From Marsupella aquatica (Eukaryota; Plantae; Marchantiophyta): DNA of 64,000 nucleotides. Positions 1 through 64,000 of this stretch are shown here, piece by piece. The stretch is from contig OZ316894.1 of NCBI GenBank assembly GCA_973895155.1, forward strand, positions 13,945,580 through 14,009,579, written 5' to 3'. How positions within the stretch are numbered: position 1 is the first letter of the stretch; each line of letters opens with the position of its first letter. Made by a program: the position numbers and the translations under genes. The notes under the pieces are model-generated. The model made no database searches, was not told the origin of the DNA, and worked only from the letters and a program-made list of their open reading frames with translations.

Positions 1-406
1 CACACATGCTGCTAAAACCCTAAACCCAAAACAAGGGGGCCGACGGTGCCTTCGACGGCGCCCCAACAGTACACGTGAACCCTGAAAGTGAGAGGCACCC
101 CAAAATGGCCGAAACTAGGTGCCCTTCCAAGTGCACACCTGAGCTCACCCCTGGATAGCTCTTCTTTTCCTGCTTCCGAATCACTAAGTCGCTCCCTCAA
201 CGGACTTCAGACGCCTGAGTTATGGCCGTTTCCGTACCGCAAAAACATAAGTTCTCCAGGCCATAACTTGCTCATCCTGGCTCCGTTTGAGGAGCGCCGC
301 CTCTTGTTGGAATCAGCTCCGCGAGCTCATCCCAACAAGCCCATGAGTGACCCCCCACTAAAATGTTGGAAATCTGGAGGCCGTACACCCACGTCCGTAC
401 GCCTAT

Positions 407-2263
407 CTAATCCTCCTCTTCTTCTTCGCTCTCGGTGCCCGGACTTGTGCCCCGTGAGTGGTCCTCCTCCTCATCACTCACGGGAGTGAGTGCCACCGTA
501 CTTTTCTTCTTCTTCGACGGAGTACTCTTAGTGCTGCTGCTCCCGCGCTTCCTCAAAGCAGCCAAGGCCTGCCACGCCTTGATGTACCCCTCACCAATTG
601 TGTCCTTCCAGAGGGTAGCCTCTTCTCCGGACCGCAACTCCAACGGTAGAACTTGCCCCGTGGCCATGGGAGTCCCGGGGGTGACAGACCTGGGTGGCAT
701 CCCCGTACTGACCTGAGCCTCCCGTAACGATTTCCGTACCTCCCGGAGCTTCTTCTCCAAGCTCTTACTCTTCTCCTGACTCTTCTTGGCTCCATCCAAC
801 AAGGGTCCATACTTCCCACTAACCTCCTTCACCACCATCTCGATAGCTTGGGAGATCACATCCGGGGAAAGTGTGGAGCCAGGTGTGCCGGGACTCTTCC
901 GTTTCCCTAGACTCAGGGCCTCACTTCTCTTCGCTCGTGTCTCAAAGGCTGCCACCTGACTCCGTAGTGCTCCCACCTGGTTCCTCCACTCCATCACTTC
1001 TCCAGAATTTTGCTTCTCTTTGGCCAATGCTTGCCTCAACGCTCCTACTTCTTCTGCTTCCTTGGCCTTGGTGGACAAAGCTCCCTTCAAGTTGGTGATC
1101 TCTACGTGAGCTGCATTGATGTGCCTGACCTTCTCATGAATGGTCTGCTCCTTGGTCTTGATCACCTCCTTCAGTGACAGGATGCTCTGCTCTAACGTCT
1201 CTACTTTGACTGTGGCGTGCTTGAGAGACTCCCTCAATGCGTGGACTAGCTTGAGTCCCTCGTGGACTCCCTCTCTGAAATCCCGTAGCTCTGCCAAGTA
1301 AACATCCGGAATGTTGTATTCCAGAGGCTGTTTCGGATCTCCCACGAGTGATTCAAGCCACTCCAATGTGCAATCATCCTCCTGGTTCTCTTCTTCTCTA
1401 TTATCCTCCCCACCAGCAGACAATGATTCCTCCGTGAGCTTCCCTAAAACGGTAGTGGCAATACTCCGGATCTCCGTGGTGAGAGATGATCCCGTGTCTT
1501 CATGCCCCGGAGAACCAATCAACCCTTCTGCCCTGGCCAATACAAATGACCCCATCAAATGTACAGCCCCACCTGGTTTCACACTCCCGGGCTCAGCGGC
1601 CAATAGCTTCTTCAATCCGTAGCACCACCATCCGTACACATGGGCTGGGTAGTTCTTGATGTCCATAGCTACCACGAAATGCTCCTCATTCAGCACTCCG
1701 GATTGCACGTTGCCAAGAACCCGTTGATGCACCTTGGCCAGGAAGCCCTTATACTCAACATCCTTGACAGCAGAAAGAGGGATGGCGGTGGTGGAGGTAG
1801 GATTGGTCACCCAAGTGGCCACCATTTTCAACGTGAGTTCTCCCCTGATATTCCGAGGTGTGAATGAGAATTTCTGATTCTCAAGAAACAATAGCTTAGC
1901 CAACTCCACATGGGGCACTACACGTTTGAGACATTCAAAGTAGATTCCCTCCGTTCGGAACTCCATCCCGGCCTCAATGTCCCAGCTCTTCCCTGAAGGG
2001 ATGGTAATCTCCACCTTCATGAATTCTGTAAGCCCGGTGGCTTGGAAAATGTTCCGACAATCCTCCATCACCTTGGTGGAGGTCTTGGGATAAATTCGAC
2101 GAAAAATCTTCCTACCCACCGGTGAGGAACCCGCTGCCAATCCCGTGCTCATCATAACTTCTCTCTCTTCCCTTTCCCGTGTAATCCGAGTCTCCACGTA
2201 GTCACGGTAAGCAGCCTTGTATCTCCGAATGCGTGACGCACTAAACTCTGGTTGATCTAGCAT
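407..2263 (-). CDS. 618-aa LTR-resident accessory protein (3' LTR copy): N-terminal globular domain, acidic linker, long coiled coil, basic then acidic tail
   Basis: Uninterrupted ATG-to-stop ORF lying wholly inside the LTR. Heptad-like E/K/L/A-rich stretch from about aa 325-520, KKKK/KRK basic patches, EEEEED C-terminus. Confidence 0.85.
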   Translation of the reverse strand: MLDQPEFSASRIRRYKAAYRDYVETRITREREEREVMMSTGLAAGSSPVGRKIFRRIYPKTSTKVMEDCRNIFQATGLTEFMKVEITIPSGKSWDIEAGMEFRTEGIYFECLKRVVPHVELAKLLFLENQKFSFTPRNIRGELTLKMVATWVTNPTSTTAIPLSAVKDVEYKGFLAKVHQRVLGNVQSGVLNEEHFVVAMDIKNYPAHVYGWWCYGLKKLLAAEPGSVKPGGAVHLMGSFVLARAEGLIGSPGHEDTGSSLTTEIRSIATTVLGKLTEESLSAGGEDNREEENQEDDCTLEWLESLVGDPKQPLEYNIPDVYLAELRDFREGVHEGLKLVHALRESLKHATVKVETLEQSILSLKEVIKTKEQTIHEKVRHINAAHVEITNLKGALSTKAKEAEEVGALRQALAKEKQNSGEVMEWRNQVGALRSQVAAFETRAKRSEALSLGKRKSPGTPGSTLSPDVISQAIEMVVKEVSGKYGPLLDGAKKSQEKSKSLEKKLREVRKSLREAQVSTGMPPRSVTPGTPMATGQVLPLELRSGEEATLWKDTIGEGYIKAWQALAALRKRGSSSTKSTPSKKKKSTVALTPVSDEEEDHSRGTSPGTESEEEEED

Positions 2264-2700
2264 CCATGCATCCCGAAATCAATTTCTCAATCACCAATCC
2301 CGTCACCCGTGGCAATGTCAATTCCCTGGCCCGAAACAGCCCCCGTAGCCCGATCACTTAAATTCTCTCAATTTCCCGTCACTACTCCGTGCGGCCGCCA
2401 CTAATGCCTGGAAGAATGACGCCAGCAAGCCCCACTAATCCACCATGAAAGAGAGAGCTTCAAAAATAATTAGAATCTGGAGAGAGCTTCCGGCAAGAGA
2501 GAGAAGAACCCCGTTTTTGCTTTCGGCAATGAGAGGGTCGTGCAAAAGGAAGAGGGAAAGAAAAAGGAAGGAAAAAAAAATAGAACCGAAAAAACTCCTG
2601 GCGCCTTCGCCATGCGCCCCGGCCCATTTCTCGGGCCTTACCCTTGCGTCCTCCTGCGCGCGGCCCTATGCAGGGCGCGCGGCCATTCCTCCCGGCTCGC

Positions 2701-2888
2701 GGGAGGCCCTTCAACTCCCCCCTGCTCGCGTGATCCTCCCAGCTCGCGGGAGGCCCTTTAACTCCCCCCCGCTCGCGTGATCCTCCCAGCTCGCGGGAGG
2801 CCCTTTAACTCCCCCCCGCTCGCGTGATCCTCCCAGCTCGCGGGAGGCCCTTTAACTCCCCCCCGCTCGCGTGATCCTCCCAGCTCGC
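2701..2888. repeat. 4 x 47-bp GC-rich tandem repeat in 3' LTR
   Basis: Unit GGGAGGCCCTTTAACTCCCCCCCGCTCGCGTGATCCTCCCAGCTCGC, followed by two copies of a ~64-bp-period repeat (about 2896-3006). Confidence 0.95.
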
Positions 2889-3333
2889 GGGACCTCATTA
2901 ATTGCCCGGGCACGCAGCCCTATGGGCTCGCGAGGCAGCCCCTTCAGCTCGCGGAGCCCCATTAATCGCCCGGGCACGCAGCCCTATGGGCTCGCGAGGC
3001 AGCCCCTCTTTCTCTCGGACGGCCACTAATGGGACTCGCCCTCCTGAGGAGGGATTTATTTAAAAAAAAACCCCCCCCTCTCCTGACTTTGCAATGGGGG
3101 TCTCAACAATAGCTCTTGAAGCAAAACGGTAAGTCCTATGGGGCTGGTCCTGGCTAGTTTCAAGGTCCCAAAATATTTGCCCACTTAGGTCGCCGCAAAT
3201 CTTAGAACTATTATGAGAGAAAGAATATAAAGTCACCTGGGGCATCATCAACCTATAATGACGGAATTAACTAAAAATTAAAAAATGGCTTATTTACATT
3301 GACTATTAACAAGGTATCGGCCTTTGCAACCAG

Positions 3334-6300
3334 TTATGTGTGACTTCCCGTGACGGGGTACCCGTCACATAGCTCCTCTCTTAATTGCGAAGCGCCCCCG
3401 CGAGCACCATACTCTTCCTCCGTGTAGTACTTCTTTAGGCGCTCTTGATTGATCCGTGTGTTGAGTAGTTGCCCCTCCAATGTCTTGAGTTGAACCGAGC
3501 CGTTGGAGTAGACGGCATCCACTACGTAGGGTCCCATCCACCGTGTATGCAACTTCCCGGGGAAATGCATGAAGCGGCTATCGTAGAGGAGCACCAAATC
3601 TCCCTCCTCAATGGACACACGACGGAGACGGGAATCGTAATGTGACTTGCGTTTGCCTTGCTCCTGCTCCGTATGTGTCAAAGCCTCTTCTCGTGTCTCC
3701 GTGAGTTGCTCCAACTGTTGGATCCGTGAAGCGACACTTTCTTCTGCCCCTTCCCTTTCCCGTGTTAGGATTCGAATGGTTGGAACCTCAAATTCCACCG
3801 GCACAAGAGAGTGTTGTCCAAACACAAGGAAATAGGGGCTGTGGCCCGTGGTAGTCTTGTGAGCCAGGTTGTAAGCGTAAGTGGCAGCCAACAACTTCAA
3901 ATCCCAATCGGTCTTGTGAGCGGATACCGTTTTGTTGAGGATCTTGCCCATGATCCCGTTGGCTCTCTCAGTGAGCCCGTTGGCTCGAGGGTGGTACGGA
4001 GTGGTCTTCCTATGTGAGATCAAGTAGTTCTCCGTCAAACGTTCAATCGTATGATTGAGGAAGTGAGTACCCCTGTCACTTACCAACTCCAATGGTGGAC
4101 CAAATCGTGTAAAAATCTGCTCATACAAAAAACGTGCCGTGGTGTTGGCATCATCCTTGGCAGTAGCTCGGGCCTCCACCCACTTGGTGGCATAGTCCGT
4201 TGCAAGAATGATGTAGCGCTTCCTCCCTCTTCGTGTGATGGGAGTGAAAGGGCCAATGAAGTCCACCCCCCACTTCTCAAAGGGTGCAAGAGGAAGTATG
4301 GGCACCAATGGGTGTCGTGAGGAGGGCCCTGGTTTGCCTTGACGCTGGCACGGATCACATCGCTGGATGTACCGGTGTACATCCCGAAAGAGAGTTGGCC
4401 ACCAATATCCAGCATCTAGTATTTTCCTTGCGGTGGTCTCCCGTGCAAAGTGGCCACCAGCTTCCTCCTCATGTAATGCTGCCATGACTGTACGTATCTC
4501 CGCTTCCTCCAAACAACGACGAAGTCGGCCATCCATGCCGTACTTGTGAAGTACTCCCTTCACCAGCAAGTAGGGACCTGTCTTACGCAAAAACACTGCT
4601 GCTCTCTCCGGGCCCAAACGTGAGGGAACTCTAGCCGTGCGGAGAAATTCCAAAATTTCTCCATACCAAGTAGTGGCCTCTGTATTCACGCTGAACACTT
4701 CCTCATCCGGGAACCGATCATCAATCTCCTGGGAGTCAGATGCTCCCTCAATACGGGAGAAGAAGTCTGCATTGCTATGACTCTTCCCCGATCTTACTCT
4801 CACCTCATAGTTGAACTCTTGTAGCAACAAAACCCAACGTGCAATTCTCCCGGACAGATCTGGCTTGTTGACCATGTATTTCAAGCTGTTGTGATCCGTG
4901 TGGAACACAACCTTGTACCCCAACAAATAATGACGATACTTCTTACAAGCGTAGATGATACCAAGTGCCTCCCTATCGGTGGGTGAGTAGTTTTTCTCTG
5001 CCGGGGCCAACTGCCTACTGGCAAAGTAGATGGGATGGTCTCTTCCATCATCATCTAACTGACTCAAAACGGCACCGATGCAAAATCCTGATACGTCTAC
5101 GTAAACATGGAATTCCTTATTCCAATTGGGCGTAATGAGCACGGGGGCCTCTAGCAATCGTTTCTTCAATTCATCAAAAGCAGCCTGACGGGAAGGAGTA
5201 GGTTCAAACTCACTTCCTTTTTTCAACATGGAAGTGAGTGGCATGGCTACCTTGGCAAAGTCTTTGATGAAGCGTCGGTAGTAGCCAACACACCCCAAGA
5301 ACCCTCTCACTTCCTTCACATTCTTGGGAAATGAGACTGCTACCCACACGGCGACCTTCTCACGATCAACTTCAATCCCTCGTGCAGACACTTTGTGGCC
5401 CAATAGGATTCCCTCCTCAATTCCAAAGAAACATTTCTCCGGATGCAGCTTCAGGCAAGTCTCCCGGCACCGCTGAAAAGTCAACCGTAAGTGTTCCGGA
5501 TGCTTGACTCGTTTGCCGTAGACAGCAAAGTCATCAATAAAGATCTCCAAGAACCTGCGTAAAAAGTCATGAAATATATTCATCATGAGCCGTTGGAACA
5601 TGCCAGGGGCATTGCACAACCCAAAAGGCATTCTCCGGAATGCAAAAATCCCCCACTCTGTTGTGAAAGCCGTCTTGAGTTGGTCCTCCTCCCGTATCCA
5701 GATTTGGTTGTACCCAGAGTAGCCATCCAAGAAGCTGTATATCTCCCAACCTGCTACCATGTCCAACACGATATCCGTGAACGGTAGCGGGTAGTGATCC
5801 TTCTTGGTCGCATCATTCAACTTTCGAAAATCTTGGCACACCCGTATTTTCACCTTCCCGTCTGGCCCCTTTTTCTTGGGCACGATTACGATGGGTGACA
5901 CCCACTCACTATGCATGACCGGATAAATGAATCCTGCATCCAACAAACGGTCAATCTCCTCCTTCACCATGAGTGAGTATTTGGGGTTGAGGCGGTATTG
6001 GCGTTGCCTCACAGGTCGTGCTCCTGACATCAGGTCAATGCTGTGCTCACCAAACTCAGGTGGCACTCCTTTCAAATCTTGGTGGCTCCACGCAAATACG
6101 TCTTGGTACTCTTTCAACAATTCCTGAATCGTGCGTTGCTCCGTAGCATCCAACTTACTACCAATGTTGAGTGTCTTGCCCTCACCCACTTCCACCTTTG
6201 TGTACTGCTCCGGCCTGATCACGTCCAACTTGTTGCGTGTCTCCTCATCAAAGGTTTCTTCCAACCGTGCGAGCCTCATCCCTCCATACACCGGTGCATC

Positions 6301-9300
6301 ACTCTCCTCCTGGTCTGGTCGGGATGGAGGTGGATCCTTTGTCACATGGGCCATTATTTCTTCAACGTCAGATTCTTTGTAATGTGACAATAGCTCCTCT
6401 CTAAAGTCATCATCCAGGATGTCATTCAAAAACTGCTCTCTTTGCTCATCATCAAACATGATCGTGTGGGCTTGCATTTCCACCTCCTCGGGGTGATCCT
6501 CTGCCTCCCTATCATGAATCTCGAGAGGTTCAGCCTCCACAATTTTGCTTCGCTCGTCTTCCATCTCTTCTAGAACAGCGTGCACTTGGCTAACTGATTC
6601 CTCTACTGCATGCTCTTGAGTAGCAACTCCGGGGCCAAAAACATCTTCCTCCGTGAGGTGAGAAATCAGTTTCACCATGTATACTTCATCCTCGTCTTCA
6701 TCTGAGGTGACCTCTGAATCATATTCCTCCTCCATAGTCGTAGTCTCCCCGTGAGGTGACTCCGCTGACCATGGAATAGTGATAGTGGGGATACCAAACC
6801 GAAACTGCCGTTTGCCCCAATCACTTGTGACCTTGGCCACATACAACCATGGCCTGCCAATTAAAATGGGAAAACCGTACGGCCGAACGGGTCGCATCAC
6901 CAAATAGTTGAGGGGGAAAGATTTTCCCCCAATCATTGTTGGAATCTTGGTGAGACACCCCAACGGCACCACCCGTGCACCATCAGCCAACCTCATGGCA
7001 CGTGCCGGTGGTTCTAACTCTGTATACCCCAACCGGTTTGCCGTCTCCTCAGTCATGATGTTGACTCCCGAGCCCCCGTCCACCGGTACAAACCGTATTG
7101 CACATCCATTGATGTCCACCGTGAGTTCTGGGGCACCCAAATCCTCCGTGACCCAGTTGACTTGTATGGGGTCAGCCCCAACTTTGGGTAACCTTCGTCT
7201 ACGTCTCCTCCTCATGAGAATCTCCTTGACTTGGCGACGGTATAGGGAGCTATCCCGTAATAGTTGACCAATTGTGGCACTGACTGGGCAATCCAGAATG
7301 TCTTGAGCAATGTTGTACGCGGTTGCAGGAGGTATGGGTGGGATGACCTCTTCTCCCGGTTTCCAACGAACAACCCTCTCCTCCGCTTTCTTTCTGGCCT
7401 TTGCCTCCTCCATGTCTTTGTCAATGGCCGCTTGCATGGCTTGTGCTTCTAGCTCCTCCAACTGCTTACGTACCTCTTCTCCCACCTTCGGATAGAACAA
7501 CTTGGGGTTGTCCCGATCAAAGTCACTATCCTCCATGGGTGGCACCTCCGGTTCGTGTGAGGTACCCGATGTGGAAGCTTGATGCACCTCCTTGTACTTC
7601 TGCTTGAGCTCGGACTTGCCCTTCTTTTTGCCGGATCGAGTGGAGACTCGGTAACAAGAGTAATGCCTTCTCTCCTCGTCGCTGTCTTCCTCCGGTAGAT
7701 TCTCAGCATGAGTCCACTCATGACTTGGGGGTGAGGGGTTAGCAACTTCAACTTCCGTAGATGTTGCAACAACAACCACCGGTATCTCAACAACTGGAGA
7801 TACTACAACGACTAGCGGTACCACCTCCTCCGTTATGGTGGTCATCCTTTGCTTGGGAATGTTCACTACGGTTTCTTCTCTTCTAGTGATTAGAGGGGTG
7901 TCGACTGCTTCCGTGGTGAGAAAGTTGACGCTAGCTTCTTTCAGAGGAGGTGGCGGCCCCTTCTTCTCTTGTGCCCCAATCGGTTGAGCCTTGAACGCCT
8001 CCAAGGTTGGGCAGTGTGGTGCAAGATGACCCTCCCCCTTGCATAGTTGACACAGCCGGGCAAAATCTCCATTGCCTTGACGGGTGGGCTCTGGGCACAC
8101 ATTAGCGTAGTGGCCCGCCACTCTACAATTGTAACAAATAGGGATCTTCCTCACTCCAGGGTACGGTGGTCGATTCCCTGGGTTAGCGTTGGGATAGTTG
8201 GAGTATGCGGGTGCTCCGGCGTTTGTTGAAACTCCATAAATGCTCCGTGGTCCCGGGTTGAGAGGTTGTACACTATACACGTTGGCCTCTGGTGGCTCCT
8301 CCATGAAGTACTCTATTGGCCCTTCCGCTGCATATGAAGGATTTGAGTAGCTTGCCCCCTCAACATCCTCCTCCCGTACTTGGAAAACCTTGGCTGGTTC
8401 TCCCGCTGGGCACTCCTTCGGGGCATGACCAAACTTCATGCACTTGGTGCACCACACATTGGCTCTCTCCACCGGAACTTTTCTCCTCTCAGGTTTGAGT
8501 CCGGCAAAATGTACTTTCAACGCTTTCATTTGCTCCGTCAGCTCATCATATCTGGCCTCTTGCTCCTTCAGGCGTCTTGCCGTAGACAATGGTGTAACGG
8601 CCACCGTGGGTAGTATCACTTCACGGTGAGAGGACTTCTTGACTTTCTTTGACAACTTCTTCTTCTTCCTCCTTCGTCTTTCAGCTTCTGACTCCGTAGT
8701 GTCTGACTCTGTAGTACTCTCAGAATCCTCAGATTCATCACTACTATCTGAATCAGATCCACTCGACTCCTCACTGGAGGAACTGTCAACCGGCTTCAGC
8801 TTCTTTCTTCGGCAACGCTTGCTTGTGGCATCAGCTGCGGTGTATGACTCCGCTGCTGCAATAGCTTCAGCCAATGTGGTTGGCTTGGCTTGACGTACAA
8901 AGAACCCCATCTTGCTTGGTAGGGCAGCCACAAACCAGGCTTGACGCATAGCATCATCGGTACGGGCTTGGATCCGACGTACCAGCTTTTGGAACCTTTG
9001 CAAAAACCTCCGTAATGACTCCTTCTTCTTCATCCTGAGTTGGCCCACCTTTAATAGTGAGGTGGCCTCCACTCCTATGGATCTGAACTCCTTCAAGAAG
9101 GCTTGCTTGAACAGAGCCCAATCAGCTTTCACGTTGGCCAACAACGAAATGAACCATGGACCTGCCTCCCCTCTCATCATTCCAGGAATGATAGTGAGCT
9201 TATGTGCAGACTCCCCATTAGCTTCGGCAATCCCTTCAAACTCCTCAATCCATTCGTCTGGATCATCCTTTGGTCTCCCCTTGAAGGGTACGTACTGAAC

Positions 9301-9732
9301 ACGGGTACGTTGTGCAGCTGCCATCGGTGCAGCCGGTGCCTGTATCAACACAGGTGGTAATGGCGCTTGTTGGGCCACCGGTAACAGCACCGATGATAGG
9401 TGTGAGATGATTTGTGGCAATGCAGTGAGCTCTGGGATCAGATTTTGTAACTCAGACTGCACCAACACAAAGGGCTCTCCTTCTTCTCGCTCGTGATCTA
9501 TGTCTGGCTCTTCGTCTGGGCATATGGCCTCATTACGTTGAGCCTCTTCCTGTTGCACACCAACTTGTTCTTCCAGCACCAGTGGCAACCTCCTCTCTTC
9601 TGCAAGCCGTAAGCGTTCTTCGGCAGCAACTCGTCGTCTGGTCCCAATCCAAGAGGGCCCCCCTTCTAGCTCTGATCTTGGGGTACGTGTGTGTTGGGGA
9701 CTTCCTCTACCTCCCCTTCTCCCTCTCGGCAT
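3334..9732 (-). CDS. Gag-Pol polyprotein, 2132 aa
   Basis: Gag with three CCHC knuckles (CTKC..H..C, CYNC..H..C, CQLC..H..C), protease VDGGSG, RT (RVCQDFRKLN, MPFGL, FIDD), RNase H (VDVS, DREAL, TDH), integrase (H..H..CDPC, WGVDF, SDRG, NGLTER), and WMGPY motif. Confidence 0.97.
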   Translation of the reverse strand: MPRGRRGGRGSPQHTRTPRSELEGGPSWIGTRRRVAAEERLRLAEERRLPLVLEEQVGVQQEEAQRNEAICPDEEPDIDHEREEGEPFVLVQSELQNLIPELTALPQIISHLSSVLLPVAQQAPLPPVLIQAPAAPMAAAQRTRVQYVPFKGRPKDDPDEWIEEFEGIAEANGESAHKLTIIPGMMRGEAGPWFISLLANVKADWALFKQAFLKEFRSIGVEATSLLKVGQLRMKKKESLRRFLQRFQKLVRRIQARTDDAMRQAWFVAALPSKMGFFVRQAKPTTLAEAIAAAESYTAADATSKRCRRKKLKPVDSSSSEESSGSDSDSSDESEDSESTTESDTTESEAERRRRKKKKLSKKVKKSSHREVILPTVAVTPLSTARRLKEQEARYDELTEQMKALKVHFAGLKPERRKVPVERANVWCTKCMKFGHAPKECPAGEPAKVFQVREEDVEGASYSNPSYAAEGPIEYFMEEPPEANVYSVQPLNPGPRSIYGVSTNAGAPAYSNYPNANPGNRPPYPGVRKIPICYNCRVAGHYANVCPEPTRQGNGDFARLCQLCKGEGHLAPHCPTLEAFKAQPIGAQEKKGPPPPLKEASVNFLTTEAVDTPLITRREETVVNIPKQRMTTITEEVVPLVVVVSPVVEIPVVVVATSTEVEVANPSPPSHEWTHAENLPEEDSDEERRHYSCYRVSTRSGKKKGKSELKQKYKEVHQASTSGTSHEPEVPPMEDSDFDRDNPKLFYPKVGEEVRKQLEELEAQAMQAAIDKDMEEAKARKKAEERVVRWKPGEEVIPPIPPATAYNIAQDILDCPVSATIGQLLRDSSLYRRQVKEILMRRRRRRRLPKVGADPIQVNWVTEDLGAPELTVDINGCAIRFVPVDGGSGVNIMTEETANRLGYTELEPPARAMRLADGARVVPLGCLTKIPTMIGGKSFPLNYLVMRPVRPYGFPILIGRPWLYVAKVTSDWGKRQFRFGIPTITIPWSAESPHGETTTMEEEYDSEVTSDEDEDEVYMVKLISHLTEEDVFGPGVATQEHAVEESVSQVHAVLEEMEDERSKIVEAEPLEIHDREAEDHPEEVEMQAHTIMFDDEQREQFLNDILDDDFREELLSHYKESDVEEIMAHVTKDPPPSRPDQEESDAPVYGGMRLARLEETFDEETRNKLDVIRPEQYTKVEVGEGKTLNIGSKLDATEQRTIQELLKEYQDVFAWSHQDLKGVPPEFGEHSIDLMSGARPVRQRQYRLNPKYSLMVKEEIDRLLDAGFIYPVMHSEWVSPIVIVPKKKGPDGKVKIRVCQDFRKLNDATKKDHYPLPFTDIVLDMVAGWEIYSFLDGYSGYNQIWIREEDQLKTAFTTEWGIFAFRRMPFGLCNAPGMFQRLMMNIFHDFLRRFLEIFIDDFAVYGKRVKHPEHLRLTFQRCRETCLKLHPEKCFFGIEEGILLGHKVSARGIEVDREKVAVWVAVSFPKNVKEVRGFLGCVGYYRRFIKDFAKVAMPLTSMLKKGSEFEPTPSRQAAFDELKKRLLEAPVLITPNWNKEFHVYVDVSGFCIGAVLSQLDDDGRDHPIYFASRQLAPAEKNYSPTDREALGIIYACKKYRHYLLGYKVVFHTDHNSLKYMVNKPDLSGRIARWVLLLQEFNYEVRVRSGKSHSNADFFSRIEGASDSQEIDDRFPDEEVFSVNTEATTWYGEILEFLRTARVPSRLGPERAAVFLRKTGPYLLVKGVLHKYGMDGRLRRCLEEAEIRTVMAALHEEEAGGHFARETTARKILDAGYWWPTLFRDVHRYIQRCDPCQRQGKPGPSSRHPLVPILPLAPFEKWGVDFIGPFTPITRRGRKRYIILATDYATKWVEARATAKDDANTTARFLYEQIFTRFGPPLELVSDRGTHFLNHTIERLTENYLISHRKTTPYHPRANGLTERANGIMGKILNKTVSAHKTDWDLKLLAATYAYNLAHKTTTGHSPYFLVFGQHSLVPVEFEVPTIRILTREREGAEESVASRIQQLEQLTETREEALTHTEQEQGKRKSHYDSRLRRVSIEEGDLVLLYDSRFMHFPGKLHTRWMGPYVVDAVYSNGSVQLKTLEGQLLNTRINQERLKKYYTEEEYGARGGASQLREELCDGYPVTGSHT
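3370..3382 (-). other. Polypurine tract
   Basis: AAGAGAGGAGCTA directly before the TG of the 3' LTR. Confidence 0.8.
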
Positions 9733-9949
9733 CCCATTGAGACCTGCATTCCAAACTTACACCAATGTCTCAGAAAGCAATATTTGTAAACATCAACCGT
9801 CGCACGATGCGTTGTGGTTGACGTACAATAACAAAGTAACCAACAAACTTCTCACGTATCAACCGTCGCAAGTTGCGTTGTGGTTGATAGGTTTGAACTC
9901 CCAATAGACGTAGCTCCCCTCCTTCGTGTCGTCAAACAAGAAGAAGGAT

Positions 9950-9967
9950 TCCCCGGCAGCGGCGCCA
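9950..9967 (-). other. Primer-binding site, tRNA-Asp type
   Basis: TGGCGCCGCTGCCGGGGA, one mismatch to the TGGCGCCGTTGCCGGGGA PBS recalled for Athila elements. Confidence 0.85.
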
Positions 9968-10568
9968 AAAACAAAAGACCACACTTATGTCACTTGCCTC
10001 TCCAACGGTTAATACGTGCAAACCGCACTTTTCTTCGCTTAAACCGTTGGTATCGTATTACGGGGTCGTGGAGGGACGCTATTTGGATTCTTTTCACACC
10101 AGGATGAGTATTTTGGTTTCCGCTCCCGGAAATGTAGGTTTTGATCAAGTCTACCGACTACCCTCACCCCACAGCTTTTGATCAAGTCCTGCCGACTACC
10201 CCACTACACCTTCACTCGGAGTCACCCAAAGAGTGCTGTCACCACCCCTACTCACAAGGCCGACTCAAACCAAGCAAGTTTCTTCAAATCATAGAACGGG
10301 AGAACACAATTCGGAAAGCGAAAAAGGGAGAAGGAACACACAACAAAAGCCCATCAAGTCCAATGTACAGATCCATATCTCTTGGGAAAAACGATACACA
10401 TTGCATGAGTAACCCGGCCTCCTGCCGTCTACTCAACTCCTGCCTCTCCGGACAATGAGTATGGCTCCCCCTCACTACTCTGAACACGCTTTCAAACTCC
10501 TCAGGCTCCACTCTATCCCTCCTTGCTAACTTCACACTGAGTCCCCCTAACTACTTCGGGGCTATCCC

Positions 10569-10578
10569 CCTAAATACT
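10569..10578 (-). promoter_or_regulatory. Candidate TATA-like box of the LTR genomic promoter (AGTATTTAGG)
   Basis: Same 10-mer at a comparable position in the solo LTR (59351-59360), about 0.6 kb from the LTR 3' end in both. Confidence 0.45.
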
Positions 10579-11098
10579 GAAAAATCACACCAAAGCACCC
10601 CTCACAGGGTCACAACGGTGGCGGCTACCCTAGCGGCGCCGCTAAAACCTTGCACTAAGAGAAATCCTTAAACTGAAGAGGAGCATGCGGCACACACATG
10701 CTGCTAAAACCCTAAACCCAAAACAAGGGGGCCGACGGTGCCTTCGACGGCGCCCCAACAGTACACGTGAACCCTGAAAGTGAGAGGCACCCCAAAATGG
10801 CCGAAACTAGGTGCCCTTCCAAGTGCACACCTGAGCTCACCCCTGGATAGCTCTTCTTTTCCTGCTTCCGAATCACTAAGTCGCTCCCTCAACGGACTTC
10901 AGACGCCTGAGTTATGGCCGTTTCCGTACCGCAAAAACATAAGTTCTCCAGGCCATAACTTGCTCATCCTGGCTCCGTTTGAGGAGCGCCGCCTCTTGTT
11001 GGAATCAGCTCCGCGAGCTCATCCCAACAAGCCCATGAGTGACCCCCCACTAAAATGTTGGAAATCTGGAGGCCGTACACCCACGTCCGTACGCCTAT

Positions 11099-12955
11099 CT
11101 AATCCTCCTCTTCTTCTTCGCTCTCGGTGCCCGGACTTGTGCCCCGTGAGTGGTCCTCCTCCTCATCACTCACGGGAGTGAGTGCCACCGTACTTTTCTT
11201 CTTCTTCGACGGAGTACTCTTAGTGCTGCTGCTCCCGCGCTTCCTCAAAGCAGCCAAGGCCTGCCACGCCTTGATGTACCCCTCACCAATTGTGTCCTTC
11301 CAGAGGGTAGCCTCTTCTCCGGACCGCAACTCCAACGGTAGAACTTGCCCCGTGGCCATGGGAGTCCCGGGGGTGACAGACCTGGGTGGCATCCCCGTAC
11401 TGACCTGAGCCTCCCGTAACGATTTCCGTACCTCCCGGAGCTTCTTCTCCAAGCTCTTACTCTTCTCCTGACTCTTCTTGGCTCCATCCAACAAGGGTCC
11501 ATACTTCCCACTAACCTCCTTCACCACCATCTCGATAGCTTGGGAGATCACATCCGGGGAAAGTGTGGAGCCAGGTGTGCCGGGACTCTTCCGTTTCCCT
11601 AGACTCAGGGCCTCACTTCTCTTCGCTCGTGTCTCAAAGGCTGCCACCTGACTCCGTAGTGCTCCCACCTGGTTCCTCCACTCCATCACTTCTCCAGAAT
11701 TTTGCTTCTCTTTGGCCAATGCTTGCCTCAACGCTCCTACTTCTTCTGCTTCCTTGGCCTTGGTGGACAAAGCTCCCTTCAAGTTGGTGATCTCTACGTG
11801 AGCTGCATTGATGTGCCTGACCTTCTCATGAATGGTCTGCTCCTTGGTCTTGATCACCTCCTTCAGTGACAGGATGCTCTGCTCTAACGTCTCTACTTTG
11901 ACTGTGGCGTGCTTGAGAGACTCCCTCAATGCGTGGACTAGCTTGAGTCCCTCGTGGACTCCCTCTCTGAAATCCCGTAGCTCTGCCAAGTAAACATCCG
12001 GAATGTTGTATTCCAGAGGCTGTTTCGGATCTCCCACGAGTGATTCAAGCCACTCCAATGTGCAATCATCCTCCTGGTTCTCTTCTTCTCTATTATCCTC
12101 CCCACCAGCAGACAATGATTCCTCCGTGAGCTTCCCTAAAACGGTAGTGGCAATACTCCGGATCTCCGTGGTGAGAGATGATCCCGTGTCTTCATGCCCC
12201 GGAGAACCAATCAACCCTTCTGCCCTGGCCAATACAAATGACCCCATCAAATGTACAGCCCCACCTGGTTTCACACTCCCGGGCTCAGCGGCCAATAGCT
12301 TCTTCAATCCGTAGCACCACCATCCGTACACATGGGCTGGGTAGTTCTTGATGTCCATAGCTACCACGAAATGCTCCTCATTCAGCACTCCGGATTGCAC
12401 GTTGCCAAGAACCCGTTGATGCACCTTGGCCAGGAAGCCCTTATACTCAACATCCTTGACAGCAGAAAGAGGGATGGCGGTGGTGGAGGTAGGATTGGTC
12501 ACCCAAGTGGCCACCATTTTCAACGTGAGTTCTCCCCTGATATTCCGAGGTGTGAATGAGAATTTCTGATTCTCAAGAAACAATAGCTTAGCCAACTCCA
12601 CATGGGGCACTACACGTTTGAGACATTCAAAGTAGATTCCCTCCGTTCGGAACTCCATCCCGGCCTCAATGTCCCAGCTCTTCCCTGAAGGGATGGTAAT
12701 CTCCACCTTCATGAATTCTGTAAGCCCGGTGGCTTGGAAAATGTTCCGACAATCCTCCATCACCTTGGTGGAGGTCTTGGGATAAATTCGACGAAAAATC
12801 TTCCTACCCACCGGTGAGGAACCCGCTGCCAATCCCGTGCTCATCATAACTTCTCTCTCTTCCCTTTCCCGTGTAATCCGAGTCTCCACGTAGTCACGGT
12901 AAGCAGCCTTGTATCTCCGAATGCGTGACGCACTAAACTCTGGTTGATCTAGCAT
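11099..12955 (-). CDS. 618-aa LTR-resident accessory protein (5' LTR copy)
   Basis: Translation identical to 407-2263. Confidence 0.85.
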   Translation of the reverse strand: MLDQPEFSASRIRRYKAAYRDYVETRITREREEREVMMSTGLAAGSSPVGRKIFRRIYPKTSTKVMEDCRNIFQATGLTEFMKVEITIPSGKSWDIEAGMEFRTEGIYFECLKRVVPHVELAKLLFLENQKFSFTPRNIRGELTLKMVATWVTNPTSTTAIPLSAVKDVEYKGFLAKVHQRVLGNVQSGVLNEEHFVVAMDIKNYPAHVYGWWCYGLKKLLAAEPGSVKPGGAVHLMGSFVLARAEGLIGSPGHEDTGSSLTTEIRSIATTVLGKLTEESLSAGGEDNREEENQEDDCTLEWLESLVGDPKQPLEYNIPDVYLAELRDFREGVHEGLKLVHALRESLKHATVKVETLEQSILSLKEVIKTKEQTIHEKVRHINAAHVEITNLKGALSTKAKEAEEVGALRQALAKEKQNSGEVMEWRNQVGALRSQVAAFETRAKRSEALSLGKRKSPGTPGSTLSPDVISQAIEMVVKEVSGKYGPLLDGAKKSQEKSKSLEKKLREVRKSLREAQVSTGMPPRSVTPGTPMATGQVLPLELRSGEEATLWKDTIGEGYIKAWQALAALRKRGSSSTKSTPSKKKKSTVALTPVSDEEEDHSRGTSPGTESEEEEED

Positions 12956-13392
12956 CCATGCATCCCGAAATCAATTTCTCAATCACCAATCCCGTCACCC
13001 GTGGCAATGTCAATTCCCTGGCCCGAAACAGCCCCCGTAGCCCGATCACTTAAATTCTCTCAATTTCCCGTCACTACTCCGTGCGGCCGCCACTAATGCC
13101 TGGAAGAATGACGCCAGCAAGCCCCACTAATCCACCATGAAAGAGAGAGCTTCAAAAATAATTAGAATCTGGAGAGAGCTTCCGGCAAGAGAGAGAAGAA
13201 CCCCGTTTTTGCTTTCGGCAATGAGAGGGTCGTGCAAAAGGAAGAGGGAAAGAAAAAGGAAGGAAAAAAAAATAGAACCGAAAAAACTCCTGGCGCCTTC
13301 GCCATGCGCCCCGGCCCATTTCTCGGGCCTTACCCTTGCGTCCTCCTGCGCGCGGCCCTATGCAGGGCGCGCGGCCATTCCTCCCGGCTCGC

Positions 13393-13533
13393 GGGAGGCC
13401 CTTCAACTCCCCCCCGCTCGCGTGATCCTCCCAGCTCGCGGGAGGCCCTTTAACTCCCCCCCGCTCGCGTGATCCTCCCAGCTCGCGGGAGGCCCTTTAA
13501 CTCCCCCCCGCTCGCGTGATCCTCCCAGCTCGC
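13393..13533. repeat. 3 x 47-bp tandem repeat in 5' LTR
   Basis: Same unit as 2701-2888, one copy fewer. Confidence 0.95.
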
Positions 13534-14014
13534 GGGACCTCATTAATTGCCCGGGCACGCAGCCCTATGGGCTCGCGAGGCAGCCCCTTCAGCTCGCGGA
13601 GCCCCATTAATCGCCCGGGCACGCAGCCCTATGGGCTCGCGAGGCAGCCCCTCTTTCTCTCGGACGGCCACTAATGGGACTCGCCCTCCTGAGGAGGGAT
13701 TTATTTAAAAAAAAACCCCCCCCTCTCCTGACTTTGCAATGGGGGTCTCAACAATAGCTCTTGAAGCAAAACGGTAAGTCCTATGGGGCTGGTCCTGGCT
13801 AGTTTCAAGGTCCCAAAATATTTGCCCACTTAGGTCGCCGCAAATCTTAGAACTATTATGAGAGAAAGAATATAAAGTCACCTGGGGCATCATCAACCTA
13901 TAATGACGGAATTAACTAAAAATTAAAAAATGGCTTATTTACATTGACTATTAACAAGGTATCGGCCTTTGCAACCAGTTATGTGTGACTTCCCGTGACG
14001 GGGTACCCGTCACA

Positions 14015-15490
14015 GCTCCATAAAATATGGAAGGACCATGGGATGTGGAAGGTCCATAGGATGTAGATGCCCCATCACCAAATGTAGGTCTCACCTGGGA
14101 ACTAGCCATGGCAGCTAGCTGTTGCTCCAATTGAGCAATCTTAGCATTCTTTGGATCTATGGTTACAACAGGGGCAGCGTTACCTCCCTGTCTCCCTGCA
14201 TGTGGCATGCCCCGACCACGTCCACCACCTCTACCTCCTCCTCCTCTTCCCTGATCATGTGTACGGGATCCTCCTCTCCGTAACTCAGGATGGAGTGAGA
14301 AACACCTATCCTTCGTGTGTCCAGGAGCTCCATAGTGATCACACTATCGCTGATCAGGCGCTGATGCTCCCCCTGATCCTCTATGATCTGGGCAATATCT
14401 CTGTGCATGATCCCCACCATAGGTCCAACATCGTGACTGTTGTCCAGCAAAAGAGGGCACAGGTCTCTAGCTGGTAGACTCTCGTGCAATAGGCTTCTCC
14501 CTCTGGCTCTTCCGTGCAGTAGGTTGTGGTGGGGATGTAGATGCAACCTTTGGTGCTTCCTTGGCAAATCCGGAAGTCACCACCTTCTCATTCACCATAC
14601 TGTGCTCAATGCGCTCCGAAAGTGTAAAAACAACTGCTAATGTGGGATCTACATCCCTAAGCAGAGTGACATCTCTCACTTTGCATCGCAATTCTCTGTC
14701 CATAATTGCATACCAAAATTGGACTACCTGAGCCTCTCTCACTCCCTTGGTGACAGTGATCAATCTGCGCATACGAGTGTATGCCTCACGTAGACTCTCT
14801 CCAGTCTTGCACTAGAACTCCTTGAGGCCCTTCAACTTATCAGTTCTCACACCCTGATAGTTTTGCTTCAGTACCTCAAAGAATTCCACCATAGGGTTAA
14901 ATGCTGGCACAACTCCAGTTCCTGTCACAATCACACCGGCAGGAGTAGCGGTGGATGCTGCTAGAGTACTGTTGGTGGATGGTGTGCCACTCTGGCTAGT
15001 GCTGCTAGAAGAAGCAATAGCTGTGGCAATGGGTTGGGCAGCCGCACTAGTGCCATAGGTGATGGACACGTAATTAGGCGACCAATGCTGCCTCCATGCC
15101 TCAATCTCAACCAAATGAGCCTTTCAAAACTCATGGTAGTCATCCATGGGTGGCCCCTCCAAATGCTGAAATAATCTCTTCCATGCCATGAAAGGGGTAA
15201 ACAACGTGGCATTACGCAATGTCTGCATATTGCACCACGTATCAAAATCCTGGATGAAGTCATCCAAATCAATTGTGCCAACTGCACCAGATTATCGTTG
15301 TGGGCCCTTCGTAGCCCCGTACATCTTATCCATATCCCACAACAGAGGTGCAACCACCTGATGACGAGGAGAACTGGTCACTGAGTTCTCGTCGGAATCA
15401 CTGTCTGAAGTTGTGCTGCTGACTGCTACCAATGTCGCTGGCCAAAACTACACCCCACTCCGAGTAAAACCGGTCTGTCATCCATTGGGT
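14015..15490 (-). pseudogene. Degenerate gypsy gag interrupted by the Athila-like insertion
   Basis: Broken frames reading EFFEVLKQNYQG..KEF*CKTGESLREAYTRMRRLI..QFWYAIMDRELRCKV, plus a zinc-knuckle remnant (CWQCGELGH-like). Confidence 0.7.
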
Positions 15491-15567
15491 AACCCAACAG
15501 CACCAAAAGAATCCGTGGTGACCAACCTAGTCTAATCTATATGCTAACCCTAAGGGCAATCTGTCCC

Positions 15568-17378
15568 TGTCAGTAACACAAGCACTCACCATGGTGTGTT
15601 GGGCATCATTCCAACGTCACCGGGAGAGAAATACGTAGCACAACTAGAATGTCCGGTTGCAAACCCAGATCACTCCTATAGAATCAAGCGCCCACGCCAA
15701 ACTAACATGGCGCATAAACAGGAAGCATATGTGGAGAGGATCCAATCAACAAGAAGAGATCCACAATAACTCTCCACATCAATAGTGATCATACATCAAT
15801 CAAACAATGTTCATAATGTTCAATGTGGGGCCTTCATAATAGGCCTCTCAATGTTCAATGTCGTAGCTAAGGATCCATGCACAATTGGTTCAATCCATGG
15901 ATCTAGATGGATTCAGAAGCATCAAAAACCTTAAGGGAGCTCACAAACTAGAATGTGTATAAAATGCCTAAGTGCTCATTCCATTAACATCAAAGTGGAA
16001 ATGAGGGGTGTGTACACAAGAGCACTTAAGAACCACATAGTTAAGCGCGTGAGGAAGGAATAGCTTTGGGATGGGTGACCTCTCACTTGTAGTTATGCAC
16101 CAAATTGGCCGCTCCAAAATCAGCAGCTTGCAACTACTGCTCACGTACCAGCAAGCCCGCCCGCTCCTGCTCCGCCCTCACGCCCCTCATCCCGAGTAAC
16201 CACGAGTTGCCTCGAAGCCTCCAAACGCCAAGAGTGAGCCCTTCACGCCCGCAAAGCTTCGCTACGCCGGAACCACGTTCAGATTTGCAACATTCAGGGT
16301 TCCGCCCCTTGTGTCCCTTCATAGAAGTTTGCGGTAGCGGCGGAGTGGAGTACAGTTTGTCTCCCACATCGATGTACTATCTTCGTAGATCTGCAACGAG
16401 CGTTGGTTTGACAACATTCAAACTTTGCCTTCACAAAACGCATCAACATTCCTGGCGGGTGGCTACTTCCGGATCGGCGCACGACGGTCACTTCGGATTA
16501 GCGCCAACAACGTACAGTCCGCACCGCCAAATCGGCAACATGTGACAGTCATTTCCTTCACAAAAATGTGGTTGTCGCTTCTACTCGACAGCCGTCTCGG
16601 TTACACTTAGCGCCACGTTCCTTCGTGAAACCATTGGAGCCCGATTCGGCAACATGTAATAGTCATTTCCTTCCGAGAAACGCAGATTCAGAGTGTAGAG
16701 TGCATCGGTCTTTGGCAACATTCATCGGATTGATCCCTTCACACATATGCGGGCGATAGCAGCACACTGTCCAATCGCAAATCAGCAGATGGAACATTCA
16801 CCCCCCACAGAGCACCGCACTCATCTAGTTGCAGCCAATCGGTATACAAACAATTAGAGCCACGGATAGGCTACAGATCTGCTCAAGAATGAAACTCACA
16901 CGATCTCAACTTGGATCCACATATCGGCGATCCAATCAAGCAATACGATGCACGATCCGAGATACCACAAACCGTCATCGAACACAATCAAACTGAAAAT
17001 CGAAGCTCTGTCCAACAACAACAGAGTCCGATGCCTGATCTTTCAATGTAATCTCAATATAATCGGCACAACAATCCCGGTCCACAATACCCCATCAATC
17101 CCGCACCGATCCGATCACACATGTATGTCAAGCCAACGCACCTTGCACTACTCAAGGAATCCACATTACACAAGTGGAGCTCACAGCCACCATAGCCACA
17201 CTCAAGCTCCTCTCTCTCCAAGGCTCAACATTGAAAGATGACCTTTCAATGCCTCACAAGTAAGAAGTACCCTCTCACACAAACCTGACGAAACCTTATC
17301 GGCTCATATAGCACACATACCAAACATACGGATCTAGATAGTATGATACACTCTAACACTACCTAGAATGGTGTGACA
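15568..17378 (-). repeat. Putative ~1.8 kb 5' LTR of the degenerate minus-strand gypsy element
   Basis: TGTCA...TGACA inverted termini upstream of the gag relic. The first ~320 bp match 21002-21320. Confidence 0.45.
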
Positions 17379-17590
17379 GAGTAGCTAAACAGCTGCGGAT
17401 GCGCTCTGTTGGTGTTACTGATCGTCCATTGGTGAGCTTGCGGTCCACTGAGACAGTGACGACCACAGCTGGGGGCGAGCAGACAATCCATGGACCTACG
17501 GCAGGATTGGCCAAGGCTGGACAGATTGTTGAGTAGGAAGAGACTGCTCAATCTATTGCTAAATAGCAATCATCGGCTATCCCTTCTACC

Positions 17591-20500
17591 CTACACAAGG
17601 ATATTAGGGATCTGGTGGAGAGTTGGAAGCCACAGATTGGTCCTAAGTTGACAGGGGAGGAGAGACGTCGCATGCATCGATTCCTGAAGAGTTACTAGAA
17701 TTGTTTTGCATTCAACATGAAGAATTTGGGGATATTGAAAGGCCCTGGTATTCAAATTGAATTGGCTAGTGATGCGCCAATCTTTCATAGACCATACCAT
17801 TATAATGACATGGAGAGAGCTCTGATTCAAAGCAGAACTCAAGATTTATTGGAGGCTGGATTGGTGGAGATTTCATATGGGGAGTATGCATCTGCCACAG
17901 TGATGCCAGCCAAGAAAGATGTGCATGGCAATTACACAGATAGGCGCATGTGTGGTGATTACAGACCTATTAATCGCCAGAAAAAATCTGATCGATATGC
18001 CATGCCCACACTTGAGGAGATCTTTGATGTTGTGGGGCATGCAAAGGTTTTCAGTTCATTGGATCTGAGGGCAGGGTACCATCAGCTTCCAATTAGGCAT
18101 GCTGACAAGTCCAAGACAGCATTATGGGGGATTGATTCTTATGGCAAAGATCGTTTGTATCAGTGATTGTTCTTACCATTTGGGTTGAAGAATGCACCAG
18201 CTGAATTCCAAAGAGTCATGGATCGAATCCTTACAGGTTTGGATTTTGTCAGATGTTATATTGATGATGTTTTGGTCTATTCTTCTACTATGGAAGAACA
18301 TCAGCAGTTGCAAATTGTGTTGGAGAGATTGAGAGCACATGGGTTGAAGCTCCATCCTGGCAAGTGTAAGTTCTTCCAAGACCAGATTGAGTATTTGGGC
18401 CACACTATATACCCAGGGGGATTGGGGGTACAGCAGACTAAAGTGGAGGCCATTACACAGATTCCTCGTCCTACTGATGTGAGCAAAGTTTGTGCATTCT
18501 TGGGATTGGTGAGCTACTACAGGAGGTATGTTAAAGGATTTAGCCAGCTTGCTAAACCTTTAACCATACTCACTAAGTTGGATCAGGAATGTACTTGGGG
18601 TGATGACCAGGAGCATGCTTTTCAAGAGTTGAAGCAAAGGTTGGCATCATCCCCTATTTTGAGAAGACTCATTTCAAGCAGACCATTTCAGCTACACATT
18701 GATTGGAGTGGAGTAGGACTTGGAGCAGTGCTGACTCAAAAAGATGATGAAGGGCATGAGTTTGTTGTGGCATATGCCAGTAGATCAAACAATTCAGTAG
18801 AGGCTAAGTATAGCTCTTATGAGGGAGAGTGTTTGGCAGTAGTGTGGGCTGTGGCACACTTCCGCTGTTACTTGTTTGGTAATCTTTTCACTTTGATCAT
18901 TGATCATCAGCCTCTCAAGTGGTTAATGGAGTCTGACAAGCTTACTGGGAATCTTGCACGATGGGCATTGTTGTTGCAGGAGTATGATTTCCAGGTTGTA
19001 CATAGACCTGGAAAGGTGAACTTGGATGCAGATGGGTTGAGCCGCAACCCATGTACCAGTCAGCAGGATGAGACTGGAGCCAGATGGCATGATGAGTCAG
19101 ATAAGGAGATGGTGCCAGGATGGCATGCATCTGCCTTTCTTTGTTGGGTGCCAGCATACAATGGATCTGTGGACTCTACCTCATTGGATGGAGTGGATGA
19201 TGGGTCTTCAGATGTGGATGTTGGTGAGGTAACTTCTGGACAGCAAGATATTCACAATGATGTGAGAGTGTTAGAATATCTGCGCAATGGTTCTATTGTT
19301 GGCAGTGTTGATGCCAAGGAACGTGACAGGGTTCTACAGAGAGCCAAGAGATTTCGATGGGAGGGAAACCATCTTCTGAGAGTACTGCATGATGGTAGGG
19401 TGTTGATGGTACCAAAACCATCACAACGAGTACATTTGGTGCGACATGCGCACGAGGAGTTGGGTCACTTTGGTGTGAAGCGCACTTATAGCTTGCTGCA
19501 GACACAATATTGGTGGCGTTGTATGCACACTCATGTCCAGCAGTTGATAGCTAAGTGTGTGGTATGTGATAGAGTGAGAGCATCATTTAATGCTCCCACT
19601 CCCCAATTGCACCCGTTGCCGATCATGGGTTTGGGATATCGTTGGAGTTTGGATTTTGCTGGTCCATTACCTCTTATCCAACATCATAATCTGTATGTTT
19701 TGGTCATGGTGGAGCACTTATCCAAGTGGATTGAGCTAGTGGCGTTGCTAGATAAAGCCAGTGGAGGAGTTGTTGCTACATTTTTGGATCGTGTACTCAG
19801 TCATTTTGGAGCACCAGCTGAGGTGTTGACTGATCAAGGAACTGAGTTCCATGGAGAGTTTGAGAATTTGTGTGAGCAAGCTCTGATTGATCATTGTACT
19901 ACCTCTTGTGATCATCCTGAGGTAGATGGATTAGCTAAGAGAGTTTGAAAACTATGAAGAGAGGATTGCGTAAGTATGGCTTGTAGGTTGGTCATCTAGG
20001 TGTTTGGGATCTCAAGCTACCTTGGTTAGCTATGGGCTACCGTTTCAGTCGGCAAGCATCACTTGCATCATTCTCACCTTACTTTTTGCTCTATGGTAGA
20101 GAGCCAGATTTGCCAGCAGCTATTGGTCGTGATGCTGCACCAGTTGTGAACTTGGATGATCCTGATGTTTGGGTCAAGGTGTGTTCAGAGAGAGCACGGG
20201 TATTTCAGAGAGTGATGCCCATGGATTTTGACAACCTTGCCATTGCCCAACATCGTGATAGTTTGAGGTATGCCACTATTTGTGGAGGAGGTTACCGTGC
20301 AAGCATTCGACAATTTCATCATGGTGATTATGTTTATTTGCAGCAGACAGCACCCACGACACTTGATGTGACCGCAGGCTGGACAATCTTACGTGTGTGT
20401 GAAGTATTGCCTTCTGATGTCCTGATGTTGGAGGGACGCGATGGTATGGTTTGGAAGGATCATGTGCGCAACTGTGCACCATGTCACCTTCCCAACATTG

Positions 20501-20688
20501 ATGGTATAGTAGATCCAAGTTTGGCACATGTTTGTGCTGGCTTGAAATGTATGTTGTGTGGATCTGCTCAGGGAGCAACTACTATGCTGATTTGTGATAA
20601 GTGTTCTAGAGGATGACACATGTCATGTTTGACACCACCATTACAGGTGATTCCTAGTGGATCATGGTTGTGTCCCCAGTGTCGGTGA
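17591..20688 (+). pseudogene. Degenerate Ty3/gypsy pol: RT-RNase H-integrase with C-terminal PHD finger
   Basis: RMCGDYR, LPFGLKNAP, YIDD, DWS..EGECLA..DH, HEELGH..CVVC, WSLDF, TDQG, then CMLC..CDKC..H..C..W.CPQC. Several in-frame stops. Confidence 0.9.
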
Positions 20689-20863
20689 AGCCAACTAGTT
20701 ATCATTTGTGTTCTCTTGGCCGATATGGATTGCAAGAAGGTGATCGATGGGGCTCACTTGTACCCGGCCTCCTGATCTTCACACTTAAAAAGGTGTATAT
20801 CAGCCCTGTAGAACTCATGGCTAGCTAGAGTTAGGGGACCTTACTCCCAGCTAGGGGGGCGAT

Positions 20864-21459
20864 TGTGGGTTTTGGACATGTGTGGACATGAGTTCCACTT
20901 GTATTCCATTCTCTTGTGTTTGTGATGTGGCAGTGTGACTATGTCTGGATGTATGTGACAAGCAATGTATGTTATGTAGCGATGTGTATGTGCACAACAG
21001 CTGTCACACCATTCTAGGTAGTGTTAGAGTGTATCGTACTATCTAGATCCGTATGTTTGGTATGTGTACTATATGAGCCAATAAGGTTCCATTAGGTTTG
21101 TGTGAGAGGGTAGTTCTCTCTTGTGAGGCATTGAAAGGTTATCTTTCAATGTTGAGCCTTGGAGAGAGAGGAGCTTGAGTGTGGCTATGGTGGCTGTGAG
21201 CTTCGCTTGTGTAACGTGGATTCCTTGAGTAGGACAAGGTGCATTGGCTTGACATACGTGTGTGATCGGATCGGTGCGGGATTGATGGGGTATTGTTGAT
21301 CGGGATCGTTGTGCCGATTGTTGAGAAGATTATTGTGGGTTTTGGACATGAGTTCCACTTGTATTCCATTATCTTGTGTTTGTGATGTGACAGTGTGACT
21401 ATGTCTGGATGTATGTGACAAGCGATGTATGTTATGTAGCGATGTGTATGCGCACTACA
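20864..21459 (+). repeat. 3' LTR region with A-B-A' structure
   Basis: Follows PPT AGGGGGGCGAT. 20864-20999 is repeated at 21334-21459, and both copies run TG..CA. Confidence 0.65.
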
Positions 21460-21772
21460 CTTTCTTAGTGTAGGTCATGTATTAAAAGTTTGATTTTTTA
21501 CAATGGTATTGGCAGTTAAGCACAAACTATACATGTGCACTTGATCATGTCTTAGTATTGTATACGCTCTTTATAAAGACACAAGGGCAAACTACAATGA
21601 GTTTCCAAAATACTTATAAATGACTCAAGGATGTTTTTAATATATTGAAAATTATTTATTATATTTTTCAAGGATCTATTAAATTTGCCATATGAAAATT
21701 AATAAGGGGTATGTAACATGTAAGTGTTCACAGAGGTATTATGAGTTTTAGCCTATGTAATTCCCTAGGGTC

Positions 21773-23742
21773 TTGGTGTTACTTTGCTCGCTAAAGATGG
21801 AGACCAAAGGCTCTAGCTATGAAGAAGCTATGGCCTCTCTAGAGAAGGATAAGTGGATGGAGGCAATGTTGAAGGAGATAATTTTTTTGAAGAAGAATTC
21901 AACTTGGCGCTTGACTAACATGCCTCACGGGAAGACACTGGTTCCGTGTAGATGGTTGCACAAGAAGTAGGATGACACTTACAAGGCATTCATTGTGGCC
22001 AAAGGGTACACCCAAAAGGAGGGCTTGGACTACACAAAGATATTCTCACCAGTTGTCAAACTCACTACTATTTGTGTTTTACTTGCAATTGTGACATTCT
22101 AGGATCTTGATTTAGATCAGATGGATTTAATTATTGCTTTCCAACATAGATTGCTTGATGTGGAGATTTATATGACTCAGCCTCTAGGTTTTATTGACGA
22201 GAAGACCAGACACTTTGTGTGTAAGCTCTTGCGCTCATTATACGGATTGAAGCAATCCCAGACAACAGAATAAGCATTTTGATTCCTTCATGTTGTCTCA
22301 GGGGTTCACACAGAGTGAACATGATTGTTGTATTTACATGAAGGAGGTGGAGAATTACTCATGTTTTGGTTAGATTGTGCTGGCACTGTACATGGATGAC
22401 ATGTTGGTCCTGGCTGAGAATAAGTCTAATGTTGCCCATCTAAAAGCAATGTTGAGTAAGAAGTTTTCAAGAAAGGTCTTGGGTCAGGCCAAGAAGATTC
22501 TAGGGATGGAGATTTATTGTGACAGAGAGCAGAGGCAATTATAGTTGTCTCAAAGGCAATCTTTGGAGAAGGTACTTGCCAAGTATAGAATGGAGAATGC
22601 AAAACCAGTTGGTAGTCCATTCGCTTCCCACTTTAAACTCTCAAAGAATGATTGTCCTTCTAGTGAGTGATAGACTAGCGATGAAACATGTTCCCTATGA
22701 TAGTGTTGTGGGTAGTTTGATGTACGCGACGACATGCACTAGACCTGACATTGCCCACGTTGTTAGCATTTGAGCAAATTTATGGCAAATCCTGGTAAGC
22801 TTCACTGGGAAGCAATGAGGTGGGTTTTGCAGTACCTCAAAGGTACCTTAGATTATGGGATCTTATTTGACGGTAAAGCAAACTCTACATTAGAGTTGGA
22901 AGGTTTTGTAGATTCAGATTATGCTGGTAACTTGGATAACAGAAAGTCTACTACAGGCTATGTGTTTATGCTAGGTGGAGGTTGTATCAGCTAGAAGTTG
23001 ATAATTCAATTATGTGTTGCATTGTCTACGACTGAGGCTAAGTACATGGCTGCTTGTGAGGCAACCAAGGAGCTGATCTGGCTACGGAGACTGGTGAGTG
23101 ATCTGGGTCTTTCACCTGAATGACTGGTGTTGTTGTATGATAGTCAAAGTGCTTTGCATCTGGCTAAGAACCCTGTGTTCCATGCCAGGACAAAGCACAT
23201 TGATATTTGTTATCGCTTCATCTGTGAGGTGATTGAGACAAAGCAAATGTTTTTGGAGAAGGTGGCTTCAGAGGATAATGCAACAAACATGTTTACCAAA
23301 GTTTTACCTACGAGTAGCTTTTGTCATTGTGTGTATATTATTAATGTTAGGGCCAAACCGAAGACTATGTAGATATGTTAATTACATACTGTGTTTCAGC
23401 TAACTCATTGTGTGAATTGGAGTCAAGGTGGAGATTGTTAGGAATTGACTTGAGTTCCCTACTTAGTTAGTTTGGCCTTACTAGGGTTAGTTAACCCTAG
23501 ATTACATTAGGATAAGATGCACTTAGTTTAGGCCCACGCATCTTGGCCCCCTTGAGGGGTATAGGTTGGAGAGAGAGCACTCTCTCCCTCATTCTTCACA
23601 TATACTCTCATTTGCTATGGACGGGGCTATGGAGCCTTCAGGAGTTTCTCCACTCGGGGTGTCTTGTCGGTGCATCGTTTGATTGAGTGTCTCTCTCATA
23701 TTTCCGCATTGTTGTCTAGTCTGAAGCCGACGGTTTCTTACA
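21773..23742 (+). mobile_element. Degenerate Ty1/copia RT-RNase H with PPT and 3' LTR (~23436-23742)
   Basis: SLYGLKQS, LYMDDML, TRPDIA, FVDSDYAG, YDSQSA..FHARTKHID. PPT AAGGTGGAGAT followed by TGTTAGG. Confidence 0.85.
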
Positions 23743-25399
23743 GTGGCTTTTACCCTTGTTATACCCCCTTTATTGGTCTTTGCAATTTATCAACCTATTC
23801 ATTAAAAGTGTATTATTATTTTATTTATGAACATTTGGGCAATGTAAAGTGTATTTTTGAGCCTGAAAAAGTGTACATTTGGCGAATGAAAAGTGAACAT
23901 TTGGGGATAAAAAATTGTACAATTGGCCTAAAGAGTGTACATTTGAGGGGGTATGCAGCATAATCAGTGTTGATATCAATTATCAGTTTTGACACTAATT
24001 TTGTTTCTAAATCTTAGTTATGTAGCTGAGATGGGGCCTTTGCACCTTTGCGCATCTCAGCTGGGCAATTGAAATTGACTCAATCTTGGCTGACCTCGCC
24101 AAGAGGTGTGCAAACAAAAAAATGGGCCCAAAAGAATAATCGTAAAATTTTGAAAAAAGAAAAAATGGGATTTTTTTGCGTTGTACTATAAAAACACTTG
24201 CCTATCTCAACTGACCTCGCAAGGTGGGGCGTCTGTACCATACAAGACACCCCCTAGTGAACAAAAATCAAACAAAAAAATTATCTCTTGAATTCTTCCT
24301 AAACCCTAAATTGTAAACCCTTTTTTTCTCATGCCACAACTCATCAGCCTCTCTGAGATGAGGTGACAGCTGATATTAAGCTGATTGATGGAGATGAATG
24401 ATAATTGTTCAGATTACTTACCTTATATTTGAGCTCCAAATAAATACAAAAATAAAACTTGGATGGACCTCTAGGTTTGCCAAAATGCTCCCACAGATTT
24501 TTACAACTCATATGCACCGCATTTAACTCACAATGTCACAAGGAATATTCCTAATTACTCCATGTGTATTGTATAGTTTCTTTCTACTGTCCATGGGAGC
24601 ATTGTTTTCAAATAAATACATTTGAGTATATCTGAGTGAAAAATGTGTACATTTGGCTTAAAAAGTATACATTTAAATGTATTTGGTATAATAAGTATAG
24701 ATTTAAGTGCACTAAAGTGTATATTTAGCCTAAAAAGTGTACATTTTCCTAAAAATTGTTATTATAATCATTAGATACAAAGTATGAATAGAAAAACATT
24801 TCTAATTATGCAAAAAAAATAGGCATTCATATTTATATTAATGAAAAGTTTAGAAAATGAGCAGTTAGTATAACTAACACTCAATGGTATGGTTTCACAG
24901 AATTATTAGAATAGTAAGTAACTATGTAACTATGCATGTTTGAGTTAGTGACTTACATAAAAACCTAGTAACTAATTACACCTTAGTATCAACTAAGTCT
25001 ATTTTTCCATCCATTGGAGATAACTTTGGACAGTTTGTAGAATACTTCAAGGAATTTTCAAACCTATGCTTGCCATATTTTCTTCTTTCATTCTTGATTT
25101 AAAACCATACATTGCAGATTTTGCATATTGTCAATATTGAGAGTTCTCACCAAACCCTGGATCAAGGTAGCAAGGATCATCACTTATCAGCCACTAATAA
25201 CTGATATAAACTATCGATATCAGTTATCACTTTTTCCACCTTAAAATTTTTGAACCTCAACTGAGCAATTGAGATGGCAACTTTGCACTTCCACGCATCT
25301 CAGCTAGGCTCAATCTCAGCTGACCTCACCAAGATCGGCGTACGGACAAAAAAATAAATTCAAGCTTCCCAATTCAAACTATCTCTCAAAGAATGATCG

Positions 25400-26700
25400 C
25401 ACTTCTGGTGAGAGTGATAGATTGGCAATGAAATAGGTTCCCTATGATAGTGTTGTGGGTAGTTTGATGTATGTAGTGACATGCACTAGACCTAACATTT
25501 CCCACTCTATTAGCATTTTTGAGTAGATTTATGGCAACACTGGTAAGCTACAACGGAAGCAATGAAATGGGCTTTGCGTTATTTGAAGGAACTTAAATTG
25601 TGGGATTTCATTTGATGGTAAAGCAAACTCTAGCTACTCTAGAGTTAGGAGCTAGATTATGTAGATTCAAGTATGCTAGTAACTTGGATAACATGAGTCT
25701 ACTAGAAGCTATGTGTTTATGTTGGGTGGGGGTTGTATGAAAGTCGACAACTCAATCTTGTGTTGCGTTGTCTACTACTGAGGTTGAGTACTTGGCTGCC
25801 TATGAGGCAACCAATAAGCTAATCTGCTTACGAAGATTGGTGAGTGATCTGGGTCTTTTACCTGAAAGATTGGTGTTGATGTGTAACAGTCAAAGTGCTT
25901 TGCATCTGGCTAAGAACTGTGTGTTCCACACGAGGACAAAGCACATTGATATTTCTTATCACTTCATTCGGGAGGCAATTGAGACGAAACTGATGTTTCC
26001 CGGAAAAAGGTGGCTTTAGTTGAGAATGCGACAGGCATGCATGCTTAACAAAGCTTTACATATTGGTAGCCTTACACATTGTGTCTCATTGTGTGAACTG
26101 GAGTCAAGATAGAGATCGTTAGGAATTCACCCGAGTTCTTGACTATAGTTAATTAGTTTGGCTTTATTAGCTAGTGTTACATAGTTAGCCCTTGATCACA
26201 TTAAGATAAGATCCGCTTAGATTAGGCCCACACATCTTGGCCCCCCGTGAGGATATAGGTTGGAGGGAGTGCATTCTCTCATTCGTAAACCCTAAGTCCT
26301 GGATTTTTTCCTTTGTATGTGTGTACAAGGTTATGAGGCATTACCCCTAGGTGAAGCCACAAAACCCCTGGGCCAGCCTGGCCTGGGGATTATGAAATTT
26401 GAATGAGAAATAGGGTAAGTGCAAGTGGCAGACAGTGATAGAACAGACTTTTCCTATGTAAAACTGAACTAAATGTTGTGTAAAAATTCACTCGGGCTTT
26501 ATGCTTGGTAACTCAACGCCCTTTGGGATTACATCCCATTACCCCCTCTTGGGGATTGGTTACCCTACACATTTTTCACATGTACACTCATATGCTATGG
26601 ATCATTCAAGTGTTCCTCTATGCTTGATGTCTCATTGATGTAATGTGTGATTGAGTATTTTTTCATGTTCGGCATTTGCCTTCTAGTGTGAACCACAATA
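25400..26700 (+). mobile_element. Second fragment of the same copia family (RT end, RNase H, interrupted LTR)
   Basis: PYDSVVGSLMY, STTEVEY, FHTRTKHID. The LTR-like sequence from ~26117 resembles 23436 onward. Confidence 0.75.
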
Positions 26701-27890
26701 TATATATACCCCAGTTGTGATGGGCATTCTCTTTAAACTACAGAAAGATAAAAGAAAAAGCACAAAGAGAAAGATCTACAAATGATTTAACACGAAGTAG
26801 AAACAAAAGGAAAGTCCGTTCAGTGTTCATAGCCGACCAGATACGTTTGTTAAATAATGCCGGGCTAAATTACTGTAGCGCCGCCGGCTTGCGGAGGGCC
26901 CCAAGGCCCAACCACCAATTGCAACTACGTACAGGGACTGGGGTTGTGTGCTACTGTAATGGTCGGCCTGCGTGTGGTTCAATTTACCGATGGGTCGCGA
27001 TGCACTACGATGGCAGAGATCGACCATCGATACCACTCCGACACGGCGACTCTGCTTCCGACGAGCTTCAAGGCTCGTGAGGGCACGTCGGAGCGTTTCC
27101 TTTTGGATCTCTTTGAGAGGTTCCCTTCCTTCCTTTCTTTCTTGCCTGGTCATCACAAATTCACAGTCAGATAGTTCGAAGAATGCGGTGAGGTAGCAGC
27201 AGTAAAGTCAGTGGCCTTGGGCAGCGGGCGGTGCCGCAAGCAAACAGCACGCAGCGAGACAGGCGAGAACATCGCGCCCTCTCAACAGTCGTACTGCATA
27301 GAAGTACAGTAGAGGCTTCCCACACACTACTCCGCATTATTTGTGCAGGTTTCTTCTATCTGTCGAGTGAGCGTGCGCTGGTTTCCCTCGTTTTGGGTGG
27401 TCTCATACTCTCATCTGCCCGCTGTACCGTTCTCCGCCTTTCCTCTGGCAGCGGAGTCGACCTTTCCAGTAAAGGAACGGTGTGGTACGTTAGCCTTCTT
27501 TTCCGGGATTGGCCTACGGATTGGAGGAGGAGGTCGACTCTTGTAGATGTAAGTCAGATAGTAAGTACGTGCAATTGAATTCTAGGTGAGCGAGAGCTAC
27601 AAAGCCTTACTGAGGTAGTGTTTCGAGACGACAAGGATTTTGTTTAATTATAGAGTGTAACACGAACGAAGTGGAGCAGGAGCTGAGGAACTGCTTCATC
27701 AATCGGGTTACGAGGTTTGGATCTTCATCTCAAGGAGGGTTGGATTCTCATGAGGGAGGGATTTGCTTGGATGCGGAGTGGGGTGTGAGCCTCGCTGCGT
27801 GAAGTCGGGACTTTCTTCTCGAGTATCAGGTTTATTTGGGCCTGGTAGATCGAGCCTGCTGGAGTGTGGTAAAAGGGCGATTTCGTGGCT

Positions 27891-28682
27891 ATGGTAGGCA
27901 TGGCCTTGGGGTTTTTGGAAAGCTCTTGTGTGCGGAAGTTAGGAACCTGTCCAGCCGTTGCTGAAGGAGGCCAGACCAGTATATCGAGAAGTGTAGGTGC
28001 ATGCTTCGTCCCTTTGCCTCAGTTATGGAGAGTTTTTGTCCCGCAACGAGTAGATAGTGGCAGGAGACTTGTACACTGCGCGGAGCAACCGTCCAGGACA
28101 TCCTTTGGAGCTAAGGTTCTTTCCCGACCCACGACTTCGATTCCCCGGAGCACAGTTGCGGATTATCCCTCTGTACCGAAGAAGCCGCTTGAGCTTTACA
28201 CAGTAGGTGACTTCATGACTCGAGTGGAGGATCTTTATTGTGCAAGCCCGGGCACCACCGTGGATGAAGCGCTGGAGACATTGGTGGAGAAGAGGATTAC
28301 AGGATTGCCCGTTATCGATGAGCAAGGTAGGTTGGTTGGGGTGGTTTCGGACTATGATTTGCTTGCACTGGATTCCATCTCAGGTAAACGGAACGATGAA
28401 GGTAGCCTATTCCCTGCAGCGAACAGCACCTGGAAGGCTTTTAAAGAGATTCAGGTTCTTCTAGGGAAAACTCATGGAAAGACTGTTGGTGAGCTGATGA
28501 GCCCCTCTCCCATTGTCGTCAGGGAGCTGACGAATATTGAGGATGCGGCCAGGATTCTGCTGGAGACCAAGTTCAGGCGCCTGCCAGTCGTTAGTGAGAC
28601 GGGAAAGCTGGTTGGGTTGTTGACTAGAGGTAATGTAGTGAGGGCTGCGTTGATTATAAAACGATTGAACCAAAACGAGTGA
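27891..28682 (+). CDS. CBSX1: CBS domain-containing protein, chloroplastic (CBSX1/CBSX2-like), single coding exon
   Basis: Transit-peptide-like N-terminus, then YTVGDFMT..TTVDEALETLVEKRITGLPVID..LVGVVSDYDLLALDSISG..TWKAFKEIQ..LEDAARILLETKFRRLPVV-type motifs ..GKLVGLLTRGNVVRAAL. CBSX1 and CBSX2 cannot be distinguished here. Confidence 0.92.
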   Translation: MVGMALGFLESSCVRKLGTCPAVAEGGQTSISRSVGACFVPLPQLWRVFVPQRVDSGRRLVHCAEQPSRTSFGAKVLSRPTTSIPRSTVADYPSVPKKPLELYTVGDFMTRVEDLYCASPGTTVDEALETLVEKRITGLPVIDEQGRLVGVVSDYDLLALDSISGKRNDEGSLFPAANSTWKAFKEIQVLLGKTHGKTVGELMSPSPIVVRELTNIEDAARILLETKFRRLPVVSETGKLVGLLTRGNVVRAALIIKRLNQNE

Positions 28683-31600
28683 AGTATAGGTGGATCAACA
28701 CACTGGGATTCCGAAATGTATCAATCGGTCAACTCAATAATTAATCCGTTGTTTAGGAAGATTATAGGATTCTTTTCAGATGCCTGCTCCTATCTTGGCA
28801 GCCACTTGACTAGCTATAACTGCAGCAGGAATTCTTCATTTGGAGCTCATTTTAAACTACTTTTATTTTATGCTCCTGCTTTCGTTGAGATAAATTTTAA
28901 ATAAACATGATTCCTTTTTTTTTCTGAATATTGTTAACGTCCTCTCTACTCCTCCGTGTGTATCCGAACGCAAGTTGAACAGTTAAACTCGACTTTGGTC
29001 TTTCTTGATGTGATCTGCAATTAGCGACGACGGAGATTTGGTACGGGTGGGTCATATCTGCCATAAGTGTCACGGTCCGGGTCATACTCCCCGAGCACTT
29101 CGGCTTTAAGAGTTCTGATGACTTCACTCGAAGCAGGAATAGCACTGGTTATTAAAATCGTCGGAGGGCTTTCTTGTGTTTGCAATTGCCTCTCGAACGT
29201 TCGAAGTGTCGAGAATGTGTCGCCAGCTGTGTCAAATCTGCAACTTTGACCCATGATGAAAAGAGTGGGTCGTTAAGGGTATTGTTTCTTATGACGGGGT
29301 TGTGGTCATGGTTGGACCCGCTTTTCCCTCGTTCGTTTTCTTTCTTAAGGAGATCTTTTACTCCTTATAGGGGTTCTGGTCATGGTTCTGAACGGGAAGG
29401 GGTCTTGGTTCAACCCCCTTTTCCCCAATATTTTTCTTCCTTAAGGAGAATTTTGACGTTCTGGTCATGGTTCTGAACCGGAGTAATAGTTGTGGTTCAA
29501 GAGAGTACTTTGGTCTAACGTTTTGCTACAATTTCGTGCTTCCATCCCGTACAAGAAAGAGCGGCAATTTTTACTGCCCTTGAAGCACAGGGTGTCCAGG
29601 CTGTACTGTGGTTTAAGGGAGATAAAGCACAAGTATGCAAAGAGAAAGTCCACGCTGTGCTTTTAAGTTGTGTATTATTGTTCGCTCCGGCTGCCTTCAG
29701 GCCATTCCGGTGGAGGCCAAGGTAGTGGTTGAGTTGTAGTTATGTTGTAGTTCTTGAGGTAGGTTGTAGGTTTGTTTCTCCTGTTGTTTTCGGGTTTCCT
29801 TTGGAGCAGTGGAATAGTGATCCCTGGGTTCACGTCTGCACCATCTGAAGTCAGCTGACCATTGGAAGGTGAGCTTTCCCAAAAGTCTGGATGTTGGTAG
29901 AAGCAGATTCCTAAGTTGCTCGGTCACACTGGCTGATGAAAGAAGGTTCTTCTTCTAGTAGGGTTGAGGATTCTTTCTACTCACCCTCTCTCCGGAAGTG
30001 TCTGGCTGGGTGGGCCCCTTGGCTGTTTCTTGTTTGAGGCAGTCTCTTTCCGTTTTTGCGTTCAGTTGAGGCAGTCTCTTTCTGTTATTGCGTTTAGTGG
30101 TAACTAAAAAGTGGCACTCAAGAACAAAAGTGGCATTCAAGAACCAAAAGAAAAACAGATACTGAATGGAACAACCAAAGCCACTACAGGGACGTATTGC
30201 CACTTTATTCTCCACCACCTGATACATCTGAGGGTTGCAACCAAAAGACCTCTTTGATCTCTTTCAAACAATTAGGCAGACTAGGCCTTGTAACAACTGC
30301 CACAATCTCTGTGATGTTTTACTGCTGTAGTTCTTGAGAGTGGATCCAAGTAGAGCCAATCCAGGATATAAGCGAAAGCCTCTGTCTGTGACTTCAAAGC
30401 GCTAGACACTGATTTTCATTTGTACCGATATTCCGAGTAAGTTGTAGTAGCTGTCATGATAGGCAGATTATGTCTACCTATTCTCATCGGATGAAATGGT
30501 ATTGTGCCACTAGAGAGGAAAGGGCCTACAGGGGAAACGGCCTAAAGAGGAAAGGGTCTCTAGAATACCTAACACCAAAACAAACAACATCTGAAAGCAA
30601 ATACAGTCGGTCCAATACTTTAAGTGCCAGGCTTCAAGCTTGGATTTGTTTAAGCAAAGACAGTCAGTCGATTACTTCAAGTCCAAGGCTTCAAGCTTAG
30701 AGCCCGTGAGTTCAAGTGCTTGGCATTTAGGAGTTTTTGTGCAACGCTAAGCACCTGAATTGTACCGTCTTGTGTCTACTTTTCTCTAGGTGGTCGGAAT
30801 GTGTAAACATTTGGCTTACCGTTGTCTTCAATACCTCTAGCCTTCAGGAATGTTCACGTGTATTCAGTTATTGTGCTATTCCAAAATACTAACCATTTGT
30901 GCTAACGTAGTGACAGGAGTTTGTGTGTTTAGTGACCAAACCCCTGAAAAAGCTTTTTGCCCTGCTAAAGTATTTGCTTTCACTCTTAGAAGAATCGATG
31001 ATGGTTACCTTAAACTTGTCACTGGGAAGACATGTTCCTCTAGGTGCGCACAATCACAACTCGAATATGAAACATCACCCGGAATAAACGTAAGCCATGA
31101 TTTAGCTCCTGTCTAGAATACAGGTCTTGAATCGAGTATTGCTGGCAGAGACATGAGAAAGGTCGCCATATTGAGCTAGTATTGCATTCGAACCTCGAGC
31201 CTCTATTACTGTCTTTTAACACATCGACGATGCGAAGCCAGTAGACACTTCAGAGTTTCGGTACTCTATCCCTGACAACACTCAACTGTCTGCCTCCATG
31301 GAATGCTCTAAAGGGACCATCGCAAAAGTAATCACGTTTTGTGACCAACGAAATCCATCCAGAGAGCAAGTTTCACAGCTTTGTTTTCAAGTTACTTAAG
31401 TGGGATTCATCCGGTACCTACATCACTGCAACCACACCTCGTAGTCGCAATTCCTGCTTGATTTGCCGACGACCATGTAACGGACTTCACATTCAATCCG
31501 ACAAGTACACTGCACGATCCAGACGTCACATGACTAAGAATCGGTGAATTTCACACGTACCTCTGCAAAAGTACGGGCGAGTGCCTTTGAAACGAATAAA

Positions 31601-33629
31601 GCCACAGACCCAAGGATATCATTTATGCTTCAGATTCAGTACTCTGCTCGATGTCAGAAAAACCAATGTCTGGCAAGAATTTCGAAAACGTGTCTTTAAA
31701 CTTCCTGCTTGGGAACATTTACTCGTTAATTATTGGGGATAGACAAACGGGGAGAACAGCACGTACAGTTTACAGGAATTAAACAACGAGAGCAACTGAT
31801 TCCTGCGCCTCTCAGGCTTGCGCGTATGCAGGACAATACGTAGCTGCTTTTGACGCATTGGTGGAAATCATCAAGGGCGATTCGGCAATGGAAAGATTGC
31901 CTGAAAGACATCCTTGCGCCACAAAAATTGATGTACAGTTTCTGCCTAAATTCGATTACGTTTCACATTCATGCACTACCATGCCGTCAAAGCTAGAGGT
32001 AATCGAAAGACTAATGACCACAAAAAGTCCTGACAAAGTTTCCTCAATGTAAAATGAGGACATGGCATAAGTAAACTGTCGGCGACAGATTAATACATTC
32101 TCTACATCGCAAGCTAGCCACACATATTCAACGACCCAGGATAACAATAGACGGCAATATCTTTCGATCATGCCCATCTCATTTAGGTCATGGGCAAAAG
32201 CCAAAGGATATAAAGGGCTCAAAAGATTGATTAGCTAAAAATCCTTGAAAAGTTACATGTATAAAGATGTGACATATTTCCACGGATACAAACTTCAATG
32301 TCCACAATCTATCTCACACTAGAGTCTGCTGCCTTCAAGTCCAGAAAGATCCACGCCAGTAGAGCAGGCGAAAATTTGTACAGGCACACAGAAGCTCGAG
32401 ACGGCGGATCGGCGACAAACCGCAAATACCCTTCGCGTTGTTGCAACCTGTCAATACTCATCGGTAATCACAAACTCTGCCAGCGCGTCAATTTAGTGTG
32501 GCACAACATGTACTCATCCACGAGTTGCAGCCCCAGAACCCATGGCCCTAATCGTCGAGAGTCAGTTCAAGGTTGCCAGATTCTCGGGTGACTACATGAA
32601 CCACGAAAGGGACCAGACGAATGGCAGCTATCCAAACGCCCAGGACAGTGAGATGAGACTTCAGTTGACCGTAGGCCTCGGCTTTATCAGGCCGACGCGG
32701 AATTCCTCCGAGAAACATTGTGGCCTGCCTTGACGCACTTTCGCGCTTCACAGTCGCTTCACAACCGCCCGGGCTTGGTGCTTCTGAAGATGAAGTCGAT
32801 CGAAGTCCAGCTTTCATGCGACGCAGATTGTGATGTCGAACTCCCTCGATGAATTAGAATGACTTTGCCTACAACCCTAAAGGATTCTGTACATTTTCTT
32901 CCTCAAACACAGCACCACCTTAATTAAGCTCCAATGGACCACGCTGCCAATGCTGATCGTTAGATCGAATCGACGGTTGAAAAAAGCCATAAGATTGTCG
33001 AATCTATTAAGATTCTTTGTCTAGGCCTTACACTACTGCACTAAGAATCTCCAGCGGTAGGGATTAGACCGGCCCCTAACCCCCAAAAAGGGCCAATAGC
33101 AGTCAAAAATGCCCCATGTGGCCATAACATTGGCGGATGATAACCTTTTCACTTGACTGGGACCACCACATTTGTGGGGATTGGTAGTGGAGGACACTAC
33201 CTCCATCCTTGCCTCCTTCCCCATTGATGCTTGCAAGTGTCCCATGCGTCAGGAGATCCTGCAATTGCCTGCACAATGGCGCAAAGTACTTGTGCAAATC
33301 CAAATATCACTCAACTTGGTCAGATGTTTGAATAGGAGAGGCATGATAGACTTGTGGTTCCAGTATGAAGCTGGACCCCATTCGAGAATTCCACTCTGCA
33401 CTGTGCATTCTCGTGCCATACTCAAGATCACACCTCTGTCAAGGACCTGCCTCCATGGGAATTCTATGTGGGAAAAACAACTCCAATGATGAGCTAAAGC
33501 AAGTGTGCTATAGCGTGTTGCATATCTCCCAAGATCCATGTGTAAGGAATGGGCAACAAGCCAACACAAGGACAAGGTCGGTGACCACTACAAGAAACAC
33601 AAGCCAAAGGGCACAAAAGTGAGGGGAAA

Positions 33630-34528
33630 GAAGTCTCTTACATGGAAGTGGGGGACATCAAGAAAGATGTCAGCAAGTCATTGGGTGTATGCAACAAGTA
33701 GAAGGTAGGCAGACATAAGGGACAAATGAGGCGGACACCATCAAATCTGCAAAGGAGTTGTATGTTGAGAATCACCCAAAGCACAAGAATTTCATGTTTG
33801 ATTCAAGTTACTTGATTATGAAAGAGTGCCCACGGTGGTGCACTCCAGTTGACGATCTCATGGGCAAGGGGAAGAATAAAACGATGGCAACAATGAAGGG
33901 AATATAGACAAGGAGAACTCCAGCCCAACTGCAGAAGTCATAGGGTCCGATGAGGAAGGACAAGCAGCAGATGTGGATGATGCCTTTGACAGTGGATAGT
34001 CTGCTACAAAGAAAAGACCATCCAGGAATAAGTTTGCCAAGGAGGAGGTGAAGCGGCTCAAGCACCAACAAGATGCATTACTGCACAGGCCCAGATGGAG
34101 ATGGCAACTGCTAACTCTCAACGGGCAAGAGTTATGGAAACAATTCTTCCATGACTTTAATTTCCTTGCCTACAGATGGAATGTCTAAAGAATTGCAGCA
34201 GTTTATGAATTCTTGAAACTTGGGGGAGGCAATGAAATTGAAGAAGAAAATGGACTCCCAACAACAGAATGTCAATATGCAAGAGGAAACTACTGAGCAG
34301 CCAGTTCGACCTCCCAATCCACAAGCATTTGTTTGTCATCCTGATTTTCTTGCGCCTCCACCACCCCCAGTGGTTGACGTAGAAGATGCCTCTGACGAGG
34401 GCGACTACTATGAAGCATTTCCTGTTGTAGGCCAGGAAGAACCCATTTTGGACTCACAGCGGCCAATTCCTAAACCTATGCTAGATCAGAATCAATTCAT
34501 GGCATTGTTGAACCATGTTCAACAGTAG
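33630..34528 (+). pseudogene. Remnant of a PIF/Harbinger-type Myb/NAM-associated ORF
   Basis: Frameshifted KWGDIKKDVSK...EADTIKSAKELYVENHPKHKNFMFDSSYLIMKECPRW...KRP, the pattern of the NAM-associated domain. Confidence 0.55.
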
Positions 34529-34989
34529 GGGTAGTGGAATTATGTAATTTTGAATTTTAAAATTGTTGATGTACAATGAAGAGTACATTTGAACCTCATT
34601 GAATACAATTTGTCCTTGTGCAATTCATTACACATGACCTGATTAGACCTTTCAAGTGCATGGCTGTCAAGGTTCTTTCGAAGTTCTACCGCTCCAATTT
34701 TATTTGCCAATGTTCACTCCCAATTCATGTGAATTAATTTTTGCCCTGTACACTTGGTCTCCTGGTACAGAAGGGTCTAATTGTACTGGGCTTTCACACG
34801 CAGGGCACACTTCTCATAGTCGGTGCACACTTCTCATAGTCGGTAGTGACTCTGCCACCTGACTTCACAAACTTTGCAAACCTCCCAACGTATTCCATTG
34901 GAGTCCCCGCCAGAAAGAGAATAAGTGCAAAGTGCAGGGGGGCCTGGTTTTTATTCTTGCACCCTTGAGCAATTTCTCAGTCCTTGAGA

Positions 34990-35105
34990 AAATTTGGTCG
35001 CAGCATTCCTTCAGCATTTGGTCGCAGCCTTCGATGGCAGCCTTCAACATTTGGTCGCAGCATTGAGTGGCAGCCTTCAGCATTGGGTGCCAGCCTTGAG
35101 CATTC
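34990..35105. repeat. Degenerate short tandem repeat (CAGCATTTGGTCGCAGC core)
   Basis: Three to four imperfect 21-33 bp units. Confidence 0.6.
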
Positions 35106-35744
35106 TCCCTAGTGTTGTTCAATTTGCCTCTGGTTTCAGGTAAGGAAGAGGACAGCATTCAATTTTCTTTCGAAGACCTCAATTTGCATGTGAGAATTGA
35201 GTTCGCTTGTGCTGCACATCTTTGCAGAGCCTCAACATGCCAAATACGAAAGTGACTGCCACAGTGCCACCAAGCCGGCCACTTCATATGATTCAAAGGC
35301 AGGTGGAGTCACTGAAGCCACCAGCGCCCCTGCTCCAGTTGAACCTGAGACTGCTCGACCACTTGAACTCCAAGCTCGCCCAAAGGCAAGAGCAAGTCAG
35401 AGGTTGGAAGGCAGTGCTCGGAGGGAGAGACTTGAAGAGAAGAAGTTCAAGCCAGAACTCCAGAAATTGAAGGAGAGAGAGAAGGAGACAAAGGAGACCA
35501 CCTTTGACTCGGAAGGCAGCTCGGATGATGGAGTGTTGATTGATGGGTACAATGGCAGTACCCTGACGATTAGGGACCTAGGCAACATTGTGTAGCTGAT
35601 CTATGCGTACTTGCAGTTCTGAGTTCAGCAACTGCAAGTGTTTCAGCTAGTTTTGAGTTCAGCATCGTTAGGTTCCACTGTCCATTTTGAATTCAGCTCC
35701 AACTTTTGAGCTACAAATTACGGCAATGTAGTTTACAGTACATA

Positions 35745-36080
35745 CTCGACAGCCCAAGGGACATGGGGGCCTGGGGATTCGACCCTTTGTTGAGCAAGCT
35801 AGGTTCTGAACACATATCAAAAATCATTACAGGGGCCAACAGCAAATGGAGTAAGATGGCCCATGAGATCATCAGGAAGGGCTTAAATACGGCTATCTAT
35901 TGAACAAAGTCAGGGAGGATGGGTCAATAAGAGGACGTTGATCAGGTGCAACCTACAAAGCCAACACAGGGAATTTTACAGATTCTACCGATTGCTGCAG
36001 CAGTGTCTGGGACTCAACAATGACCCTTTCCAGAACTGCCAAAGGTGGCAATGGGAGTGGAAAAGGAGGAACAGAGGCTG
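35745..36080 (+). mobile_element. Possible LINE (L1-like) ORF2 fragment
   Basis: KGHGGLGIRPFVEQA resembles the post-RT PKxxGGLGI motif. Heavily decayed. Confidence 0.35.
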
Positions 36081-39000
36081 GATTACCTACTCCTTCTAGC
36101 ATATCCCCAAAACTAAAGATTATCCAAATTTGTAATTATCAGGTTATTACAATTCAACTCAAATTCTGGGAAATGTGGTTCACAAGAGTTTCAAAGACCA
36201 ACCTTGTGTTCCATGAGCGCTTCAAATTCACTAATTTTACCACACTAATTTGATGGGTGCCAACCTTTGCTCCAGTGTTTTCCTTCAAATTCACTAATCC
36301 TACCACACTAATTATACTCATTGTTAACACTAATGGCTTCCCAGTTACTTCGTTATTGCCATTGTGGCTAAAGATGGGTGCCAACCTGTATTCCAGCGTT
36401 TTCCTCATTCGCCATCGAGAGAAGTTCTTTTTTTTTAAGTTTTTGGATCCAATACCGTACACGCCTACTTAAAGTCGTGGGAAAGCAAATCATGGCTGCG
36501 AAGTAGGGCCAAAATATCGGAAGCTACAACATATCTTGTTTGGGATACACAACCCAAGGATGGCTATCGTCTTAGAAACCTGTTGCGTATTAACACATTA
36601 AACATGTCCATACATTCGTCTACGCTTGTGCCTTGGAATTTACAGTATGTATCCATCTTTCAACCACAACACGAAACCAAATTAGGTGCGAAACAGGTCC
36701 TGGGTTGTAGGTATCAGCTGAATGCACTAGTATTGTCATCCGGCTCAGCAATTTCACGAAGGGAAGTTTTTTGGTCTTCCCTAAGATATTCAGCAGACAA
36801 ATCAAGGCATAGCAGGACACATTGGATGATGTTTCGCAAAGGCCTAGTATGGTCGCCTGCCGTACGTTATTTCCACTCCATAGCCGCCAACAATTGCGTA
36901 TGACAAAGATCCATGTTTGAAGCACTAGATCCACTTTAACTGGTCGACCTAAACTCTAGCCTCCAAACTCATGATGTACAGCGCAAACGGGTATCCTATA
37001 TTTTTGCCGACTTTACTCGTGGCTGGCTTTGATTGGATAGCTTCTGACCTGCTTTCGTGTCTGCATACCAAACCGTCGCGGCACATTCCCGTGTTGCCTC
37101 CATACGAATCAAAACATACATTTGTGCAGAAATACCAATTAATCTTCTTGCGGACATCATGACAGCTTTGCATATTTGAAAGCCAGGCATAGTCCACTTC
37201 CAGTACCTATTAGTATCGCAGTGGTTCCGAAAATCTTGTGTCATTAATAACACTAACACTGACTCTATATCCCTGAGCCACTCCCACCTGAATCGTCCTT
37301 CATAAAATTGCAGTCATAGGCGTACAAATTATTCACAAGTGAATCCCCCCACCTTTTGCCTATGACAAATAGACAGATACACTTACTTGTGAGCATCCAT
37401 AATTTCCCAGGAACAGTATCATAAAATGACTATCATTCTACGAAGAGTTTCTGCAATACGTACGAAATCCAAGTAGGATCGGATTTTGATCCACAGTTTG
37501 GCAGAGGCAACACATTAACGGCCATTAAGCCCTGATCAAATACCTCCTGATATATTACACGCTTACTGTATGTGCTTCTCATATCGCTTGGCCTTCTCTC
37601 CACTTTGGTGATCAAAATATTCCACAGCTGCTGACCCAGCCAAAGCTACCAAGGTCAAAGCCTGCGCATGCAACCTGACAAGGCTAGAATAGTAAATGAC
37701 AGTATCTCTGGGCAGCAATCCTGACATAACATCCAGAACATGTAATACTGTCCGGCAGACTGTTGCATAGAACTGCTAAGAGGAGAGCTAAGGATTTCGA
37801 GATCACTATTCAACGTATGATCAAAGAATTCTAAGCTAGAAGAATATCGACGGGCATTGACTCATAACTGCTAACTCGTAAGACGGTACATGCAACTGTC
37901 GAGTTGTAAAACTGCATCAAGGCAGAGTCAGAAAGGATGGCGACTACTTCCAACATGAAAGAGTCAAAGAATATTTCTAGGCTGTAAAAGTCCGGGCATG
38001 CTTCGACAAGTAGTAGGGGAGAAGTCTTAGAAAGAGAGACTATGAATCTAGCACAAGAACTGTGAATGTTTGAATAGCAAGAAAACCAACTGATTCCAAC
38101 CTTGCGTGGATAACCTTAACACTCGTCTTCATGTTAGGGTTAGAAAAGTTGTACGCCAGAGAGCCAATGACAGATCCAGCCCACAAACCACCTGCATCCA
38201 TACCATTCACGTAATTACTATTCGAACCTCTTGGTTGAGGAGTTTCTTTTTCAATATGAGAGAAAACTCATCCCTCTTGCTCTCTCTCGCTCTCCGATAA
38301 ATTATCAAAGTACTCACTGTCAGAACACACAAGGACGACACAAAATGAACACCAAAACTGCAATTCCAATCTCCCGAACATGCGCGTCCATCTGCATGAG
38401 CTGCAATCTGTACAGAAATCTACATCTGCTCGGCCCTCAATTCTCTGAAATACCCTTATATCTCTCGCGCTCCCAATAAGGAGCAGAAGCGTTACAGTGA
38501 TGAGAGTCTTTACCGACAGCCTTCAGTTTGTTCGCCACAAACCATTTTCTGAGTTCAACAGACTTGCTCTCCTGCTCAGCCATTTCTTCGCTTGTACTTC
38601 TGCCTAATCCCGTATTTCGTCCGACAGCTCACCAATCAACAAATTCGGCGGAAAATCCAAGGCAACAGCAAAATCCACCTATGCTTTTGCGGTAAATTCT
38701 TCACAACCCGCTTTCGAACCAGGGACGCGACTCGCAGAAGCTTATCGCGCGCACTCGTCGACCACATACAGACCACATACAGACCCTGCTGATCTGCAGC
38801 ACTGCGATGAGATTTACCGCGAATTCGGATGTCCCACGATTTCTTCGTTACACAATACTGCTCTCCGCGAGCTCTGGCTCATGCAACTAAATGTTGCAGC
38901 GCCAGGTAGCAGGGTGGGTGAGGACATCACTTACCAGGCGACGTTGAGAGCTCACGCAAACGCAACGCCTGGTTCTGCTAAGTAGTCAATAATAAGATAC

Positions 39001-39239
39001 TTTCACGGACCAAAGTCACAAATAGACACGAATAATCAAAAGTCAAACAGACATGAAGAATCATGTTTTCCACAACATATAAACAAAAGTGTTCAAGTTT
39101 GATGCAAGGCAATGAAAAATAAGTAGACACACAAAGTGTAAAAAATCAAACAGTCCTGGGAATAAAAATCAAGACATTGAAAAGTAAATTTTAAACAACA
39201 AGATGTAACATAGTAAGCTATTTCATTTCTTGTCACTAT

Positions 39240-39565
39240 CGTTAAGAATTGAGGATAGTTCTCAAGTGTAGTTAGTTTATTGTCACTAGGGTTAGATGGT
39301 TACTCCTTGATCACCTTAGAGATAAGATTCACTTAGGCCCACACATCTTATTCTCATTGGAGGGGTATAGGTCAAAAGAAAAAGCATTCTCTTCATCAAA
39401 AGCATTCTCTTCATCATTTTCACATGTATACTCTTATTCTATGGATCATTTAGGAGCTACTCCAGTGTGGTGTCGCTATGGTTTAGTTTGAGATGGCACT
39501 CTCATGTTCCACGTTAGTGCTGCCTAGTTTGATCCGTATGGTATCTCACAAGTAATATCAGAGCT
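39240..39565 (+). repeat. Copia LTR relic with degenerate tRNA-Met PBS
   Basis: Similar to the LTRs at 23436 and 26117. Ends ..TCTCACA followed by AGTAATATCAGAGC. A further partial LTR lies at ~39716-39835. Confidence 0.6.
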
Positions 39566-40022
39566 TTTGGTTTTTGTGGTTTGGGAGGCTAGGCAGTGTG
39601 TTTGTTGTGTTGGACTGGTGTGAGATTGGATTGTTGTTGACTATTGTGTGGTTGTGTTTCATCGTGCTTAGCTGGAGGTTTGGTGTTTGGGTGCACAATT
39701 TCATTAGTTATTGATGTTAGGAATTGATTGGAGGTCACTGGTTCTAGTTAGTTTGGCCTTACTAGGGTTAGTTACCTTGGACTACATTCGGATAAGATCC
39801 GCTTAGTTTAGGCTCACACATCTTGGCCCCCTTGGCAGGTTTTTTTTTTAAATTTAATTTAAACTTTATTCCGCATGAACCCCACGGATGGGGGGAACCA
39901 ACAGGCCAAACGGCACATGGGCCAAAAAGACAACAAGGGATACAATCAAGCCCAAAAAGGATCATCATCCAAAAACTAGGGAGTTTATGACTAAGGAGAA
40001 ATGTCAACAAAAATGACAATAA

Positions 40023-41862
40023 TGTTAGATATTGCTCTAGTCTTGTGACTCGTGAGCTAACCACAATTAGTCTAACTCGGGTTAGGACTTAGCTAATGTT
40101 AGCGCTAGTGCGGTTGTGCATATAGCCAAAGCTGATGCCAGACCCTGGTGGAACTTAGGCTAATTGTTACGGAGCTAGTTGAGAGATAGGGAAAGCTTGT
40201 GCTGAGGAGTATAACTTGTTGTGAGATGGCGGGTAATCCCCTGCTCCTTACCATACGTTCCAAATTTCCCGGAACTGTATTCACCGTCGTTATCCGATCG
40301 AAGATATCTCACCTTATTACCAGTCTGATTCTCAACTTGGGCTTTCCACTCCTTAAAAGTGGCAAAAACATCAGACTTACTGTGTAGAAAGTATATCCAC
40401 ACATACCTTGAGTAATCGTCTATGAACGTGACATAGTATAACCGTCCAGAATGTGAGGGAGTAGGGGCTGGACCCCACACATCACTATGTACATACTCAA
40501 GTACCTCCTTGCTGGTGTGAGTTCCAACTCCGAAGGGTTTCCTGTGCTGCTTCCCAAGCACACAGTGCTCACAAAATTCCAACTTACAAGATTGCAAATT
40601 AGAAAGTAATCCTTTCTTCTGAAGAATAACCAAACCTTTTTCACTCATGTGGCCCAAATAGAAGTGCCATAGCCGGGCCGTCGATTGCACCTAAAATAGC
40701 TATTCTTGTTTATCTCTCGATTGGTTTCACTCATCAGGACTTTCAGAGAGGGTGGGAACGAAAATAAATAGATTTTGTCGCAAAACAGAAAGCGTTTATG
40801 CGCTCCTCATGAGATAAGGTTACATTGGCTTCATCATAGACTACACTGCCCTCCAAAATGTACAATAGTCGACAGGAGAGATACGTGGTTCACCTCCACA
40901 TGAGGCTACGTCCATGAAAACATACAAGAGCTTTACTGCACTCTAGGTCGACCGGCCATACCAAGCTTCCACTCAGTCTACTATAGAAGTTGAGTATGTT
41001 GCAGCAGCAGAAGCAGCAAAGGAAGCAATTTGGTTGGACAAGTTGATCGCGGAGATGGGTTTAGAGCATGGCAAAATGACTCTAAATAGTGATAGTCAGA
41101 GTGCTCTTCACTTGGCTGCTAACCAGGTGATGGATAACAGGGTGAAGCACATTGATATCAGGTACCATTTTATCAGGCAAGCAGTGTCTGATAAAACTTT
41201 TGAGCTAGTCAAGATTGATGGAAAGCTCAATCCCGCTGATGCCTTTACCAAAGTGATTCATTTGGAGAGTTTCTCAAGACACCGTGCTACTTTGCAGGTT
41301 TTGCAGTTGTAGTGCAAGTAGAGTTATTTAGCAATGTGTGACTATTTGTATATGGATTACTCATTCCTGTTAGGCTACGGCTTAGTTCTAGTTAACCCTT
41401 AGTTAACCCTTGTGGTTTTTAGGGGGAGACCTGGTTTGGTGATTGTCTAGAACTTCCCGCTGAGGATTCCATATGGTAGCATTTAGTCTAGTCCCCAAGA
41501 CAAGAATCAAGGGGGAGTTTGTTAGAATTGCTCTAGTCTTGTGATTAATGAGCTAACCATAGTTAGTCTAACTCGGGTTAAGACTTAGCTAATGTTAGCG
41601 CTAGTGCGGTTGTGCATATAGCCAGGGCTGATGCCAGACCCTGGTGGAACTTAGGCTCATTGTTATAGAGCTAGTTGAGAGATAGGGAGAGCTTGTGCTG
41701 TGCAAGCTTGGTATGGCCGGTCGGCCTAGAGTGCAGTAAAGCTCTTGTGTGTTCCCATGGACGTAGCCTCATGTGAAGGTGAACCACGTATCTCTCTGTG
41801 TTGACTATTGTGCGTTGGATGGTTCATGGGCTTGTCGTTGCAAATGTCGTCTATGCTCAACA
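40023..41862 (+). mobile_element. Deleted, internally inverted Ty1/copia element with TSD AATAA
   Basis: TG..CA ends with AATAA on both sides. 3' LTR 41520-41862 after a PPT. RNase H on the plus strand (SDSQSA..KHIDIRYHF), integrase on the minus strand (LWHFYLGH, VHSDVWG, LRSDN). Confidence 0.88.
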
Positions 41863-41869
41863 AATAACT

Positions 41870-44605
41870 TCTCAACGAGAAGTCTGTTAGAGTACTTATT
41901 GGATGCATTGGAAAGATCTTGAGGATGACTATATCCTCCTGATCTCAGCAGGGTCTGGGGGTGCCTTTGGGTCTCAAGGTTTGCGGGGGCTATCTTGCCC
42001 ACTTGCTAAATCCTGCTGAAACAACAGCCAAACCGCGTTCAGTTCTCCACATGAGCTTATGTTGGGGAAGCAATGATGAGTAGGCACGGGTGTTGAGGTC
42101 CATGTGCATTTGGCGCCTAGACTCTCAATTGGGTAGAACCTTAGAGATGGTTGCTAGAGTCAGGGCCAAAATGGTCCCAACATTTAGAACAAGCTTTGGG
42201 ACAAGCTAGCTTATTTGGGCCATGAGCATGTCCTGGGGGCAGGGCGGTAAGCCAATGACAAATAGGAAGTGGGGAAGCACGAACGGCACCCAAAGAGGGG
42301 TTGTTCAAGACAAACAATGGATGTCTGCTGTGGTTTTGGCTTATGGCAAGGTCATATGGGCCCGAGAGGTTCTATTTGCTAACCTACTTACAAAGTCTGT
42401 TGAACTTGAGTTGAGACACTAGTCTTGGAGTTGCTAGATCCTACAGGTTACTTACCTAGGTATTTGGTTGCTTGTGTAGATTGTGAGGACCGTTGAGATA
42501 TGGTCAAGTCAGGGAGCATGTGCAATTTTGTATGAGTGTTGTCGCCGGATGTGCTAGAGGTACCAAGTTACTTGCTCAAGGAGTTCTGTGAAGGCGTTTG
42601 GGCACCAAGGGTACTTCGGCAAGAGTGTTGGAATTGATGAGGGCGCGGGGTGGCAAGGTCCATCACTCTATAGCTATCCCTTTTGTGTCATTGTCAAATA
42701 TGCACACTAAAGGTTGTAACAGCTTGTTAACGTCTCCCCTGAGATGCGCGGCTGCCTACCCACTTCTAAGCAGGCAATTGCCCCTATATCCACCAACGCA
42801 ATGCTTGCATTGCCGGTAGAAGTTCCATTCACATAAACTAGCTTGTTAGGATTGATTATCTTAGCCTTAAGTAGTTTCTCACGCAACAACACCTTTTCCT
42901 CATAATGAATTTTCCCTACTAGAACCTCGTCAACGACTAAGGGGTTGGTTAGAGCAATACTTACCTTAATGCTCTTTTGCCCCGCATCTCCACCCGACTT
43001 GCTTCCATGTGTGGGGCATTCCTTGCTTTGATGGTTGGTCACGCCATATTTGTAACACAAGCCACTTGCTCGTCACTTCCGCATGAGCATGTCCCTCCTT
43101 GTTGAGGGATAGATTGGTCAAGTCGCGGAACTTGACTACCTTAACACTTAGCTCCGGCGTCGGTGACTCTGATGCCGAGCTCCCCTAATGACCCAGGCCC
43201 GGATAGGCCATCCGGGGAGGACTTAGCATGGGGAGACTTGTGGGCAATGAGACGTGGCACTAGCGAGGCACGGGGCCAAGCTTGGGACACACACTAAGGA
43301 CTTGGACTAGCCTATGGCTGGTTGGGTCAAGGGAAAATGGGCCGGGCTCAAGGGTGGCCGTCCGGACCATCGGATGGGCTTTGAGTTCTGAGGGCTTGGG
43401 AGTGAGCTCCTCTTGGGCCCAAGGCCAATGTAGTTGTTGCCATTGGCAATGGACGCTTGGGGCGCAAGTTGTGGCCCAATCCGGGTTGGGCCGGTCGGGG
43501 GCCCCGAGCGGCGATCAGACCTGAGGGCCTAGGCATGAGCACTGGGTTGGCCCGGTCACAACGGGCTAAGGCACTCCGCTTGCGGATGCCTATCAAGAAA
43601 GTTATGGGCGTTGTCAGTTGGTGGCGCGCCCATTATGCGCGATGGGATCCGGGTTGGGGGCCAAATGTTTAGGGACCAAAGCTAGTCTGGGGGTGGCAGG
43701 TCTCCAGAAGCATATATGAGGGGAGTGGTGTCTCCCTGGGGGCTAAGGGCGAGCCGAAGTCGTGAGCCGCGGCGGTCGCGACACTAAGGGAAACCGCCAA
43801 ACGGAAATGACGATATCTTCCTAACGGGAAGTCTGTTGGAGGACTTTTTAGGTGCGTTGGAAAGCTCTTGAGGAGGGTTACGCCCTTCTGAGCTCACCTG
43901 GGTCTTGGGGTACCATGGGTTCTCATGGTTTGCGGGTGTTAGCTCACCCGCTTGCCAAATCCTGCCGAACAGCAGCCAAGCCGCGTTCAGCCTCCCAAGG
44001 GAGCTTGCGTTGGGGGGGCAAGGCCAAGTAGGTAAGGAGGCTGAGTCCCAAGGGCGCTCGGTCCCTGGACCATCAGTGGGGCGAACCGGGAGCGGTTGTT
44101 AGAGTCGGGGCCATTCTGGTCCCGACGTGTTGAGACAAGCTTTAGGACAAGCTACGCTATTTGGGCCATGAGCATGTCTTGAGGTTAGGGCAGTCAATGG
44201 GTGATGGATAGGTACGAGGGAGAACTCGGGCCGCGCCCAAGGAAGGAGCTGTCCTGGACGGACAATGGGCGTGGGTTCTGGTTCCGGCTTATGGCATCGG
44301 GAGGACCTATCGCTAACCTATTTACCAACGTCTGTTGAGCTTGAGTTAGGATGCTAGACTTGGCGAGTTCTAGATCCGAAGGGGTTATTTACCGAGGTGC
44401 TTGGTTGCTTGTGTAGACAGTGAGGACCGTTGAGTAGCGGTCGTGTAGGTGAGCAAGTGCGGCTTTGTATGGGAGGGGCCGCAGGTGGTGCTAGAGGCAC
44501 TTGGATGCTTTCTCGAGGTATTCCGTGGAGGCGTTCGGGCACCAAGGGCACTTAGGCGCATGTGCTGGGCTTGGTGAGGACGCTGGGTGGCAAGGTCCAC
44601 CACTG
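41870..44605 (-). mobile_element. Degenerate gypsy-like relic: two diverged ~0.78 kb direct repeats around a gag-knuckle/protease fragment
   Basis: ~41870-42665 resembles ~43820-44605. CYKYGVTNHQSKECP and IALVDIGA lie in 42707-43060. Confidence 0.55.
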
Positions 44606-44609
44606 GTCA

Positions 44610-46390
44610 TGAGGTGCATGACCGGAGAGAAGAAGTTGCTCCAATTATGGAGTTGGTTCCTGTGCCAGAGGAACCAGAGGAGTTTATTGATGCTGCTGAG
44701 CTTCAGATTGTACCAGCACACGCAAATCAACTAGAGTCATCGGCTAGAAGAACATCTGGTTGCACTGTACGCACTCCACCAAGGTATGGACAGTGGGTTG
44801 ATTCATCTCAGTTGCAAGAGGAGGATTTTATCACTGACAATGAGGGTGATGCGTTGATTTGCCTTCTTCATTTCATGAGGCAAGTGCTTATAAGGAGAAG
44901 CAGGAGTGGGCTGCAGCAGTGCAAACAGAGATGCAGTCACTCAAGGACAACAAAACTTGGGAGCTTATCAAGTTGCCCAAGGGACAACAAGTGGTGGACA
45001 GCAAGTGGATATACAAGCTGAAGGATCAATCCATGGGAGATGGATCAAAGGTCTACAAGGCTAGGTTGGTAGCCAAAGGATTCACACAGAAAAAAAGTGT
45101 GGATTACAATGAGGTCTTTTCACCAGTTGCTAACTAAGTACTCTACAATACGGCTATTGTGTGTGCTTGTTATTATGTTTGGTCTGCTGCTAGATCAGAT
45201 GGATGTTGTCACAACTTTCCTCTATGGCACCTTGGAAGAGGTGATCTTCATGAGACAGCCGCTAGGTTTTGTGAAGAGAGGGCAAGAGGATTTGGTTAAA
45301 TTAATCTATTCATTAAAAGTGAATTATTATTCAATTTATGAACATTTGGGCAATAGAAACTGTACATTTGGCCTTCAAAAAGTGTACAATTGGGCAAGAA
45401 GTAAAGTTGATGGGCATCAGATGTACCATCATGTTCATCCTTTGTAAATGAACTAGGATGAGACTCCTTCTAGTCAAGATCATTTTTGTCACCTCAAGTT
45501 TACAATTGATCATATAGGTAAGAGTATTATACCATAGTGTACCTTCAGGGTTTAAAAAGTGTACATTTAGAGACCTAAAAGTGAACATTTAGAGGCCTAA
45601 AAATGAACAAAATAAAATATACTTTTAATGAATAGGGTGACTTTGCAAACTACTAAGATCCTTGTACGGGTTGAAGCAGTCACCAAGACAGTGGAATAGG
45701 CGGTTTGATGATTGGATTTGTCCACAAGGCTTTCACAAGAGTATGTTTGACCCTTGTTTGTATCTTAAACTGACGAAGAATGTTATCTTTGGTTTCATTG
45801 TTTTAGTACTTTATGTGGATGACATGCTTATTGCGGCCAAGGATAGGTCTGAGATTGTTAAGCTCAAGGCACTATTAAGTGCAGAGTTTAAGATTAAGGA
45901 CTGAGGGTCAGCTAAGAGGATTTTGGATATGGAGATCACTACATTTTTGGAGGCTGGTAAGCTATGGTTGACGCAGAGCAGTTATGCGAGGAAGGTAATT
46001 GCAAGGTTCAACATGGGGATAGCAAGCCAGTAAGTACCCCGTTGGCTCCACACTTCAAGTTGTCATCAGCTTTCGGTCTTACGGAGGAGACACAGAAGGG
46101 GCTGATGTCAAAGGTTTCTTATGACAAGGCAGTGTGGAGTCTCATGTATTTGATGACTTGCACTAGACCTGATCTTGCCATGGCTATGGGCAAGGTGAGC
46201 AGGTACATGTCAAATCCAAGGAAGGTACACCGGGAAGCAGTAAAGTGGATTATTCGGTACTTGAAGGGTACCGTTAATCATGGTCTATTGTTTGATGCAC
46301 ATGCTAATAATCCTATATCATTGAAGGGCTATGTAGATGCTGACTATGCACAGGATCTGGATTGGAGGAGGTCAACAACAGGTTATCTCG
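44610..46390 (+). pseudogene. Degenerate copia RT to start of RNase H, interrupted by a MITE
   Basis: YKARLVAKGF, QMDV, LYGLKQSPRQW, LYVDDML, TRPDLA, YVDADYA. Confidence 0.85.
45298..45643. mobile_element. MITE-like insertion with imperfect TIRs
   Basis: CTATTCATTAAAAGT ... ACTTTTAATGAATAG. It splits RT between EDLV and CKLLRSLYG. Related sequence at ~23790-23950 and ~24640-24750. Confidence 0.75.
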
Positions 46391-46599
46391 GGGGGTTAAC
46401 TAAGTGTATATTTTGGGGTACCAGGTGCGATCCTAGCATAATATAAATAGACCTATTTTATTAAGAAAATATTCCAAGAATATTCTCTATTTTCAATATT
46501 AATAACCTATTTTACTTTATAAAAGGTATATATTAGATAATATTCTATAAACATAAGTTTATAATACCTTCTTTTGCCTCTTACACTTTTTAAAAATTT

Positions 46600-46902
46600 A
46601 GTTAAGACTAACCTTAGTCGCAGACTTGGTTAGGTTAGTCATGTTGTGCACACTCTATACCCAAGCGGTGTTTGCTTGGAGAGTGTGGACTCAGGCTCAT
46701 TGTTACGGAGCAAGCTGAGAGATAGGGAGAGCTTGTGTTGTGGATGCTTGGTATGGCCGGTCGGCCTAGAGTGTAGTAAAGCTCCGGTGTGTTCCCGTGG
46801 ACGTAGCCTTATGTGGAGGTGAACCACGTATCTCTCTGTGTTGACTCTTGTGCGTTGGATGTTTCATGAGCTTATCGTTGCGATTGTAGTCTATGCTCAA
46901 CA
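46600..46902 (+). repeat. Copia LTR (same family as 41520-41862)
   Basis: Shares GCTTGGTATGGCCGGTCGGCCTAGAGTG and the ..CTATGCTCAACA end. Confidence 0.75.
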
Positions 46903-46939
46903 AAAACAAGGTATTGTATAATGCAAGCAAACAAGAATT

Positions 46940-47350
46940 TTGTTAGCTATGAGAGTGTTGTTAACAAGACACTAGTGATTTTAAATTTCTTTTGCTTTTT
47001 GTTGCCTTTCATATATTTTGTGTTTTTTTTTGAATCCATATGGCTAGCTAGTTGCTAGCAAAAAGATGAGTCCCAAAAAATGTATGTTATCAACCAGGTT
47101 CTTGTTTTAGCAAGGCAATTGGAGATAGAAAAAATATATTTTGCTTTTTGCTGCCTTTTGTTAGCGATGAGAGTGTTGTTAACAAGACACTAGTGATTTT
47201 AAATTTCTTTTGCTTTTTGCTGCCTTTTATATAATTTGTGTTTGTTTATGAATCTATATGGCTAGCGAGTTTGCTAGCAAAAAGAGTAGTCCCCAAAATG
47301 TATGTTATCAACCAGGTTCTTGTTAGCTAGGCAATTGAGATAGAAAAATC
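46940..47350. repeat. ~220-bp tandem duplication upstream of OBGM
   Basis: GAGAGTGTTGTTAACAAGACACTAGTG...ATCAACCAGGTTCTTGTT...GATAGAAAAA present twice. Confidence 0.8.
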
Positions 47351-47644
47351 AGGGGCCATGTGAGTAAAAATTTTGCTCATGCTAGTAGATTTTTTCTGTT
47401 TCCTCGCACATCACAATAACCCAGTCAAAAAGCACACAATCAGGTACAGTAGCTCTGCAATGCTATTTGCATAATATGTTCTCAAAAGTCACTACTATGG
47501 GAGCAGGATGGCATTGCGACTGTGTTTTCGAGCACACTTAAAGTGGAATGGCTGGTGATCCCTCCACCGTTTTTCGAGACTAGAGATTTACTGAGCTTAC
47601 GCGCCTACACATGTACGAATCCGAATGTCCATTGTTCGGACAAA

Positions 47645-50246
47645 ATGGAAGGGGGGAGATTTTTTATGCGATATTGGGGAAGGGGGTGGAGATCGAGTTT
47701 CCAACTCAAATTCATGTCAGAATTGTACTACAGAGGATCTGTGACGACGAATGTCGTGGCCAAAATCACCAAAATTGTAGATAGCTATTATGGATCAGCT
47801 GACCAGTGGAAACTGGACAAGTTGCGTTCGCTCTCGTTTTTCACTACCAGGGAATTCTCTTCGGGTGAGACCGAGCGAAAGAGAAAGAAATTAATGCCAT
47901 TGCAGGTAAGCTGATTCAGTTCTCGTTTTGAGTACAAAGGACTCGAGGGTGTTTTTAAGTTTTAGCTTTTCGTCGGTGGATCTGTGTTGGATATGTTTGA
48001 AGGCGTGTTTCATTGGAAGGCTAGGACAGCTGTTTTCTGGTCCTCTGGGGCTGTCCGGGTCTCGGTGAGTGTCTCGATTGTTTTGCATCGAAAGTCGGTG
48101 ATTGACTATCCAGGCAAGGGCTACCATAGCGTGTTAAAATAACAGACCTAATGGTCCGCCTGGGAGCAGGAGCGGAAGATGATAGATAAATTTAGACTAC
48201 ACGTGCGAGGCGGTGACGGCGGAGGAGGTTGCAGCAGTTTCCGCAAGAGTATCCAATCACGACATGGTTCTGCTGATGGTAGATTTCGCGTAACAATGAT
48301 GGCCTTCATCAGTGTTGGTTCTCCTTCAAAATTGGGCATTTGAATGAATTTCTTAAGTACGCAATGATTTGTTTGAACTCTGCGTAACAAAGCTGAATTG
48401 CTCACAATGGCTTAGTTTTCTTTGTTTGCTGAAGGGGGTAATGGAGGGAGTGGTGGGGATGTGATTCTAATAAGCTCCGCAGCAGTGTGGGACTTCAGCA
48501 ATCTTCAGCACCACCTTGTATGCTCGTCACTGAAGCCCTCTGCTCTGTTTTTTAGGGAAGACCTATTCTAACAGATGTCATTTTTTATGAAGTTAGGGAT
48601 TGAATGCGAGATGTCCAAATCCCTTTGTGACCTGATTTTCAGATATTTGATTTTATGATAAGGGAATGCCAGTTCTCCAATATTATCTTAGAGGTATGAG
48701 TTATGGGTGAAAGCAGACGGTGTCGCTCGAGCCCCGTCATTTGCCAGAAGGATTGACTTTTGGAACACTCGGCTAGGCAGACACGTTCCTTACGAGTTGC
48801 ATCTGTGAACGGTCTTACTTGAACTACAGAACGGGAGCAACGGTGGACCAGGTTCTTCAAAGAAGAAAGTCGGTAGCCGGGGCAAGGATAAGGTCAGTGT
48901 TTTGACGAGCATTTATCTGAATTCATCTTAGTTTTCGTGAGTCTTGTTTTGCCTTTTGTCCAACCGCATTTCTCACTTGTTACTCTGGCTTGGGGTCTGC
49001 ATTTGGCGCTCTTTGACAGATTGTGCAAGTACCTGTCGGTACTGTGATTCACATCGCGAGAGGGTCCATACCATCCTTTGAGCAAGGGCCACCCGCACAA
49101 GAAGAACCAACTTGGGAGGAATGGGAAGGTGTGCCCTCACATGGGAAAAGTAACCCCTTATCTGACAAATCCCAGTGTGTCAAGGCTGAGTTGTCCACTG
49201 AAAGCGAAGGTGTACAAATCGAGTGTTCATCTCCTCTGGACCCCAGTGGAAAACGTGGACACAATCCAAGCGCCAGATCTCTTCAAAATTCCAAGCTACT
49301 GATGCCAGACGTGGATCCTGGCGAACTAGGTTTCCTGAAAGCTTCTGATCACAATTCCGTTCTTCAAGTCCTTTGTTTAAGCTCAGATGGGGACACAAGC
49401 TTCTCCAGTAAAAGTCCTGATGAATATGATTTGGATGGCATCAATGATGAGGACGACGACGATGACAGCTTCAAGCAAGATGTACAGAGCTCAGTAGCAG
49501 AGTTCGTGCACGTTGGACAGAGCATCATCGTGGCTCGTGGAGGTATTGGAGGTAAAGGCAATGCAGCCATGGCAAGGGGAAGGGGTTCTGACAAAGCTCT
49601 ACCAAGTTATGAACACGAATTGGGGCACCCTGGGTCCGAAGCAGATTTGATTGTAGAGCTTAAAACTATTGCAGATGTGGGTCTTGTTGGGGCACCCAAC
49701 GCTGGTAAAAGCACACTCTTAGGTTCTTTGTCGCGGGCTAAACCCACCACAGGCCACTATAAGTTCACTACGTTAAGACCAAATATTGGTATGGTAGAGT
49801 TTGAGGATTTTTTCATTTTGACAGTGGCAGATATTCCGGGTCTTATTGAAGGTGCGCACGAAAATAGAGGGCTGGGACATGCATTTTTGAGGCATATAGA
49901 ACGAACCAAAGTGTTAGCTTATGTAGTAGACTTGGCAGGTGGGATTGGTGATGACAAAGGACTTCTGCCATGGGACCAATTTCAAGAGTTAGTGTTTGAG
50001 TTAGAACAATATCAGAGTGGTTTATCACAACGACCATCCATACTAGTTGCAAACAAAATAGACGAAGAGGGAGGCCTCGAAGCACTAGAAGTGCTTAGAT
50101 CAAAGATTCCACAAATGGAGATATATCCTGTATGTGCGGTGCTCGAAGAGGGTGTAGAAGAATTGAAAGTAGCTCTTCGGAGGCTTGTGGAGTCCTCCCA
50201 GTCGAATTCCCCTTCATTATTACGTTTGTCAGATGCTCTTCTTTGA
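47645..50246 (+). CDS. OBGM: Obg/CgtA-family GTPase, mitochondrial type; exons 47645-47905, 48170-48278, 48435-48517, 48830-48892, 49020-50246
   Basis: GT-AG introns keep the frame. MIDKFRLHVRGGDGGGGC..DGGNGGSGGDVIL..WDFSNLQHHL..VQVPVGTV, ARGGIGGKGN, ELKTIADVGLVGAPNAGKSTLL, FTTLRP, ADIPG, NKID. The start codon is less certain. Confidence 0.92.
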
Positions 50247-52004
50247 TCTCCTGATCTGGATATATGAGAGCAGTCGACATCATATCACTCAGTTTTGACC
50301 AGGAAATCTCTTAGTTTCCTGAAATTGGGAATTAGAACTTCTGTAGTGAGTTTGAGTTTGTGCTTCCTTCTTAGTTTCCCTCTAGTATACCTGAGACTTC
50401 CGAATGATAACAACACTATAGGTGTTTCTCCTGGTGTTGCTTGGATATTTTCCTTTATTATCTCCCGTCAGATGTCTCAGATTGAGCAGTCTTCTCATGG
50501 CAGATATGAGTCATGATATCTCTATTTTTGACTTTCTTCAGCTTGTCAATTCTGATATGAAGTTGTGGATGCTGGATTGACTAATCTCTGATGCAGCAAG
50601 CGATTGTGAATCACTCCACTTGCTAGTTCTCTGCGTGCTTGGTCCTCGATGTCGCTCAGGTCCAGTTGCTACCCGATTTTTCATAGCAAACACGGAGGAG
50701 AAAGTTTAATCCTCACCACATGCAAACATCGCAAGTATTTGGCGACACGGCCCCGGGTAAATTTCAAACGAGAAAAAGACCATCCCATTTGTCCACACGA
50801 GCGACATTCCTTTCACTCAAACATTTTGCAACGAAACTTTGGACATTACTGCAAAAGGCATGAATTACGATATTCCGACATTACATAGCATGGCGGTCGA
50901 GCACAAAGCTGACGTTGGCTGCAATCGCGGCATGATATCACATAATCCTGTCACACTACAACACTTAATAAAACATTAACAAGCACTAAACAACCTGCAA
51001 TATACCACAGCGTATGATATGACACGCATGGCTGAAACAGGTATTTCCTTTTGATAAATTCCCAGTGGAGGCTCAGTGATGACTAACACTCATCTTATTG
51101 TACAATGTGAGTTTATAAAAGCCACTGACCCACAATCTTGAATGCAGATCGGGAGCTTCACGGGAGAGCCTTAGTCCATGAGAGTGATGATCCACACTGG
51201 TTTTATAATGAACAGGAGATGACATGTTGACATCAGAGCAGCTCAAAAGTAAATGCCGTGATATCATTCACGAATCTGCCATACAATGAGTGCTGAGCGT
51301 TGGTTGTTCTGGTAAATATATGACCGCTTCCTAAATATAAGCGTCCCTGTGACAGCTCAAGTTACTGTTACAACTGAAGTTGCATTCTCTTACCAAAGAA
51401 TTCTGTGTTTCAGGTCACTTGGAAAACATTATGGCACTTGGCACTTGGGTTTCACTGCAAAAGGCAGTGACACTGGGGTGTCAAAAATGGACCGAGTTGG
51501 TCTCCAAACAACAATATAAGATTCTACACTCTAGAATTGTTGTTTGGAGAATGTTTGGTAACAGCCAATTCTCTTGGGTCAAATTGGGGGCAGTGGCAGG
51601 GAAGTTGAGGGTGGCTGGGATTTCGCCCCCTTTGATGCGACACACAAGTGTACAGATTTGGTTCAATTTTCCTGGCAAGAATTGGAACTATCACAATGTG
51701 ACGAGATATTGCTAAATTACAGCGACAACATAGATCCAATCCAATGAAAGTATGTCTTGATGCAAATGGCACTTGCTTGTGGGGATAAATAACACATCCT
51801 CTTAATACTTTATTATATAAAAACAAGTGAGGCTAAGGGCCTACAGTCCAACCAAACCTACAAGACACCTTAATGGAGAACTCTTGAGTATCCATAGTAT
51901 ATATAAAAGAATAAGTGAAGAATGAGAGAGATAATGTTATTCCTCTAACCTATACTCCCAAGGGGAACTAAGATGTTTGGACCTAAATAATTGGATATTG
52001 TAAT

Positions 52005-53700
52005 ACATTGTCAACTCCAGATTAGCTGACAGCAATGCGGAACATGAGAGCACTCAATCTCACCCAACACCAACAAGACATCACTATGGAGAAACTCGTG
52101 AGTGAAGGATCCATAGCTTATGAGGAAATACATGTGAAGAATGAGGGAGAGAATCTTCTCCCTCCAACCTATACCCCCAAGGGGGGCGGGATATGTGGGC
52201 CAAATTAAGTGGATCTTATCCTAATATAATCTAGGGTTAACTAACCCTAGTAAGGCCAAACTAACTCAAAGTCGGGACCTTGAGTCAATTCCTAACAATC
52301 TCCACCTTGACTATACTCTAATGCATGTCATTGTATACATTAACTACCCACAACACTATCATAGGGAATATGTTTAGGGTTTAGAGTTTCAATCTCACTA
52401 GAAGGGCAATCATTCTTTGAGAGTTTGGAGTGGAAGCCAATGGAGTACCAACTGGTTTTGCATTCTCCATCCCATACTTGGCAAGTACCTTCTCCAAGTA
52501 CTGCCTTTGAGACAACCATAATTGCCTCTACTCCCTGCCACGATGAATCTCCATGCCTAAATCTTCGTGGCTTGACCCAAGTCCTTCATTGAAAACTCCT
52601 TACTCAGCATTGCTTTTAGATGCACACAGGGATGCGCAACATCAGATTTATTCTTAGCCATGATCAACATGTCATCCACATACAATGTAAGCACAATGTA
52701 ACCAAAGCCTGAATAATTCCCCACCTCCTTCATGTAAATACAACAATCATGTTCACTCCACGTGAACCCTTGGGATAACATGAAGGAATCAAAATGTTTA
52801 TTCCACTCTTTGGGACTCTACTTTAATCCGTATAATTAATGAGAGCAAGAGCTGACAAGTGTCTGGTCTTCTCATCAATAAAACCTGGAGGATGAGTCAT
52901 AGAAATCTTCACATTAAGCAATCCATGCAAGAAAGCAATAATTATATTTATCTAATCTAACTCAAGATCATAGAATATCACAATTGCAAGTAAAACACAA
53001 ATAGTTGCAAGTTTGACAACTGGTGAGAAAATATCTGTGTAAACCAAGCCCTCCTTTTGGGTGTACCCTTTGGCCACAAGGCATGCCTTGTAAGTGTCAT
53101 TGTAATTTTTTTTGTACAACAATCTGCACAAACCAGTGTATTCCTATGAGATGTATTTGTTAAGCGCCAAGTCAAGTCCTCTTCAAAGAATTGATCTCCT
53201 TCAATATCGCCTAGCTTCATCCACTTACCCTTTTTTGGAGACACCATAGCTTCTTTATAGCTAGAGGGATCTCCATCCTCAATGAGCAGAATTAATAACA
53301 TTGGGATCATCATTGTGCTCAACCATGTGAACACAAGGATTTGCAAAACCAAATCTATCAGGGGGTTGGCCAATGCGGAGCGCCTTAGTTGAGAATTGCA
53401 CCTCTACCAGAGAAACCAGTAGCATCCTCAACACCATCAAGCTCCACCGTAGTGGGTTCCTCCACTTGCTCCTCTCGATTATCTTGGGGTGCAAATAAGC
53501 AAGACGGGGCAACCACAAAAATTCCTCCAACAGAGGGAGTTTCTTTAACCAAAGGTCTCAAAGAGGATTTAGACGACCATCCAATGGCCATAAACAGCAA
53601 CACTTTCGTGGAAGATCTTCAGGAGGACATGGTGGACAAAGATTTTAAAGGAATACTTGTCCAAACCAAGCCAAAATTGTCAATCATCTAATAGACAATC
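52005..53700 (-). mobile_element. Degenerate copia (family of 21773-23742), RT plus 3' LTR (~52005-52297), RNase H deleted
   Basis: DPSSYKEAM, LYVDDML, FSMKDLG, PYDSVVG, then PPT AAGGTGGAGAT and TGTTAGG. Another LTR fragment at ~51840-51995. Confidence 0.8.
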
Positions 53701-56629
53701 ATGTACAAAATGCAAAATGAATAATCATAACACCAGCAACTACATAATCCCTAAATATCTTAGGGATCTTTATCAAAGTTCTCTCCAAGGGAGAACACCA
53801 TGAAATGATCAAAAGGAAACCCATGGAACTTTTATGGAATTCTCTGATATATTCCATGATTTTTCTTATCAACCAGCAAACCTTGAGACACACTAAGTCA
53901 CTCAAAATCCCACATTACAACCTTAGAACATCCAAGTACTATATTATTGATAGCGGAACTACACACTCTATACTTAGAGAAAAGAAACTTTTTCACAACA
54001 TCACTCCTTCACGTAGATCTATAATAACCATCAATGGCCAAAGCCAAATAGAAGAAGAAAATGGACCAGTATCCTTAAGATTACCCCAAGGCACCAAAAT
54101 ACATAAAGGCTCTGCTATATATGCCCCTAAGGCAATGCAAAACCTTTTGGGTTTCCGTGAACTGCGTGCCAATGGACTTCATGTCCAAACTGGCAACACT
54201 AATACCCAATAAGTTATTCACCTGGTTGAAAACACCCCTTCCCGGGTCAAATTATTAAAGAAACCCTGTTCTCGTACACGTGTGGATAATACCTTACAAA
54301 AATAGAAGTTTATATAACTTTACTACAATGCAGACTTTCCATACACTTTGGCATGATAGGTTAGGTCATCCTGGTCAAACTATGCTAAAGAAAATTATAC
54401 AACATTCTTAGGGATACCCAAAACCAAATTCCCATGCATTCACCATGCCCAGCATGCTCTAGAGGCAAACTAATAACAAAACCCTCCATATCAAAATTGC
54501 CAACACAAATACCTCCATTCCTTTCTTTCATACATGCTCATATATGTGGACCCATTAACCCACCTAGTGGACCATTTAGATATTTTATGGTATTAATACT
54601 TAGATGCATTGACCAAGTGGTCAAATGTTACCTTACATTCCACACGCAACTTAGCTATAGCACGCATATTAGCACAAATCTTGTGAATTAAAGCCGGAAA
54701 TTTCTTGAGCACCCTTTCAAGACTCTATGTATATAATGCGGGGGAATTCACTTCCACCACTTTTGATGATTTTTGTACTTCTTTAGGTATTGATGTTCAA
54801 TACCCAGTACCACATGCCCATTCTCAAAACCGGCTAGCTGAGGTGATCATTAAGCGCTTACAACTTATTGCACTACTCATGCACTCACAACTCCCAGTAT
54901 CTGCATGGGGACATGCTATATTACACGCTAATATACTCATACAATATCTTTCATCAACATTTAACTCATTGAGCCCATACCAAATGAGTACTGGCAAACC
55001 GCCAGATTTATCCCACCTCTACTCATTTGGATGTCAGATTATGGTACCCATAACCCCGCCCAAACAAACAAAGATGGGACAACAACGACAACTTGGAATA
55101 TACATCGGATTTGACTCTCTGTCAATAATCCGTTATTTAGAGCCTGCAACACATGATATATTTAAAGCAAGATTTTGAGATTGTCATTTTGACAAAGAAA
55201 TTTTCCCCACATTGAGTAAAACCTTGGCAAACCTGATGCACATCCCCTTCCACCCTTGGAATGGAATAGAACTTCACCATTTTGGCAAGACATCACGACA
55301 AATGAGGGAGAACGAAGTCCAACGCATCTTACAACTCCATAAATCATAGAAGAGCTACCAGATTCCTTTGTCAATGCGACAAAGGTTAATTACACGCTAA
55401 CACATCCCTTTGGCTAATACTCTAGCCCGCATAACTTTATTAGATGAACCAGCCATAATCCAACAACCTCAACAAAAACAAGGACGTCCACCTGGCACTA
55501 AGGATAAATAGCCACGTAAACGCCAATCGGCTTCACCCACTACATCAATAGATCCATCTACTCTTAATGAGGAAATTTTGATACATTACACCCATACTCG
55601 CAAAATGTGGAAGAGATAGCTCATCCTGTCGGATGACCACTTTGCGTTAATGGTAGCTACATACTAATGTTACCAATGACACTCCAAAACCTATATTTAT
55701 TTTAGAATGCCAAAGTAGGCCTGACAGTTGGCCTAAGTGGAAAATTGCTATTAAAGTAGAACTTGATTCTCTTATTAGCCAAAATACCTTTTGTTTGGTG
55801 AAACCCACCCCACTTAATGTCCACCTCATTGGCTACAAGTGGACCTTTGTCCAAAAAAGAAATGGTAGTGGCCAAGTAATCTGATACAAGGCCCATTTAG
55901 CTGGAAAAGGTTTTCCACAATAGCCCAGTACCCACTATGATAATACTTACTCACCAATGATGGACAACATCAAATTTCAATATTTGATTTGTTTTGCCAT
56001 TTTTTACAAGTTGAAAATGAGGCAAATGGATGTTGCAAATTTGACATACCTTTATGGGACGCTTGATACGTGCATTTACATGCGCGCCCCACCAGAACTA
56101 GAAGCACAATGACATGCTTTGACTCAAGGAGCCACATCGCAAATTCCATATTTACAAAAAACTTACTTTAAATTTATCTCATATGAATCTCAACGTGTCA
56201 TCTACACATACCAATAATGAGATTAATACTACACCACAAGACACCACTATGTCTACCATACGGCATACTTGCCATAGACTAGCTATCCACATGTTGAAGG
56301 CCTTATGTGGTCTGAACAAAGTGGCAGAGTATGGTATCAAAAATTTATTGATGAGATGATTGCCATGGGTTTCTTTCATGATGCTATACTGATGATGAGT
56401 TCGTCATCGTTGCTATCTATGTTGATGATTTAAATATTTTTGACACTCCAAAAATAACTAAAGATACAATCAAAATACTAAAGACCACTTTCAAATGAAA
56501 GATGTTGGTACCACTAAGTTTTGTATTGGTTTATAGCTGGAAATATTGCCCACTGATATTTTATTACATCAAATCACATACACTGAGAAAATCCTCAACA
56601 ATTTAATATGCAACTTGCTCATTAGAAAA

Positions 56630-59600
56630 TGTGACACGGGCAACGTGTCACTTGACATGAAGCAAACGTCAGATTAGAACGTATACGGTCATTAGGACCG
56701 TATCCATATAGTTAGGATGTGATGGAAAGTTGCTTTTGCAATTATGTTTAGACTAGGAATTATAGGTTAGTCAACTTAATGAGTACTGATTACCATGCGC
56801 ACTATTACAATTGTCCACGGTATGATGGCAGCGACGGAGTAAAAGTTTTTTGTATCAAATCATGCTTGGACCGAGACAGTCGACTGAATTAAATGATGGC
56901 GGCTAACGGCCTTCAATACCCTCACGCCCGAGCTCGCCCAAGAGCCCCCATAAAAGCACGAGTTGCTGGCACGGCCGCCCATTTGCCACTTCGCGCTTCT
57001 TAGATCACTTGGACCTTGTCAGGTCTCTCTCGCCGTAGCCACTCTTGGTTGAAGCTCACTTTTATCGAAGGAAATTGGAGGTTGCGGATATATTGTGGCG
57101 AGATTTAGTCAGGATCAACATCTTCTTTGCAGGAGATCACGGACCTTTGGCGTCGCGACTAAGCTAGGAAAGAAGACTCAACCAGAGGAATGTGAAGGTT
57201 AGTCCTGTGGACAACACCAAGTGTTCGCCACGCTCCGGGGGGCTGGTTAGTCCGCAGTTGGAGCAACGTCCCCGAAAGCGGACTAGGAAAACATCAGGCT
57301 TGGAACCCACTACATGGACAAACCCCGTCCCCACACCAACTCCAGCCCAACCAACCCGCCAGCGAACACCCAGTCCCGGAGGGCCTCAGACTACCGTCAG
57401 CCAAACTTGCTGTAGGTAAACCATGTCCCCGAGGTAGTCTGGTCCGCTATCAAGAACCCATCGCATGCGGACTATCTCAAGGAGCATTAGTTGGAGCAAT
57501 TTGCTCATTTGAACTGGAGGCCCATTGCCTCTGGACCAAGGGAGGTGTACGAGTTCATCTCCAATTTTGACATTGACACACCTGCCACCAAGGGATCAAG
57601 GCAGATCTTGTCACTTACGGAGTACCGATTGGCCCAGATCTTTTGTCTGCCAACTGGGCTGGTACCAGTCAAACTCTGGATCCGGGATAAGGAGTACACG
57701 CCCAAGTACTTCAAACCAGAGGGCAAGATGGACAACGGGTACAAATAGGGCTCGTGTACCAATCTAATTTGTATGGAGCGGCTAAACTTCATACGGACTA
57801 CCCTACACATGATCGAACCCCGGTCCAAGATTTCCCTTTGTACGATTGTACAGGTGGAGCAATGCAAGCGGTGGAACTGGGCCAAATTCTTTAGCCGCCG
57901 GTTTTTGGGAGAGCTCAAATGGGCATGCCTATCGGGGGAAGAACGTACCTGGGGAGTCACATTGCCATCATCCTAGGCTGGTACAAACAGCGGCGTGAGA
58001 TTAGAGGGAAGAATATGGCCACCTCGGCCCCAACCGACGCTGCCACCACCCCCGGACGTACGGCCCCAAGCGCCCCGACTACCACGGCTAGGGTAAACCC
58101 CAACCTCACCATTCCTCAGACTACCCCTCCGCCCTCCACTCCGTTAGGCACCATTATGAATTTTGGACCACCCCCGCCATCCCCTGCCGTCAAACCCCCA
58201 CTACCCCCAACGCAATCGCCCCCAATTCCACCACCACCTAAGGAACCCATCCCTTCCCCAATGCGGACTTTGGAGGAGGTCGTCGCTCCAACCGTGGACG
58301 TACCATTACCCAAGAGAATGGAGGATTATCGGGTAGTTCCAGGGACCTTGGCCCACAACCTAATCCAGAAGTTCAGCTAGGACCTATCAAGGAACTAGCA
58401 ACATACATCAGGAAATAGGTCGCCCAGTACTTCCAACCGGCCTTCTTCATGTTAGATCACCAACCGCGGATCATAACCCGCTTGGAGGATGAACTCATGG
58501 CCAAGGGGAATGACTATGGAGCGACTGGGGGAGGCAGCCACCGCTCGTGACGAGGAGTTAGTCTGTGTCACCCAACAACCGAACGGACTAAACCAAGAGT
58601 TGCTTAAGGCTCAGGCTGATGTTACAAGACTCGGAGCCACCGTACTCCAGCTTCAAACAGAGTCCTTGGCTTGGGTTAATAGCCTGACCGACCTGGACAA
58701 CCAGTTTGTTCAGGCTGCCCAGCAGGTCAATGCTATCACCGCCAATCGGGACAAGTTGTTGGCCCAGAGCCAGGCCGATCTTCAAACAATTGGCCAACTC
58801 AACTTGGAGGTGGCCCGGCTCCAGATGGAGGTCGACAACGTCTCCAATGAAGCGGAGGAGGCGGTGTGGGATAATAAGGTCTTACAGGAGCGGATTACCC
58901 TGCTGGTAAGCCAGCGGAGCAGGGCAAGAAATGCCTCTGATCAAGGCGGCTCGAGACCCCAACCTGACAAGGGGACAAACCCTAGACCAACAGCGTGATC
59001 CACGAGAGGGGTGGTTAGCGGTGGGGGCGATTGGGCGGCTGCTCAGTGCGACCAGCAGGCCAGGGTATCTTTTTGAGTTAACCATAGTGACCGAGTAGCT
59101 GTCATTAGGCACCGATTAGTTGCGTGGTAGGCAAGATTAGGAAAAGTTAGTTAGGATCATCCAGGGTAGGATAGGCGGCAATCAACGGGCTAAAACGATT
59201 GGCAATAGGACTTAGATGCTAGCGCCGCGGTCAACGACCCTTGCCATTGACAATCAACAAGATAGTGGGCAGGCAATCAACCGCGTTAGTAAGTAGTTAG
59301 TCAGGTAGGCCTTAGCAAGGGAGGTAGAATCTCCCCCGCCCATTGGAAGTAGTATTTAGGCTCCCCCTTCCGCTAGTGGAGGGGAGAGGCTAGTAGCTTA
59401 TTTCAGTTAGGAAAAGTATTGCGCACGGGGAGTCCCGGCCTAAGTAGGATCGGAGAGCACTAATTAAGGAGTGAGAGCCAGAGTTGATCTTGCTAGGCAA
59501 GTGCAAGACAGGGTCTTGTAGAGGCTGGGCATTGATTGCCGTTAGGCCTGCCGATCACTTAGAAGTCAAGTCAACTATGTAAAATGGTTCTTCTTATCTG

Positions 59601-60001
59601 AGTAAACCTTGTCTTCCCTCGATCTTTTGAGAGTAGTTTGTGTTGCATGTGTGCCTTGCCTTGACAAAGGCGCCATTTCAAGGGACGTACCGGGTGCGGA
59701 CTAATGGTTGGGATTGTCAGGAAGCATATGCTGCAAAGCCTGGTCGCGGCGATGGCTTGAAAGTCCCCAAGCCGGGAATTAGTCCGAGTCACTAACTATG
59801 GGATCCTTCTAGCGGTGGAAACCAAATATACCTATGATGTCTGTATTGGTTGCGTAATATTATATCAGTACTTGTACATAGTCCGACTTAGACTAATTAA
59901 GGCCACTACACCCCTCCTTGCCCAAAACCTCACCCTTACTGGAGGTTGTGCGCATGCCAACGAGTTAACCCGGATTTAAGGCCCGGGTTAGTGGCGCGAC
60001 A
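56630..60001 (+). mobile_element. 3372-bp solo LTR with TSD GAAAA
   Basis: TGTGAC...GCGACA flanked by GAAAA on both sides, interrupting the copia RT. No gag/pol and no internal LTR pair seen. Confidence 0.85.
57192..58998 (+). pseudogene. Disrupted LTR-resident accessory ORF (globular domain, Pro-rich linker, coiled coil)
   Basis: Five abutting plus-strand ORF pieces spanning ~1.8 kb, joined by stops or frameshifts. Confidence 0.75.
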
Positions 60002-61437
60002 GAAAACAATGCCGATATTTTCCAGAAATGTGAAGAGGATGAACCCACATTAGAACCTAAAACTCCATGTACCTTTTTGCACTTGTTTTGCAATAGGTGC
60101 ATTAATGTATTTAGTAAACTAGACTAGACCAAATATTTCTTTTGCAGTTAACTTACTTGCAAGACATAGTGCTAACCCCACTTCCGGACATTGGAATGGA
60201 GCTAAGCATATATTCCGCTACCTCTATGGACACTTAGACACCGGATTATTCTTTCCATTTCTTACTACTCACAAAATTTTGGGATATGCGGATGCTGGGT
60301 ATCTTTCCAATACCTACACTGCTAAATCTTAAACAGGTAAGTTTACGTCTTCCTTGTAGGCGATGTTACTTTATCTTGGAAAAGCGTTAAACCAACCTTA
60401 ACTGCAACATCCTAAAACCACTCAAAAATACTTGCACTTCATGAGGCTAGCAGAGAAGCTGTATGGTTATGTTCACTCATCAACCACATCCAAGTTAAAT
60501 GCGGATTTGACCCACTGACCAAGCCTACTAATATTTTTGAAGATAATGCAGCTTGCATCCAAGGATCACACAAGGATTTATAAAAGGTGATTGTGTGAAA
60601 CATATAGCACCAAAGTTCTTCTACACTCATGAACTACATGGTAAAGTGATCAATGTACTGCAGATACAAAGTGCCGACAATTGCGCAAATCTTTTCACCA
60701 AATCATTGACTCCTATTGTTCATCAATGACATTGCCATGCGATTGGACTTTGGAGCTTACGATGATTAATGTCCGAGACATGATACACCCTATTGATGTT
60801 GCTGCTATCTACTGATTGTGTTTTTCTGGAGATGACTGCTACTATTGATACCATACTTACTATCGATACGACTTCAACAAGGAGGATTATTGGGACTGTA
60901 CTCTTTTTCCTCTAAAATCACAATTTTTTTCCTCTATTACACTGATAGAGTTGCTAAAGGTTTTAACGAGGCAGTCCTCCTCACTTGTAGTTACATCATG
61001 CGTTATGTATAAACATGATCGTTTATCTCAGATATATATGTACTATAGATTTTCTACATAGTTGTTACTATATAGCCAAGGGGGGGTGTTCTAACCTCAA
61101 TAGACATAACCATGGTTATACTAACCACATGTCCTAACTGGACATCACTCATGTATATAACATTGGTTATTTTCCAACCATCATGAATCCATTCAATCAT
61201 TCTTTGCTCTAACACTTTAAAGTTTGTAGGGGTTTTTTAGTAAAAAATGGCAAAATTTAAAGAAAGAAAGCATTTTGAAAAAAAATCACTTATAAGTTAG
61301 GGGTAAAACCCTAAAATGTTGCACGCAATGTATGGCCCTCCATATAGTGACCCCCCCCAAGGGATTTCACTTCCATAAAAATGGCACATCACGCGCAATT
61401 GAATGGATTCATGATCGATGATTGTTGAACAAGCCAT

Positions 61438-61521
61438 CTAAGTCCAGAGGCTAAAGTTGACCTTCCCATCAAACTTCTCCACCTCAAACTTTGGTGCTGT
61501 AAGCTTTCGTGAAGTCATTGA
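61438..61521 (-). pseudogene. Copia gag N-terminal fragment
   Basis: MTSRKLTAPKFEVEKFDGKVNFSLW. Probably the 5' part of the minus-strand copia at 52005-53700. Confidence 0.65.
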
Positions 61522-62814
61522 TGCTGCCACAAACACATAGGAAACACATGTACCGAAATACCTCCACACAAAAATCACCAGAAAATGAAAGTTGGCAAAA
61601 GTGAAAATGTAATGTATTGTCGCATAGCCTGCAAAGCACACTGCCAAGATCTAAAAACAATTTGGCAAAAAACTCCTCCAGCAAAAACTTATTCAACCCA
61701 GACTAGAGGGAGATCAAAATGGTCATTTTGACCCTTGTCGGGTATCTTAGGTCCCCCAAAAATTCTGCAATAGCAACGCACAAATTAATTTCTTAAGCAC
61801 ATACTTAGCTTTCTTGAGTATTGTCTTGTTAAGTCTCACAAATGTTTTTTACCTTGATGACCGTCGAATCTTGAATTTTCTGTCAAAAAATAACTCTCTA
61901 GAAAAGTATATTTTCCAAGGATTCAAAGTACATACTTAGTACTTTTACAACAAGAGGCACCATGTAGCAACACCTATCCAGATTTAAAAGAATACAAGTA
62001 TGCAAAAGACAAACAGTGAAAGAAAGGCATTGTGCCTTAAAGTAAGGAAAAAATTGGAATGAAAAGCAACAATCACCTCTCCCGGCTTAGAGTTTCCTTA
62101 CAAATAGACGCTTCCTTTCACGCATAGTGTTGCGCGTCGGGATTTCAAAGTCACCCTCCTTAGTAAGTTATTCCTTTTGTTAAGGCTAAGGCCCCCTTAG
62201 ACCCAATTGAGCCCTGCAATAGGGGCTCGGGCCCAGATTTCATCCCTTTGGCCTTATACCTGCCGATTCAAAGTTCCTGAAAGGAGGGAGCATTGATGAC
62301 TCCCCCTTCGCTCCTTATAGCATTCACACCGGGTTAAATCAACACCACATTAAGGCTTCCCAGCCTTCTTGGGGCCCCGTATCCTGCCCGTCACTAATCC
62401 CAATGCCGCTGCCCGCAAGCCCGCGCGTCCGTCAATCACCGTTCTGGCGCACTTGAAACATATTAGCCCCGATCGTCGACAGACAGAAAATTCCGTCCAT
62501 TTCAAATTCCATGGCCTTTAGGGCGCGGGACACGCCTAGCCTCCAACGTCGCCCACTCCAGTGCCCATTTGCAAGTTCTTCCTACTTTCATTCAATTTTT
62601 GGTCATCGTAGCAATCTTGCACTGTGGAGAGAGCGTTCTGCCTTGCACTTCTCTGTCTCCAAAGTCTTTGTCAGGTCATGGTGAGGAGTATAGCAGTCGA
62701 TCCGCTTGCCTGTGGACCCACATTCTTCACGGTTCCGCATGTGGACACATCGTCAATGTTGGGGATCTTTTTTACTTTTCTAATCGTTTCTTGAGTGCCT
62801 GCTGTGGTTTGACG

Positions 62815-63310
62815 ATCGTGCAGTTGGGAAGTGACGATTGGTGCAACCCTGCCCCTTGCAACGATAATGATGGTGTGTTTCTTATGCAATGCTGACTTGC
62901 ATTTTGTGGCGTGGGGCATAAGGTCCCCTGTTTGAGCTTGCAACTTGCGCTATGCAATCGTCGTTCGCGCGTCATGAACCTAAACTCTAAACTCTCTATT
63001 TGTGTTACTATTCTAGGTTTGTGATATTAACTTCCTCAATTTGCCATAGAATTCAGCTCTTTTGGGTTTCGACAATTGTGCAGCTGGGAAGCAGAGATTG
63101 GCGCAACACTGCCCCTTGCAATGACAATGACTGTGTGTTTCTTTGAGATAACCGTCCCCATGCTCTTCTCAATTAGATTTTTGTGGCGGAAGCGGGGCCG
63201 GAAGGTCCCCCGCTGAGCTTGCAACTTGCGCCATGTTATCATCATTTTTCATAAAAGCTAAACTCTAAACTCTTTGTTTGTGTTACCGTTCTGGATTTAT
63301 GACAGTAAGT
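62815..63310. repeat. Diverged ~260-bp tandem duplication
   Basis: CTGCCCCTTGCAA, TGAGCTTGCAACTTGCGC and AAACTCTAAACTCT each occur twice in the same order. Confidence 0.75.
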
Positions 63311-64000
63311 TGCTCATTCTGTAGTGAGTGTGATCTCGACAATTTTATAGTGTTGTGACCATGCCTCGGTCATTTTCAAGTCAGGCTAGGAAAAGCAAGT
63401 TGCCTGTCCCACCACCTGAAACATGGGCACAGTTTCTTGAGGCACAAGAGAATGTGCATTGGGTCTGGCAGAAAAACCCTTCCTTTCTCAGAACTTCAGG
63501 ATCTGGTTACGTTTGCAAGGTGATGACTGATGATAGTTGTACACATTTCATCCAAAGAACCCCCTTCCTGAATCACATGTGATCCTTACATCACATGAAC
63601 CCAGGAGAATGTAAGAAAGGTCGTCCAAAGACCTCAGCCCGACAAAGGTGTGTAACTTTATTTGCATTATATGTGACTGTTCTGCCATGACAGCATTTAT
63701 GTGATGTTTTGTGTCATCTTCACTGTTCTGGCATGCAAATGTTCAGGAATCCACCAAGTACAGCAATGATTGAACATAATAGAGAATCAACACTTGGGTC
63801 ATTTAGTGGACAGGTGTGGAAGCAAAAGAGGCAGAAGTTGACATGGTGGTTACGCTGGGCACATAATTTGAAGATCAACCATGAGGGGGATGAAATTGAA
63901 TGGATAGTTTAGAAGGCAATAGAAAGATACCAACACTGGAGGCGATCGGCTGCCTTCACGAGCACATTGTCTAGTGTTAGGGACAACACAGTGGCATTTT

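Follow-up and report, generated by a model that had tools for sequence, protein, structure and literature searches.

At the beginning of the window (the whole stretch of 64,000 nucleotides of Marsupella aquatica that we analysed) we find what is almost certainly a young, multi-copy Ty3/gypsy retrotransposon which carries a gene, ORF618, within both of its LTRs. The explanation that we favour overall, with reasonable though limited confidence, is that of a conserved LTR gene which is read first and likely codes for a nuclear helper.

The element lies on the minus strand, in the order 5' LTR, PBS, gag-pol, PPT and 3' LTR; its full length is predicted to be about 14.7 kb. The 5' LTR (TGTGAC...GTGACA) occupies positions 9988–14014, about 4027 bp with its 3' end inferred at 9988, and the 3' LTR is found at 1–3369, the window edge removing about 705 bp. 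The initial annotation had the repeat starting with TG just after the PPT and again at the outer junction, as we also see: on the minus strand it begins with TGTGAC at both 3369 and 14014. The start at 3369 is preceded by a run of 10 purines and CTA; the PPT (3373–3382) and the pre-LTR motif TCGCGGGG... are found together at 3370–3403. The PBS is at 9950–9967, about 20 nt past the inferred LTR end. A single open frame of 2132 aa (3334–9732, minus strand) codes for gag-pol, with Gag, zinc knuckle, PR, RT, RH and IN identified by Pfam; its stop sits 36 nt within the 3' LTR, so that pol reads through the PPT. Direct repeats with a TG start, a PBS after the 5' repeat and a PPT before the 3' repeat are features of Ty3/gypsy, as is the order of the Pfam domains Gag-PR-RT-RH-IN. 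Neither aRH nor a chromodomain is present among the 12 Pfam families listed at E≤0.1. About 12 nt 5' of the gag ATG there is an acceptor-like TGCAG/G (9740–9750, minus strand), a candidate splice site. Beyond the outer junction (14014/14015) the translation reveals a decayed gag-like frame from an older element (14015–15400, minus strand; identified as gag by eye). The junction interrupts this frame and marks the insertion site.

The repeat had been interpreted as an LTR and not as a tandem duplication, and both the position of the PBS and the read depth bear this out. A scan of 9733–14014 with seven PBS words gave a sole long match, at 9967, downstream of ORF618; three other words had one 6-letter match each. 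In two public runs (X1 and X2, from two studies, one of them possibly the source sample) the contigs of the LTR and ORF618 have 2.2–2.3 times the internal depth, as expected of an LTR; a single internal contig underlies each ratio, and contig depth is not true copy number. The exact contigs of X1 have a depth of 723.9 in the internal region and 1572–1664 on all seven listed LTR pieces. The values in X2 are 2753.8 and 6012–6330 on six of the seven listed pieces; the remaining piece, from a diverged copy, has a depth of 862. The step occurs between 9975, where depth is internal-like, and 10026, where it is raised, which coincides with the predicted LTR end. Contig cover of the element is confined to 9400–13200, with the outer junction outside it. 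A ratio above 2 fits the presence of young solo LTRs, though none was seen. Runs X7 and X8 contain low-depth traces only; in X8, a relative carries a TGTCA whose distance to the PBS is almost that seen in our element. The 13 runs listed include none of RNA, which speaks neither for nor against expression.

It is very unlikely that the repeat is of another nature, whether an assembly duplication or a tandem of elements with a common short LTR and an internal ORF like that of Ogre. Such a reading would suit the identity of the two copies, the location of the left end and any TSD outside the window (by about 705 bp), the contrast between a perfect 31-bp TGTGAC...GTCACA unit and an imperfect GTGACA end about 20 nt from the PBS (3–6 nt in Athila), and the equality of the outer flank GGAGC with the PPT tail. 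However, no PBS is found upstream of ORF618, the depth ratio is 2.2–2.3 in two studies and its step falls where the LTR is predicted to end, an unrelated gag-like frame breaks off at the outer junction, the copies differ by one repeat unit and two relatives, described below, have no short-LTR match between their ends. It is the PBS position, together with the depth step and the depth ratio, that indicates an LTR rather than a short-LTR tandem. Both this tandem and a 31-bp mini-LTR were rejected from PBS position and depth.

When the LTR copies are compared (1–3369 with 10693–14014) there are no mismatches, only a single 47-bp gap in a tandem array. In the 5' LTR the GC-rich arrays (47 bp x 3.4 and 64 bp x 2; 13379–13652, minus strand) are likely to be the U3 enhancer; the counterpart in the 3' LTR has 4.4 units of the 47-mer (2687–3007, minus strand). 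The region 12956–13378 (minus strand) would contain the core promoter and the leader of ORF618, with a start site placed from the sequence. It has a pyrimidine-rich patch, a donor-like GTAAG at 13333 and short upstream ATGs; no clear TATA box is found upstream of ORF618. The repeat opens with the perfect 31-bp unit mentioned above, and the imperfect GTGACA is the putative true LTR end. The LTR also has plus-strand ORFs of 103 aa and 111 aa; the latter gave no Pfam match.

ORF618 has 618 codons in sense, on the same strand as gag-pol, and is found at 11099–12955 in the 5' LTR and at 407–2263 in the 3' LTR, with identical DNA. It is intact and wholly within the LTR in both copies, as the initial annotation had reported: it begins 1.1 kb inside, between the LTR start and the sole PBS. 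The longest open frame in 300 simulated LTRs (order-2) had 294 codons. Intactness alone proves little, since the LTRs are identical. Among family copies nine of the 12 listed substitutions in ORF618 are synonymous, versus 23% expected (p=2e-4); these changes are not independent, because ten of them fall within 61 bp. One of the 12 listed indels is in ORF618, and it is in frame. These lists contain 40 of the 409 substitutions and 12 of the 35 indels. The sequence comparison supports purifying selection on ORF618.

We have also found 13 homologues with 27–62% identity, which together span most of the protein. Eight of them were looked up, and three of these are proteins of the liverwort Calypogeia fissa. 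ORF618 could be a passenger, a host gene or a piece of another element that was captured recently, in a family too young for it to have decayed. Annotation treats the Calypogeia homologues as genes, and there is no alignable link between ORF618 and the ORF of the relatives, as a passenger might have; but the synonymous excess among diverged copies, the range of identity of homologues without a named cellular family, and the presence in the relatives of ORFs at the same position and with a similar domain order make it improbable. In our view ORF618 probably encodes a functional protein.

This protein has an N-terminal globular region (about 50–250), an acidic linker, a coiled coil (about 310–445), basic patches at 454, 504, 571 and 584, 11 S/T-P sites and an acidic tail. 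No transmembrane segment is evident, in agreement with the earlier reading: the highest 19-residue Kyte-Doolittle mean is 1.09, and the protein thus lacks the segment that is characteristic of env-like proteins. A Pfam scan gave no match, a word-indexed search retained none of 7994 candidates, a metagenome scan confirmed none of 36 stretches and a PDB sequence search had one match, with E 0.64. The AlphaFold model of the N-terminus has a pLDDT of 47.6, and with this model Foldseek found nothing at E≤0.001.

L001 and L002 are metagenome relatives with a pol which is 61% identical; they are repeat contigs in which we see both LTR ends rather than two full LTRs. Their PBS and pre-LTR motif are the same as in our element, and their LTR-PBS spacer has 5–7 nt. 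The termini of L001 form an inverted pair, TGTGGGAGC / GCTCCCACA, and an inverted pair is also present in L002. A conserved ORF begins 514 nt (L001) and 660 nt (L002) inside the 3' LTR; the two ORFs have a dN of 0.38 and a saturated dS over 69 codons. Upstream of both there is, by eye, a TATA-like word and a pyrimidine patch; the acceptor-like site before gag is not clearly conserved in L002. The family of these two ORFs (the L001 family) has 14 long members with a coiled coil and a basic tail, and shares basic clusters and S/T-P sites with ORF618. No match between ORF618 and this family was found by tblastn, and hhalign comparisons of ORF618, the L001 family and three Transposase_32 pieces, with thin profiles, gave probabilities of at most 0.3%. 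The L001 family has no Pfam match and its AlphaFold model has a pLDDT of 40.7. Since L001 and L002 also have an ORF embedded in the LTR, this layout is probably a trait of the clade and not a one-off.

We propose that transcription starts about 0.2–0.35 kb upstream of ORF618, past the GC-rich arrays. Such a start would place the ORF in R/U5 and give a minus strong-stop DNA of about 3.2 kb. ORF618 would be the cap-proximal cistron of every RNA started in an LTR, either 5', 3' or solo; gag-pol, 3.2 kb downstream, would need a second start or a spliced RNA, perhaps through the acceptor-like site before the gag ATG. The gene may owe its place inside the LTR to the position of the PPT, which follows pol directly and precedes the gene. 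Working in trans from the nucleus, the protein would form a coiled-coil oligomer which may support transcription of the family or counter its silencing. The basic patches suggest a nuclear location, and the protein is likely a helper of the element; for a nuclear role in favour of transposition we see the balance as even. With the same layout the protein could instead have a role in the particle or the cytoplasm: it might chaperone RNA or Gag, serve as an adaptor for nuclear import of the integration complex or be a cell-to-cell movement factor, as has been proposed for the env-like ORFs of Athila. The long coiled coil suits a scaffold, only the basic patches place ORF618 in the nucleus, and the available text of PMC7264820 includes proposals that env-like ORFs are chaperones or act at plasmodesmata. 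We consider this rather unlikely: ORF618 has no transmembrane segment, its basic clusters and S/T-P sites recur in the L001 family and related extra ORFs are nuclear, reported or predicted, in the accessible parts of the sources.

Plant LTRs are usually treated as regulatory DNA, and a conserved 1.9-kb gene within one of them alters what a solo LTR is. With an ORF embedded in the LTR, the strong-stop DNA would be unusually long and gag would have to be reached past a full ORF. Annotation can mistake such copies for host genes, and this may have happened with the "unnamed proteins" of Calypogeia. The element is young, its gag-pol is open and the ORF is probably directly under the LTR promoter: the function of Athila-type extra ORFs becomes testable in a liverwort model. 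More tentatively, and rather less likely than not, a whole clade of gypsy elements in bryophytes, related to Athila, may have its accessory gene in the LTR, directly under the LTR promoter. Every LTR would then be a complete gene cassette, and a solo LTR, with both promoter and gene, would go on providing the family with a nuclear factor for anti-silencing or trans-activation; the main route by which the host deletes retrotransposons would leave the helper gene in place.

The most likely counterpart of ORF618 would be the 3' sense ORF (ORF1/Transposase_32 type) of Athila, a non-chromovirus OTA element, far diverged; whether they are kin we judge could go either way. In the ESM Atlas the N-terminus of ORF618 scores 0.83 to ATHILA and Transposase_32 clusters, a score that roughly one in three shuffled proteins attains, and the L001 ORF scores 0.90 to Transposase_32; a 191-aa ATHILA cluster of 59 members is listed for both. 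Neither ATHILA PF03078 nor Transposase_32 PF20167 gave a Pfam profile match. In sunflower, an Athila 3' ORF contains Transposase_32 together with a predicted NLS, according to the available part of PMC11728184. The PBS of our element agrees in 12 of 13 letters with the tRNA-Asp/Asn type motif of ATHILA printed in 10.64898/2026.03.20.713144. Also Athila-like are the single gag-pol frame, the lack of aRH and chromodomain matches, the sense ORF with basic patches after pol, and the length, about 14.7 kb within the 7.3–22.8 kb of Athila. However, the extra ORF of Athila is between pol and PPT, whereas here it is in the LTR, twice; the LTR-PBS spacer is about 20 nt instead of 3–6 nt, AT-rich, and the LTR ends in TGACA instead of TATCA (both for Athila of Brassicaceae). 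In an RT-RH FastTree (104 sequences, no curated references) the clade of the element, which includes a Marchantia protein, is separate (0.971) and stands beside an angiosperm group (0.434).

Reviews place plant extra ORFs in the internal region, as far as the available text of PMC7264820 and PMC3485330 goes, and a literature search, with most subscription papers and the ATHILAfinder bioRxiv supplements outside its scope, found no gene embedded in a plant LTR. The LTRs of Retrosat2 and RIRE3 (Tekay) exceed 3 kb, contain tandem repeats and are described as regulatory in the accessible part of PMC3485330; the R region of Retrosat2 is about 2 kb long, and an additional ORF precedes gag. ORF0 of Retrosat2/RIRE3 and ORF1 of Ogre resemble ORF618 as the first cistron seen from the RNA, but the available text treats them as internal and single, while ORF618 is in the LTR and duplicated. 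Their lineages are also different: Retrosat2/RIRE3 is a chromovirus and Ogre a Tat element, with the aRH and the internal ORF1 downstream of the PBS that our element lacks. Phygy (Physcomitrella) and Selgy (Selaginella), compared by description, are also gypsy non-chromoviruses of non-seed plants, and their polyprotein fills nearly all the internal region (PMC6317226). They differ by a tRNA-Trp or tRNA-Ala PBS, a 4-bp TSD, a length of 4.4–10 kb and no extra ORFs; our element does not have the tRNA-Trp PBS, the 7.7–10 kb length or the absence of extra ORF of Phygy.

Among retroviruses, MMTV sag, HIV nef and foamy bel2 are accessory genes situated in the LTR or overlapping with it, and integration doubles them; they lie in U3, 5' of the start site, and are expressed from spliced RNA which runs into the 3' LTR. 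No sequence link joins them to ORF618. The parallel with sag and nef drawn in the initial annotation holds for an accessory coding sequence which the LTR carries and integration leaves in two copies, but not for its position: ORF618 belongs to a plant element without env and, being downstream of the likely promoter, is probably a first cistron in R/U5, unlike the retroviral genes in U3.

The window has one long direct repeat, in positions 1–3369 and 10693–14014. Its two copies align pairwise with no mismatch and a single 47-bp gap, which is one unit of a tandem array (4.4 and 3.4 units respectively). A single gag-pol frame of 2132 aa is found on the minus strand (9732→3334), with the domain order of Ty3/gypsy elements in Pfam: Gag, zinc knuckle, protease, RT, RNase H, integrase. 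The initial annotation placed a complete 618-aa gene in each LTR, and both are there: ORF618 is an intact sense frame of 618 codons in two DNA-identical copies on the minus strand (12955→11099 and 2263→407), whereas simulating the LTR 300 times at order 2 gave open frames of at most 294 codons. From 5′ to 3′ the LTR has an AT-rich start, GC-rich tandem arrays, a pyrimidine patch, a short leader, ORF618 and a 1.1 kb tail. Its first 31 bp (13984–14014; 3339–3369) make up a perfect TGTGAC...GTCACA unit, which contains an inner hairpin GTGACGGG / CCCGTCAC; at the true 3′ end, as inferred, the sequence is instead an imperfect GTGACA. Near that end a motif of about 25 nt occurs twice (GGGTAGTCGG...ACTTGATCAAAA, 10130–10210), beside an indel hotspot among family copies (10164–10173).

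The same annotation took the repeat for an LTR and not a tandem duplication, and three observations agree with it. A scan for PBS-type words gave only one long match within 9733–14014, at 9967, downstream of ORF618; it agrees at 12 of 13 letters with the ATHILA tRNA-Asp/Asn PBS motif, as printed in the available part of 10.64898/2026.03.20.713144. For depth we aligned contigs from four public runs, one of which may be the source sample itself, to positions 9400–13200. In run X1 the exact internal piece has a depth of 723.9 and all seven LTR pieces listed 1572–1664; in run X2 the internal value is 2753.8 and six of the seven LTR pieces listed have 6012–6330, the seventh being a diverged copy (862). 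The LTR/internal ratio is thus 2.17–2.30 in two separate studies, as contig depth rather than copy number and for the listed pieces, beyond which there are 2230 more; the excess above 2 would be compatible with some young solo LTRs. For an internal, Ogre-like ORF the expected relative depth is about 1. The depth step lies between 9975 and 10026, where GTGACA (9988) falls, and the outer junction interrupts a decayed gag-like frame unrelated to the element. PBS, depth and junction all indicate that ORF618 lies within the LTR, which is thus about 4027 bp long. The whole element measures about 14.7 kb, with its left end and TSD site beyond the window edge.

Two features are unusual. Between the inferred LTR end and the PBS there are about 20 nt (9968–9987), against 5–7 nt in the metagenomic gypsy loci L001 and L002; run X8 includes a relative with a similarly long spacer, and 3–6 nt are given for Brassicaceae ATHILA in the part available of 10.64898/2026.03.20.713144. 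The flank of the outer junction (14015–14019, GGAGC on the minus strand) equals the element's own PPT tail (3372–3376), either by chance or by target preference. Between PBS and gag a short hairpin-like unit is found twice (CAACCACAACGCA...TGCGACGGTTGAT, 9790–9895), possibly a packaging or dimerisation signal.

Family copies suggest purifying selection on ORF618. Twelve of the 40 substitutions listed (409 in total) fall in it; nine of these 12 are synonymous, with 23% expected (p=2e-4), a value which overstates the case since 10 of the 12 are clustered within 61 bp. One of the 12 indels listed (35 in total) is in ORF618, in frame. A full HMMER scan gave 13 homologues with 27–62% identity, jointly spanning most of the protein; three of the eight with checked records come from Calypogeia fissa, an indication of a liverwort host. 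A word-indexed search and a metagenome scan gave none.

The window pol as query gave nine loci. L001 and L002 have a pol 61% identical, contigs which cover the internal region from end to end, and the same PBS and pre-3′-LTR motif as the window element. Their LTR begins with TGTGGGAG, about 60–90 nt past the pol stop, and the 5′ LTR of L001 ends in inverted GCTCCCACA. DNA similarity between them ends about 10 nt into the LTR. In both a sense ORF begins inside the LTR, 514 or 660 nt in (gene region 6148–7517 in L001 and 7374–8242 in L002, starting in the 3′ LTR), with dN 0.38 and saturated dS over 69 codons, versus dN 0.08 in pol. The 5′ and 3′ contig ends do not overlap, so the LTRs must be longer than about 1.5 and 2.2 kb. 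The L001-type family has 14 members (P0134–P0147, 525–705 aa) with an N-terminal domain, a Pro/Glu linker, a coiled coil and, in most of them, a basic tail. An RT-RH tree was built from 104 sequences with an arachnid root; of 122 candidates, 103 had passed a filter of 85% coverage. In it both loci join the window element and the sequences P0006, P0007 and P0016 in one clade (0.992). This clade is nested in a larger one with a Marchantia protein (0.971), which adjoins angiosperm elements (0.434) in this tree without Phygy, Selgy or curated Athila references. The LTR-embedded ORF is probably a trait of the clade that holds the window element, L001 and L002.

ORF618 lacks a transmembrane segment (its hydropathy peaks at 1.09) and carries four basic patches and 11 S/T-P sites; weak coiled-coil matches lie at about 310–490. 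AlphaFold models have low pLDDT (47.6 for the N-terminus; 40.7 for the L001 family), and the N-terminal model had no Foldseek match. A PDB sequence search gave nothing significant. In the ESM Atlas residues 40–270 reach 0.83 to the clusters of ATHILA (PF03078) and Transposase_32 (PF20167), as do a third of shuffled proteins; the L001 ORF reaches 0.90 to Transposase_32, with seven of its ten best named matches from one family or clan. Pfam has no match for the ORF618 family and no meaningful one for the L001 family, and thin profiles gave no alignment of ORF618 to either the L001 family or Transposase_32 pieces. Set against these negatives, Transposase_32 kinship is only a lead; for ORF618, kinship to ATHILA/Transposase_32 is about an even bet.

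By eye, L001 and L002 have a TATA-like word and a pyrimidine patch about 190–240 nt above the ORF. Transcription may start just above ORF618, which would put this frame in R/U5 and make it the leading cistron of all RNAs started from an LTR; expression of gag would then depend on splicing or on a further start. The sequence 12 nt above the gag ATG is an acceptor-like TGCAG/G; the corresponding site is CAG/GGATG in L001, with no clear match in L002. Retrosat2 offers a precedent for a long R, about 2 kb (PMC3485330, available part). By analogy to the Grande extra-ORF protein, described as nuclear in the text available of PMC7264820, and to a sunflower Athila ORF which carries a predicted NLS (PMC11728184, in part), the ORF618 product is likely a nuclear trans-acting helper.

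Elsewhere in the window a second, decayed gypsy element is found on the plus strand (17061–21319), with RT-RH-IN in 17699–20616 followed by a Cys-rich tail, and with repeats in inverted orientation at 17061–17379 and 21001–21319. By eye, long frames resemble a CBS-domain plastid protein (27873–28682) and an Obg-type GTPase (49017–50246); copia and gypsy debris lies at about 40000–55000. The two frames are in keeping with DNA from a plant nucleus. Two minus-strand frames of Pro-rich and coiled-coil character (57895–58998) may be what is left of an extra ORF from another element; ORF618 and six of its homologues gave no tblastn match there.

Reviews locate plant extra ORFs in the internal region (PMC7264820, PMC3485330, parts available). 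We found no plant LTR-embedded gene in the openly accessible literature, as distinct from subscription papers such as the 2011 extra-ORF survey; the accessible parts of PMC7466625, PMC12885004 and PMC9033089 do not mention one. The window element lacks features listed for Phygy and for Tat in the available part of PMC6317226. It would operate much as an Athila element that carries an accessory ORF, but two Athila features are missing: placement of the ORF in the internal region and the form of the junction. Precedents for a gene in the LTR are found in retroviruses: MMTV sag, nef and bel2.

Follow-up and report, generated by a model that had tools for sequence, protein, structure and literature searches.

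Within the 64-kb window analyzed here (the whole stretch of DNA under study), a 3372-bp insert is very likely a solo LTR by origin, and it carries the remains of a gene of its own (Table 1). Judged by its sequence, this gene copy is dead, yet it is a genuine accessory gene. On balance, we slightly favor the overall reading that a solo Gypsy LTR holds a broken accessory gene whose product would have had a VANC21-like DNA-binding fold, and that the intact protein likely helped to keep the element transcribed. Accessory genes combining a domain with a coiled coil are already known; the location in an LTR and the link to VANC in a likely bryophyte retroelement appear new. In the literature covered, which largely excluded subscription journals, neither titles nor abstracts dealt with plant genes located within an LTR or with bryophyte retrotransposon proteins resembling VANC, and the element table of PMC6317226 (available in excerpts) might list ORFs lying in LTRs.

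The insert begins with TGTGAC, ends with GCGACA and is flanked on both sides by GAAAA, a duplication that is abolished by a one-base shift of either end. Among the features by which solo LTRs are recognized, the insert shows TG..CA ends with a duplication of 4-6 bp (here 5 bp), no gag/pol, no internal LTR pair, and membership of a repeat family with further genomic copies. Neither the open reading frames nor Pfam revealed a gag or pol frame in the insert, which also lacks internal repeats of 40 bp or more, a tandem array, terminal inverted or direct repeats and, on the gene strand, the three PBS motifs scanned. Ends, duplication, and frame and Pfam scans thus confirm the first-pass annotation of a TG..CA insert of this length with a 5-bp duplication and no gag/pol. 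A TRIM/LARD-type element with short LTRs was rejected on the absence of direct repeats, and a DNA transposon on that of terminal inverted repeats. The insertion splits a decayed Copia reverse transcriptase, both halves of which have the same orientation. As regards repetition, 62-85% of the insert's sampled words were present in four public runs from two organisms (four of five rows), the best-matching of which may be the window's own sample. Contigs of four runs were aligned to 55900-60700, flanks included, and numbered 668, 1825, 1995 and 719 per run, with 281, 851, 903 and 368 of them, respectively, less than 90% alike; over many parts of the insert contigs were 82-87% alike in all four runs. 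Since contigs cover every bin of this region, many of them below 90%, and one of them bridges the right junction without a difference, the insert is an authentic insertion belonging to a diverged repeat family. With that junction bridged in one run and a multicopy family, an assembly artefact was rejected. Elsewhere, the window contains 319-nt inverted repeats (94%) around a Gypsy frame for RT, RH and integrase (18167-19948) and a second frame of 209 codons that matches PHD faintly (17061-21319 overall), an open frame with two CBS domains (27873-28682), and an Obg-family GTPase (MMR_HSR1, GTP1_OBG; 49017-50246), encoded in a single open frame amid retroelement debris and possibly a retrocopy.

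Table 1. Features of the insert, its insertion site and the comparator element (element 1), in window coordinates
Feature	Position	Strand	Remarks
Decayed Copia RT, left of insertion	56330..56624	+	Translation; weak RVT_2 match, E 0.053
Left target-site duplication GAAAA	56625..56629	+	
Likely solo LTR of Ty3/Gypsy-type element, 3372-bp TG..CA insert	56630..60001	+	Ends and duplication; no internal repeats; multicopy contigs over whole length in 4/4 runs
Perfect 8-bp terminal hairpin from base 2	56631..56651	+	Place and first five pairs as in element-1 LTR
TATA-like motif, candidate promoter	56946..56955	+	About 320 bp into insert, upstream of gene
Broken globular domain	57314..57990	+	Three stops, one frame change; homologues; family predicted to have VANC21/DUF1985-like fold
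Pro/Thr-rich low-complexity linker	57991..58476	+	Stops at 58378-58474
Open 173-codon stretch up to the gene's stop, predicted coiled coil	58477..58998	+	Aligns to coiled-coil tails of P0040, P0008, P0042 (E 2e-4 to 3e-3)
8-bp hairpin ending 11 nt before 3' end of insert	59966..59990	+	Background 39/2000 random positions
Right target-site duplication GAAAA	60002..60006	+	Bridged without differences by contig X4 record 31, 59968-60634
Right-hand continuation of same decayed Copia	60007..60400	+	tblastx to Copia remnants at 22708-23105, E 7e-13
Element-1 3' LTR	1-3369		
Element-1 gag-PR-RT-RH-INT frame	3334..9732	-	No chromodomain match
Element-1 5' LTR, 4027 bp	9988..14014	-	
Intact 618-aa ORF within element-1 5' LTR	11099..12955	-	Identical copy at 407-2263 in 3' LTR

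The gene copy in the insert contains no fewer than seven stops along with one frame change. Homologues tile it by tblastn in the order domain (~57314-57925), last helix in the next frame (~57940-57990) and coiled coil (~58530-58970), with composition correction off and the coiled-coil matches unspecific. It scores 143 bits with the family HMM, a partly circular figure; the frame-shifted piece, which was absent from the query, falls on the next HMM positions. For the homologue search, residues from 57416-57934 with X at stops were run by full HMMER against 1.84 billion cluster representatives (E<=0.001), yielding 24 matches (best 2.3e-14, 36% over query residues 5-167), two of which, P0022 (F5/8 repeats) and P0027 (NB-LRR), were dropped as spurious before profile building. 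Among the 22 kept, 13 were looked up and eight proved to be predicted proteins of the liverwort Calypogeia fissa, as were 11 of 12 matches of the profile search, so that the host of the insert is likely a bryophyte. Several homologues, 620-830 aa long, are intact and combine the domain with a low-complexity linker and a coiled coil. The decayed ORF of that layout described at first is hence a real broken gene. Neither the insert domain nor the 618-aa domain of element 1 gave a match in word-seeded protein searches, and neither the insert gene nor its homologues matched Pfam PMD (PF10536), DUF1985, ATHILA (PF03078) or Transposase_32 (PF20167). The longest homologues (P0031, P0040, P0042 and P0051) have, on the N-terminal side of the globular domain, an extra conserved block of ~110 residues that matches nothing in Pfam; tblastn did not find this block in the insert. 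Two scans of metagenome contigs for the DNA context of the family gave 518 and 55 pattern matches, none of them confirmed. In C. fissa, the split gene copies CAM6101869/70 and CAM6101879/80 are 97.6-98.8% identical and ten accession numbers apart, in reversed order, and CAM6123799/6123801 are only 85% alike. Because one pair is so divergent and the 98% pair is reversed, accession adjacency gives LTR pairs no support.

Element 1 is a Gypsy element in complete form: it has LTRs of 4027 bp, PBS-like and purine-rich primers and a single gag-pol frame. It is very young (1-14014; 0 substitutions in 3321 aligned LTR columns, 49 gap columns), and this LTR pair supports the earlier view that the insert is the older of the two, a solo LTR itself being not directly datable. 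A single unit of a GC-rich 47-nt tandem array, present in 4.4 vs 3.4 copies and located upstream of the LTR gene, accounts for most of the gap columns; by analogy with VANC, the array is a candidate target of the element's own LTR protein. The PBS-like motif (9943-9987), which we take to be of the Athila type (tRNA-Asp), lies ~19 nt off the LTR end and does not adjoin it. According to the excerpts of PMC6317226, that survey restricted its search for self-primers to the few bases adjoining the LTR. Insert and element-1 LTR share no alignable DNA, in agreement with the first observation that overall nucleotide similarity was not evident, but their ends are built alike. The terminal hairpins differ by two changed pairs; such a stem starts at 25 of 63,960 window positions, and all three TGTGAC-plus-stem sites of the window are these LTR starts. 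At the other end, a 9-bp stem stops 14 nt short of the terminus of the element-1 LTR, and G(T/C)GACA closes both sequences. In the insert the gene spans 23-70% of the length, and in the element-1 LTR 26-72%. From these features it is likely that the insert belongs to the same broad LTR lineage as element 1, the hairpin likeness having been spotted post hoc, with a frequency among bryophyte LTRs not established, and likeness of end structure being no published lineage criterion.

Whether the two LTR genes are themselves related is less clear. The first-pass annotation had inferred one shared gene lineage from parallels seen by eye, which the comparisons did not confirm: five sequence and profile tests of the insert family against the 618-aa protein were all without significance, and only a weak Atlas lead was obtained. 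Since there was no alignment at all on the 618-aa side, the profile tests were one-sided and weak. The 618-aa domain has weak Atlas leads to ATHILA (17%) and Transposase_32 (56%) at 0.83, and the insert family has leads to DUF1985 and PMD at 0.88; a single-sequence model of the 618-aa domain (pLDDT 35.7) gave, in a low-confidence fold search, helical bundles and no 9LNK among the matches listed. It could be that two un- or remotely related accessory genes were captured independently, their shared design being the common layout of domain plus coiled coil, with element and fold as proposed here. The non-significant tests and the differing Atlas leads fit such a history, as does the division of eORFs into hundreds of unrelated groups (PMC6317226, excerpts), but the shared terminal hairpins and gene position favor common LTR ancestry and the tests had little power. 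We regard independent capture as a serious though less probable alternative, and homology of the two genes as modestly probable. The proposal that the LTR gene is an old trait of divergent families therefore stands in part: the gene family is of old age and has members beyond this genome, whereas its homology with the 618-aa gene is putative.

A confident fold was predicted for homologue P0004 (36% identical), and it matches the DNA-bound domain of VANC21 (PDB 9LNK) at 12% identity with nearly the whole model covered, so that this model has the VANC21 domain fold; further Foldseek searches of PDB and BFVD and sequence searches of PDB gave no match. On the strength of this model, the gene family probably has the VANC/DUF1985/plant-mobile-domain fold. 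VANC, a gene of a Mutator-like DNA transposon, binds short motifs in its own element and lifts silencing (PMC5735166, excerpts), and PMD and MAIN proteins resemble it, PMD being similar to DUF1985 (bioRxiv 2024.09.27.615353 and PMC13547354, excerpts). The likely history is that a Gypsy element inserted into an old Copia, and that recombination between its two LTRs left one LTR behind with the target-site duplication intact. Every full element would have had two gene copies. Since the gene begins about a quarter of the way into the LTR, downstream of the TATA-like motif, it would likely have been the first cistron of the LTR-driven element RNA. The predicted fold is that of the DNA-binding domain of VANC21, which makes it likely that the intact protein attached to DNA motifs of its own element or LTR, with the coiled coil as oligomerizer; it would have helped to keep the element transcribed. 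A DNA-binding anti-silencing or activating role, argued by analogy, is possible though short of probable; a tandem array is absent from the insert and present in the element-1 LTR. The protein could instead have been an accessory factor that did not bind DNA (particle, transport, env-like, or interaction decoy) and shared only the fold. Athila/Tat extra ORFs are without tested functions (PMC7264820; PMC4408406, excerpts), and the domain is no more than mildly basic in net charge (24 K+R vs 17 D+E), with one homologue net acidic. However, the sole structural match is a DNA-bound domain and covers nearly the whole model, and no membrane-like hydrophobic stretch is evident by eye in the translations, and we consider such a factor rather unlikely.

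It is improbable that the insert, rather than being a solo LTR, represents a non-autonomous unit complete in itself or derives from a DNA transposon with a VANC-like gene. Mutator duplications are ~9 bp, as opposed to the 5 bp here, and the TG..CA ends, the lack of terminal inverted or direct repeats and of the three PBS motifs on the gene strand, and ends built as in the proven LTR of element 1 all speak against it. A VANDAL-type Mutator-like origin in particular is at variance with these ends and with the absence of a transposase. What such a unit would explain is that no pair of the insert repeat was seen within the window, that the near-identical C. fissa pair is in reversed order, a misfit with a direct LTR pair, and that VANC itself belongs to a Mutator-like DNA transposon (PMC5735166, excerpts). 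A chance frame or long-dead relic without a role in the family, as the many stops and the frame change might suggest, is very improbable given intact homologues of 600-830 aa in other organisms and a confident fold.

Retroviral genes in or overlapping the LTR include MMTV sag, lentiviral nef and foamy-virus bel, and these lie in U3. Like them, a gene within the LTR is duplicated and left behind in solo LTRs; unlike them, the gene of the insert encodes an unrelated protein and likely lies downstream of the LTR promoter rather than in U3. VANC21 is the anti-silencing protein of VANDAL21, an Arabidopsis Mutator-like DNA transposon (DUF1985/PF09331), whereas the gene described here resides within the LTR of a likely LTR retroelement. 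In contrast to VANC21, the insert family has no Pfam DUF1985 match and the insert no tandem target array, and its anti-silencing role is drawn by analogy. VANC has been called dicot-specific (PMC13547354, excerpts), whereas the insert sits in a likely bryophyte. In combining a domain with a coiled coil, the gene resembles the PMD (PF10536) extra ORFs of Tat/Ogre retrotransposons (PMC4408406, excerpts), and the Atlas lead to PMD clusters likens its family to PMD ORFs and host MAIN/MAIL proteins. Known PMD extra ORFs, however, precede gag or sit between pol and the 3' LTR and are mostly antisense (PMC6317226, excerpts), not inside the LTR, and PMD was surveyed as an angiosperm domain (PMC5418596, excerpts), whereas this family has members in the liverwort C. 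fissa. Tat-like elements of moss are reported without eORFs in the excerpts of PMC4408406. PMD, Transposase_28 and Athila ORF-1 mark the eORFs of Ogre, Retand and Athila (PMC6317226, excerpts). The LTR genes share their sense orientation with the sense 3' extra ORFs of the Athila ORF-1/Transposase_32 type (PF03078, PF20167), and element 1 is Athila-like in its single gag-pol frame without chromodomain match and in the weak Atlas lead of its 618-aa domain; Athila ORFs, however, lie between pol and the 3' LTR (PMC7264820), and the LTR genes here have no Pfam match. Extra ORFs in general are described on either side of gag-pol, most of them in the stretch from pol to the 3' LTR, and are of unknown function (PMC7264820).

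What extra ORFs do in plant LTR retrotransposons is an open question (PMC7264820; PMC4408406, excerpts), as is the origin of PMD, host or retrotransposon (PMC5418596, excerpts). The predicted structural link from an unclassified liverwort family to the DNA-bound VANC21 domain provides a testable hypothesis, that of LTR-motif binding and release from silencing. It would also extend the transposon-borne fold as far back as bryophytes. Located within the LTR, a gene would outlast its element in solo LTRs, where it would form a complete transcription unit that could act in trans. The first-pass claim that the LTR gene persists in solo LTRs is borne out in that it is present in the insert, but only as a broken wreck, which gives no sign that solo copies are maintained. 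A bolder and rather doubtful proposal is that an old bryophyte Gypsy lineage encodes a VANC-type sequence-specific anti-silencing factor in its giant LTR, with promoter, target motifs and regulator copied as a unit and co-diverging between families, the 618-aa protein being the active counterpart in a young family. If this were true, the fold would have been missed in bryophytes because it was hidden in the LTR, and the VANC/plant-mobile-domain fold would be an ancient retrotransposon tool, older than angiosperm VANC and MAIN.
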